A DNA stretch of 64,000 nt from Rhynchobatus australiae (taxonomy: Eukaryota), in NCBI GenBank assembly GCA_034780895.1, contig JAUZTB010000135.1, forward strand, positions 81,503,613 to 81,567,612, read 5' to 3'. Shown in pieces: positions 1 to 64,000 of this stretch. The notes under the pieces were generated by a model, which saw only the letters and a list, made by a program, of their open reading frames with translations, was not told the origin of the DNA and made no database searches. The translations under genes were made by a program, and so were the position numbers. Position 1 is the stretch's first letter; the number at the start of each line of letters is the position of its first letter.

Positions 1-254
1 TGGACATTAATGTGACAAAGGCAATAATACGGTAAGTGGAAGCAGATAAATGACCAGAGTCTATCCTTGGTAATCCAAAAATTGCAGTGATAGGATGAGG
101 TTGTAAATTAATATTCAATACAGTGAGATAATGTTAAAAATGTCTTAACCTGATGATTCCATTAAGATTGGAATCACCTGGACAACCCTGGTGTCACCCA
201 ATCATTTCTCCCCATCCTCTTTGCAACTTAAAAGTAACTTGTTTTCTTATTTTC

Positions 255-360
255 CCAGTTCTGCCAAAGGGTCTTCAACACAAAATGTTAACTCTTTCTC
301 TTTCCACAGATACTGCCTGATCTGCTGCGTGTTTCCACCATATTTATCATCTATTTTTAT
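255..360 (+). mobile_element. Short degenerate terminal fragment of the Penelope-like element, with a decayed hammerhead motif
   Basis: AGTT-CTGCCAA-AGGGTCTTCAACAC-AAAAT-GTT-AACT followed by ttccacagatactgcctgatctgctg, matching the terminal repeat at 27803-27900. Confidence 0.65.
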
Positions 361-1089
361 CCTATCATCTTTGACCTTATCTAACATTCCTTTTTGCACT
401 GCAATTGTAACTTTAACATGATTTAGAAGCAGTGTAAAAGTTATAAAGATTAATATATTGTCCTATTTTGCCCATGCCTACACTATGTGTAAAATGCACA
501 CAGTCATTTTGTGCATGATTTAGCACAGTTACATCTTTCCACTTGAAGATCCAATAATCAGGAAATTGCATCAAGCACTATTTGGCAAGTCAATCCCCAG
601 CATTATTCAAGCATGCAATGGTGTCATCAATATGCTTGATAGTCATTTATTTATTAATGATTTAAACTGGTGGAAAATATGTAACCCGTAATCTGCATTT
701 TTAACTCAGAGGTAAACAGGGAGCTAACACTACATTTGGTCAACAGCCAAAAGTGAATTCAAGTCTCCCTGCTTTGCTTTCTCATTGTGGCTGATCAGTT
801 CTGTACACGTGAATGCCTGTAACAGAACAGCTTTTCTGTGCAGAACCAATGTGTCTAATTTCTGTCCTCATTACAAAAACATGGCTTGGGGCTTGAGGGG
901 GTTGTGGGGACACCTTCTTGAACACTTTTTTGTTTGTTGAGCCACTTCAGAAAACAGTTAAGAATTAATTGGAGTCATATATAGGCCAGAGCTAATACAT
1001 GTAACAGTTATGAGATCCCCACCAACACAGAAGCCATTTACCAGCAAATTTGACATCAAGTGTGATATCAAATATCAAAAAAAAAGTGA

Positions 1090-2398
1090 TATCCCCATGT
1101 GATACAAGAAATGGATGTGAGCACTGGATGCAGCAAAGACAATGGGACCATACACCTTCCAGCTGTAGTACTGAAGACCTACATGCCAGAACTCTACCCA
1201 GCAATATGGAACATTGATCAGGTATGTCCTGTTTTCAAAATGCAAGAGAAATCCTGTTTGGCTAATTACTGCCCTATTAGTCAACTCTCAATCATCAGCA
1301 ATGGGTTGGAAGCTATTGTTAATAGTGTTATCAAACAACAACTAGTCACCAATAACCTCTTCATTGATGCCCAGTTTGCATTTCATCAGAACAACCTTAC
1401 TCCAGACCTCATTACAGCCTTAGTTCAAACATGGACCAAAGAGCTGAATTTCACAGGTGAACTGAGAGTGACAGGCCTTGATGTTAAGGCAGCATTTGAT
1501 TCTGGTAAAATTGAAGTCAATAGGCATCAAAGGGAAAATGTTTCAATAACTGGAGTCACACCATACAAGAGAAGATGGTGTGAATGTTGGATGTTAATCA
1601 TCCCAGTTCCAGGTTATTAATACAGGAGTTTCTCAGGCCAGTGTCCTAGGCCCAACTATCTTTCTTGCTTCATCGATGACCTTCTTTCGATTATAAGGTC
1701 AGAAGTGGGGATGTTCATTCAAAGACATTATGATCCTTGAGTCCCCCATCATCAATATCCTGGAGGTCACCATTGCCCAGAGACTCAACTGGACCAGCCA
1801 TTTGGTCACAACAACAGGTCAGTGTCTGGGTATTGTGTGATGAGTAACTCACCTCTGACACCCTAAGGCCTTCCCACAATCTACAAGGCACGAGTCAGAG
1901 TCCAATAGAATTCTCTGAATTTGCTTGAATGTGGGTGGTGCCAATAACTCTCAAGCAGCTTGACATCAATCAGGAAAAAGCAGCCTGTTTGACTTGCACT
2001 CCATCAACCACCCAAAGCTTTATTCCATTCAACACTGGCTGGAGAGAATGCCATTAGCAAAATGCACTGCAGTTACCCACCCAGGCTACTTTGACACCAC
2101 CTCCCAAACCTACAACCTCTACCATGAACCATTCCCATTTGCCTGCATGGTTGGCAGGCAAATGGGAATACCATCATCTTCAAGTTCCCATCAAGTGACA
2201 CAGCATTCGAACATAGAGATATTTTACAGGTCCTTCATCATTGTTGGATCTAAAACCTGGAACCCCCTTCCCAACAGCACCTGTGGGAGCACCTTCACCA
2301 GAAGGACTGCCCTGGTTCCAGAAGGCAACTTGCCAACATCTTCACAATCAGGGATGGACAATAAATGCTGGTGCAGATACAAAAAAATAATGAATAAA
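1090..2398 (+). mobile_element. CR1-clade LINE, 5'-truncated and decayed (RT region and 3' tail)
   Basis: ORF 1099-1620 has NYCPISQLSIISNGLEAIV, AQFAF and LDVKAAFD (RT motifs). At ~1625-1660, ggagtttctcaggccagtgtcctaggcccaactatc reads GVSQASVLGPTI (GVPQGSVLGP motif). The 3' tail ends ~2398. Confidence 0.85.
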
Positions 2399-2409
2399 AC
2401 AGTGGCGAG

Positions 2410-2772
2410 GTAATGATTAATTTATTGTACAAGTAATCCAGAGACCTGGACAGGACAATCCAAAGATGAGTTCATATCCCACAATGACTGGTGTGAAATT
2501 TAAATTCAATTTATACACTGGCATTAAAGAAAATCCCTTGTGTTAAATAATGAAGACTACAAGTGCTGGATTGTCACAAAAACCCATTTGGTTTACTAAT
2601 GTATTCCAGGGGAGGAATTTTGCCATCCCTACCTGGTCTAGCATATACATAACTCCAGACCCACTGATGTAGTTGACTTCAACCACTCACTTCAAAGGTA
2701 ATTAGGAATAAGCAATATATGTTGGCTTTTCCAATGATGACTCAATCCTGAAAATGAATAAATAAAAAAAAT
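2410..2772 (+). mobile_element. Chondrichthyan tRNA-derived SINE with a CR1-like 3' tail
   Basis: Head-like gtaatccagag...gagttcatatcccac, body aaaaacccatttggtttactaatgt...ctccagacccac, and a tail resembling the adjacent LINE tail, ending in an A-rich tract. Confidence 0.7.
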
Positions 2773-3879
2773 AACACCAGTGTTTGACAGAATAACATTT
2801 TAGGTGGGTCTGGAAACGCTAATCAGATATTAGACAGGTAAACTGGTTGCAATGGAAATGTGACCTGGTTATGGAAGCAACTGGCAATCTGTTTCAGAGG
2901 TAATATGTCAAAATCTGAATCCCACCTACTTCACCTTTTCTGCATTATCTCACTGCTCCATCTTTCTCTGGAATATTCCATCTTCCAAACTGTTCTCTGC
3001 ATTTTTTTTTGCTGCTTCCATTCTCTAGATTGCTCAATCACCTACACCTTCCTTTGCATTACTCCATCTTCCTTCTCCAGGCTGTTCCCTCTGCAGAACC
3101 TTTTTAAGGAGTTTCTCTGTATTCAGAAAACCCTCTGCTTTGCCAGACTGATTGCATTCCTTTGTTTTGTCTCATAGAGTTTCTCCGAACTGTACCTCTC
3201 TTCTGATTTGAACTTTCTGAGTTGTCAATTTAGTTAAATTAACATTTAACTTTGGTTTGCCTCCTTATCGACTTATCTTTCTGAATTAGTTTCGAGACCA
3301 GTCATCTACCCATGCAATGGTTCATTATTTTTTGTCCTGTTTGCCAAATCATTTCTTTTAAATCGCCCCTTCCCACCTTTCTGGATTGGCCCCCCTTGCG
3401 AGAGTCCCACATCCTGCTCCCCTTTCTGCATTGCCCCTTTCTCATCGCTGGTTCTGGCCATTTCCTCTTTCTGGTCGCACCCCTTCGCGTTAGCTCTGAT
3501 CCTGGAATACCCGGGTTCCTGTCTTTTTATTTTCTCTCGGATTGCCGTTCTGGTCATCTTCGTCCTTTCTTATTCAGTTCCCCACGGGACTCCTGAACTT
3601 CTTCTGCATCTCCCTCTCCGGATGTCCCTCACCCGCCCCCTTTTCCCTCAGGGTCAATGGCCCTTTTGGGGAGTGTGCCCACGGTGTACCCTTTGTTCGG
3701 AACAGCCGCCCTCTGAGTGAGTTTGCCCGCTTGCCCTCCCTCCAGACTGCACGTCCTTTTCCTGGGCTGTCCCTTTTGGTAGATTGCTACTTCTTTCCAG
3801 AGTTTCCTTTTCCTCGAATTGTCCCTCCACCCCTCCCGGAAGGTTCCCTTTCCATTTCGTGCATTGCAGAGGCCACTTC

Positions 3880-4450
3880 TTGCTCTGCCCGGGCTGGATT
3901 GTCCCTTTTTATTGGATTGCCCCCCGCCGACCCACCCCGCGTCTGGACCGCCGCCCTGCGCGCTGCCCGAGGACGGCGCGGTGCCGGGCCGGCCCGACAC
4001 GTCACTCCGCTCGGGATAAAGGCGCCGCAGCGAGTCCGCCACCAGCCGCAGGGCAGGGAGAGCAGCAGCAGCACCAACAACATCCCGGTCCGAGGACCAT
4101 TCAGCAGCCCGAGAGGTGGCTCACTCTTCTCCGCATCAACCCGAGCCGTGAGGGCGGCCAAGGTAAGTCCCCGCGCTAACCCTCCCTTTGTGCCGGGCTG
4201 CCCGCCCGTCCCCGGGAACCGATGCCCTTGGCCGCGGACCTAGGGTGCCCCTGGCCGGGACTTGTGCCGCCCCTGGCCGGGACCTGAGCCACCGCTGGCC
4301 GGGCGGTGGATCTGCCGACTCCCGCCAGGAGTTCGCCCGGGTGCACGTGAACTTAATTTGCCCGCTTTTCTGCTCTAACATAAACAATATTCAATGTCCG
4401 CAGCCTGACTGGACACCTGCATTTACTAGCGTCCCAGGCCGTCTCCATGA
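3880..4450 (+). promoter_or_regulatory. CpG-island promoter of CRISPLD1
   Basis: Only strongly CpG-rich segment in the window. Contains reverse CCAAT (attgg 3911-3915), GC box ccccgcc 3922-3928, CRE/ATF-like cacgtca 3998-4004 and TATA-like gataaa 4015-4020. Confidence 0.75.
4045..4162 (+). other. CRISPLD1: CRISPLD1 non-coding exon 1 (start approximate)
   Basis: Consensus donor aag|gtaagt at 4162/4163, downstream of gataaa. Next acceptor ttcttcattgcag ends at 4553. Confidence 0.7.
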
Positions 4451-4618
4451 CAACGCGAGTGGCACTTTCCTCCCTGCTCTGGCGTGCTAGCTTGAGTTAA
4501 ATTGATGCACCGGGCTCTCTAACCTGCAAATAGCGCGCTCTTCTTCATTGCAGCCTCACGATTGGACGGGTGCTGACTCCCGTGGAGATAATCCCAGTGC
4601 GTTCCGCGGCCATCCATC

Positions 4619-4957
4619 ATGAAGGGTGCGGAATGGGAATGGACAAGGCTGACTGCTCTGCTCTTTGTTGCACAAACCGCGGCTGCGATGATGCGCCCCA
4701 ATATTACTTCAGAATTGGATGCGATGCTGGCAACGTTTCTGCAAGATCGCGAAGAACGCTTGGCAGCTGAAACAAACCTTAAAACTGCTGGTAGCTTAGA
4801 TTCAATCATGTCAAATTATACGTATCCAAATGAACCCCCAAGGACTTCCAGAAGAACGAGAAGATCTATCACAGATAGTGATAGACAAATAATCTTGGAT
4901 CTGCACAATAAACTGAGAAGTCAAGTGTCACCGAGTGCATCTAATATGGAATATATG
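4619..4957 (+). CDS. CRISPLD1: CRISPLD1 exon 2 coding part (exon begins 4554): signal peptide, propeptide with furin site RTRR, start of CAP domain
   Basis: [24 protein letters not shown]...[33 protein letters not shown]; donor atg|gtaagt, phase 0. N-terminus and [11 protein letters not shown] resemble CRISPLD1 rather than CRISPLD2. Confidence 0.95.
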
Positions 4958-7289
4958 GTAAGTGCACACGTCTGTTTTAGAATTGTTTAACTCTTACAAA
5001 ACAATCAACATTTAAGCAATGTTGTCTTTTATGGCCAGAAGTGAGGGACACTAATTTGTTCTGGTTCAACTTTCATTATGAGATATCAGATTATGATGTG
5101 CACAAGCAAAGCATCATCCTTTGGTAAGACTGGCAACACTAATGTGGAAATGAGCAATTAGAACCTTGTGTCATCATGCTACAAAAAGGTACAACGTTAA
5201 GAAATGAGTTGTTACAGTCATTTTTAGAAGGATCTTGTGATCTTTTGCACTTTAACCTTTGCTTGCACATTGTAAAATAACATTTGCTTTGTAGAAGAGG
5301 CGAGTTACACCTCCTACCCTGTATGGTTAGAGCTGCACTGGATTTCTGAGGGAAAGATAGGTTTCCTATTATAATTTTTATAAATTTAGAGTTACAGTTA
5401 GGTAATGGTTGCCATATTATAATAAGCCACATGGAATTTTGTATATTCTCTCAGAGTATGAATCTATTCAGAAGAAGAAAATCATGCTCACAGGGTGTTC
5501 CTGTTTCTGTTGGAAAAAAATGTGCACTGCAGTAATTTCAGAAATACTTACAGAAAAAGCCAGTCATTGCATTTCTGCTACTTTTGCTCTGTCCTAAATA
5601 TACTTTGTTCCTTAGAATAATTTATGACCTCCTTAATTTAAACCTCAACCCACTTCATCAATGGTTTTAGAATATAGCATCCAAAAATCTTTGCAGGAGG
5701 GATGGTGGGTGCAGGGTAATAATTATTCTTTATTATACAATTTACTTTCAATAGGAGCACAGAGTTNNNNNNNNNNNNNNNNNNNNNNNNNNNNNNNNNN
5801 NNNNNNNNNNNNNNNNNNNNNNNNNNNNNNNNNNNNNNNNNNNNNNNNNNNNNNNNNNNNNNNNNNNNNNNNNNNNNNNNNNNNNNNNNNNNNNNNNNNN
5901 NNNNNNNNNNNNNNNNNNNNNNNNNNNNNNNNNNNNNNNNNNNNNNNNNNNNNNNNNNNNNNNNNNNNNNNNNNNNNNNNNNNNNNNNNNNNNNNNNNNN
6001 NNNNNNNNNNNNNNNNNNNNNNNNNNNNNNNNNNNNNNNNNNNNNNNNNNNNNNNNNNNNNNNNNNNNNNNNNNNNNNNNNNNNNNNNNNNNNNNNNNNN
6101 NNNNNNNNNNNNNNNNNNNNNNNNNNNNNNNNNNNNNNNNNNNNNNNNNNNNNNNNNNNNNNNNNNNNNNNNNNNNNNNNNNNNNNNNNNNNNNNNNNNN
6201 GCGCAGGGCTAAATGACTGAGAGATGGTCTTAATTTACAGTCATTCTCTACTATGCTCTCATATTAACTTTCTTATGTTTGCACAGGTGACCAGAAGAAT
6301 TTAAATTGACATAACCATATATTTTGTTAACTGTCTTGTTTGTAATATCATATACATTGCCAAATAGAATTTTTTCTTCAGTTTATTTCTGAAAGGCCCC
6401 TCTGCCAAGCAGGACCTTGCCACTAAGAATCAACTGTGATGAGGATGTTCAGAGTGATGGGTTTACAAAAAATATTTTTTTTATCTGTTATTTAGTCTAT
6501 GGCCAGATGCCCGCAATCACCCCTTGTAGCAATTTCTGGTCCCATTGTGTGTACCTGAGGCTCCTTTTTTTCCTTTACTTTTAAAATGGATGGTAAATGA
6601 TTAAAGGTACAACATACTGATTATCAAACGAGGGCAAAAAGTTGTGTAAGATCTACTGTACGGAGTAGAGTGTGATCAATATTGAAGTGTACTTGATGTT
6701 CTGTTACATTAATAAGAGGTAAGTTTTTTGTGCTCATCAGTGCAAAAAAAAATCTATTGTGAGGACCCCACGTGAAAGATGTTTTAATTATTTTGGACTT
6801 TGTTATTTCCAAAAGTATTGTGGTTGCTCTATGAATTGCTGATTTTTGTGGTCAGAAATCAATTTGGAATAGTTTATGAATAACATGCAATTGAATTTCT
6901 AATATAATTTTCCAGTCAATTACATTTAAGTGGGCAATCAAATGCGTTTTCCACCCTGCTTCTAAGCAGTTGATGCTAGGAATATATGGTCAGAAGCTTT
7001 ACTCCTTTTGAAGTTAGTCTTGAGACTTCTTCTTAATAACCAGTCATTTCTTGGAGATGTGCCATTGGAATTGCACAATTGCAGCGTTGGGTTTGTGGTA
7101 CACTGTATCAGCCTTGTGATGTGACTTATTTACACCTCACCATAATTTAGAGATATTGAGAGTATTTATGATGCAATGTTAAAATGAAGCTGTGCAAAAC
7201 ACAACAGAATTTCTTTATCATTTGAAGACATCTTTATCATTAATCCTACATTTAAATTAAATAATTTAAACACACCAAAGCACACATTA

Positions 7290-7790
7290 AATCATTTAAC
7301 ATACCAAAAGCAAAGGGAGTACGGAGTCCTGCGGAAACTGTCCAGTGATGGCCTTCCAGTCACAGAAACAGAGTTGATCATTATCATCCTTTTTTTTTCT
7401 GTCATGAGTCAGTCTTGGAAGTAATTTGCCAATTCCCTTTGATCCCATTGTTGTTACCTTTTCAAAAAGCCTGCTATTCCTGTGGAACCTTGTCACAAAC
7501 TTTGCTTAAGTCCATATAAAGTAGATCAAATGCACTGCTCTTATCAAGCTTACTTTTTACCTTCTCAAAGTAAATTCAATCAAATAAGTCAGACCATTCC
7601 TTAAATTGATGCTGACTCTGTTTGATTATAGTGCATTCTAAATGAAGGTTCATACTATCCCTCAAATTTGAATCCAATAATTTGCCCATTTTTGAAGTTA
7701 AATTAACTGGCTTGTAATTATTCAGTTATTTTGTTACTTCCCCCTTTAAAACAATGATACATTAGCAGTTCATCGATTTTGGCACTATCC
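7290..7790 (-). mobile_element. CR1-clade LINE RT remnant
   Basis: Minus strand reads CFCDWKAITGQFPQDSVLP (decayed W.PVTSGVPQGSVLGP), and NYKPVNL near 7700-7720. Confidence 0.7.
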
Positions 7791-9929
7791 TATAGCACAG
7801 AGAAACTTGATTCTGGTAGCCACCCACTGAACTCTGTGGATAGCATGGAAGAGCAGGCAAACAGTAGTGGGAAGGTTGCCACATTAGTGCAGTAGAACAG
7901 AAGAAGCACATCTATCAAGAAAAGAATGTCCTTGATGATCTCAGGAGTCCTGTTAGAAGAAACCAGATGTCCGAGAAAGAATGCCCTGGCACATGCGCTA
8001 CTCCATTTCAGAGGAAGATCCTTCAGCAGCTTTGGGCTCAGAAGCTGAATGCTGCCGACAAAGGTGTGTTAATGGGGCAGTGTGAGCAGACCACCAGTTG
8101 TCCTTCTTTGATGATCTGCCGTTGTAAAATTCAGTATGGTATGAGACCTAAGACCTGTGAGCTCTGGAACAGTCCTGTATGGGGAAAGATTTTTCCTTCA
8201 TTTCCTTCATCATTGTGAGTATGTGAAAGAAATCCTGTTAATCCAGGGATCGGGGTGTTGAGTCAGAAGTGCTGTGAAGGCCTGGTTCAGCATGGTTGGC
8301 CTATTATGCTGGTGGACACAAACCTTGTAAGTGGAATCCAGTTGTGCATCAGATGCATGCATAATGCAGAGAGAAAATGCCATGCCATGCACCTTGCAGT
8401 AAACCTTGAACATTTTTCTTTTTGCTATTGAATGTTTTCATTAAATATGAAACGCATCATGCTCAAAAATATGACATGGAGTGATCCCTTTCCTGGGCAT
8501 CATTAATAGAATGTTTATCACATTCACCAATGACCAATTTCACCCTAAGATGACAAAATGGTTTGCAGCATGCATTAGTTGCGAAAATTGTATTATGTGT
8601 AAAGGTGTAGGGCTTTAAAATGGATTTCTCTTTAGTTTGTAATTCTTTCTACTGATGAAAGGAAATATTTTGTTATCTGGAAGACTTTGTAGCCACACCA
8701 TTGCCAGGAATGAAAAGAACAAAGATGTCTGTTATATCAGACTTCTACAGAAACCAATATGGTTGACCCAAATCTCAGTTTTATTTAAAGATCTTCTTCC
8801 ACCATTTAAGGAACCCGCTGTCTTAATTAAGCAATCTGTCATTTTTCTTGAAAATAAAGCCTGAAATTTTTAAAATTTAATTTTCCTGGAGATCCAAAAT
8901 TGATCACTAAGGTTTAACTATTTCTAGAACTATGGTAATAATTGGTATTTTAATCTATTATTCAATAGTTATGCATTAGGTATTTTTCTACCATAATATT
9001 AATTTAATCCTATCTGCAAAATTATCAGTTCCATGCATTATAGTTTAGTTACATATAATGTTGATTGATGCTCTAAAAATGTATATTTTTCAAGAAATGG
9101 ACTGCTTAAAAAGGTGAACAATACAAAATATAGAACAATGCAAGCAATTTTATTTTGTTGATTTTAATTTCTTTGGTAACAAACTAAAGGCAAATTTGAT
9201 CATATTAACTAACAGAAAGCAGCTTTCTCCAATTTGAATTTTATACCCTCATAAGCACAGCAAGTTGACATTGCTGAAGCTAAAATTGTACGACATTGTA
9301 ACATTTGCTCTAAGCTGATGAAACAGTGAACCATTTACACTTTGTTGGCCTGCCTTCATTGAGTTGAAGGCCAATTTACACAGTAAAAGCAAAATTAATT
9401 TGAATCAAGTAGATTTGATGTGAATGCAGGCTCTTGTTGGTGTTTACGTTACTGCTGCCTAATCCAAATCTTCAGGATGTCTCATATAAAGTGACACATG
9501 CTTTAATTCTTAGGACAGAAAGTTACTGGTGATTTAATGAATCAAGTTCTGGTTTGAATAAAATTTATTTGTAACCATTCTGTCATGAAAGTGAGAACAT
9601 TTCTTGAAAGTGGGATTCATATAAATAACTGCCAAGGATTGGACTGGGAAGCATGCTGGGAACAAAGTGGGGAAATTTGACCCGGTATAGGATGCACACA
9701 AAACTTGTGCTCCCGTCTCATTATCGTGATTTTAGCATTCAGGCAGTGCTAACTGTGCTGTGTACTGTGAATATTTACAAGGTCTAATTCTGTGATTGAT
9801 TTGCACCAGTTGAAGTTGACTGAAGCTATTTAGGGAGGTGCTTATTGTGTGTAGCTGGTAATGGAAGTCATTCTGCAGGTTTTGCGATATTGGAGAAGGT
9901 AGGCACCCTGACTAAGAGATGGGCTTCTG

Positions 9930-10110
9930 ACTGCTTTGGTGGATGAGGGGAAAGAACTCTTCCTGCAGGGCCCAGTGTGCCTTGCAGATCCACAGTCAAG
10001 TGTCAGTGGGAGGAGGTTGCACTTGAGATCAATTCCAGGAATGAAGTCCCAGAGAAGCGGATGCAGTGCACAAGAAGCATAATGACTTTGTGTGCATGAT
10101 CAAAATTCTG
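9930..10110 (+). mobile_element. Remnant of a PIF/Harbinger Myb/SANT-like DNA-binding ORF
   Basis: From 10004 it reads QWEEVALEINSRNEVPEKRMQC, then (1-nt frameshift) KKHNDF, like the W..VA..VN....R...QC.KK.NDL signature. Confidence 0.55.
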
Positions 10111-13100
10111 TTAATGGCATCATCAAATCCCTCTCTCAAAAACTGTGTCATTTACCTCACTCAGTGCTTCATAATTCATAGCCTATTCACTTGCATAACA
10201 CTAGTCTCTATCAGTTAGAGCTCCTATGTAATATTCCTTCACACACTCTATTCTTCCACACCCACCTCTCAGCTATCATATCCCTCAGTCACTGCAAAAG
10301 GCTTACCAACATATTTCACTATCGCTTGAAGTAGAAGATGGTAAACAAACACTGCCAGTGACCATAGACAGGCTTTGGCAGGCACTTATCCATCAGTTGC
10401 GCCGGCCTGGGTAATAACCATCATAGGGGCCTCTAGTCAATGCTCAGAAGTGGCACAAATACCCATGAGTATGATGGAATGGGCCTATGGGCCTTCATTC
10501 TACACCCTTGCCCAAAATCCTCTGATTCCTTTAGATTAAAGCTGCTGATTTTATAAGGCTGTACCTGTTACTTATCCCCTCCACTTACTGCCACCATACC
10601 CTTCTGCCTTTCCTTTTTCAGAGAGTTTCTCAGTCCATGTATCTTACTGCATACAGTATTATGTGTCAATTAAACCATTTGCAAGATTAGGAAATTGTAT
10701 GTTCTTTTGTATGAGGCATCAAAATACATTTTGCTAATACATAAATAGAAAATGTGTTTCATGACTGGAGTTACAGTATGGAGCTGGAGGTAATGCTAAA
10801 GTATTCCTTCTGGTCGAGGATAGCAATTGAAATAATTTGTTATTTAACTATCAAAGATACGCCATGGGCCTGATTGTGCTTGCCTTTGGCTGGGATCCAA
10901 CTGGACTTCCCACTGAGTCCAGGGCAGTTTTGGATCATCCTGATCTGAGGGTTTGGATACGCTTCATGTCTGCCATGGCTGGTGTATCTAACATGGTCCC
11001 ATTCATTTGAATGTGGTTGCTGACCTTCATCATTAAGAAGGCAAGTGAAACATTTCCATTCCCTTGATTTCACTTTATATTTATGTGATATAAATTAGAG
11101 TAGTTTAATGTCATTTTAAAATATTTTAACTTAGTACATTCAACTATTTTTAAATGTCTGATCATTTGAGGGAGTTAGGAATAGTTGAAAAAGAACTTGA
11201 AGCCCTGGTTGTCAAAAGACCATCAGGGTGGTCTGAAGGCACATTCCACCATCTGAGGCCTATTTGCTGCTTGTGGACCACTTTACTTTGTAGAAGACCA
11301 TGCATGATAAGAAGCTTGACGGTTGTGAGATGCATATATGTAAAAGCTAATTGTGGCTACTGTAATAACGTGATCATATTTGAAGCACAGTATGATTTGG
11401 CCCACTGAATACTAGAAACAGCAAATAAGAGCAAATACTATAAATTCATAGCTAATTCTATGTAAAACAATCATTTAAATGAATTTAACATAATTAATAT
11501 ACATGCAAATATTCCATTAATATCTACAATACACATGATCATTAATATCTAGTTGAAACTTTGTTTCAAAAAAAGTTTGCTCATGTGTGCACATGCTAGT
11601 CTAAGTCTATGAAAGCTTTTTTACCATAAGAACACACAGATAATGTTTCCAGGAGCTGAAAGTGTGGTACAAACAGTAGATTGACCGCACTGGTGGCTTG
11701 GTCTGGGAAAAGTAAGTAGAGCCGAGTGCCTCCATGGATTGAAAATAAACAGCTAAATCCCTTGAGGCAGGAGACTGTTGAATGATCGAAATGCAAATGA
11801 TGTGTGAGCATGAATGAACAGACTTGGGTAGAGAACAGGTTTGAATAACAAAAGGTGGTTTCTTCATTCTGTAATTTGGACTATAGCAGTTTTGTTGAGT
11901 CTGGTAACAGATACCAGTTTGTCTACCTTCAATTTTATAAGGGCGTTACTATAATTATGATGTGACTGCATAGCCTTTGGTTTTAACAATACTGCATTTT
12001 GTTTATCTTTTATGAACAATTTGTAAAAGTCATGGATATTACCAAAATTGTTCTAATTGTTGTCCCCCTTAACTCAACCATATAGAAAGGGAAGTAATGT
12101 AGTTGGGGCTTTGTTGTTGTCACAGCTGCTAAAATAGATGGCCAGCATTAGGTGCATAGATATAAAGCATTGTAACATTTACTGTACAGATAAAAGGGGC
12201 ATGGAGAAAGGAAGAAAAAGTCATGTTCATTTTTACTTAATTCCTCATGAGAGCATCAGAGTTTTCAGAAGTTGGAAGCAGCCATTAAAGAAATCTGTTT
12301 ACACTGGGTAGATTTAATTCAAAGTAAAAAATCTGTTCACTTTGTCCAGAATTGCTCACTAGAGGTAGAAGCCTGGAACAAAGGGAAATATGGGAATTTA
12401 TAGTGTAGGACTGAAAATCCAAGGTTAGAAGATTGGGATTGCAAAAATATATATTTCAACTCCATAACTCCTGTTGTTTTGGAGTAAGATATGCTGAATT
12501 AATCAAATAAGGTGATTGGTGTGCACCATTTGTGGCTTATATAATGCTGAAAACCCTTTGATAAAGTTGTTGTTCTGTGCTACACCAAGCATTTGCTAGA
12601 AGTATGCAAGGTAGGCCCATGATGTTTTCTCTCTAGGCTGTATGTAAGAAATTTATCTCACTGCACTGTCAATAAATACAGTTGGAATTCATCATTCACC
12701 TTTTGTTCCAAATCTGTATTGCCTTTGTAATTGACCATCATCCTGACCACTTAGCTACATTGTTGACATGAAATCCAACACGAGATCCATGTTCCGAACC
12801 AAATTTGTAAATTGGAGCATGCCAAAATACCGACAAACATCAACTCATCGCCTTTTTTGCATTCCTTTAGTACCTATGTTCTGTGTGCTTTTGCAGCCCT
12901 TGCCCTTTTATACACTGCTCCCTCAGATACTAAAGCAAAGTTGATGGAAATGTGCTGAGTTTCAGTGCAGCAGATTGCAGATGGACTTTGATGAAGACCT
13001 TAAGCTCTGGACCTCAAAGATCGAGCTTTGTACTTCACCAACGTGGCAAGGTGGCAGTATTCTGGGCTGACTAGCTGAAAGGCAAATGCAAGGGCACTGC

Positions 13101-13607
13101 CTGAGTGCTGGTAATGGAATCATAATTACTGCCAAACTGAGGAAGGACTGCAAATTTGTGCTTTATGTGGCACGTGCCACTCCCCAATGTGATGTCTCAG
13201 TAATCTTTATGATCAGTGGGGGATTCTGGACTGCAGGCTGGCAGCCACAGACATGACAGTAGCAATCTGAGCTGGGAGCTGGAGGAGTCAAGACCCGCAG
13301 GGCATCTTCATCCCCATTCTCTTCTCGCTCTTCAGCATTGCCTAGCTGGTTTGTTGATCTTGGCTAACTGAAAGAGAAAAGGCACAAGGAACTTTTAAAT
13401 TAGAAAAGACTGTACGATAACTGAGAGCTTCGTAGTGAGAAGGAGAATTAATTCTCAGGATATTACTACATTAGAGGTCCTCCAGGTTACGGTAAGGCTC
13501 CATTCCTGTGAACTATTTGTAACTTGGAAATGCAGCCGAGAACTGAGTTCCCACATGGCAGAAGATGCCTGCAGCTGCTGGCCTAACCATACCTCCAGTC
13601 TCCCAAA

Positions 13608-13880
13608 TGGTAGTGTAGTGGTTAGTGTAACGCTATTTCAGCGCCATCGACCCAGGTTCAATTCTGGATGCTCTCTGTAAGGAGTTTGTACATTCTCCCC
13701 GTGACTGCGTGGGTTTCCTCCCACATTCCAAAGATGTATGGGTTAGGGAGTTGTTGGCATACTATGTTGGCGCCAGAAGCATGGCAACACTTGAGGGCTG
13801 CCCCCAGAACATTCTATGCAAAAGATGCATTTCACTGTGTGTTTTGATGTATATGTGACTAATAAAGATATCTTATCTTT
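13608..13880 (+). mobile_element. V-SINE (HE1-like), young subfamily
   Basis: tRNA-like A box (tagtggttag) and B box (ggttcaattc), V-domain gagtttgtacattctccccgtgactgcgtgggtttcctcc, tail ...gtgactaataaagatatc. Close relatives at 54508-54800 and 55143-55448. Confidence 0.85.
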
Positions 13881-14203
13881 CATAAGTCAGGCATTCTAAG
13901 CTGTGGAGGACCTGTACCACAGGTTCTACTGCACCTGCTGGTCCCCGACTTCATAACAGCCACTCCCAAAGTGGGCAGTGCAGTTTCCAGTTCTGTGTGA
14001 GATAGTGCAGCAGCACCCATGTCCTTCATTCTCCAAGTTGCACACAATCTTGCTTGCAAAAGAGTAGAAGGTACATCACTATATGTTGTGCTGTCTGTTT
14101 GGTATTATGACTGAATAATTTACAGTCTGTGCAGGTTGTGAGAGATGTTTCTGAGGTTTACAACAATGTTCTGTGAGTGAAGGAATGGGAACATCTGACT
14201 ATT

Positions 14204-14900
14204 ATCAGAATAGGGTTTATTTTCACTGACATTTGTTGTGAAATTTATTGATTTGCCGCAGCAATGCAGTGCAAGACATAAGACTATGACTATAAGTTAC
14301 AATAAATAAATAGTGCAAAAGAGGAATAATGAGATTGGTCCATGAAACCATGAGCACATTCAGAAATCTGATGGCAGAGGGAAAGAAGCTGATCCTAAAA
14401 CATTGAGTGTGGGTTTTCAGGCTCCTGTACCTCCTCCTCGATGGTAGTAATGAGAAGAGGGCATGTCTTAATGATGGAGGCTACCTTCTTGGTGGTATGT
14501 GATGGAGCTGGCTGAGCCTACTACCCTCTGCAGTCTCTTTCGATCCTGCACAGGATCGAAAGAGCGTCCATTCCAGGCAGTGATGCAACCAGTCAGAATG
14601 CTCTTAACCGTACATCTGTAGAAACTTGCAAGAGTCTTGGTGACATTCCAAATCTCCTCAAACTCGTTATGAAGTAGACCCGTTGGTATGCCTTCTTTGT
14701 GAGTGTATTAATGTGTTGAGCCCAGGATAGATCCTCAGATGTTGATGCCCAGGAACTTGAAACTGTTCACCCTTTCCACTGCTGACCCCTCAATGAGGAT
14801 TGGTGTGTGTTCTCCAGACTTCCCCTTCCTGAAGTCCACAACCAATTCCTTGGTCTTGCTGACGTTGGGTGTGAGGTTGTTGTTGCGATACCACTCAACT
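14204..14900 (-). mobile_element. Rex1/Babar-clade LINE 3' portion
   Basis: Minus strand reads VEWYRNNNLTPNVSKTKELVVDFRK. Homologous to 45330-45650 and 57190-57975. Confidence 0.8.
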
Positions 14901-15029
14901 ATTAATTAGGTAAGTTATCAATTAGGTACAAATCCTGATAGGATATTTTCTTAAGTAGATTATGAGGGTGTGATGCTCTGATCAGTGTTTGAGTCAAATT
15001 GTAAAGTTGATGGATTACAGTTCTTTAAA

Positions 15030-15400
15030 AATATAATGCAATACACAAAATGCTGGAGGAACTCAACAGGTCAGGCAGCATCAATGGAGGGAAATTGGCA
15101 GTCAACGTTTCAGGTCGAGACCCTTCATCTGGACTGAAAGATAGAGGGGAGATGGCTGGTATAAAAAGGTGGAGGGAAGGGGTAGAGCAAGAGCTGGCAG
15201 GCGATACGTGGATCCAGGTGGGGTGATAGGCAGATGGGGGAGGTGAGAGTGGGAATAGTGTCAGAAGCTGGGAGGTGAGAAATGGAAGTGACAAAGAACT
15301 GATGATGGTGGAATCTGATAGGACAGGAAGGTGGAGCATGGAATAAAGAGAAGGAGATGGGGAGGGTAGAGGGGAGGGCAGCCAGGGGAAGGAGTGTGAA
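15030..15400 (-). mobile_element. Penelope-like element terminal repeat containing a hammerhead motif
   Basis: Homologous to 59583-60050 and 27650-27937. Pyrimidine-rich on the minus strand, then the motif at 15099-15136. Confidence 0.8.
15099..15136 (-). ncRNA. Minimal type I hammerhead ribozyme motif (core variant CAGAUGA)
   Basis: Minus strand CAGUC CAGAUGA AGGGUCUCGACCU GAAAC GUU GACUG: perfect 5-bp stem I, stem II hairpin, palindromic ACGU stem III; U4 is replaced by A. Confidence 0.65.
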
Positions 15401-15529
15401 TCCCTGACCTTCACAGGATTTGTGATTTTTTTTTTCACTCCTCACCACATTGCTGCTAGTTTCTTGGGACTCAAATCCTTGCTTGTTTGCCATTGCTATC
15501 TCCCTCATTGTCTTCTGAGGGTGCAGGGA

Positions 15530-15670
15530 GAAGAAAATCTTGCCTTTCTATAATACCTTTCAGGAGGTCGCAAGCACTTTACAGTTAATCAAGCACTTTT
15601 GAATTGTATTCACTGTTACAAAGTAGAACATACGAGAGCACAGACATGTCTCACAAACAGCAAGGAATGT
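15530..15670 (-). mobile_element. DeuSINE (SacSINE1-like) 3' fragment
   Basis: Reverse complement resembles the 3' part of 31170-31290 (ctgtaaagtgcttgcgacctcctgaaagg...gcaag). Confidence 0.55.
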
Positions 15671-15909
15671 GGACAACATTCCTTTCTTGCCCTCTTCAAT
15701 TTGCTTTAGAGTTGAAATTGATCTTGGATAGTGGAAGCTGATTTTACAACCTGTTCAATTATTCCTTTCCATTTATTTCACAGTATAGAATGTTGAGCAG
15801 TGTAAGGGGGCTGTTAAACTAATTCCTATTTGAGATTATAGCTCAGTGTTTTTATTCCCTTCATTTTGTGCCCTTGTCCAATACAACTTCTCAGTCGTAA
15901 ATAAAAATC

Positions 15910-16080
15910 GAAAAAAGGTCAGATGCTAGAAATCTAAAATATAAACAGGAAATTCTGGAAATATTCAGCAGGTCAGATCTGACAAAGGGTCTCAGACTGG
16001 ACATGTTAACTCTGTTCCTCTTTCCAAAGATGCTGCCTGACCTGATGAGTGGTTCCAGCATTTTCTGTGTTTAATTTCAA
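15910..16080. mobile_element. Miniature fold-back derivative of the Penelope-like terminus
   Basis: Left arm aaacaggaaattctggaaatattcagcaggtcag is inverted to right arm ctgacctgatgagtggttccagcattttctgtgttt. A decayed hammerhead (ctgacaaagggtctcagactggacatgttaact) lies between them. Confidence 0.7.
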
Positions 16081-16985
16081 CTTCTCAACTGATACTGTAG
16101 TGTACTCATCCCCTATTACATCTAGCAGTTACTTTCAAGATACAGGCTAGGGTCTTATATGCTTTGTCTCAATCCCAAGGCCTTCCCATTAGTTCCCCTT
16201 GCTCCTTTTAATGTGTCCATTATTGCCAACTGATGGTTTACTCTCAGCTCTTGATCTTCATGTAACTAGTTCACAGGCTCCTGCAGTCATATTCTAAAAT
16301 CCAAATAATGTTTCCCTGAAACCCTCATTTTCTTTGTTACTTCTCCCTAAAAACTCTTTTTAAAAATTTTTTAGGCTCTGCTTTTACTTCTCATGCCAAT
16401 TTTTCTGCAATAATGTTCCTATTCTCAATAGTTTACTTCGCGTTACTTTTGGATGTAACCTTTCCTTCTGCCTCCCTGGACATTCTGTCTTTGCCATCAC
16501 CTCAATGGCTGCTTATAGAAACACCATGAGCTTATACTGCTTGATATATAAACTATTGTTTATTGTTTGTTTTAGTTGTCCATGTATTTACTGAAATAAG
16601 GAAGTAAAAAATTCTGCCTATAAAACTTTCAAAGATAGCTAGTCAATATTTGATCTCTTTGGTGAAGCTAAGCTGCCAGTTTTCCAAACCTGGAAGCAAT
16701 TTCCAACAGTAAAGTAAAAGTATCACTACTCTAGTCCCATTGTAACTCTATTTGTGCTATTGAAGCATTGAAAATTTATGATATGAAAGCTAAGTTCTAT
16801 GCACATATATAGGCAGGTATGCACAGAGTTCTCTTATGCTCTGCTGGTTTGAGCAGAAAACAACTGATTATTTTGTGTCATCATTGGTTACAAATTTTAC
16901 AACTTTATTTTAAGAGATCTTTCTCGGAAATTGAGCCTTCAAAGTTTCTGAGCTGTCATTTTTGTTTTAATTATTTATTATGCAG

Positions 16986-17104
16986 ACGTGGGACATCGAA
17001 CTGGAAAGGTCTTCAGAAGCTTGGGCTTCACAGTGTCTCTGGGAGCATGGACCTGGTTATCTCCTACCTTCTATAGGGCAGAATCTGGGTGCACACTGGG
17101 GCAG
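16986..17104 (+). CDS. CRISPLD1: CRISPLD1 exon 3 (CAP domain)
   Basis: [39 protein letters not shown](R); cag| acceptor, |gtattg donor; 119 nt. Confidence 0.97.
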
Positions 17105-17210
17105 GTATTGTATGCAAGAGAAGACCAAAATAAATTTAAATTGTTTCAGCTGTTGTGTGTAAGCTTTGTCTTCAAAAATTATGTATTTGATTTTCATGTT
17201 AAATCCACAG

Positions 17211-17343
17211 ATACCGGCCTCCTACATTTCATGTTCAAGCTTGGTATGATGAAGTTAGAGATTATATATATCCTTATCCTCAAGAATGTAACCCTTGGTG
17301 TCCTTTTAGATGTGTTGGTCCAGTGTGTACCCATTACACTCAG
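17211..17343 (+). CDS. CRISPLD1: CRISPLD1 exon 4 (CAP domain)
   Basis: [44 protein letters not shown]; 133 nt, after a 106-bp intron. Confidence 0.97.
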
Positions 17344-17544
17344 GTATGGTTAACTTAAGTAAGAGGTTTATGTGGATACTATTTTAAGTAAAGCTGCATA
17401 AAATTGATTTGAGCAGTCCTAATTTGGCTTCCTAAAGTAAAACTGACACTTGGTTGGGATTTTTACTGTGGTACATAGTGTAGGGAAATTGGAATACCAG
17501 ATGTTCTAAAGAGGCTGTGAATAAAACGAAATACAGTTTCTCTC

Positions 17545-17900
17545 TTATTATGATTTCCAGAATGTCAGGGCATCCTAAAGTGCTTTACACCCACAACAAA
17601 ACTTCTGTCCTCATAATCCAAGAAACACAGTAACCAATTTGTTTACAGCAAGCTTCAAAGTGTGACAGTGACCAATGTTTCTGTGTTTTTTGGCTAAACA
17701 TTAGCCATATTCAAAGGCAAATTCCTCTTCCCTTCTCTGAATACCATTGTGGAATCTTTTATGTTACCCTGAGAGGTCAAATGGAAGCTCTGTTTAATTC
17801 CTTATGTGAAAGTAGAGAATTCCCTTTATACTGAATAGATTATGTCTTGAGTCATTGGAGTGGGTCTTTTGAGAAGTGGGGGTGTTACTATTTGAGATAA
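17545..17900 (-). mobile_element. DeuSINE (SacSINE1-like), degenerate
   Basis: Similarity by eye to the reverse complement of 31020-31290 (catcctaaagtgctttac, ccaatttgtttacagcaagct, gaataccattgtggaatctttta). Confidence 0.55.
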
Positions 17901-18889
17901 ACTTGAGAGAAAGTGTGCCATATTGCATCTGATCAATAAATCTGATCTGTATTCTGTGATACAAAGTTCCTGAAAGAAAGAAAATGTTCCATCACAGGGA
18001 ACTTGGGTCCATTATCTAACTGACCATGTGGAAAAAAAACATTAATTGTGGTATTAAACTGCTTTTTTTCTATAATTTCTGTTTCAATGATGCTCACTTC
18101 GGCCTTTGCACATTTATAAAGAACTTCTGGTATTTGATATTAAACTTAGAGATAAGTTTCCTCACCACTTGTGTTTGAGGAACACATCTCTTCCAGACAT
18201 ATAGCCACCCATTTAATATTGCTCAGTGGTTTCTGGGGAACCTCCTGATATGATTGATGGCCTAGCAAATCACAGGAAACAGGAGGGTGTGCAGTTCAGG
18301 TTCTTGCCTCACTTGCCTCACTTCCCTCACCCAAAACCCATTTTAAGAGCCACCTAGCAGGGGGTTTTGGTCCTGCACTCAGACACCTGCAAAATAAATA
18401 ATCAAAATCGGCATATAACTTAAAACAAAAGGAAAATATTTTCCCTAAGGGCTCCTGGAGATCATATTTTCACTTGAAAGATATCAATGTTGATTACGCT
18501 GAATAATTGCCAGTGGCTTGGACAGGGCTGAAAGTCTGTGCATTATCATTTCTGTTAGTGACATGCTGAGCCACCTGCCCTGCCCTGTTCGTTAGGTCCC
18601 AGGTATTTTGCTAGTCTTCTGCCTCCAAGTTCCTGTAAAGCTGTTACTTTTCCCTTGAGGAATGGTAGAACTAACAATTCAGGAACACATGCCTGCAGTT
18701 AATTAGCTCCTTGATCTCTTGGTCATTCTCAAGAAACAATCCCTGTTCCTCTTAGTAGAGCAACCTAGAGTCCCTTTGTAGGTGTCAATCATGGTGGACT
18801 TCAGGGCAGCCGATATGCCGTAAACACTCTGCAATTCTTGTTTGCTTGAAGTTCACAGATTGACTATGAGATAGTGAATGAGGGGAGTT

Positions 18890-19520
18890 TCCTTTGGAGG
18901 GTACTTGAGAACGTGTATGCTGATCTTCCAATATCTAGACTATCTATGGCGGGTACCTCGTGGCACTGGAAAGATATCAGCAAAGCTGTCTTCACAAAAT
19001 CCTTCAAGGTCAATGGAAAGATAAGCAAACCAATGCCAGTGTCCTCTCCCAAGCCAATGTTCATAGCATTGAAGCCCGAGTTACACTTAGTTGACTCTGT
19101 GGGCTGGCCAAGTTGTTAGCATGCCTGACACCAGACTCCCAAACAGACACTTTATTCCTTGCTCTGTCATGGGAAAACGGAGGAAAAGGTTCAAGGATGT
19201 ACTCAGAACATCTTTGGAAGAATGCAGCATCCTCACTGACTCATGGGAACTCTTGGCACATGACCACTCAAAATGGGAAAGCAGTATTAGGGATGGGATT
19301 AAGAACCTCCTATCCATGTATAGGAGCACACAGAAACCCTACATAAATGGCTGAAAGAGGGCACCACCTCACAAATTGCACATTTGACATTTCCTATGAC
19401 ATCTGGTGAGGCTGCAGTTCACACATGGACCTCAACAGTCACCGCAAAACCCATTTAGATATAAAAAGAGGAGTAACAAGTCATCCCGAATCTTAAGGGA
19501 CTGCCTAGGATGAAAAATAA
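18890..19520 (+). mobile_element. RTE-clade LINE 3' fragment
   Basis: ORF 19091-19354 has RLPNR...GKRRKRFKDVLRTSLEECSILTDSWELLAHDHSKW, the typical RTE C-terminal region. Confidence 0.75.
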
Positions 19521-19628
19521 CTGTCATTATAGTTTGGCTGATATGATTCTGATATGATTGTGCCTTTTTGTAATGTGAGCATGCTGTCAGGTGCAATGTA
19601 AATTTCTTTTATATTTTCTTTCTTTTAG

Positions 19629-19744
19629 GTAGTATGGGCAACAAGTAACAAAGTTGGCTGTGCCATTAATTTATGTATAAACATGAACATCTGGGGTCAG
19701 CTGTGGGAACAAGCCGTCTACCTAGTTTGCAATTACTCCCCTAA
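19629..19744 (+). CDS. CRISPLD1: CRISPLD1 exon 5 (CAP domain)
   Basis: [38 protein letters not shown](K); 116 nt; tag| and |gtgagt. Confidence 0.97.
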
Positions 19745-21168
19745 GTGAGTAAAACTAGAAAAACATAAAAGTGAAACTGTGATGGTATATTTCTGGGAAC
19801 TTATATAAAATTTCACACCGTTTTCTGAGGAATGTAAAATGCCTGTGATTTGCCAATTGTAATGGTGCTTATTATATTCTGGTTACAGAATTAACCTGAA
19901 AACCACATGTAATTTATTTTCATAAGGTTTTGTATAAATGACATTATAGTTAACATTTCTGAAGTATTCATATAATTGCACATCTAACACGAGGCATCAC
20001 TTCCGGTATTTGAATTAACCTGAGGGCTAGAAATTGTACCAAGTTTGAATAGCAGCACTGCATGAGGCCATTTCATCTTTGTGAGAGGCCTAAACTGACA
20101 CGCATCAATAGGGTATGCTTGTAGGTTTGATTGTCCACAAAGCCTATTCATCTACAAGCTTTCACTATTGGACACCTTGCAGAGCTAAATAGTTAGGCAG
20201 TGAAATGGGATTGGGTGTGTTTACAGATGAATGGTACTGTAGGCGGTTTGGGATATAATTGTTGAGGGAGGAAGGTGGATTGACTCAGAGGGTATTGATT
20301 GTTTGCTTTGAGATTGGGGTTATTGGGGGAGAAAGGGGCATTGGCAGCATGATGATGGTGCATGGAAGAAGATGGATACTGTGGACTCCCTGGTTGTAGC
20401 ATATGTCAGGTTGGGATTCCTTCACCTAATGCCAAAGTGGGCCACAACCTTTTAGTTGAGGCTTCTGCCATTCCTGGGCCTTATAAACACAGAAAACTTT
20501 TGTGCAAGTGACACAACAATGTGCGTTGCAAGCTGTTTGATGCCACTACATTTGTCCATTGGCCATGTACCTTGCAGGATCTGGAACAAATCACAGCACA
20601 CCCAGAACTAAACTGCACTTAGTGATTGGATTGTTTAAGAAAACTCCATTGCCTATTGTGCAAAAATTTTGCACGAGACATAGACTTTCTAGGCCAGTGA
20701 GCATTACAAGCATTTGGTGTTCATGAATGAGGTCCATGGTGATTTTGTAATCTTGAATTTTAGTTATTAATAATCAAATTGTATTCTCTAGGTTCTGATG
20801 ATCATCTGAACCTTTCAGTTGCATTATTTTCTAGTGTTTATTCCTTCATATTTATCATTATCATTGTATCTACTTACAGCAATGCAATTCTGGCTGATTA
20901 TACACGAAAGGCAGATATCTTAGAATGTGATATATTCTAATACAACATCTTATTTGGTGATGTTGTAAAATAACAATAGTAACTCCCATTTTTTCATATC
21001 TCCAGTCAAAGAAAAGGTGATTTGAAAAGAAAAACATTCAGTGAAAAATGTGTGAGGAAAAAATACATTTTTGGTTGTGCTGGAAAAATCATTGTGTAAT
21101 GTAATGAACACTCCTCTATAAAACGTGATTTTTTAAAAAAAATATACATATATGCTTATTATTTTCAG

Positions 21169-21269
21169 GGGAAACTGGTGGGGCCATGCTCCTTATAAAC
21201 ATGGACCTCCCTGTTCTGCCTGTCCTCCAAGCTATGGAGGAGGCTGTAGGGATAATCTATGTTACAAAG
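21169..21269 (+). CDS. CRISPLD1: CRISPLD1 exon 6 (CAP C-terminus / hinge)
   Basis: [33 protein letters not shown]; 101 nt; cag| and |gtatgt. Confidence 0.97.
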
Positions 21270-22357
21270 GTATGTGCTATTGGCTTTCTTTGCTTTATAA
21301 ATCTTTGAATATTGTTTATAAGCCATGACATTAATGATCCTTTACACATACCACACCTATGTGTGAATATTCTAAATATTGATCTTATTGTAAATTCCCT
21401 ATAACTTAAGTAAATGCATATGAAATTCTTCTATTTGCATTTGTGATTTGTATTGTTTGCCACATGAGTGGAATGTAGATTAAAATATCTCAGATGTTTG
21501 GGAAGTTTTTTAGTCTTCTGTATTTAAACTAATGTGGCAGGAACAGTATGTTACTGAATATGGAATACTTTGTCATAATTAATTGGAGGATCAGATTTTT
21601 ATACAGTTTTGAAGGAGAATTAAATAGGTGTTTGAAACTGATCTAGAGGTTTAGGGAGCGCATTGGGAAGAAGAATTAGTTTTGAATTGCTTCAGTAAAG
21701 GGCAGGCACAAATATAGTGGGTGAAATGACTCTTCCGTACATCTTCTGTACATCTTTGAACTACCATGTTTAGCCTGGCTATAGGCCTTTTCATGTGGTA
21801 TCTGCACAGAACATAGCAAAAGCTTGAGAAAATGCTGTCAGGCAGAACTNNNNNNNNNNNNNNNNNNNNNNNNNNNNNNNNNNNNNNNNNNNNNNNNNNN
21901 NNNNNNNNNNNNNNNNNNNNNNNNNNNNNNNNNNNNNNNNNNNNNNNNNNNNNNNNNNNNNNNNNNNNNNNNNNNNNNNNNNNNNNNNNNNNNNNNNNNN
22001 NNNNNNNNNNNNNNNNNNNNNNNNNNNNNNNNNNNNNNNNNNNNNNNNNNNNNNNNNNNNNNNNNNNNNNNNNNNNNNNNNNNNNNNNNNNNNNNNNNNN
22101 NNNNNNNNNNNNNNNNNNNNNNNNNNNNNNNNNNNNNNNNNNNNNNNNNNNNNNNNNNNNNNNNNNNNNNNNNNNNNNNNNNNNNNNNNNNNNNNNNNNN
22201 NNNNNNNNNNNNNNNNNNNNNNNNNNNNNNNNNNNNNNNNNNNNNNNNNNNNNNNNNNNNNNNNNNNNNNNNNNNNNNNNNNNNNNNNNNNNNNNNNNNN
22301 NNNNNNNNNNNNNNNNNNNNNNNNNNNNNNNNNNNNNNNNNNNNNNNNNNNNNNNNN

Positions 22358-22645
22358 AAAATAGATGTGGTGAAACCTTTTCTCCCAGAGGATCATGATT
22401 CTTCTTCAAAGGAAGCAGAGTCTCAGCATATTTTTACGATAGATTGATTCTTGATAAACAAGGAGTAAAAGTTACTGGGGTAGGCAATGATGCAGATTTG
22501 AGGCGCGTTGCTTCTAATAACCCATTATTTCTTCAGATGCATGCCACACTCTTTACAATAAGATCAGCCATGGTTGTATTAAATGATGGAGTAAACTTAC
22601 GGGGCTGAGTGGCCTTTCTTGCTCCTAATTCGTACATTTGTATGC
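22358..22645 (+). mobile_element. CR1 LINE 3' end, next to an N gap
   Basis: Tail agatcagccatggttgtattaaatgatggag...ggggctgagtggcctttcttgctccta is typical of chondrichthyan CR1 3'UTRs. Confidence 0.65.
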
Positions 22646-23279
22646 ATGTTTAGAAATCTCACTTTAGGTGAGATTGGTCCAGACATTGGATCATTTGAAA
22701 CAATTTCAATTTAAAGAAAAAGTCAATTAAATGAAAATTACGGACTTTCTCCCAGCTTTGTTCTGCAGCTTTTTATTCCTTTGTATATTTGGCATACACA
22801 GAGGACCCTGAACATGTGTGTTGGTGGCTGGTGTCCGTGCAGTGCACACCTGGCTGCCACTTCAGTGGTTTTGATCCACATGCATGACCCAGGTGTGCAA
22901 GTGGCACTCACACATAAGCAGGCTTTCAGACTGCACAATCTGGTGCCTCAATACTGACAGGGGACATGCTAGACCAGGCCCTCGGCTGTGGAATCTGGTA
23001 CTGGAAACCCATCTCAGGTTCATCTTTAACTAATGTGTTTCATAGATCTTCAGTAAAAAGGGGAAAATATACCCAAAATAGCCTTAATCCTGATGGCCAC
23101 CTTTGTGTGTGGCTGCATCAAACTGTGTGTAGAGCTAGAGTATGTAAACACCATGTGTCACTATGTGCTGAGGTTTTACCTGTCCCTGATATTGCTAAAG
23201 TTGGGCCTGACTTAGTTCCATTTAGTTGAAGCTTGTCGCCCCACCTGACCTTGTAGCATGGAATGTCTTGGATACCTTA

Positions 23280-23745
23280 TGGGAGAAGGGAATGGTTCCG
23301 TGAGTTGGCTGTCAAAGCCATTTGGCAGAATCCCTCATCTCCAGAACTCTCAAAAAAGAACCAAGACCTCACGTGGCTGGCAGTGGGAGGGGTCCTGCCC
23401 ATCAGATCCTTCATGTCTGGTCCTCAATCACATTGCACGCTGCTCATGAGAAGGCTGCAGTGTGAATGAGGTGATTATCTACCTCCTTTTGACTGTGCTG
23501 TTGCCACAAAGGTCTGGAATGAGATGCAATGGTCCTTGTCGAGGTTTGCCCCAGGCAGCTGTGTAACAGAAGACTCTGTGATCCATGGCTTGTTCCCACT
23601 GAGGCAAACCGACAGCTGCTGGAAGATGATCAACTCAGTGAAAGATACAGTATACTTAGGGTCTGCCTGAAACTTGGTCTTCCAGTATAAGGAGATGTCC
23701 ACAAGTGAATGTGGCCAACCGGCATATTCCAAGGTGTAATGGAAG
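23280..23745 (+). mobile_element. L1/Tx1-clade LINE C-terminal (zf-RVT region) remnant
   Basis: AVKAIWQNPSSPELSKKNQDLTWLAVGGVLPIRSFM, then CVTEDSVIHGLFP and WKMINSVKD. Confidence 0.55.
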
Positions 23746-24185
23746 CACTGAAGCTTGGTTCTTCAGTTCATCCTCACTCCCAGCAATATCCAGGCCAGCC
23801 CTCACCTTCTACCTGATCCCCAGGTCACTCCTTGCCTGACCTACTGACCTCCACGTCTATTGTTGCTCAACCCTCATGATGCAATCTAACTCTTTGTCCC
23901 GAACTTTTCCCCACCAAATGAGGCAAAGCTAATGTGCCCTTCATTATTTTTAATTGTACACTTTCCACATTTATGACCTGGAACAACAAGTGGTGAAATG
24001 TGCAGACGTACCAAAGTTCACCTTGATTAAACTTGGTTAACAAAAAACTCATGGTTACTTATGGCTTGCTCTCACTAACAAGACTCATTTTGGCAGATAT
24101 TTCTGTAGCACCGAAGGACAGTTTAATGAACTTAAGAAAAACCTTGTTTGTTTTTCATCCTTTTTCATTTTTGTTTCATCTGAAG

Positions 24186-24356
24186 ACGATGGAACAGATC
24201 GCCGCTATTCTCCTTCAGAACCGGAGGAAGAAACTAATGAGGTTGAAAGACAGAGGACTAAAACTCACGAAACACAATTGAATACGCGGACACGAACAGA
24301 TTCCATGAGAACCGAGCACCTTGATGCAAATGAGATTATAAATACCCAACAAATGT
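24186..24356 (+). CDS. CRISPLD1: CRISPLD1 exon 7 (linker)
   Basis: (D)DGTDRRYSPSEPEEETNEVERQRTKTHETQLNTRTRTDSMRTEHLDANEIINTQQM; 171 nt, phase 1-1; pyrimidine tract plus aag| acceptor, |gtaaga donor. Confidence 0.9.
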
Positions 24357-24409
24357 GTAAGAACAACTTGCTTTGTACTCTAAAACGAAGGCAAGATAAA
24401 ATGGGCACA

Positions 24410-25120
24410 GGAAATGTGAAAAGAAAATACTGCAGGACAGCCAGGTTTTGTGTGTGAGAGAAACGGTTAATGTTTCAGGCTATTTATCTTTCTTTAGAAA
24501 TGAAGTTTGGGAAGTTAGAGGTTTTAAAATGGGACAGGATCATGGAAAGGGGAACAGAGGAAAGAACAATAAAGTAGGTCTCTGAAAGGATGGAAGGTGG
24601 GGAAAATAAATGACAAGGGGCGATTGTGCAAAATAGAAATAAATAGTGACGGAACAAATAAAGATGCAAAAATTGATCCTGAGGAGGTGAAAATTACAAC
24701 AGAGTAATAATTGCTGAACTAGAAATCTTGTTCTGAGTTTCACTGGTATCATATGAGAAGTCAAGAGAGGTTTGAGCAAAACATAGAAAGCAAATTAAAA
24801 TAGACAAGTGAACAGAAAGTTCAGGGACACTCTTGTGGGTTAAACAGGGTTGTTCAGCAAGGCTATCAGCCAAGTTGTATGTGAGGTGTCTTTGTGAATT
24901 AGCATGAGAGTATAACAGATTGAAAGCAGTAGAATATGTGCTACTGGAAGGGGTATTTGGCACTGTGAATAATGGGAAGAGAGATTGAAAGGATGGTCAT
25001 GAGTAGGGGAAAAAGATACTTCAAATGAAAGAACTATTGACTGGATTGATGTGGAGGGATAGTAACTTTGGAATGCTGTAAGAAGAGGGATATGTTTTGC
25101 AGTGCCATCTTTCCATATGA
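24410..25120 (-). mobile_element. Old, degenerate Penelope-like element 3' fragment
   Basis: gagagaaacggttaatgtttcagg...ctttctttagaa is a decayed reverse hammerhead region, followed by a purine-rich + strand block as in 59583-60600. Confidence 0.5.
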
Positions 25121-25448
25121 TTATGAGAACTAATTGGCACAATTCATAAATCTGAGTTTACCATTTATTCTAAAATTGCTTGAAGGTTACTGCTGCTTTG
25201 TGTCATTATCCTGTGAAAGGCTTGGGTGGTGGAACAAATACATTAGGTGAACATAAATTTAGTTTCACACTTCTTTTGATTGTAAAATGTGCATTTTCTT
25301 CAAATTATAAAATCCCAAAGTAATAATAACTTCTTAAGAGCACAAGACTGTATTTGCTGAGTAATTGAGTTGCAGATGCCTTGGGACACCACAGCTATTT
25401 TAAAACTGATCCAGAAAAATCTCAGTCATTTCATTGTTTCTTCTACAG

Positions 25449-25509
25449 CTCAGTTGGTGTCCTGTGAAACCAAACTACGCGACCGATGCAAGGGAACAAC
25501 TTGTAATAG
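25449..25509 (+). CDS. CRISPLD1: CRISPLD1 exon 8 (LCCL-1 start)
   Basis: (S)QLVSCETKLRDRCKGTTCN(R); 61 nt. Confidence 0.95.
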
Positions 25510-25758
25510 GTGAGAAATGGAGGCAAAACCCATTTTCTATACCAGTTACTAAACTAACAAAATAGTGTTTAAAATGCTTATAATCCTGTTCGGTTTAAAT
25601 TTATACTGATTGACAATGAAGCACTTTTTTTTTTCAAGCATTCTTTTCATTGGAATTCTGATATATCAAGCAGAAATTCATTGTTCTAGGCAAAGTAACA
25701 ATATTGTAAAAGGGAAGTAGACAAGGACATAACATTAATCTTATTTCACTTCTTATAG

Positions 25759-25825
25759 ATACGAATGCCCGGCTGGTTGCTTGTATAGCAAAGGAAAAGT
25801 AATTGGGACTCTGCATTATGAAATG
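25759..25825 (+). CDS. CRISPLD1: CRISPLD1 exon 9 (LCCL-1)
   Basis: YECPAGCLYSKGKVIGTLHYEM; 67 nt. Confidence 0.95.
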
Positions 25826-27139
25826 GTGAGTTTAAAAAAAAATGAAGAAATAGTTCAATGGTGTATTAGATTCGTATGGTAGTCAGTTTAGTTTGTGAAG
25901 TTTTGAAAACATAGAACTCATTCACTTACTACAATACAAAAGCAGTTTACCAGGATTTCTATCGACAAATTGTAACTAATCTGCAATAATTATTCTTAAT
26001 GTAATATTTACAACATTTATACTATATTAGCATTTTCTTGTTATTTTAGAAATAACATCAGATTGATGATCAACATCTGACTGAAAAATTTCTAATTTTT
26101 GCACTTTCTTTACAGGCTTTATTGAATGAGAATTTGATTTGTGGCTACCAGTTTCCTTGCCTTTACAGAGAGCATTAGATACTTAAATTTTGTATCTGGG
26201 CCTAGTGTGCCCAAACTGCATCTAATACCATATTGAATTTGATAGTTTTTAGTCATTCGAGCTAACAGGTGAAACACTTTGTTTTATATTGGAAAACAAA
26301 CAGACCTATTAATTTCCATATTTAATCATGTTCACTTGCATAATTAATGCAATCTATATAAAAAGTGGAATAAACAATTGGTGAACTCCTTTTCCTAGCC
26401 CAATAGATGTTGTCAACCTGGAAAGAGAAGAAGGGAGGGACAAGGCATTAGTGACAAGGTTAGCAGAGATAAATGAGTGGCAGCTGAAAGAAGCACCACC
26501 CTGTCATGTGGGGAAGAAAGAGGAAGAGAATTCCTCTGACTATGTCACATATTGCATTTCTGATTTATCTGTTAGTTCCCGTGCGGCCTTGCCTAATGTG
26601 CAGTGGATTTGCAGGGACAGTGACCTACTTGCTGCTCACATTTGCTCCCTGGTTTTGTCAATCAGTTCGTTCTGAAGAAGGGAGGAGTGCTACTGGATGC
26701 CCTGCTGAAAGATTCTTAAGATGTGCACACCAAGACAAAGTATTTGTGATTAGTGCAGAGGTGGTATAGATTTGGTGAAATAAGGGAGTGACTGTAAGGG
26801 CAGCAGCAGCTGCAGATTGTGCCAGCATCATCAAATGGAGATATTGTTTCTGTTACTGTTGCAGAGGAAAGGGAAAGCTCAGCAAAATATTGAGAATACG
26901 GAGGCAAAAGGTGGTACAGGACAAAAATCAAGAATCAGAGAGATGCGACGAGGAGCCTTTCCTGAGCACACCTGAAACTGTTGTTGAATTTGTTGGAAGA
27001 TTGCAGTCAGGCTATGGCTGCATTGCACTGCTGCATCTGACCACAACTAATTGTGTCAGTGATAACTTCATCTTATTGAAAAACAGTGTGATGCTGGAGG
27101 AACTCAGCAGGACAGGCAGCATCCGTGAAGAAGAATAGG

Positions 27140-27177
27140 CGGTCAATGTTTCGGGTCAGGACCCTTCTTCAGGACTG
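27140..27177 (-). ncRNA. Minimal type I hammerhead ribozyme motif with intact CUGAAGA/GAAA core
   Basis: Minus strand CAGUC CUGAAGA A GGGUC CU GACCC GAAAC AUU GACCG; one mismatch in stem I and one in stem III. Confidence 0.7.
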
Positions 27178-27802
27178 ACGATAGGAAAAGGAGAAGCCCA
27201 ATATATAGGAAGGAAAAGCAGAACAATTATAAGTGGACAGACNNNNNNNNNNAGAGGTAGATACAGGTGAGAGATAGTAATAGGCAGGTGCAGGGGAGGA
27301 GGGGAGACCAGACCAGGTGACCATCTCGCAGGACACCTGCGCTCTGTCCGTAACCACGATCTGTATCTCCCCATTGCCAGTCACTTCAACTTCCCCTCCC
27401 ACACTATCACTGATGCGTCAGTCCTTGGCTTCCTCCACTACCAGGAGAATTCCAAGCACAAACTGGAAGAACAGCACCTCAGTTTCCACCTTGGAACCTT
27501 GCAGCCAAACAGCATGAACATTGAATTCTCCCATTTTAAATAATCCCCACCTCCACCTTCCCCACAAGCTCCCTCCTCCACCATGCTTCTTCTCTTCTTC
27601 CCTTTCCTAGCCTTTTTTCTTTTCTCTCCTCACCTTTGACCCATCCCCCAGTGGATCTGGTCTCCCCTCCTCCCCTGCACCTGCCCATCACTATCCCTCA
27701 CCTGCATCTACCTATCACCACCTTGTGCCTCTGCTCTTTTGTCCACCTATCACTGCTCTGTTTTTTCCCTCCTATATATTGGGCTGCCCCTTTTCCTATC
27801 TT

Positions 27803-27839
27803 CAGTCCTGAAGAAGGGTCCTGACCCAAACGTTAATTG
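27803..27839 (+). ncRNA. Hammerhead motif, probably inactive (G12 missing)
   Basis: CAGUC CUGAAGA A GGGUC CU GACCC -AAAC GUU AAUUG. Confidence 0.6.
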
Positions 27840-28466
27840 CCTTCTTTTCTCCACGGATGCTGCCTGTCCTGCTGAGTTCCTCTAGCATCGTAATGTTTTT
27901 CATCTAGATTCCAGCATCTGCAGTCCCTTGTTTCTCTACTTCATCTTATTGGCTGAAAACCTCCTTGTGAGGACCTCTGGAATTGTGCCTGAAATTTAGA
28001 CAAAAAAGTAGTTGTCCACTTGATGGGCTATATTGCAATCAAGGAAAAGGATTTCATCAATGTCTTACTTCCATACTTCCACTTTTTTTTTATATATATT
28101 ACGTTGATTTATACTGATGAACAGTGTTTAAAATGGAAATTAGTAGGCCTCATGGGAATGATTCAAAAATGGAAAGTACTTTAACGTTACCTTTCAGATG
28201 AGACTAAAGCTGGCTGTTAATATCCTAATTTAAATGATGCCTTTTGCTCACGTCATTAGATACATTTATCAACTAGCCCAATTTAATGCTTATTTTTAGT
28301 GCAAGTTGAGTTTCCCTGCCCCCTTCCCTATTTTCTGGTCTATAGTTAGGTATCTATATAATCTTTGGTAATGGCATGCTTAAATGTAACAGTGTTCTGT
28401 TTAAGATAGATTCCCACATACCGTACATAAATTGATAATACTCTTTATTTCATGTGTACTTCTCAG

Positions 28467-28597
28467 CAATCAAGCATTTGTAGAGCTGCAATGCATTACG
28501 GAATTCTGGACAATGAAGGTGGTTGGGTAGATGTTACCAGACAAGGAAAGAAGCCATTTTTTATAAAATCCAACAGAAATGGGATCCAATCAGTTGG
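28467..28597 (+). CDS. CRISPLD1: CRISPLD1 exon 10 (LCCL-1)
   Basis: [43 protein letters not shown](G); 131 nt. Confidence 0.97.
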
Positions 28598-29592
28598 GTG
28601 AGCGTTTGTGACTTCAATTGAAGCCTATTTGTACACCAATGCAAAGAAGTCATTAATTAGGGCTCTACTGTGACACTATTACATGTGCAGCTTCAAAATG
28701 AGAGACCAGGAGTGTTGAATTTTCCTCTAAATCACTTAATGTCCTTTTGAATATTTGTTCTGCATAGTGTGTACATTCAAAGGACCTGAAGAAATTAGCA
28801 GCCGTGAAAATCCATGAGCACAGATTAGAGCAGTCTTTCATTAATCAAGTCTATTAGCACTCTCTATCACTGAGTCGTGGAGGAGATGAGTGAGCTTGGG
28901 GTGTAACAGTGGGGTATTAGTGTGATGCTGTGAGAGGGTAGAATGTTTACTTGAGGCTGGAAGATGCACCTATCACTGAGTACACCTTGTACCTGAGTAC
29001 ACTGAGTGAACCTTGCTGATCAATACTGCCAGAAGCTCCAGAGTTTTGTACCAAGTGAGCAATTGTCCAAACACTCAATCCCACTACTCCCAACACCACT
29101 GAATTCCTGCCAAGGACCCTTTGCAGTCTCACCACCTTCCTGCAGAAGCAATGTAGTCAGCTTCCTGATCACAGAGCAGAGTCTAAAATTCAAAAGGTTG
29201 AGGGTCCACGATGTTTCATAAACAGACTCCCTTTTATCCAAAGGACTCATTACCGCCCTTTTACACCTCATACCACAAGGGGCTCTAGTCTACTGTCTGA
29301 CACTGGGACTGCTGAGGGAATCCCATTGTGCAGAATGCTAAACGTGAAGGCAACTAGAGGGAAAGGAAAAGGAACGGGGCTGAGGTGTGAAGGAAAGGCT
29401 GTGAGATTAAAAAGAGAGGAGGTGAGAGAAGAAAGAGAATGCAGGAGAAAAGTTAGAAGGAAGTGTTTAAAGAAGTATCAGAGATGAAAGTTTTTATAAT
29501 TGAATTGATTCAAAGATTATTCCCCACTCTATATTTGATTATGGTTTATAGATTTTCATTCTTCAGCTAACATATTTCTTCCTTTGTTTCAG

Positions 29593-29636
29593 TAAATATC
29601 GACCTGCCAATTCATTTACTGTTTCTGAAGTACCAG
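29593..29636 (+). CDS. CRISPLD1: CRISPLD1 exon 11
   Basis: KYRPANSFTVSEVP; 44 nt. Confidence 0.93.
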
Positions 29637-29724
29637 GTTAGTTCCTTAAATGTAAATTCTAAACATTTTATTGTAGTTTTGTTTTTATTATTAACTATAA
29701 CTTTAATTTTGTTTTCCTTCATAG

Positions 29725-29797
29725 TCCGATCTGCTACCTGCCAGACAAGAGCACATCAAATATGCACATTCAGAAAGCCAGTTTCACATTGTCCGAG
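29725..29797 (+). CDS. CRISPLD1: CRISPLD1 exon 12 (LCCL-2 start)
   Basis: (V)RSATCQTRAHQICTFRKPVSHCP(R); 73 nt, after an 88-bp intron. Confidence 0.93.
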
Positions 29798-30567
29798 GTA
29801 AGTGAGAATGAATGGTTATCACTCCAACAACTTATTCTGCATGTAGTCCCTCTCCATTGACAATGTGGACTATTCTTCAGCTGTGGGCTTTTGGGGCATG
29901 AATGCAGTCTGGAGAACAGAGGGCTGGGTGGGAATGGGAGCAGGGTGGCAATTGCAGGAGCAGCTGAGTGCCTCGGTAGGCACAGGGGAGGTCAGTGGTA
30001 TCTCTGAGTGATAGCTGCTCCTTCCTCGATACCGCTGCTGGTTTTCTTGAACCTTGGGAAGTCTGGCCATTAGCAGTCAACCTTAAATTGGGCTTCCTTT
30101 AAATATGCTCTTGAAGTGATAAGTCTTTCCAAAATGGGGCACCTGTGCACTTCACTGGTCCCACTGGATGTAGAGATGGAAGGTGTTTACAGATGTATTT
30201 TTTAATCTTAACTTCATTGGCAATATTGCTTTCAGTTGCAGAGTCTTGAAACTCTAAAATTCCCTCCTTCTTAGTACTTCTGTCTTCTCCATAGAATACC
30301 AAGTTCAGGCAGGCATCAGGTGGTCATAACATAGATATGAAGAAGGCTGACTGACTTTGAGAGTAAATTGCTTAGCATATTGCATGTATGGTACCACACT
30401 CATTAGGATAGCATATGTCCAAAGCCTTTTCTTCAATGTTTTTCTTTTGATGAAGTACCTTTTTGACAGTGAGAACCACGTTACATGGTCCATATGGTTG
30501 CTGATGCTTGTGTCTGTTTTACTTGAACCAAAGTGCTGAATCCATGTGTTTCCCTCCCAATTTTCAG

Positions 30568-30643
30568 GATGTATTGTCCACCAAACTGTATGGAGGAAAA
30601 TCCACATCTGGCTCGGGTAATTGGTACCCGGTTCTACTCTGAT
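30568..30643 (+). CDS. CRISPLD1: CRISPLD1 exon 13 (LCCL-2)
   Basis: MYCPPNCMEENPHLARVIGTRFYSD; 76 nt. Confidence 0.95.
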
Positions 30644-30709
30644 GTAAGTACCTAGAATGGATTTTGCTGAATTTTTTTTTAATTAGTTATATTGTTCCCA
30701 ATAATATCA

Positions 30710-31295
30710 GTGTCAGCAGTGGCTCAACTGGTGGCGCTCTGACTTCTGACTCAGAAGTTTCCAGGTTCCTGATCTAGTCCAGAGAGTTGCGTGCAAAACT
30801 TTAGATTGATAGTCCAGTGTGGTATTGGTTTATTATTGTCACTTGTACTGAGGTACAGTGAAAAGCTTGTCTTATAAACCGATCGTACAGGTCAATTCAT
30901 TACACAGTGCAGTTACATTGAGTTAGTACAGAGTGCGTTGATGTAGTACAAGTAAAAATAATAACTGAAGGCACAGCAGAGAAACAGTTTTTAAGTGAAG
31001 CATTTTTACAGACACCCCGTCTGCTTTCTCATGTGGGCATAAAAGACCCCATGGCACTATTTTGAAGAAGAGCAGGGATATTATTTTCAGTGTTCTGGCT
31101 AATACCTATCCATCAATCAACAATTCTAAAACTGTTTAGTTGGTCACTATTGCATTGCCATTTGTGGCAGCTTGCTGTCTGCAAATTGATTACTTTATGA
31201 TGGTGACTGCACTTCATAAGTACTTTGTTAACTGTAAATGTCTCTAAGATGTTCTGAAACGGACGTGAAAGGCAGAACATAAATGCAAGAATTTC
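30710..31295 (+). mobile_element. Near full-length DeuSINE (SacSINE1-like), interrupted by a LINE tail
   Basis: tRNA-like head gtggctcaactggtggcgctctgac, Deu-like core taaaagaccccatggcactattttgaagaagagcaggg, tail gtgaaaggcagaacataaatgcaag. Confidence 0.75.
30821..30962 (-). mobile_element. LINE 3' tail (Rex1-like) inserted in the DeuSINE
   Basis: Minus strand ends gcttttcactgtacctcagtacaagtgacaataataaaccaatacc. Confidence 0.6.
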
Positions 31296-31414
31296 TTTCT
31301 CATGTTATAATTATCATGTTAACCATTTCCAAGTAATAGGTTTGATATCTTCTCAATTTCCTTCATTGAATATTGTGACTGGAACATATTTTTAAAATGT
31401 ATTATTATTAGAAT

Positions 31415-31920
31415 ATACAAACATAAAAATTAGGAACAGGAAAAAGCCACTTGATCCCTTCAGGTTTGCTCCAACATTTAATCAGATCAGCCATGATCCT
31501 ATTATAATCTCAGCTCTCCCACAGTACCTTATACTTCAATAATTTCCAACAAGATGAAATATCCTTTGCACCTCTACCCTGTGAAGACCCCTCAACATCT
31601 TTCTGTCAAGTCCATTCTAACTCCTCTGAACTCCAACCAATACAAGCCTGATCTGTCCAACCTTTCCTCCTAAAACTGTCCATTCCACGTATTAATCTAG
31701 GAACCTTATTTGACGTGCTACCAACACATTAGCATGTTCCTTAAGTAAGGAGACCGGTAATGTAGATCTTCATAACTCCCCTAGTAATAAAGATAACATT
31801 CTATTATCTCTCTTAATTACTTGCACTGCTGGCATTCTAGCCTTTTATAAATCATGCACTAGGATACTCAAATCCCTCTGCATGTCAGAGCTCTGCAATC
31901 TCTCACCATTGATATACTGT
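31415..31920 (-). mobile_element. CR1 LINE 3' fragment
   Basis: Starts with a reverse CR1 tail (aacataaaaattaggaacagg...ttgctccaacatttaatcagatcagccatgatc). Confidence 0.6.
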
Positions 31921-31999
31921 GCTGTTTTATTATCACATACATTGAGTTACAAATTTCACATAAGGAGTGTATTGTGGAAAATGAAAGTTTATTAGATTA

Positions 32000-32770
32000 T
32001 TCTTGATTTTTCATTAAACCAGACAAAAGTGGAAGTGACAGAAATGACAACCGAGTATGAAATTTTCCAAAGCAGCTCCCTATCAACAGAAGGTGATTGA
32101 TGAGTTTGGCCTCAATTTTCTTATGAAATGTGCTGACAAAACCATAAAGTGATTTATTTGAAAAAGCTGATCTGATGACCAGAGTAATAATGAGCAAGAA
32201 AACCCAGATAATCAATAACCAAATCTCTTAGCTGTCTATCATACACGTTTTTTACATCATTAAAATACCATGGAGAGAAATGGAAAATAATCAAAAGGGA
32301 TAATGAGCTAAGAAGGATGAGAAGGACTGTTTGGGATTGGAGGATGCTAGGTATATACCAGGCTCTTGTTAGATCACAGCTAGAATAAAATGAACAGTTT
32401 TGGGCAGCATAATGTAAACATATATTGACCTTGGAGGGAGTGTATTTCAAAAGTTAGGTTGTAAAGCAAAGTTGCATACACCAGGGAAGTATTCCCTTGC
32501 ATTTGGAGGATTTATGGATGCTTTGCTTGAAATTTTGTAAATTTTGTGGAGTAGATGGAGAGAAACATTATCTGTTGGTTTGAGTGTCCAGAACACTTAA
32601 CCCATTGTCTAAAAGTTCAAGGCAAGTGTTTCAGAAGTAAGATGAGGAAAGCCTCTCTTCACAAAGGGTGTCAGAGATCATGAACTTATCCAGAAATAAT
32701 AATTGAATTAAGTGTTAAATTTAAATGTGGTATTGATTTGAATTTTGTTAAACAAAATAGGGTATATTTG
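32000..32770 (+). mobile_element. Highly degenerate CR1 LINE fragment
   Basis: ttgaccttggagggagtg and gatgaggaaagcctctcttcacaaagggtg resemble the CR1 ORF2 C-terminus. Confidence 0.45.
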
Positions 32771-34439
32771 CTGAGAAAATGGATTGCTTAGTGCCCATGT
32801 TTTATGTATTTGATTTCAGCTAGAGTAGATAATGCTAGCAATCATTTCTAGGTGAAATTGTACTGATCAATTNNNNNNNNNNGATCAATTGACTTGCTCT
32901 TGTTCCAATGTACCTAGTTTGATCTGACCCAGAGTCACAACTTTCAAACTCTATCCTTCAGTGAGTTCCTAGGCCAAATGCTGCTGTGAGTTTTGGAATG
33001 ATCCAGCTTATAATTTGGAAAAAAACACTTTGATGGTCCAAGTTATTCATACAATATATTCTAGGAAAGATGCCACCACTTGGACCAGCTATGGCTCTGT
33101 GTTTGAGGTACAAATCCTTCCAGAGAAATTGGAGTCAAAAACCAAACTGATATTTATTTATTATTACTTTTTGTTTGCCAAAATTCTGTGGAAAATTTTA
33201 CAGTAGAGGTACAGAGAACAACAGTCCTACAGTGATGCCATCCTTTCCGGAATGAATTTAATGAAGGAAAGTAAGTCATATATCCATGGGTGGTAAAAAT
33301 ATGTAATGTTACAAGTGGCAGTTCCACATTACATCAGCGTGGGTAAAATAAGTTAAAATTTACGTCTGTAATAAAATATTGCCCCATTTTTTCATACCTT
33401 TAATGCACTGTGAAAAATTTGCCTAATTTGCAGTGTTTTATACTAATTAAAACTGACTCTCACTCTACATTTGAAGCTTTGCACCTGATATGCAATAGAC
33501 CTCACTTATTCCAAAAAGTTTATATAACTCTGTAAAGTTTTCCTTCTAAATCTTAGAGGGAATCTATCATATGCCTACACACCAATACGATACCACATTA
33601 ATAAAGTTAAACTTTTAAAGCTTTTAATCTCAATATTTCATCAATTTTATTGAGAGATATTTATTGCAGTAAGCATTCCAATATTTTATTCAGGGTGCTC
33701 AAGAATGTTCAAACTTTTATCACCAGATTTACAGACATGAACCATGAACCCTTTATAGCTTGGGATCACAAACTCCTTGGAACACTGGCAGTCATGTGGC
33801 AATTTGCTTTTGATAAATTGCTGAAAACCATGATTTTGATTTTATTCACTAATGGCACGTGCAGGATATGCATTTAAAATGCATATTAGCAATTCCTTTT
33901 GCTTTGTGTGCATTTGAATGTAAATGGAATGCACTGTATATGAATTTGAGCTGCTGAGCAAAATTTTTTCCAGCACATTGCATACTGCTTTGCTTGCACT
34001 TTTAATTGTGAATTATTATTGTGCTTTTCAGCAAATTGGGTACCATGGTGGAACATACATTATGCATGCATGCCAGAAAATTGTAGGAAAGGCATTTTGT
34101 GATGTAGGTCATCATGCAATTCTGATTAATGCCTATACTGCCTTGGGCCACCGCAATCCAGCCAATACAATGTGTAAACCATACGGAGAAAAAAATGACA
34201 TTTAGTGCAAAAAAACTAAATTCAGTGGAGGGAAGTAGGTTGCCATTTGACTGAGAAGTGAATTCTGCAATCTCCGCAGAGATTACTGAGCAGGGGCTGA
34301 TATGAAATATCTGTTAAACTTTGTCACAAATAGGGAATTAGGGGATGATGGGACTTGGCATAGTAGGGAGAACTAGAGGGCCTGAAGAGCAGGTCGAGTT
34401 CCCAGCAGAGCCAGCAAAAGGAAGGGCTCTGGCGCTTTA

Positions 34440-35060
34440 GTCAGGAGGAACCCTCCTGCTAGACATTTTGGGAAAAACCTTGTTGTGCAAGAAGCTGCAA
34501 GATCCTAGACTCTGATTCACCAAGGAGGTCGTGACGGAGACTTGCCACTTGCTGCCTGTAGTCACAGCCACAGGGTCACACCTGGACTGCTCTGCCTATG
34601 GCTGGATAGGTCTACAGCTCATAAGTTTTTCCTGTTTGTTTCATGTTTTCTTTGAATAAAGAGAAGCAGGCAATCTAATCACAAACTTCACAGACATTGT
34701 GGGCTCTCAATGATGCAAGGTGATTGATTACAACCATATCATCTTAAGGCAACCATTGGACGATGTGGAACTCTGTTGGAACTCTGTAGTGTTTCACTGT
34801 CAAAGTATGGATATTGCCAGCGATTACAGCCAGTGCACCTGGCCAGTAGACGGCAGACATACTAATAGGGTCCCACATGACATATTGATGTTATGGCAAT
34901 TAGCCATGCCACTATATTCCAATTGCTATGCCACTATATTCCAATTGCCATGCCAATGAGTGGCTGCTGGGTGACAAGGTTTAACCACTGTGTACTTGAC
35001 TGTTGCCTCCAGTCAGGTTGCATGAAGAAGAGCAGGGTGTTCTTCTAATGCAGTTATGCA
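34440..35060 (+). mobile_element. PIF/Harbinger transposase remnant
   Basis: RL*FTKEVVTETCHLL from 34507, HDILMLWQ near 34876, and WLLGDK at 34961-34978 (HD..I and WLLGD.GY motifs of DDE_Tnp_4/HARBI1-type transposases). Confidence 0.6.
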
Positions 35061-35289
35061 ACCACCCATAACATCATAATGGTTTCAGGGCTGAATCTGC
35101 TCTGTCGGCACATTCCAGTAGCTCAGAGAGGCATATTCACTTCTTCGTGGCTTGCTGCTCTAACTACAATATTGTCCTTGCCTGTAACTGCAGTTTTGGA
35201 GAAGGTGATGGGGGCCCTTTCTGGCTACTGGGACAGACAGTTATCTTTATGTTCCAGTGAGGAGCAAGAATCTCTCATTACCTACATCC

Positions 35290-35900
35290 TAGAATCTACA
35301 ATTGACTGGAAGCATACTTGGACCAGATAGATGTGTGGATATAAGAAGACATCAGAGACTAGCTGTTCCCAGCAGAACCTAACTCATTACTCCCCAAAGC
35401 CTATCTACCAGCTCCAAGGAATGTTAGCAGTATGATGGAATACTCTTTCACTTGCCTAGATGCATGCCTCTTCATCAAAAGTCAAAGCTCATTTTTATCC
35501 CGGACAAAACAGTTCTACTTGACACCAGATCTATTACCTTGACCATTCCTTCTACCACCGGTGTAGGAAGGCTGCAACGTGTGCTGTCTACAATAGGTAC
35601 TGCAGCAACTTGCCAAGCTTTCTTCCAGAGCACTCCCATCTTTACCACATAGAAGGTCAAGGGAACACAGCACCTCCCTCCCACTCACTAACTCTCCTGC
35701 CATGGAAATATTCCCCTGCTTGTTTCTGGGCTAAAATGCTGAAATAGCCCTACCATATAATATTCAGGGAGTATCTTCACCAGATGTAAGGCAGTAGGTT
35801 AAGAAGACAGCTCCCCACCAATTCCTTCAAAGTAAATTAGGAATTATCATTATTCCTGAATTGTCAACATAGCTCGCATCCCAAAATAAACAAAAATGAA
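35290..35900 (+). mobile_element. CR1-clade LINE 3' fragment, same family as 1090-2398
   Basis: Collinear similarity to 1770-2398 (tggaccag, cccaaagcctatctacc, cagcaacttgccaagctt, accttcacc-like 3' region). Confidence 0.6.
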
Positions 35901-37244
35901 AAAATATTCTTCATTCCACCACAGTTCCCATTCCTTGATCATTGGTCATCTCTGCATTAGTGGACACAGGCTAAACCCTATCAGCATTCTGAACTACATT
36001 TATGCATACAAAATAGATCAAAAGCATACAAATGCAGAATAATATCCCTCGTGTATCTGCATATTCTCTCTACTCTGGTCCTGAAGTGCCATGTGAGAAT
36101 GAGCATAATGTGATGTTTTCCCCAAAGCTGGCTACACAGTCTGGCAGCCACGTTACTAAGGGCTAGTATTCTCATCTATTGCCAGAGTTTGTCCCTCCAT
36201 GCCAGGTGTGTTATTGTTGGTACCAGTTATGTGCCTAAGGGAGGTTTAGTAGTGTGTCTATGTGATGTGCCTGACGTAGTTGGAAAAACTAGCAGTGTGC
36301 AGAAGATGATATGTGGGTTTGTGTCTTAGAGTAGAGGCAAGTGTGTTAGGTTGTGGTGTGTCATTTGAATGTTTGGTAGGTGTGCTGATTGGACTTTTAG
36401 AAAACTATGGGGGTTTAATATATGAAGTGCTATGTGCGGCTGATAATGTGTTTGTTCGAACTGATGGCTTCATTGACCTTGACTGTATGTATTAAACTTG
36501 CATTTATCCAGTTTAACCCAATCTGTGCATAAGCTGTCCAATGTAAAAATGGAATTAACCTCTCTAGTGTTAAAATTTGTGGACTTTATCAATCGTTCTT
36601 GGGCATTTTATTACTTCACTCTACACAGCAATTGGTTCTTAAATAGTGAATTACTCCTCCTGACCCCACAAAAATTCTCCCACGGGCCATTTCTTGAATG
36701 GCCACCATTTTGATCTTCCTAATGTTGCCTAGTGGAATTCAAGGGAGAATAATGAACTGAAAATATGACGGTTGAAGCACCTGAGATACTAAATGGTGTA
36801 AGTGACCCACTGCACAACGTTAAAGAGGGTTATGTAATGAAGTGTGAACTATTGTTGCAAAAACTCTGTGTTGCAGAATGCATTGAAATTCGCAGAAATA
36901 AGGAGCAAAGCTGCAGCGTAAAAATAATGGTACCGTAAAGCTTACCTGGAATACAAAATAACTCCTATTCAAAACCATAGTTAGCTTTGTAAGAAACATG
37001 CTAAGATAGATGATACAGTTATAGCGTTGCACTGGCAAGAAGTTGAAGGAAATTTAAGCAAACGTTTTTAGTTCTGCATCCCAGGAGGAAGCCAAGCAAT
37101 TAATGGAAACCATGGGGCTGAAAGTGAGTGATTTTATTGGAAATGGCACAATGAGGACTTGTTTGAGACCAGTCAAATACTGATGCACATTTGGCTAGTG
37201 TAATGTTATTATCAAATCCACAATCGGCATCCTGTAAAAGAAGT

Positions 37245-37650
37245 GATCTGCATTTGCTTTTCAGCCATTCTTTACAAATGCCATACATCTCAAGGTGCTT
37301 TTCAGCCAATGAAGTAATTTTGAAGTATATTCATTTTTGCAGGAAACTCTGCATGTAGCAAGCTCCTACAAGTAAAAATATGATTACTTAGTAATTAGTA
37401 TTTAGTATTATTAAATAATAGTATTTAGTATTATACTAGAATTAGTATTTAGTAATGTTGATTGTGGAATAAATATTGGCAGGGATACTCGGATCAACTT
37501 TTCCGGCTACCTTTATTATAGTGCCATGGGATCTTTTAAGTTCACATGAAAGAGCAACTGGGGCTCAATTGAATGCCTTAGTCAAGAGAAGGGCAGCATC
37601 TCCAACCGAGTTACAATCCCTCTGTGCTGTGTGAACCCAGATTTTTATGT
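37245..37650 (-). mobile_element. DeuSINE (SacSINE1-like) with internal TTAGTA-type AT-rich expansion
   Basis: atagtgccatgggatctttta is the reverse Deu core; AT-rich tandem tract at ~37388-37455. Confidence 0.7.
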
Positions 37651-39616
37651 GTGGTTCAGTAAATAATGCTGATCTAATCTGGTTTTAATGTAATGCTCAG
37701 GTATTGATCAAATGTCTGAAGCAGCTGAGCAGAACTTTGTTAGAGGAGAGACTTAAAATGACAGGCCTTGATGAAAGGGGAAATTAATGAACAAAATTAT
37801 TACTGGGTCTTTATGTTTTTAACCACCTTTTAGAACTAACCAGTATTTCATTTTGAAGGAACGGGCCCTTTTAACTTCAGTAAAGCACAGGAAGCTGTGT
37901 AACTTGTCCCAAAATGAAATGTCTTGATTAGGATTCACAGGATCTTATTTGTCAACATTGCAAGTTGAACCGCTTGCTTAAAATGTTGTATGAGAATGAA
38001 TTTGCAGTACAGGAAACTATTAAATCGCATCTGATTTTCATTCAAGAAATAGCTATCAAGCATTCTAAACATGATTGCCCTAAAATTCTGCTTGGTTCGG
38101 TCTTTAGTAGCTACATATAAAAGTAGCTCAAATTGAACATTCTCTTCTGTCTTTTTGTGAAATGATTTCAACTAGCTCTTAATGTCCCTGATCCTAGACA
38201 CAATGCTGCCCCTAATTTGACAAGTTGGAAATCTCAATTATCACAGCATGGCTGGTATGAGGATTGAAAGAATGTCACATTATTGCAAGAGGGTGAAACT
38301 GGCTAACCCAGTAAATCAAAAGAAGAAAGGGATTTTAAGAATATTCACCAGCAGAGGTGCAAGCGGTATCAGCTTCTTGATATGCCTTATGAAGTGCTGA
38401 TGCAGTTGTATTGTGCTTAACCACGGAGGTGTATTGCCCCACAAGCAATAGTCCTGCCTGAAAATGGTTGCACAAGATCAAAAAGGAAGCTCTGTCAGTG
38501 GAGGAAACCGAAGTTATCAGGGCTCACCTTTAATGACATGATGATCCGGCTGGTGATGGTAGGCAGCATGGCTAGTGTGCACAGTGGCAAAACCTTTAAC
38601 CAGGATAATATCTAGCCTGAAATGATTGACTATTTTCTCCAGTTCTCCATGATCTGCAACCTCATTAAACAGGGTGGCCCTGGTATTGGTACCACTCACT
38701 CCTCCAAATTCATCCTTGCTGAAGTAGAGTTTACCATGAAAATGTAGTGTATATAAAATTCATTTTAGGATGGATGGTGCTGTGAGACTGAAGTACATTA
38801 TTAGATCAGAGTAGAAGCAGCCTTTGTAAGGCTGCACTATACCTCATATGAGTGTGCAACATGAGAAGGATCTTAATCTTAAATATGTTTTGAAAATATT
38901 CTATACCAGATCTTCCACATCAATAAAATGGTCTGAAGAGGCAAAGCAGCATTTGTGTTATCCATTGGATGCTTTATGTATTATGGGCTTCAACCAGTGT
39001 TTCTGACAGATTTATTTAGAAAATCAGAATTCATGAAGAACAATGATTTGTATTTGTGTAATGTAATTAATTATGTTAATTGCTAAAGTTGCTTATTTAA
39101 TTGTCTTCAGTTAAATCAGAATCTCCTTTTACCTTGCGTCTACAGCCCAGGACCACTGCTGCTTCTGGAGTCTTTTTCCACATCTCCCTTTCCTGCACAG
39201 AGTACACAATGAGCTCATCATCGTCACCACATTAGTGATTCCGATTCCACATTGTAACTATGATTGAGTCTTTATTTCCTTCTCCTTATTTTGGTGTGGT
39301 TGCTGACCTCCTTTACTTACCTCACATTTTCCTTCTTAGTTGCAAATACACCATCTTAAATTCTTTATTCACTTGATATCCTTACTATTTTGGAATGAAA
39401 ACATCGTGCACAAACTCTTAACTCTCTTGTGGAAGTCAAAATTTAAGATACCAAATGCAAGCAAAGTTCCACTTTCAAATCTGTTTCAGTTGTCTAACAT
39501 AATTTCAAACCCAAAGTAATTTAGTCTTCTGGTTGATTCTGATTTGAGGACTGAAGTTCCACAGAGATGTATTTATTTCTAATATTGATTACTTATTAAC
39601 TCTGATTTCTCCCTAG

Positions 39617-39750
39617 AGATCCAGTATTTGCAGAGCAGCAGTACATGCGGGGGTCATTCGTAATTATGAAGGAGGTTACATTGATATGATGCCAGTTGAG
39701 AAAAAGCAACGTTATTTTGGCTCGTACCAGAATGGAATATTCTCGGAAAG
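39617..39750 (+). CDS. CRISPLD1: CRISPLD1 exon 14 (LCCL-2)
   Basis: [44 protein letters not shown](S); 134 nt. Confidence 0.96.
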
Positions 39751-40978
39751 GTTAGAGCAGTAATCTAAAGCAGCAGACTTATTCAGATGCCAAAGTTAAA
39801 TTTTGAACAGCAAAGCTTATTGAACCGTTATTTGGTATGTGAAACACAAAACGGCTGAAACAGTCTGTCCCATCCCAATGTTTAGCAAAGTAATTAATGA
39901 ATTCAGTGGAGGGTATGGTATGCAGAACTGCCTGGTTCCAGTAAGCTGATAAAACATATCCCCTTAAAAGCTGCTTACTATTACATCACAACAAATATTG
40001 TTTTTATAACTGTTGTTTACAAAATGTCTGGATTTCATAGACAAACAGCAAATACTTCAGATGAATTTTGGGATTTATTAATAATAAAGTTCTTTAATAT
40101 TCATGTCAATTTGAAAAAAAGTTATGGACCAATCTGTAGAAATTATATTCTGATAAGGATTCCAAGACCTACTGCACATAAACCTATGCTATATATTGTT
40201 CAAGAATCTTAAAAAGCCCCATGAACATTCTAAGTCTGTGTTCATTACAATTAATTCATTAAGAACAGGAGGAAGTCATGTAAATTTTACTATCTACAGA
40301 GAATATTCTGTAAAGTATTAAGTAGCTAATAATATTGTACATGTCCCCAATAATGAAGTCTGTCACAACAGTGAATTCTGTTGATCACCATCCAGGTGGT
40401 CTGAAATACCGATAGAGGTTCTACCCAGCATATCAACAGTAGAAGCTTTTTGGTAGGGAAGGGGAGGGTGAAAGATAGAAATATAAACACCCTTATTCTG
40501 ATCGTTTTGTTTAATCTTTGTTTCAGCATGCCTGGCTGAGATAGTTCATTTTGAAATAATTCCCTTTTACATAAATATCTCCTTTGGGTATAAACAGCAG
40601 TGGACAAAATGTATTTTCAGGCTCTGCCCAAAACTTCACAGCACAGCAGCTGAGTTTTATTGTTTATCATTTACTACTATGAACTGTTGTCAACTATACC
40701 AACTCTGTTCCAGTTTTGCCACGTTCAAAGTTTATATTTAGGACGATGTCCATGAAATGACAAGACATGTGGATAGCCTCTTTGTAATACATCACATGTA
40801 CAATATCCTAGACTGATGAGTGAAAAGCATTTTTTCGGTCCTTTGCTAAAAAGAAGTCAAGTGCTTTCAGCAGCTAAAACAAAATTAATCACAATAAGGA
40901 ATAGGATGTTGTTGATTTGGAATCAATTATCGAAAGGGAGCATGTCCTAACATTTAATTTTTTTTCTCTCCTTTTTAG

Positions 40979-41030
40979 CCTGAAAAATCCACCAGGAGCC
41001 AAAGCATTCAGAATATTTGCAATCATTTGA
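40979..41030 (+). CDS. CRISPLD1: CRISPLD1 exon 15 coding part, with stop
   Basis: LKNPPGAKAFRIFAII* (TGA 41028-41030). The coding exons sum to 1617 nt, in frame. Confidence 0.96.
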
Positions 41031-43090
41031 CTCTGGTCAAAAGTAACCACGTTTAATGCAGGACTTGGAAGAAGCAAAGGAAAGTGTTTCAACTATTTCC
41101 TGTGTTTTTTTTTGCTGTGTTAGGATATTGGCAGAAACAGTTTTATCCATTGCAAACCAAAACTTTCTGTATCATGTATTGAAAAAGAGTAATGCAGAAG
41201 GTTAAAATCACATAGACAGTAATTATATTAATAATGGAACTGCCCCATAAGCAAAATAAATTTACAATGTAAAATTGCTGTTGTCTAACAGAATGCTGCT
41301 AACTCAATGACACAACCAATAAATGAACACTAAGGTCCAGACTGAAAACCATGATTAGGTTGAACTAATCTAGTGCTTTGAGAACCTGGCAGTTATTCCT
41401 GCAGGCCAGGAAATAAATCGCTGATAATATTGTATTTTTGGTAGAGTGGATCAGCTTGTACAATCCATGGGGGAACAGTGAAAGGCACATTTTTTTAGGG
41501 TGATATCTCCCAGTTTATTTCAACCAGAAGAAGAAACCAGTAGCTTATAAGTATCAGAGTGTCCAATTAAAACAAGCCTTGAATAGGTGTCCTAATATTT
41601 GTTTTGGGCCCTTAATAATTTTATCATCAACTGAACAGAGTTTGCCCTTGCATGCTCTGTCCAGTTGACTTTGGGTCTTCAGCTGCATAACTAGTAACCT
41701 TTTTAATGAGAGTATTGGAGACCCTTTACTATGTGCATACCTGTTGAATCAAATGGATTAGGAATTTTCCTCTTGTGTTTGCAAAAGTATTGTGGGTCAT
41801 TGAAAGCTCAAGTTTGCCCCTTCATTTCCCCCTTGCAATTTACCTGCCTCTCCTTGACGTCTACCTGCAGCTTGTGTCAGTGTCAGAATCAGCTCATTTT
41901 TTGAGCTGCATTGGAATGCTTGATTGATATCTGCAGCAGATAAGGCCAGAGGCCCAGTTTTGAGTGCCCGAGGGGTTGTGTTCATTTAGTAACACCATTT
42001 CACACCAGTCTTTAGCACAATTCCAATTACTTGCCCAAAATGGCAAATTAGAATATGTAAGTCACAATTTCACACATGTTTTGAAGTAATTGAATAAATT
42101 TCCAAGTAAAATTAGCATACTGTATAGATAGACGGGACATACAACATAGATTATGAAGTGCGCCTTTCGTAAATAAGCTAGCGAATTTACATTCTGTTTT
42201 TTTGGTCTGTGAAACATAATATAAAGTTGATGTTTGATTCTATTAAAAAAAACTATATTGCTTACAAACCACAAGCTGTTGAAAGTTATTTATGTTATTT
42301 TGTTATCATGATAAAATTACCTTTTGTTCTTGTAACTTTTAAACATTTTATGAAATCTGCCTTTCAAACAAAACTGTCTGCCATTATGTATCTTTACTAC
42401 CTCAGATACTAGACTCATTTGTAGTGTGTGTGCTTACACACAATTGTTTTAGTAGAATCTGCAAGTTTATTTTCTCATTTTGAATTAAAGACCCTGCGAA
42501 CAGTAAATATTGCACTGCTGTTGTTTCATCCGTTTTCCATAATTTGTACACGGGAGAGGATTTTTTACATTCCAGAAAGATCTCTTTTACCATATCCATA
42601 TTTTTTTGAAAAATAAAATGAATTAAGGTTTTTTAAATTATTTTAAACACGCTACTTTAGTAAATCTATGCAAAATGCAGTTTAAAAATACCTCTTTAAA
42701 CTTTTCTGATTTTAAATTATTTGGCGTGATCAAAACTGGAAGGATTATCTATGTACCACCTTGTCATTCTGTAACTGTTGGATAACAATTGTGACCTTTT
42801 TTCTACATCAATACAGAGTGTAAAAGATTGTATGAAACATTCAAATTTCTTTGTAAATGTATCTGATGTTGGAACTTTTAAAACTATATGTTAATATGCC
42901 TATTTGTGCTTTTCTATGGCTTGTAGTAGCTGGTTTGAAAACTGACAACCAGTTGTATCTGAATCTTGTACCCAATTTATTAACAATCTTTATTAAAGTC
43001 ATGAATTTTACAGCAGCTTGGGATTATTGGAAATATTTATTGAGCTATTTATACTGTTCTAATAATAAACATAAATCATTGATGCAAAAG
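41031..43090 (+). other. CRISPLD1: Probable CRISPLD1 3'UTR (end approximate)
   Basis: AT-rich and free of recognisable repeats. AATAAA at 41255, 41318, 42093 and 43064; the last is followed by a GT/T-rich tract. Confidence 0.55.
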
Positions 43091-43444
43091 TTGGTTTTAA
43101 TTTCTGACATAATGCCAATAAGAAAAATTGGGTAGGTTTTTACCTGGCCCTGCCCAGCAGAAACAAGCAGGGGAGAGTGTTAAAATCCGATGAATTTATT
43201 TATCTTCCACTTGGCCCTCTAACTGAAGCCAGAAGTTAAATTGACGAGGCATCACAGAAAGCAGCCAGGTGACTCAGGAACATTTCAAAACCAATGCGGT
43301 AATTGGGACACCAATAGAGATATAATTGGTGGGTCAGAAGCCCTTCCCAGTAGCCCACAGCTGAGTAAAACTACAAGATTAATTCAATGACTGACTGGAT
43401 GCACAACATGAAGGGACTCTTTATCAGAGGGATCTGAATGCTTA

Positions 43445-43625
43445 AGTAAAAACACTGCTGCAAATACTCGTCAAGTAAAACATCTGTGGAGTGTGAAATA
43501 GCTTTAATCATGCTGTCAATAATCTTGCATCAGTACTTGTTTCTCTTTCCACAGATGATGTCTGACCTTCTTAAAAATTTCCAGCACTATGTTTTTATTT
43601 TAAATTTCCAGCATCAGCAGCATTT
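43445..43625. mobile_element. Degenerate miniature fold-back Penelope-terminus derivative
   Basis: catctgtggagtgtgaaatag is inverted to tttctctttccacagatg; ends ttccagcatcagcag. Confidence 0.55.
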
Positions 43626-43769
43626 TGGTTCTGAGATCAAAGTGATATTGTGCCTGGTGGTATTTCAATGGCTGGGAACTTCCAAGCACTAGGCTGCCAT
43701 TGTCTGAACGTTGCACTTTTTTATCAGGACACAAAAATGTCTTCCATGGTGCTAAGCCTGGGCATGAAA

Positions 43770-43880
43770 TTTATGCTGCTTGTATGATGCTATGTGCCTG
43801 TGATGCTGCGGCAAGTAAGTTTTTCATTGTACCTGTACATACATGTACTTGTGCATATGACAATAAACTCAACTTTGAGT
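43770..43880 (+). repeat. LINE 3' tail (Rex1-like), near-duplicate of 46740-46840
   Basis: atgatgctatgtgcctgtgatgctgc...tttttcattg...gcatatgacaataaactcaacttt occurs at both sites. Confidence 0.65.
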
Positions 43881-44334
43881 GTCTGGTGCTTGGAGCCCAG
43901 GGTTGATGCAGGATTGGTAGGGGGCAGAGTGTGGGATGTGCAGGTGGAATTGGAATCTCCTTTGAGTGGGTCAGGAAACTGAGATGGGTACTATTAAGGG
44001 GCCAGCTGAAGGAGAAATGGTAATTATGAGACTCTCCTCAGTGAGTACCCTGTTTAGAATTGCAAAGAGCTAGGTGTGCCCAAAATTGGATGGCCCCAGA
44101 TCAACTTGGTTCTATTTGCTCCAAAAGGAGCATTGTATATGGAATTTCCCTGCTTCACAGGGAAATTACCATTGGATGCAAAGGTGCAACATGTACCAGG
44201 ATGTGCATAGTCAAATATCTAAGTGTCACAAAATGACTTGGAATTGGTCATTACTGCATTTCACTCCATGGTAAGTGCACCTTCAATTGCGTAGTACCAG
44301 ATTGGTATTATGCAATTGAATTTGCTGTATTAGA

Positions 44335-44630
44335 TATATGAGCAGAGTTAGGCCATTCAACCCATTGAATGTCTGCTTTATTTTCAACCCCATTCTCCAG
44401 CCTTCTCCCCGTAACCCTTAACCCCGTTACCATTAAAGAACCTATCAATCTCTGCTTTAACAATTGACGGCCTTTGTGGCAATAAATTCCACAGATGCCC
44501 CACTCTCTGGCTGAAGAAATTCCTCTTCATCTTAGTTTTAAAGAGACACCCCTTTATTCTAAGGCTGTGCCCTCTGGTCCCAGACTCTCCCACTACTCTC
44601 CACGTCCACTCTATCCAGGCCTTTCAGTAT
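44335..44630 (-). mobile_element. CR1 LINE 3' end
   Basis: ORF 44384-44593 reads GESGTRGHSLRIKGCLFKTKMKRNFFSQRVGHLWNLLPQ (CR1 ORF2 C-terminus). Confidence 0.85.
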
Positions 44631-45329
44631 GTATGTTTCTGTGTTGCTGATATTTTTATTTTGAAACTGAGCTCCTCAAAATCTCATTCATTTTACTTCT
44701 TTTGAGATTATTTTTAAAAAATTATAGCTACTCTATTCAATTTAACTTTATTGTCAGTGAAAATTTCTGATAGTGAATTGTTTGCCTGTTTCACAGCTCA
44801 TAACTTATAGGTCATAATCTCTTCTATTGATTTTGAATTTGAGTTGAGTAAACTGATCTCATAAAACCATTAGTTAATTTGAAGAGAGGATGCAGAAGTT
44901 AGTAGAGTAGGCTTCAGTCATGTGTGTGGTCACCATGGGAGGGCATGAATGAAATCAACAGCTATGATGCCATCCAGCTGAATAGCCTTTCCATACTCAG
45001 CATATGGTGTCAACAATGGTTGAAGAGAAGCAGCAATGGAAGCACTAGAATTGCTCTCCATAATGAGCCATAGCTTTTGGCAGAGAAGTATAGGAAACGG
45101 TGATGTAAGAATATTAATTCTTCACTTAGAAATATCCCGGCCAAACTGTCTCTCAACAATCCTCATTACCTCCCATTAAATATAGTGGGAAACAGCTGAA
45201 TTATTTGTGTTGCTAAGCTAAATTCTGCATTATCTGACCCATATGGCAGCTTCAATTGAGATACAATTTAAAATTGTGAGATTGGGTGAAACAGTGACCT
45301 TTCACCTCTATGTACTGAGTCCTATGTAT

Positions 45330-45650
45330 TGAGTTGGTGCCTGAAGAAGGTGGCATCCATCATTAAGGACCCTCACCATCTGGGACATGCCCTCTTCACA
45401 TTACTACCATCGGGGAGGGGGTACAGGAGCCTGAAGACCCACACTCAATGTTTTAGGAACAGCTTCTTCCCCTCTGCCATCAGATTTCTGAACGGTCCAG
45501 GAACCCATGATCACTACCCCATTATTCTTCTTTTGCACTATTTATTTATTTTGTAACATTGTAATTTTTATGTCTTTGCACTCTACTTTGCTGCAAAATA
45601 ACAAATTTCATGGCCTATGTAGGTGATAATAAACCTGATTCTGATTCTGA
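45330..45650 (+). mobile_element. Rex1-clade LINE 3' end
   Basis: CLKKVASIIKDPHHLGHALFTLLPSGRGYRSLKTHTQCFRNSFFPSAIRFLN, then tail aataaacctgattctgattctga. Confidence 0.85.
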
Positions 45651-46619
45651 CTCAAATCCAGGCTGGAGTGGTGGAAGAAAACCTTTGATTCTGTCTAATT
45701 AGATAAAATATGGAGGCAGACTGGCAATTGATTTCGCATCCCTCTCTTTCTATCTTCCCTTTGACTTTATTGTGCAAGGACATGGCAACGACACAAGCAT
45801 AACTAACCCTGCTTTCATAGAGTAAAACAACCCAAAGATCAGCAAAGGATTAGAACCATAACAAATTGTGGGGAGGTAAGTGTTTGGAATGCTGACTACA
45901 CATTTCCCAGGGAAAGTAGCCATGAATCCAAATCAGTGTTGATGTCTTATTATGACTTCTAATACCAGAAGAAAATGGAACAGTTGATGAATGGCCCATT
46001 CCCAGAGTTTTTTAGCCTTTCTTTTATGTACAGTTGCAAAGCTGCCTTGTTAGTAGGTTGTCAATGGCTGTAATCTGTCACTTAGCTAAGCAGCTGTGAC
46101 AGTTGCGTTTAATGTTCATGGCAGCCACTTGCAGCCACAATGGGACACACAAGCAAAGAGTCAATGCTATGCAGTGCAAAGGAGGGAAAGAAATATTGCT
46201 ATGAATGAGAGAAAAAAGCTACCATGAGAACTATCTATGTTTGCTTGGTTGTCTGATTCACATCTCTGAATTATCATTTACAAAACCTCAACTAAACTGA
46301 TATTGTATATAACCTGAATTATTTTATGGAGCAGGTTGTGTGCAATCCTTTTTTGCTGAAGGCTGGTTGCTAGATTTCCACACATTTAACATGAGTGCGA
46401 TTCATTGGCCTGGAATTTGCAGCAGTGGTGATGGCAAAATTACCAGTGCTAACCATCACTGCTCAGTGTGACTGACAGCAACACTGGGATTTTTGCATGT
46501 ACAGAGTCTAACATGCAAATCCTGAAGTTGCTATCAGTGATACAACCCAACTAAAACCACTTGCGCTTACATGAATTTAAGCATCTTGAGCCAACCAGCA
46601 AAACCCTACTCACTACAGT

Positions 46620-46840
46620 TTAGCAACATCATGACCACTTTGATCACTTTGAACTAAAAGACTTTGTTTTTGTTTGTTCTAAATGGGTTCATTGTAAAAA
46701 TTGTATGTAATTTATGTTTAGTTTATGTTTTTTCTTGTGAATGCTGCTTATATGATGCTATGTGCCTGTGATGCTGCTGCAAGTACGTTTTTCATTGCAC
46801 CTATACTTATGCATATGACAATAAACTCAACTTTTGACTT
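46620..46840 (+). repeat. LINE 3'UTR/tail (Rex1-like)
   Basis: Longer copy of the 43770-43880 tail. Confidence 0.6.
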
Positions 46841-47559
46841 TCTTACAAAGCAGCCTGACTAAAGTACACAGAAAATTTTAGGCTTATTGACAAAACATCT
46901 AAATGAGTTTTATTAGTATTCAACAAAATACTGATTAGCAAAATATATGACCTTTAAACTAATTTCAGGTACATTCCTTAAATTAATATTTAAACATATA
47001 AGGGAAATTAAAATATTTTAAAAGATATATTTATGACATTTCAATATAATCATAAGTACAAACTTCAAACTTTCATCTGCACTTATTTAATATTTAATAA
47101 GCGGGTTTAAAAATTGCAAGCAGTCAGAACTCTTTATTGTGATTGGTTGCTCAACCAGCTTGATGATATCACAGCTGAACATGGCCTGGACACAGGCTGA
47201 CAGCAGTGGGCACCCTACGAGGGTAAGTTCTAGCCATAGAGATGGGTTGATGAGTGTGGGGAATCTCTAGTGCAGTTAGTGGGATACGTCGTCACTCCAC
47301 CACTGAATATGAATTCTAGGCCATTGTTCAAGTGGGCTTCTTTGATGTTATTGAAGACAATCTGCATCCTTTCAAAACTTGGTCTTCTTTGCAATAATGA
47401 GCAGATAACATACTTGAAAAATGAGGCAGAAGAGCTGCTGGTGAGATGCCATTTTACCAAAATACTCACATTTTAGAATGTGAGTATTGCTCATCCCTAC
47501 CTGCTCTTGTTCAGATGGCGGTCAGCCACTTTCTTCAGTCCTAAGTGTGGCAAATACTG

Positions 47560-47830
47560 AAGTTTAAAAGACTGATAGATGATCTCTTTGAACATATAAA
47601 ACACTGAGAGCTATTGATAGATTAGTTGCTGAAAGGCTGTTTCCTGCAGCAGAACTTCTAGAATTATGGGCAAAGTCTCAGGGTAAGGGTTCAAACACTT
47701 TGGACGGAGATGAGAAATTTCTTTACACAGAGGATGATGGATCTTTTGAGTTCTCTAGTTTCCAGGGTTGTGGACGATCGGTTGTTGAGTGTATTTAAGG
47801 ATGATGGTGATAGGTTTTTAAAACTAAGGT
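47560..47830 (+). mobile_element. CR1 LINE 3' fragment
   Basis: EMRNFFTQRMMDLLSSL...VFKDDGDRFL. Confidence 0.7.
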
Positions 47831-48189
47831 TATTATATTATTGTAAGAATGAATTGACATCTATATTTTTACAGGTGTTAAAATGCTATTTGTACTTACT
47901 CTACCGCATCACTCATTAGTGCACTATATTCTACCTCCTTGTAGCACCTGGCCTGTAATGTGAAAATAATGTAAGCCACAGATCTGAGTCATAAAGTGTA
48001 ATTAAGAAACAGAGCTTAACAACAAGACTTACTCTGGGATCAAGACTTAACATAGTAACAGCAACTCTGTGAATAAAATTCCTCAACACATGCACAATGT
48101 GAATGTTAAATTTGATGTGAAAAGGAAATCAACACTAACCTGAGGTGTTTGCATATAGTGTGTATGAAGGATGGTTGCAATGACAGCCA

Positions 48190-49760
48190 TTAAGGAATTG
48201 GGATGTCAGTAACTTTGTGGGAGCACATGGAAATTTAAGTAAAATGGTAAACTGGCATTAAATAGTTTTCTGAAAGGCACGAATGATGAAAAAAGTGGTC
48301 AACTACATTCTAATGTGGGAGGGAGACAGCGGAATGTATCTTTACAACGGCTGGGAAACAAGTCGAACAATAAAACGCTCGACAAGGTCTTTAAAAAATT
48401 CAGCACATGCCTCAGGCCAACTAGATTCACAGATAATACTTCCAAAGCTTGAGGCAAGAACCAAGTGAGCCTGTTGAAGATTTCCTTCCAAGGTTTAAAA
48501 TCACAATGAGTAAATCCAAGTTCAAAGAAATGGATGCAAGAATAGTGGACCAACTCATTTGGGGCTCAGCACACCCAGACATGCAGAAAGCTATGATTGG
48601 AAAGGCTGTAGATACAGCTGGAGCACAGGAAGCCACAAGAGGAGACAGTTGAAGATTCTATTCAAACTGCCAACCTCCAGCTTGATCCTGGGAAAGGAAG
48701 CAGGGTTGATGATATTAGACAACAGAAAGGAAATAATGAAAAACAATTGAAGGAAGGCTTTGCATGAGTTGTAAATGACCACATGAACCCATGGAAAGGA
48801 GAACACTTTGTATCTTGATCAAACTGCAGATCATGTGGCAAGCTCAATCAGTGGGAGAAGATGTGCAAATTGAAAGTGGAAACATGTAGAGAGTATTTCA
48901 AAGGAAGAATGAAAGGAGCAATATTAAAGAAACAAAATCAATAAGTGCTGACCTTGTTAGCAATGCCTGATCCCTAAAAATGGAACATGGCAGAGTTAGG
49001 AGAGCACTCAAGTTAATGGAGCCATATACCTGCTTGGAGTGACAGAATGTGGCAGTTTCCAGAACAATGCAATCCACACAACCCTCCAGATCAGAAAAAG
49101 GCTGAGAAATAAATTCATATCCATCAACCTCAAGCTAAAGTTGGATATGGAAGCACAAAGTAACATTATACCACGCAGGTTATACCAAAGAATCATCCCT
49201 AAAAACCTGAAAGGGGACGGGATCCAGAGGAACAGGTCTGGAAACAAGCTGACAGCAAATGAGGAGGTAAAATTCCACAACTTGGAAAGACAAATCAGAG
49301 GGGGAGAAAAAACAAAGAAAGAAGTTAACTGTACATTTTGTGTTACAGAAATAGGAAGACCCACCATGCTGCACCTGAGAAGTTGTGAGGAACAATGTGG
49401 CAAGTTGCTAGCATTTGTACCTGAAGTACAATAAACAGAAACAGTGTACTCCAACATGGAAAGACAGCTTTCAGCAGTAGCATATGGATGTGACAAGTTC
49501 CACTCCTATCTGTATGGCTGGTAATTTGTAGTAGAAATGGAGCACTGAGCCTGAGAGGAAATGTTCAAGACAAACAGATGTAGATTCCTCCCGAGTCTTT
49601 ACAGATCTGAGTTCATTCCAAAACAAGAACTAGGTTAATAAACATGGTACCATCAGATGCCCTCTTTTATCTGTCAACACAGGAGAAGCATGAAACAAGT
49701 GTGAAGATACACTGCTTGGTAAATGTGACACCATCAAAACTGAGTAAAGTTAGAGAAAGA
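48190..49760 (+). mobile_element. Decayed Ty3/Gypsy LTR-retrotransposon internal region (gag, protease, RNase H)
   Basis: Gag RQEPSEPVEDF and IVDQLIWG; knuckle CRSCGKLNQWEKMC (48825-48866); protease KLDMEAQSNI (from LDTGA); RNase H YSNMERQLSAVAYGCDKFHSYLYG (49447-49518). Confidence 0.8.
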
Positions 49761-50422
49761 ATGACAAAGAAACAACTTGAATGTTGCCCCCATGGTTTTT
49801 GAGCAAGCTTAGAAATGGGTGTTGTTGGCCGTTTGTTGTCACTATGCATTTCCAACAATCCTTGTGTGTTGGTGCATGACATTCATGGAAGTGCCGATAA
49901 CTATTTTGTGTGGTCCAAGGAGAGAGCTATTTTGCCAGTGTTGCACAATGCGTTGGCATAGTGTGAGGCTCGCAGTGCTAGGGCACTTAAAAATAAATGG
50001 TACGTAATAGGATTTCTAGGCAAATGAATCTACAGATGACTCTGAACCAACAGAACAGCAGTCATTTCCGTAGACCTGTTAAGTATTTATTTATACAGTA
50101 TAACTGGCTGTGATTTATATTAACATCATGATATTTAACAACTTATACTGAGCAGAGTAAATGTTGTAGGAAAATACGACTCATGGTGGAAGACTTCCTC
50201 TGTGATTTTTATGATGTAAAATAATAAATGTGTTTTTAAGAAATGGGTTTTGGAATCTGCCACAGGGAACATTTTCATCCACGGTGTGCAGAGTCTTTTC
50301 TCCTGGATCATCATTACTATGAATATTTGACAACAGTGAAAGACATTTTAGGAGTTTGGGTGGAGAGAAAAATTGCATCTGATTTTTATATAACTAGGGA
50401 TAAAAAATAACTTCATTCTCAT

Positions 50423-50976
50423 GAAGGAGGAACAACACCTCATATTCCGCCTTGGGAGTCTCCAACCTGATGGCCTCAACATCGATTTCTTTAACTTATG
50501 GTAACCCCATCCCTTCTTNNNNNNNNNNNNNNNNNNNNNNNNNNNNNNNNNNNNNNNNNNNNNNNNNNNNNNNNNNNNNNNNNNNNNNNNNNNNNNNNNN
50601 NNNNNNNNNNNNNNNNNNNNNNNNNNNNNNNNNNNNNNNNNNNNNNNNNNNNNNNNNNNNNNNNNNNNNNNNNNNNNNNNNNNNNNNNNNNNNNNNNNNN
50701 NNNNNNNNNNNNNNNNNNNNNNNNNNNNNNNNNNNNNNNNNNNNNNNNNNNNNNNNNNNNNNNNNNNNNNNNNNNNNNNNNNNNNNNNNNNNNNNNNNNN
50801 NNNNNNNNNNNNNNNNNNNNNNNNNNNNNNNNNNNNNNNNNNNNNNNNNNNNNNNNNNNNNNNNNNNNNNNNNNNNNNNNNNNNNNNNNNNNNNNNNNNN
50901 CTGCCTGACCTGCTGAGTTCCTCCAGCACTTTTTGTGTATTGCTCCAGATTCCAGCATCTGCAGAATTTCTTGTGC
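50423..50976 (+). mobile_element. Penelope-like element 3' end spanning an N gap, with probable 12-bp TSD
   Basis: KEEQHLIFRLGSLQPDGLNIDFFNLW*; terminus ctgcctgacctgctgagttcctccagc...cagcatctgcag; flanks cttcattctcat (50411-50422) and cttcactctcat (50977-50988). Confidence 0.85.
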
Positions 50977-53309
50977 CTTCACTCTCATTAAGGTGATCAT
51001 CTGATGTCAGCCAGATGTCCAGATCCTTTATGTATCTTTCCATATAGTTGAACAATCATTTGTAATTTTGGTCACTCAACATCACAATTCCATGTAGCTC
51101 AGGTCCCAGTTCATGTGAAGTCCATGATACTTCCTTTAAAACAACTTAAAAAGGTTTGAGCAATATAGCGTTAACAACATTTCATTCAAACAGATTTGAT
51201 AACCCAAAATGAAGGGCCTGTTTCTGAATTACAGGGTACTAGGAAGGTTGAAAATTATAAGATAGCTTGGGAAATGGTGACACCAATCTTGATGACGTTG
51301 TACTTCACTTCCATAGTGATATCAATATGGTGAGCAATGTGAGATATGAGAACCTAGGATAAGATGACCATTTAGCCACTTCAGCTAGTTCCACCATTTT
51401 GGAAGGCTGCAATCAATGATCTAACCTCATGCACTAACCAGTGATCTAACCTCATGCACTTACAGCATGCTAAGGAAGTATGGTTGACAATATGTGGGCA
51501 ATGTTACTGTATATCTTAAACATGGTGCTGGTTTGATTTCTATATTGGAGGGGTCACTGATATATCAAGATAATTTTACCAAAACTCCTATTCCCTGTAT
51601 CTGAAGCACCAGTTAAAACCTGATTTGAAGGTTCTGCATTACACACAACTGAAGCATTTAAATTGGCTGATGGATCAGACAACTGGATATTTGAATCTGA
51701 ATATTTGTTTTAAGCTAATGTTGATCCTTACCCAAAACAGGCTGCTCACCATAAATTAGTTTTCCTGATACTGATAATACAGCTGCAGAATTCAAGCTCA
51801 GTAGAATTCAACATACCCCCACCTGCTTAACTCCTCTTCATTCAACAGCACAAGCTTACTGCTATAAGCTTCAGTATTTGGACACACTGCAGTGTAATTC
51901 AGCAGGTTATAAATGTTTTTCTCACCTTCTGCGGTTTCAGCTGGCACAAGTCTGTGTCTGACTGTCAGGAGGTTGTCATTGTTTCCCCAGCCAGGCAATA
52001 TGCTCTGTTTTCATTGGGTGCTTGACTAGTACCATGGCCAAAAACAATTGAACCTCATTACAACCATATCAGGAAATTTCAAGGGTCAGGCAGACTTGGC
52101 ACTTGGACTTGTGGTTGTGTTGCTGTAAAGCTGTTGCCATTTTCAAACTGTGCTGCATGTTGTGGAACCGTCTAACAGATTTTGTTAAAGTGCCAGGTTT
52201 TGCTGGTAGTGCAAGTTTGCTTCTTAGGAAATATCACCTAAAGTGAGATATTCCCAGATAATGGTCACAATAAGGTAGTAAAACACAGATGTCTATTATT
52301 ACTACTCCCACCATAGACTTGACGGGAATCAACTGGGAAAGCCGAACAATCTTGAGCCCATGATATTTAATCAGTTGCTTTTCTCTTTAAATGGAGATAT
52401 CAAGAAACCTTTAATATGTAAAGCTAACAGAGAGGTGCTCTGTCCTGACTATTGGGTATCCTGAGGACGAGCATGTTGTTTAGTGACGGTATTTGCAAAT
52501 GATTAATCATGAAGCAGCACGCCACAATCTTTTGCTTTCCAGTTCTTTAATCCCCAAGCGAGTTGCATTCAACCATTTTCCTTGCCTCACCCACATTTCC
52601 TGCAGATCCAACAAGACAATCAGGAATGGAGGAAGACAATGATGATGAGAGGATGAACATGAGTTGTGTGATATTGAAGAGGGGGAGATGTCAAGGTTAA
52701 ACCCCTCTAAGTCTTCCAGTCTTCTGAGTGCTTCTCTACAAAAACCTCTTCAAGATCAATGCCTGCATCCCCTGGAGATTTAGTGCCGTATATCAGCCTG
52801 GGCACTTTCACCTGGGATGTACCGGTGTTTGGATGTGACACCAGAGGAGTGGGTGTGAACATGCCACGTTTCATATGGGGTCTAGGGAAAGGCTGCCTAT
52901 GACTTTCAACTTGCAGGATGCAAAATGCATTGATATTCATCTCAAAAGAAAGATTCTTGAGAAATGCTACCCCTACCCACAGTTTCTAATGTCACTGGTA
53001 GATTTGACCACTTCAGTCTACAGCTAGCGACAATAGAGGGCCATTTTTATTTCTTTGCAGTTCCAATAGAGCATGTAGTTGCTCCACAGGAACCTGGACT
53101 AGACTAGCACCCAAGGAGCAGACAGTGACCACTCAATGTCTCCAACTGCACAAACGGCCAGACTACCAGGTAGTAGCCGGAGCATCCTTCTGAACAGTGG
53201 TCCTGTCTGCTGTTGATCTTGCTAGTTGCCAAAAGAAAGCATTCCCATGAAGACATGCACATGTTGTGGGCTGTAATTTCTATCGAGAGCTCATAGTTGC
53301 CATTAGATT

Positions 53310-53670
53310 AGCATGGTGATGCAGTTGTTACTGCTGCTGCCTCACAGCTCCAGAGACCAAGGTTCGATTCTGACCTCCTGCGCTGTCTGTGTGGAGTTTC
53401 CACACTCTTCCTGCTACTGTGTGGGTTTTCACTGGGTGTTCTGGTTTTCTCTCACTTCCCAAAGATGTACTGGTAGGTTCACTGGCTTCTGTAAATTACC
53501 CCTTAGTGCAGGTAAGTTGCAAAATAATCGAAAGGGTGTCGATGGGCGTGTGTGTGAGGGAGAGAATATGTGCAAAGCTGCAGGACAATAAGGAGAGCAT
53601 CAGTGGGATTGATGGGGTTGATGTGCAGGCAGCTGGTGTAGACCTGATGGGCTGAATGGACTCCTACCTT
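53310..53670 (+). mobile_element. V-SINE (HE1-like), older subfamily with CR1-type tail
   Basis: B box ggttcgattc, V-domain tgtgtggagtttccacactcttcctg...gtgggtttt, tail gacctgatgggctgaatggactcct. Confidence 0.75.
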
Positions 53671-54339
53671 CTACTCGTCAATGTGGAAACAGAATGAAGT
53701 GATGGTCCACTGCCAGCTCCTGCCTAACACACAGCACTGCGTATCAGGTCTTGTGCCTGCTTCTTCAGGGCATTAATTTAGTGGCACAAGGGAGAAGATC
53801 TCAGCTGAAATGCTCAAGATGTAGCCAGCTGCATTCCCCCTTCCCTGGGCAAGTGGCAGTGACACAAAGGTCATCTCTGTTCACAACCTTTGACAGGACG
53901 AGTGCAGTTGAATACTCCTTGTGACACCAGTGTAAAAAGCAGCTGTAGGAAGTACTAAAATAGGAGAAAGAGAAGCATAGTTAGCCAGGCAGGCAAGACC
54001 TTTTCTTGATGAAAAAATTGGTTGCTGTTTGTTCATTATGGAGTCTGGTGTATTGAAATTAAGTGTATGCTAATTTTCTGCTTTTATATCAATATTGTTC
54101 TACAGGAACTATGCTCATTTTGATGCATGGCCTAATGTATGCAATGTTTCAGAACATATATGAAGAAGTTAAGGCAGTAAAGATAAAGGTAGACAATGCT
54201 AAGTGGGGGAATGATTTCAGTGGTCTGTTACTCTGATGTAATGGTCAACACAAACCTGTGAGTAACAGGATTTTCACCTCCATGCGATATGGCTTGTCCT
54301 GTTCTCCAGCAACAACCAAGAACAGTAATTGAAAAGCAA

Positions 54340-54832
54340 AAACAAAATTCAGATGCTTGAAATCTGAAATAGAACTGGAAACTGCTTGAAAGACGCAGCA
54401 GATTAGGCAACGTCAGTAGAGAGTGAACCATTTTAGGTTGATGAACAGTCTGATGAAAATGTTAACTCTTCCACTCTTTGCAGATGCTGACTGATCAGCT
54501 GAATATAAGATTTCTTTATCAGTCACATGTACATTGAAACACACAGTGAAATGCATCTTTTGTGTAGAGTGTTCTGGGGCAGCCCGCAAGTGTCGTCACG
54601 CTTCTGGTGCCAACGTAGCACGCCCACAACTTCCTAACCCGTATGTCTTTGGAATGTGGGAGGAAACCAGAGCACTCAGAGGAAACCCACGCAGACACGG
54701 AGAGAATGTACAAACTCCTAATAGACAGTGGCCAGAACTGAACCTGGGTCGCTGGCACTGTAAAAGCATTACACTAACCGCTACACCACCGTGCCTGCCC
54801 CAGCTTATCCCCAGCATTTTCTGTCTTTATTT
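54340..54832. mobile_element. Miniature fold-back Penelope-terminus derivative split by a SINE insertion
   Basis: Left arm cagatgcttgaaatctgaaatagaactggaaactgc; centre ctgatgaaaatgttaactc; right arm resumes as ccagcattttctgtctttattt after the SINE. Confidence 0.65.
54508..54800 (-). mobile_element. Full-length V-SINE (HE1-like), young subfamily
   Basis: Reverse complement closely matches 13608-13880, with intact tRNA-like head ggcacggtggtgtagcggttagtg. Confidence 0.88.
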
Positions 54833-55142
54833 AACATTGAAGACCAGGTCTTCAGTCATATAGTCAGGTAATGCAGCAACTTGTACCTATGGGACACACA
54901 GCTCGTAGCATACTGCAAAACCCTCTCCACCTATCAAGGTGGTGCCTTTCAGTACGTGCCTTCATCAACTCCTCCCTAGCAATGCCCTCATGGTGATCAC
55001 AAATAAATTACAAAGTAACTTTCAAGGCACTGATGATTGTTTACTGCTAACTCTCCCAAAGAACATGCAATAGCTGAAAAACACTTCAATCACACAATAA
55101 ATGTGTGCCTGCACTGCAACCTCATTGGCATTATGAGGGTCC

Positions 55143-55448
55143 TAATTTAATTTGATTTAATTTAATTTAATTTATCATTTATTTATTAGTCACATGTACA
55201 CCTAAACACACAGTGAAATGTATCTTTGTGCCGGGGGCAGCCCGCATGTCTTGCCACGCTTCTGGCGCCAACATAGCATGCCCACAACTTCCTAACCCGT
55301 ATGTCTTTGGAATGTGGGAGGAAACCGGAGCNNNNNNNNNNNNNNNNNNNNNNNNNNNNNNNNNNNNNNNNNNNNNNGGCGCCAACATAGCATGCCCACA
55401 ACTTCCTAACCCGTATGTCTTTGGAATGTGGGAGGAAACCGGAGCACC
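55143..55448 (-). mobile_element. V-SINE 3' half with AT-rich microsatellite tail, spanning an N gap
   Basis: Same family as 54508-54800; (ATTTA)n-like tract at 55143-55187. Confidence 0.8.
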
Positions 55449-56339
55449 TGCAGGAATGATCCTGCGCCATAAAAGTTGAGTGAAATAATAAAGTGCATTG
55501 AAATGGATAGATCAGTAGGGGCTCTTGAGTGTGGTTGTGGCACTCATACGATGGGTGGTGGTTTATTGCCATCACCTCTTCGGTGGCGCACGTTCATCTG
55601 CACCTTCAGGTCTTTCTGTGGGCTGTGTGGGCTGCATCTTCTTCAAAGGGGCAATAACTGTAGGATACAAACATGCCATTGGGGTTTGACTTAATTCTTC
55701 CTGGGGAGCCCTCAGGAGGCTTGCGGGAAGAGAGTGCAGGGGTTTGATGTCTGCACATGTCTTCACACTATTTATATTCAAAATCTGGTCACCTGGTAAA
55801 CGCAGCAGACCCTGGAAGCAGCTCATCATAAATTAACTTTAGTGCATTACAAGTAGAGAAACAGAATCACCATTGGCTCCATACCCATTTAATAAAATGG
55901 AAACTTAACAGCAAGAGACCATTCATGTGATTCTGTGGTGGAAAAATGCATAAGTGGTCTCTGCTCCATTTTGCTATCCCACTCCAAGAAATATCTTACT
56001 TTTGCATAGATGCATATCTGTCACAGAATGAAGATAAACATCAGTCACCATTAATTATATTATTATCATCCATGATTCTCTGCTTCTCTTTTGGAAAAGA
56101 ATTATTTGATAAAGATTTGGTTTCAATGGATTTTTCTGGAACAGTTCTGTGACCATTAAACCAAATTCTTTATGTAACATTGGTGTTGGCAGACCAAAAG
56201 AAAGGAGCAATATTTTGTGCATTGGGGCATGATGACAATTTCAGAAATTGGCCAATGTGATCATTTTATGAGAAGAAAGAAAATAAATGATTCTCATTGG
56301 TGTTGCTGAGTAAGATAATGTCTTCTATATATTCACAAT

Positions 56340-56635
56340 GATATAAGAACAAGAGTAGTAGGCTATTGAACCCATTCACCATTCATTCATTGTTTACGGT
56401 AAATACCAACATAACCCCTGACATCTTTGCTTAACAATACTTTATTGAAAGTTTCAATGAATCACAGCTTTTTGGGAGGACACCTTCTAGATTTCCATTA
56501 ACCTTATCTGAAAAGGAGCCATCTCAATCCCCTCTTAAGTAGCCTGACTCTTATTTTAAGACTAGGCCTCCTGGTTGTAAATTCCCTCCATCAGAGGAAA
56601 TGATACTTTATATCTACCCTATCAAAATGCCTTGA
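56340..56635 (-). mobile_element. CR1 LINE 3' end, degenerate
   Basis: Reverse tail atataagaacaagagtagtaggctattgaacccatt, similar to 44335-44630. Confidence 0.6.
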
Positions 56636-56644
56636 TGTAATCGA

Positions 56645-56745
56645 TTTTCTCTTGCCTCCACAGATTCTGCCCAACCTGCTGAGTTCCTCCATAAGTTTGT
56701 TCTGTTGCTCAGGATTCCAGCAGCTGCACCTTCTTTGTGTCTCCA
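56645..56745 (+). mobile_element. Penelope-like terminal fragment
   Basis: ctccacagattctgcccaacctgctgagttcctcc...gattccagcagctgcac...tgtgtctcc. Confidence 0.7.
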
Positions 56746-57189
56746 CTTTGCTACACCGCTGCGGATTCTCTTCAAGGTATGCAGCTTTTAAAGAAGCTCT
56801 CTTCCTCTCTTCACCAGGAGTTCTGTGACTCTACATCTCACTGCTCTCCCACTTTTGTTTCCACTGCTCTTTGACATCGTACCAGCCAGGACTCAGCACT
56901 ACAGCCACATGTCCTTCCTCAGTATGTGTGTTTGCTGCCATCTTGTTCTGCCTGGCTTCCAGCTCCATTGTTGGGCCTCCCAGGTTGGTCCTGGCTGGGA
57001 TCCGAGGTATGTACAATCCATTCACTGCTTCTCCCATTGGTTTTCCCTCTACATCCTATGATCTACCATCTCCACGATGCATCGGTACCTTCTGTCCCTT
57101 TTCCTCTCTCTCCCACATCTCTTATGTCTTCTCATAACAGCCAAGCTACACCAACTGTATGCCAGCCTGTTGCTGACTGGGAGATAACA

Positions 57190-57975
57190 AATTCAAGTTC
57201 AAGGTTATTGTTGTCAAAGGGATGCACAGGGTGTAAATGCCATGAAAATTAGCCTTTTGCAGCAGCAGCACAGTACATTACAAGACAAAGTTAACATAAA
57301 CTTCAATAAATAAAAATCATTCATAACTGAAGCATGTACAAAATAAACAACAGAATAAACATAATGACACGAGTGCAAGATTGAGAGAGAGGAAAAAATA
57401 TAGTACGAGGTAGTGTTAAGGTTTTTCAGGTCAGTTCCAGAACCTGATGGCAGTGGGGAAGAGGCTGTTGTTGAACCTTGAGGTGTGGACCTTCAGGTTT
57501 CTGTGCCTCCTGCCTGATGGCAGCATCGAGAAGAGGGCATGGCCCGGATGGTGGGGGTCCCTGATGGTGGATATCACCTTCCTGAGACATCGTCTCTTGT
57601 AGATGTCTTCGACAGTGGGGAGAGCTGTACCCATGATGGAACTGGCTGAGTCTACCACCCTCTGTAGACTCTTGCCTTCCTGTGTATTGGAGTTTCCATG
57701 CCAGGCCATGATACAACCAGTTACAACGCTATCCGCTATACACCTGTAGAGGTTGTCAGAGTCTTTGATGACATGCCAAATCTCCTTAAACTTCTAAGAA
57801 AGTAGAGATGCTGGTGCACCTTCTTCATCTATGCGCTGGGCCCTCTGAGATATTGATACCCAGGAACTTGTAGATACTCACCCTTTCCACTGCAGATCCT
57901 TTATTGAGGACTAGTGCCTGTTTACCTGACATCTCCTTTCTAAAGTCTACAATCAGTTCCATGGTCTGATTGATG
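57190..57975 (-). mobile_element. Rex1-clade LINE 3' portion
   Basis: TMELIVDFRKE, YKFLGINISE, and AWHGNSNTQEGKSLQRVVDSASSIMG...DPHHPGHALFSMLPSGRRHR...FPTAIR. Confidence 0.88.
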
Positions 57976-59582
57976 CTGGTGGGTGTCTGGGCTGAGATTG
58001 ACAGCAGCCACAAAAAATCCACGGCAGAAGTCAGCCAGTGAAATGCAGCCATTGGAAGTTCTGCTTGCAGACACAGATGACACACCCTATAAGATTTCTT
58101 GCAGGCAGATAGCTCTGTACGCTGCTCTGCCTGAGTATGTTGGTTCCTGACTGGAGGAGCCGGCATTTCACCTGCCATAGTGAGTCAAGTGCAGGGAAGC
58201 AAATAAGACTGAACAGTATGAAGGAATCATGATTGTTGTCAGGGTAATGAATTCACCAACACTGGTGATCTCAAAATGGCAGCACAGTGGGGGAGTGCAA
58301 TTCTATTCATTTCCAGCAAATGACTAAGTCCTGATGAGGCACATGTAACACTATGTGTGCAGTCTATAGCATCCTGTACCACAGTTCTCTTAGTTTGCTT
58401 GTTTCTTGTAAGGAAAACTGAGACAAACTAGTACCTCTGTGTATCAAGGGCTCCAGTGACCTCCATCATTTCTCCAGCCACATCCTGGAAGGAGTAACCG
58501 CCAAGAGCTATTATCAGCCTGATTGCCACAAGCAACGCTGTTCTTACCTTGGACTGAAGATGCAGTTACTTCAATAATGACTTTTGTGAAGTGCAAATCC
58601 CCCAGGTTCTTATCCATGCTGCAGCTGAGGCAATGGAATGGTTACCCTCCGAAGATGTGCCCTCCTGTTGAGATCCCTCTCCCTCTTCCCCTTCCTCTTG
58701 ATCAGAACCTTGTCTTGGTCTGTGTGGCCTCACTTCATTCCCTCAGTTGTGCTCAACTTCAAATATTAGGGGTTCAAGGCCACCCACATCTGGAAGCAAT
58801 TTATTTTAGGACGTCTATAAATCAACTTGAATGTCAGCCAGAAGACTTGTCAAGTACAGGAATGCATGAAAGAGGTGCCTGCAGTTGCCTCACCAGCCAG
58901 AAGAAATAACCCAGAAATTATCCTGTGGATTATTTTTGATCAGTTCGAAGAGCTCTGGCAGAGAGGTGTTGAGAGGGTCCTTCATTCACATTGACATTGT
59001 GTTCAGCTGGACAAGTTGGAAGTTAACATTCAAAACGGGCAGTGCTGGCATCAAATCAGCATTACCCACTGCTTTATGTTATGATCTGCCTGTTGGCTGC
59101 TGCTGGTGATTGACAACAATGTGAGATCAGACCCCTTTACCGGGATGCTTCCTGACATTCTACCAGTTTGAAGTGTGCTTGTGTATCTTAGATTATGCTT
59201 GCAAATGTCTAAAGGGTGCATAGCTCCAAAAAGCAACAGTTTCTCCCCCTTCAGAATAATCAAGAACAGGAAAAAGAGACAAAAATATTAAGTTCTCAAA
59301 ACTTTCTCATAAAAATGGAAGTAGTAAAACTATAATCAAAGAAAGATTATGGCTAATAATGGAATATAAAAATGTTCTCACAGACGTAGAGTGAACAGCT
59401 GATGAGTAAATTAAGTGAGCACATTGAATAAATCTTCACAATAAAAAAATGTCATCAGAGTCACAAAAAGGACATGATAGTGATGAGATTGAAAGGTTAA
59501 AACTGCTAAAGAAATTGTTAGATAGTTGGCAGTTCTGGGAGAATAGATGGAACTGAGATGAACTGAGATTATTGAAGGAAAT

Positions 59583-62060
59583 GGAGACACAAGGGACTGC
59601 AGATGCTGGAACTCCGGAGCAACACACAAAGAAGCTGAAGGAACTTAATGTGTCAGGCAACATTGACGGAGGGAAATGGCCAGTCGACATTTCGGGTCAA
59701 GAACCTTCCTGGGACTGGAAAGAGAGAGGGGAGAAGCCAGTGTAAAAATGTGGGGAAAGGGTGGAGCAAGAGCTAGCGGGTGATGTGGATCCAGGTGAGG
59801 CGGTGATAGGCAGATGAAGGAGGGGGGAGAGCGGAAATGATGTTGGGAGGTGATAGGTGCAAGTGGCAAAGGGCTGAAGAAGATGAAGTCTGAGAGGAGA
59901 GGACAGCGGACTATGGAATAAAGGGAAGGAGGTGAGGAGGGGAACCGGAGGGAGGAATGTGTGGGTGATGGGCAGATTGAGAGGGTGGAGAGGGGAAAGA
60001 GAAGGGGTGATGGGGCCAGTGGGATGAGGAAAACAAATGGAGATGGAGAGGAGTTGTTACCAGAAGTTAGAGAAATCAATGTTCATGCCATCAGGTTGGA
60101 GACTACCAAGATGGAATATGAGGTGTTGTTCCTCTAATCTGTGCCTAGCCTCAACTTGGCAGTAGAGGAGGCCGTGGACTGACATGTCGGTGTGGGAATG
60201 GGAAGTGGAATTAAAATGGCTGGCCACTGGGAGATCCCTGCTGGTACAGTTGGACGGAGCGAAGGTCCTCAATGAAGCGGTCACCCAATCTGCATTGGGT
60301 CTCACGGATGTAAAGGAGGCCGCACCGGGAGCACTCGATGCAATAAATGACACCGATGGATTTGCATGTGAAGCACTGCCTCACCTGGAAGGACTGTTTA
60401 GGGCCCTGAATAGTGGTGAGGGAGCAGGTGCAGAGGCAGGTGTGACACAGCACGGTTGCAGAGATAAGTGCCTGGAGGGTGATCGATGGGGAGAGATGAA
60501 TGGACAAGGGAGCCACGGAGAGAGCAATCCCTGCGGAAAGCCAAGAGAGGAGGGGAGGGGAGGATGTGCCTGGTAGCGGGATCCTATTGGAGATGGCCGA
60601 AGTTGCGGAGATTGATGTGTTGGATGTGGAGGCTTGTGGGGCGGTAGGTGAGGACAAGGGGAACCCCATCCCTTCTATGTCGGGAGGGGGTGATGGGGTG
60701 AGGGCAGACGTGCAGGAAATGGAGGAGATGTGGGTGAGGGCTACATTGCTAGCAGTGCAGGGGAAACCCTGTTTCCTGAGCAAAGATGACATGTGCTGGA
60801 ATGGAAAGCCTCATCACGAGAAGAGATGCAGTGGAGGCAGAGGAACTGAGAGAAGGGAACTGAGAGAAGGACCCTGTCCTTGCAAGTGACGGGGTGGGAA
60901 GAGGTGTAGTCATGTAACTGTGGGAGTTAGTGGGGTTGGGGAAGATGTAAGTGGATAATCTGTCTCCTGAGGTGGAGATGGAGAGATCAAGAAAGGGGAG
61001 AGAGGTGTCAGAGATGGACCAAATGTATTTGAGGGTGGGATGGAAGTTGATAGAGAAGCTGATGACATTGATGCACTCTGCACGGGTGCAGGAAGTGGCA
61101 CCAATGCAGCTGTCAATGTAACAGAGAAAGAGTTGGGGAGTGTTGCAGGTGTAGTTTTGGATCTCTAGAGGTGAAGAGGTTGGCGATGTTGCGGGAGACA
61201 GGGGCTTGATGCTTCTCAGTGGGGTCCTGGTTCAGGGGTAAGTAAGAGGAGGTGTCCGAGAGCTGTCCTCTGGCCTCTGCAAGGTAGAGTTCAGTCTGTC
61301 AGACTGCAACAGCACCGCCCTTGTCTGCAGATTTGACGGTGAGGTTGGGACTAGTGCGGAGAGAGTGGAGGGCAGTGTGTTCAGAGGGGGTGAGGTTGGT
61401 ATAGGTGAGGGGAGTGGTGAAGTCAAGGCGGTTAATGTTTCACCAGCAGTTAGAGATGAAAAGATCCAGATTGGGGAGAAGGCCAGCGGGGGGGGGGGGG
61501 GGGGGGGATGTCCAAGAGGAGGAGGAAGGCTTGAGGTGGGAGAAGGGGTCATCAGTGGGGGTGAGGAATCCTTGCTGAAGAAGTAAGCACGGAGGTGGAG
61601 GCGATGGAAGAAGAGCTCGGTGTCATGGCGTGTGTGGAACTTGTTGAGGTGCGGGCATAGTGGGGCAAAGGTAAGGCCCCTGTTGAGGACAGAACGTTTC
61701 ACCTCAGAGAGAGGGAGGTTGGAGGGGATAGTGAAGACACGGCAGGAGTTAGAGTTGGCGTGAGGTGAGGGTAGAGAGTTGGAGGGTTTGGAGGAGTCAG
61801 CGGTCAGTGGAAGTGGGGTGGGAAAAAGAGGAGTGAAGGGGAGACAAGGGGTCAGGGGAAATGTGAGAGACCTGGGGTGGGTGGGGAGTGGCGGTGGAAG
61901 AAGAGGAACAGCGGGACCCAGCGGTGGCATGAGAGGTCTGAGCCTGGAGGCAGCCCAGGCCAGAGGAGGATCCAGAGGCGTTCCTTCTTCATTGAAGGAA
62001 GTCTCGGACAGACCATCGGCCCATGGTTGAGAGTCGGAGGTTGGCTGGAGACTTTTACAA
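59583..62060 (-). mobile_element. Large Penelope-like retroelement: N-terminal region, partial RT, GIY-YIG endonuclease, terminal repeat with decayed hammerhead
   Basis: LPLSEVKRSVLNRGLTFAP...RLHLRAYF; KSADKGGAV (PLE KPADKG motif, ~61310-61335); YIDS at 61109-61120 (from YIDD); PFLDL; GVIYCIECSRCGLLYIRETQCRLGDRF; PVASHFNS...LEEQHLIFHLGSLQPDGMNIDF. Many frameshifts and stops. Confidence 0.9.
59680..59718 (-). ncRNA. Hammerhead motif with degenerate core
   Basis: Minus strand CCAGUC CCAGGA AGGUUCUUGACCC GAAAU GUC GACUGG: 6-bp stem I intact, CUGANGA corrupted. Confidence 0.5.
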
Positions 62061-62064
62061 TCAT

Positions 62065-62380
62065 AAAGGGTTTAATGCAAAACTTTCAGTGGCAGAAAAA
62101 TAGACGATAAAGAATTGAGGTGATGACCAAAAATAAAACTGGAAATGTTGCAAAGAAAAAGATTTTTGTGCCATTATTTGCTGTGACCTGGAATGTGCTG
62201 ACTGAAAGAATGTTGGAAGCAGAATTGATAATAACTTACAAAGTGACAATGATAAGCACTTGAAAGCGAAAAAGTACTGGACTATGAGAAGAGAGCGCAG
62301 AAGTTGGACAAATTGTTTGCACTTTCAAAGATCCTGCAAAGACGTAATGGTCCAAATGGCTTTACTGTTCTATAATCCTG
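62065..62380 (+). mobile_element. CR1 LINE 3' fragment, degenerate
   Basis: tggaatgtgctgactgaaagaatgttggaagcag (WNVLTERMLEA) and tail aatggtccaaatggc. Confidence 0.55.
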
Positions 62381-63004
62381 ACATTATCAGTAAGGGTGTT
62401 ATGTGAAATAAAATAATCAAACAGAAGGAATTTTCTTGTAGATTTTCCCAGGTGGTTTGATGAGCAAAATAGAAATTTTAGCAAACACAAAGCAAATATA
62501 AGGTCCAATGTTGGATTTCCTGCCAACTTATAAAAAAGATTTTCTTGTATCACATGCACTATCATTTATGTAAATAATTCAAGTTTAATACAGAAATCAT
62601 CAGGATTGATGATTTCTACATTTGTCTTTGTAACATGGAGAGTCGGTATGCTTGATTTTACACTGCAAGGCTTCTAGTTATTATTATACAACTTCTGTGT
62701 GGATGACTTCCAAGAGGTTATAATAGAAGCCATTGTCTACTGAAGCTGTCTAAATTAGGAACTAAGCCATTAAATTCAAACTAACTGCAGCAGATGCCAA
62801 ACCTTCTCTCTTGAAAGCAAGTCCTTCCATTGCAAAGATGCCAGTGATTCACATTTCAAAAATAAGCTGGGAAAATAATGGTTCTCATTCTCAGTAGAAT
62901 TCCCATAAGGGTATATCCATTCTTCTTTGAAGTTGAAGCTGGAAAGATGCTTACAAGAACCCACTCTGAATTTATTGTCAATCAAAGCAGATCAATGAGA
63001 AAGA

Positions 63005-63118
63005 AAACAACACACAAAGGGCTGGAGGAACTCAGCACATCAGGCAGCAGCTATGGAGGGAAATGGACAGATGATGTTTTGGGTCGAGACCCAAAATGTT
63101 GACTGTCTATTTCCCTCC
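63005..63118. mobile_element. Fold-back Penelope-terminus derivative centred on hammerhead stem II, running into an N gap
   Basis: ggagggaaatggacagatgatgttttgggtc-ga-gacccaaaatgttgactgtctatttccctcc is symmetric about 63086/63087. Confidence 0.75.
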
Positions 63119-64000
63119 NNNNNNNNNNNNNNNNNNNNNNNNNNNNNNNNNNNNNNNNNNTTGAGGGAAACTTTCAGTTCTACCAAATACTTGCAGTCCA
63201 ATGAGAAAGAAAGAAATGACATGTTTAACATTTTTTCTTGCCCTTTGAGTGTCTCAAAGCTTTTTCCAAGCAAAACATTTCTTTTAAATATAGTCAATAT
63301 TGTTATATAGGCAATCAAGGCAAGCAAATTAGCAAGTGTTAAGTGAGCAAGCAAGTCTGGGTCTTGCTTGCGACTGCATTCTTTCTCCCAACCTGCCAGA
63401 TACCTTTCGTCTAGCTCTTTAAACTTCTTTAAGGGGTGATGTGTACATGAGGTATGATGTAGTGAGATAAAGAAAGGGGGTAGACTTTCATCAATGCTCA
63501 GGGAAAGGGACATCCACATCCTGGCCTCCCATATTCTACCATGCAGAATGTCTAAAGCTCTTTATACAGAGGAATAGTCCTTAGACACAGAAATACATAC
63601 AAATGCCTTTCCTCCATGTTCCTTGCATTTTTCAAGAATGGAGAAGATGGTGACACGAGCTGGGTAGCAGCTTGCCAGTGGTGGGGGAAATGAATGAAAA
63701 AGGAAAGATCAAGGGTTGGAGAAAATTTGGGAGGATCATTGGTGGGGGAGAACAGGTGAGGCTGGGGTGGTAAGCAGATGTCAGGGGATGTAGGCTGGAG
63801 GGTGGTAAGGACATTTATGGGAAGGCTGGTAAAAATAAAACAAGTTCATTCACCAGACATTACCATTAAGAGGATACCCTTCAGTTAAAACCTACTCTAG
63901 TGTTTGAAGTCCATGTCACTGACAGATATTACAGGTGGTGGAACTCTGAGGAATTAACAAGTGTCGCAGATTGTTTGCACATTGACGTCATTCCACCTGT

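Follow-up and report, generated by a model that had tools for sequence, protein, structure and literature searches.

Minimal hammerhead motifs of a Penelope-like terminal repeat, probably of the Neptune clade, in Rhynchobatus australiae

A motif of about 38 nt recurs in a 64,000-nt stretch of Rhynchobatus australiae DNA (contig JAUZTB010000135.1, positions 81,503,613-81,567,612; the window), and one copy, at 27140-27177 on the minus strand, resembles a hammerhead ribozyme. The locus raises the questions of what kind of motif this is, what carries it, and whether the copies seen here could still act. In our reading, the window copies are very probably decayed minimal hammerheads that belong to a Penelope-like element (PLE) and lie within its 3' terminal repeat; the element is likely of the Neptune clade, and the copies are likely inert.

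The motif and its copies

Related sequence was present at all seven sites listed in the initial annotation, and the seven stretches could be aligned with one another and with a common downstream segment of ~70 nt. A profile built from four long copies matched the window in 13 pieces, among which are six of the seven sites. The remaining site, 24467-24500, was not matched at E ≤ 1 by this profile; a second profile, from the build of which it was itself excluded, matched it at E = 0.016, and it reads as a weak, very decayed member. The reported recurrence at seven sites therefore holds, weakly at this one.

A descriptor was written that required CUGANGA, an optional extra base, a stem II of at least 4 bp, GAAA-NN-U-H, and a stem I of at least 3 bp. 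It matched the window exactly once, at 27140-27177(-); when the window was resampled 100 times under a first-order Markov model, one resample contained any match (mean 0.01). The parts of the matched copy are as follows.

27140-27177, minus strand: best minimal hammerhead; stem I formed by 27177-27173 and 27144-27140 (3 bp, a mismatch and 1 bp)
27172-27166, 27165 and 27152-27149, minus strand: core, consisting of CUGAAGA, the extra A and GAAA
27164-27153, minus strand: stem II
Between 27145 and 27144, minus strand: predicted cut, placed by hammerhead numbering

All 11 core letters of CUGANGA...GAAA...UH were kept in this copy, and 8-10 of 11 in the other six: one mismatch each at 27803 (G12 deleted), 15099 (U4) and 24467 (G5), two at 59680 and at 15979, and three at 257. 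The base between positions 9 and 10.1 was present (A27165), and the 10.1-11.1 pair was G-C (or G-U) in five of the seven copies, A-U in one, and unpaired in one. The defect of the 27140 copy is a C.A mismatch in place of C-G at 15.2/16.2, by which the ACGU palindrome needed for helix III of a dimer is lost. In duplex energy calculations AACGUU paired fully with itself (-3.5 kcal/mol) and the letters of the 27140 copy did not (+2.8); because of the mismatch, this copy is unable to self-dimerise. The initial annotation was thus right that every copy is defective and that the core at 27140 is the best.

The palindrome at 15.2/16.2, with no helix III loop, read CG in two of the seven window copies and TG or CA in five, the result of CpG decay. 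In contigs from four runs, G occupied position 16.2 in 64-74% of the depth, restoring the palindrome; the family therefore has ACGU, and the 27140 copy lost it by CpG decay. A loopless palindromic stem III, as annotated, is accordingly a property of the family but not of the 27140 copy.

The features of a canonical type I hammerhead (a 6-bp stem I, contacts between loops 1 and 2, and a helix III hairpin) were not found, and helix III is loopless. None of the 10 Rfam matches at E ≤ 10 was to a hammerhead, and the folding energy of the 38-mer was no better than that of shuffles (z = -0.29); both results are uninformative for a motif without helix III. The published consensus of minimal hammerheads in PLE terminal repeats comprises CUGANGAH, a conserved nucleotide that separates 9 from 10.1, pairing of G10.1 with C11.1, and a palindromic 15.2/16.2 (Cervera and De la Pena 2014, PMC4209133), and the window motif fits it as CUGANGAH-G..C-GAAAN-palindrome-NUH. 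The comparison supports a minimal type I hammerhead in a PLE terminal repeat, here in a cartilaginous fish. Both the kind of motif and its carrier had been named correctly; their novelty is not supported, the motif type being already known from minimal hammerheads published for Neptune, Poseidon and Xena. The extra A after A9 had been likened to the CChMVd hammerhead; it is instead a conserved part of the PLE consensus as given in PMC4209133.

The carrier element and its clade

The best motif lies in one 5'-truncated PLE unit (27079-27937) with an exact 14-bp target duplication on each side. An inverted arm, which holds the best motif and has no tail, is joined to a direct 5'-truncated arm with a tail; 5' truncation, an adjacent inverted copy and an optional tail of 30-40 nt are characteristic of PLEs.

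27065-27078, plus strand: left target-site duplication, 14 bp, identical to 27938-27951
27079-27312, minus strand: inverted 5'-truncated terminal-repeat arm without tail, stopping 66 nt beyond the predicted cut; contains a 10-N gap at 27243-27252
27301-27530, plus strand: C-terminal fragment of the GIY-YIG endonuclease in the direct arm (tblastn, 51% to protein P0002 288-369, E=5e-19)
27540-27937, plus strand: direct terminal repeat, with pyrimidine-rich 3' region, hammerhead, downstream segment and tail
27803-27839, plus strand: hammerhead in the direct arm, G12 deleted
About 27901-27937, plus strand: tail of the direct arm, ~37 nt
27938-27951, plus strand: right target-site duplication
4619-41027, plus strand: CRISPLD1-like host gene (CAP + LCCL), about 14 coding exons mapped by tblastn

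Since the 27140 and 27803 motifs are two arms of one insertion, they are not independent copies, and since they lie on opposite strands, they never both occur on one strand. The arms are identical at 139 of 160 positions (13% diverged), so the insertion is old. It sits in an intron of the CRISPLD1-like gene, between the exons at 25748-25831 and 28440-28598; the gene is on the plus strand, and the best motif is thus antisense to the pre-mRNA. Core letters are missing in both sense intronic copies (15979 and 27803). Taken together, the C.A mismatch, the sole neighbour on the other strand and the antisense orientation make it likely that the 27140 copy is inert. Upstream of the host gene, at about 3.5-4.5 kb, lies a GC-rich region.

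The other copies in the window are listed below.

247-346, plus strand: older-subfamily copy; stem I AGUU/AACU, three core changes
15038-15425, minus strand: tailless solo copy of the terminal repeat, matching the 59.6-kb copy at 76%
15099-15136, minus strand: hammerhead in the solo repeat; U4>A, AACGUU palindrome intact
15894-16087, plus strand: older-subfamily unit, short and inverted, in which a reversed downstream segment meets the decayed hammerhead at the 5' edge of stem I; 10-bp flanking duplication at 15884/16078
15974-16011, plus strand: decayed hammerhead of the 16-kb unit, followed by the downstream segment
24432-24500, minus strand: very decayed weak member, E=0.016
43449-43622, plus strand: short inverted unit, very decayed
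50367-50983, plus strand: endonuclease C-terminus, gap, downstream segment and tail; assembly gap 50519-50900 at the expected place of the hammerhead
54347-54504, plus strand: short inverted unit of an older subfamily; hammerhead without stem II
56642-56750, plus strand: downstream segment and tail, no hammerhead
59589-62045, minus strand: longest PLE copy, 5'-truncated and frameshifted; part of the reverse transcriptase, CX4CxxC linker, GIY-YIG/CCHH, 3' terminal repeat and tail; possible 7-bp target duplication at 59582/62046
59680-59718, minus strand: decayed hammerhead of the longest copy, U4 and G5 altered, beginning some way past the ORF stop, at a distance of about 340 nt
63005-63119, minus strand: palindrome of two downstream segments that meet head to head, with the joint exactly at the stem II loop; no CUGANGA half, left arm broken by a 42-N gap

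Pieces at 15920-15976, 43449-43622, 50901-50983, 54347-54504, 56642-56750 and 63005-63119 were absent from the initial annotation. The window holds no intact tandem element and no head-to-tail hammerhead units of the retrozyme kind, its copies being dispersed or inverted. Two classes of 3' end, 35-37 nt apart, occur among the copies: those at 27140 and 15099 reach 66 nt beyond the predicted cut, those at 27803 and 59680 about 97-103 nt; these classes, together with the 14-bp duplication, match the published PLE tail and inverted copy. The downstream segment at 27089-27123 and its homologues contain a small UGCUG/CAGCA hairpin, are more abundant than the hammerhead, and are equally conserved across subfamilies; the segment is a candidate protein-binding or priming element. 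Other repeats in the window include a SINE-like family (13609-13879, 53443, 54502-55445), which is partially duplicated in tandem at 54.5-55.4 kb, with an N gap intervening, and fragments of other retroelements with LINE-like reading frames (14301-14868, 45331-45550, 57388-58184; 1090-2413).

The coding remains were examined in the longest copy, in which the broken frames of 59.6-62.1 kb give a partial reverse transcriptase (RT), a CX4CxxC linker, and a GIY-YIG endonuclease ending at 60057. The endonuclease has an internal CxxC and two histidines; about 185 central codons of the RT are absent relative to an 803-aa relative. By tblastn, 59.9-61.7 kb and 27.3-27.5 kb matched ray proteins and full-length RVT_1 + GIY-YIG proteins. 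The closest named proteins over the endonuclease end were from Mobula (83%), Hypanus (77-80%) and Rhinoraja (70%) (five matches among 126 candidates), and longer relatives numbered 85 of 3112 candidates, most with RVT_1. Pfam found nothing relevant in eight frames of the window, the fragments being too broken, and found both RVT_1 and GIY-YIG in each of two full-length relatives. A CKRNKCYTC-type linker and a CxxC between GIY and YIG were present in all four ray proteins checked. The order that defines endonuclease-bearing PLEs, an RT followed by a C-terminal GIY-YIG with CCHH, is thus found here, in the window in a frameshifted copy without its RT centre and in the full-length relatives with both domains. 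A downstream ATG-CTG-CCT-GAC was considered as the start of the ORF and rejected as unsupported, the N-termini of three full-length relatives being unlike it. Stretches derived from the PLE also occur in two RefSeq-type ray gene models, P0004 and P0071 (neuromedin-U receptor 1, NYAP1-like), where they are probably annotation run-through.

The clade was assigned by the linker. A CX2-5CxxC linker lies between RT and endonuclease, as in Neptune, and is common to Nematis; PMC8557442 describes such a zinc finger in Neptune and Nematis and its absence from Penelope and Poseidon, and the PLE clades reported for vertebrates in a preprint are Neptune and Poseidon (bioRxiv 10.64898/2026.07.22.740005). 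The two together make Neptune likely, an assignment that depends on a linker motif rather than on an RT tree.

Among 38 candidate stretches, one distant relative (L015, CBDHDM010000009.1) was a PLE with an intact minimal hammerhead, on an Endozoicomonas MAG contig that is likely animal host (coral-type) DNA in the bin. Its protein is 49% identical to that of the ray element, and its flanks gave no match to the ray repeat profile. It has one descriptor match, ~130 nt after the endonuclease, with the same core and with stems that differ and are nonetheless paired; the motif differs by one loop letter from the published Acropora Neptune motif. This single comparison across lineages offers the best evidence for selection. 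Pattern scans for further copies gave none in viral contigs and none in genome contigs, a protein scan of viral contigs gave none, and 14 matches in metagenome contigs were dropped as chance, all matching the 20-nt pattern only.

At the 5' edge of stem I, all copies have a run of pyrimidines with CAG at its end. It looks like a splice acceptor, and in D. virilis Penelope an intron ends at this position. CA is invariant there, G is present in six of seven window copies, and the upstream sequence is 64-88% pyrimidine; L015 has no AG at this edge. The CAG may be considered a candidate splice acceptor, as in D. virilis Penelope.

Abundance, conservation and competing readings

The claim of a high-copy family was supported: in all four runs, from four organisms, 12,727 to 28,465 contigs per run aligned to the 203 bp of 27040-27242, although depth in these runs does not equal copy number. 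In each of the four runs, the only letters of the core region that varied at 5% of depth or more were the CpG sites 27147/8 and 27152/3; 27140/1 in stem I varied likewise. The window copies also decay mainly at CpG sites. In the contig comparison, the downstream segment equalled the core in invariance and exceeded it in abundance. With the downstream segment equally invariant, and with short contigs on one subfamily forming a biased sample, what these data show is neutral decay and not selection. Among the window copies, differences numbered 10 of 77 cells (13%) in the core and 36 of 210 (17%) in the downstream segment (p=0.47), row 63050, the 5' half of which is the inverted arm, being excluded from the core counts. 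The excess conservation of the core that had been proposed as a check is therefore absent among these copies. The window copies show no selection on the fold, as expected for dead copies.

Covariation was examined in the same alignment. Paired cells made up 81% of the stems (8 of 500 shuffles), and the covariation score exceeded the shuffles weakly (14 of 500). Two pairs had a change on both sides, one of them real. The pair next to the core in stem I was C-G in three copies, U-A in three and unpaired in one, a change that is likely a single subfamily event. The compensatory variation reported for stem I comes down to this core-adjacent pair, and the number of pairs with two-sided change does not exceed the shuffled expectation (100 of 500).

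Three other readings were weighed against decayed PLE hammerheads. That the resemblance arose by chance in an ordinary repeat seems barely credible, even though Rfam and folding energy were unremarkable and covariation among the seven copies was weak: the rate of descriptor matches in resampled windows, the location in a PLE terminal repeat, and the L015 motif, with its shared core and differently paired stems in the same place, already largely refute it. It is very unlikely that selection has retained the 27140 copy for a role in the CRISPLD1-like gene, whether as a ribozyme or as a regulatory RNA made antisense from the intron. The intact core, kept while its arm diverged from the sister arm, would favor such retention, but private changes were one of 38 inside the motif and eight of 106 outside (p=0.26), and the copy was chosen as the best of seven; its broken palindrome, its antisense orientation and the lack of a same-strand partner nearby also tell against it.

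A third reading, which is compatible with that of decayed PLE hammerheads and which we hold possible but doubtful, takes the motif as mainly an RNA boundary or structure at whose stems the RT ends or folds back, with cleavage dispensable and with hammerhead-plus-downstream modules of ~100 nt spreading as short, often inverted, non-autonomous units. The palindrome at 63005-63119 is centred on the stem II loop, and the joint of the 16-kb unit falls on the 5' edge of stem I. In the contigs, six of 10 inverted or go-back joints (among the 15 of 17 joints listed) have an end at 27174-27177, as do eight of 12 further joints listed (of 20), and in the anole element hammerhead mutants were without effect on insertion in vitro (PMC11167929). 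Each joint, however, is represented by one or two low-depth contigs among more than 12,000 per run; the reference is of a single subfamily, and the upstream sequence of the others diverges near the same place and may bias joint positions; and the catalytic core is kept in the 49%-identical relative, which favors chemistry over shape alone. On balance it is a tentative proposition, rather improbable at present, that in sharks and rays the hammerhead-plus-downstream module of a Neptune-type element has turned into a short, very abundant mobile unit in its own right, with ends and inversions set by the stems and not by the cut site. If it were true, shark and ray genomes would amount to an extensive natural archive of where PLE reverse transcription terminates.

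Two further kinds of joint were noted. Eight of the 12 listed run from 27175-27177 to 27137-27143, joining one strand of stem I to the other across 1-7 letters; each is a single low-depth contig, and they represent either tandem duplication of the ribozyme alone or fold-back. Rare head-to-tail units of 88-98 nt (27174>27077, 27177>27090) consist of hammerhead and downstream segment, like very short retrozymes.

Comparison with known systems

Placement of minimal hammerheads in PLE terminal repeats, with cleavage as dimers, as stated in the initial annotation, is the published model (PMC4209133). According to that paper, a lone minimal motif does not cut and two motifs pair through the palindrome and cut slowly; the Schistosoma motif had no activity as a monomer and weak activity as a dimer. 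By analogy, the RNA of an active tandem ray element would carry two motifs, the AACGUU palindromes of which would pair as helix III; the paired motifs would cleave slowly after GUU/GUC, probably aided by the element's protein. Such cleavage, if any, would take place in the tandem transcripts that intact elements at other genomic sites produce. Since the copies seen here run on for 66 or about 100 nt beyond the predicted cut, the template RNA was likely uncut at the motif, and reverse transcription may have started at one of two internal sites, as in the anole element.

According to the published account, fishes, lamprey, coelacanth (about 4,000) and Xenopus (about 9,000) carry minimal hammerheads in their Xena, Poseidon and Neptune elements, and most of these copies are solo or on opposite strands (PMC4209133). 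The portions of its table and alignment examined contain none from cartilaginous fish. Our literature search found no paper on a PLE hammerhead family of sharks or rays, one supplement of PMC8557442 contains no shark names, a whale shark paper has Penelope among its listed repeats, and the 2026 preprint gives a count of tandem repeats with hammerheads for one chondrichthyan genome (bioRxiv 10.64898/2026.07.22.740005). The present results thus extend a known pairing of ribozyme and retroelement to an abundant elasmobranch family that is unnamed in the literature searched, the comparison being with papers. They touch on the question of why PLEs keep a hammerhead that seems dispensable for insertion. 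A genome in which several subfamilies are present in very many copies is good material for that question; the window copies, being dead, add little.

The ray motif resembles the published minimal hammerheads of PLEs (PMC4209133) in CUGANGAH, G10.1-C11.1, GAAA, the loopless palindromic 15.2/16.2 and the short stem I, and also in the U-rich upstream flank, the terminal-repeat location, the mostly solo or inverted truncated copies, and the opposite-strand pairs 100-700 bp apart. It differs from those described there in its short stem II, of 4-5 bp with a 4- or 2-nt loop. The Acropora digitifera Neptune hammerhead (PMC4209133, Table S1, Fig. S3) shares the core and spacing, and is linked to the ray family through L015 by motif and by the 49%-identical protein; its stem letters differ, and the 3' region is ~340 nt in the ray and ~130 nt in L015.

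The anole element Poseidon_Ac (Frangieh et al. 2024, PMC11167929) is the experimental system with which the ray copies can be compared. In the published experiments, cleavage required the element's protein, insertion was unaffected by mutations of the hammerhead core, and reverse transcription began at two internal sites, the spacing of which equals the optional tail. The ray copies are alike in the terminal-repeat hammerhead, the two 3'-end classes, the optional tail of 30-40 nt, and, probably, the origin of copies from uncut RNA. Poseidon_Ac belongs to the Penelope/Poseidon clade, which lacks the linker zinc finger seen in the ray element; the ORF of Poseidon_Ac begins inside stem II. The animal non-LTR retrozymes (PMC7229834; bioRxiv 10.64898/2026.07.22.740005) also carry type I hammerheads, related to those of PLE terminal repeats, and one of nine Xenopus retrozyme dimers was cleaved according to the preprint. 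Retrozymes, as described there, form head-to-tail arrays of mostly canonical hammerheads, whereas the ray copies in the window are scattered or inverted and their hammerheads minimal.
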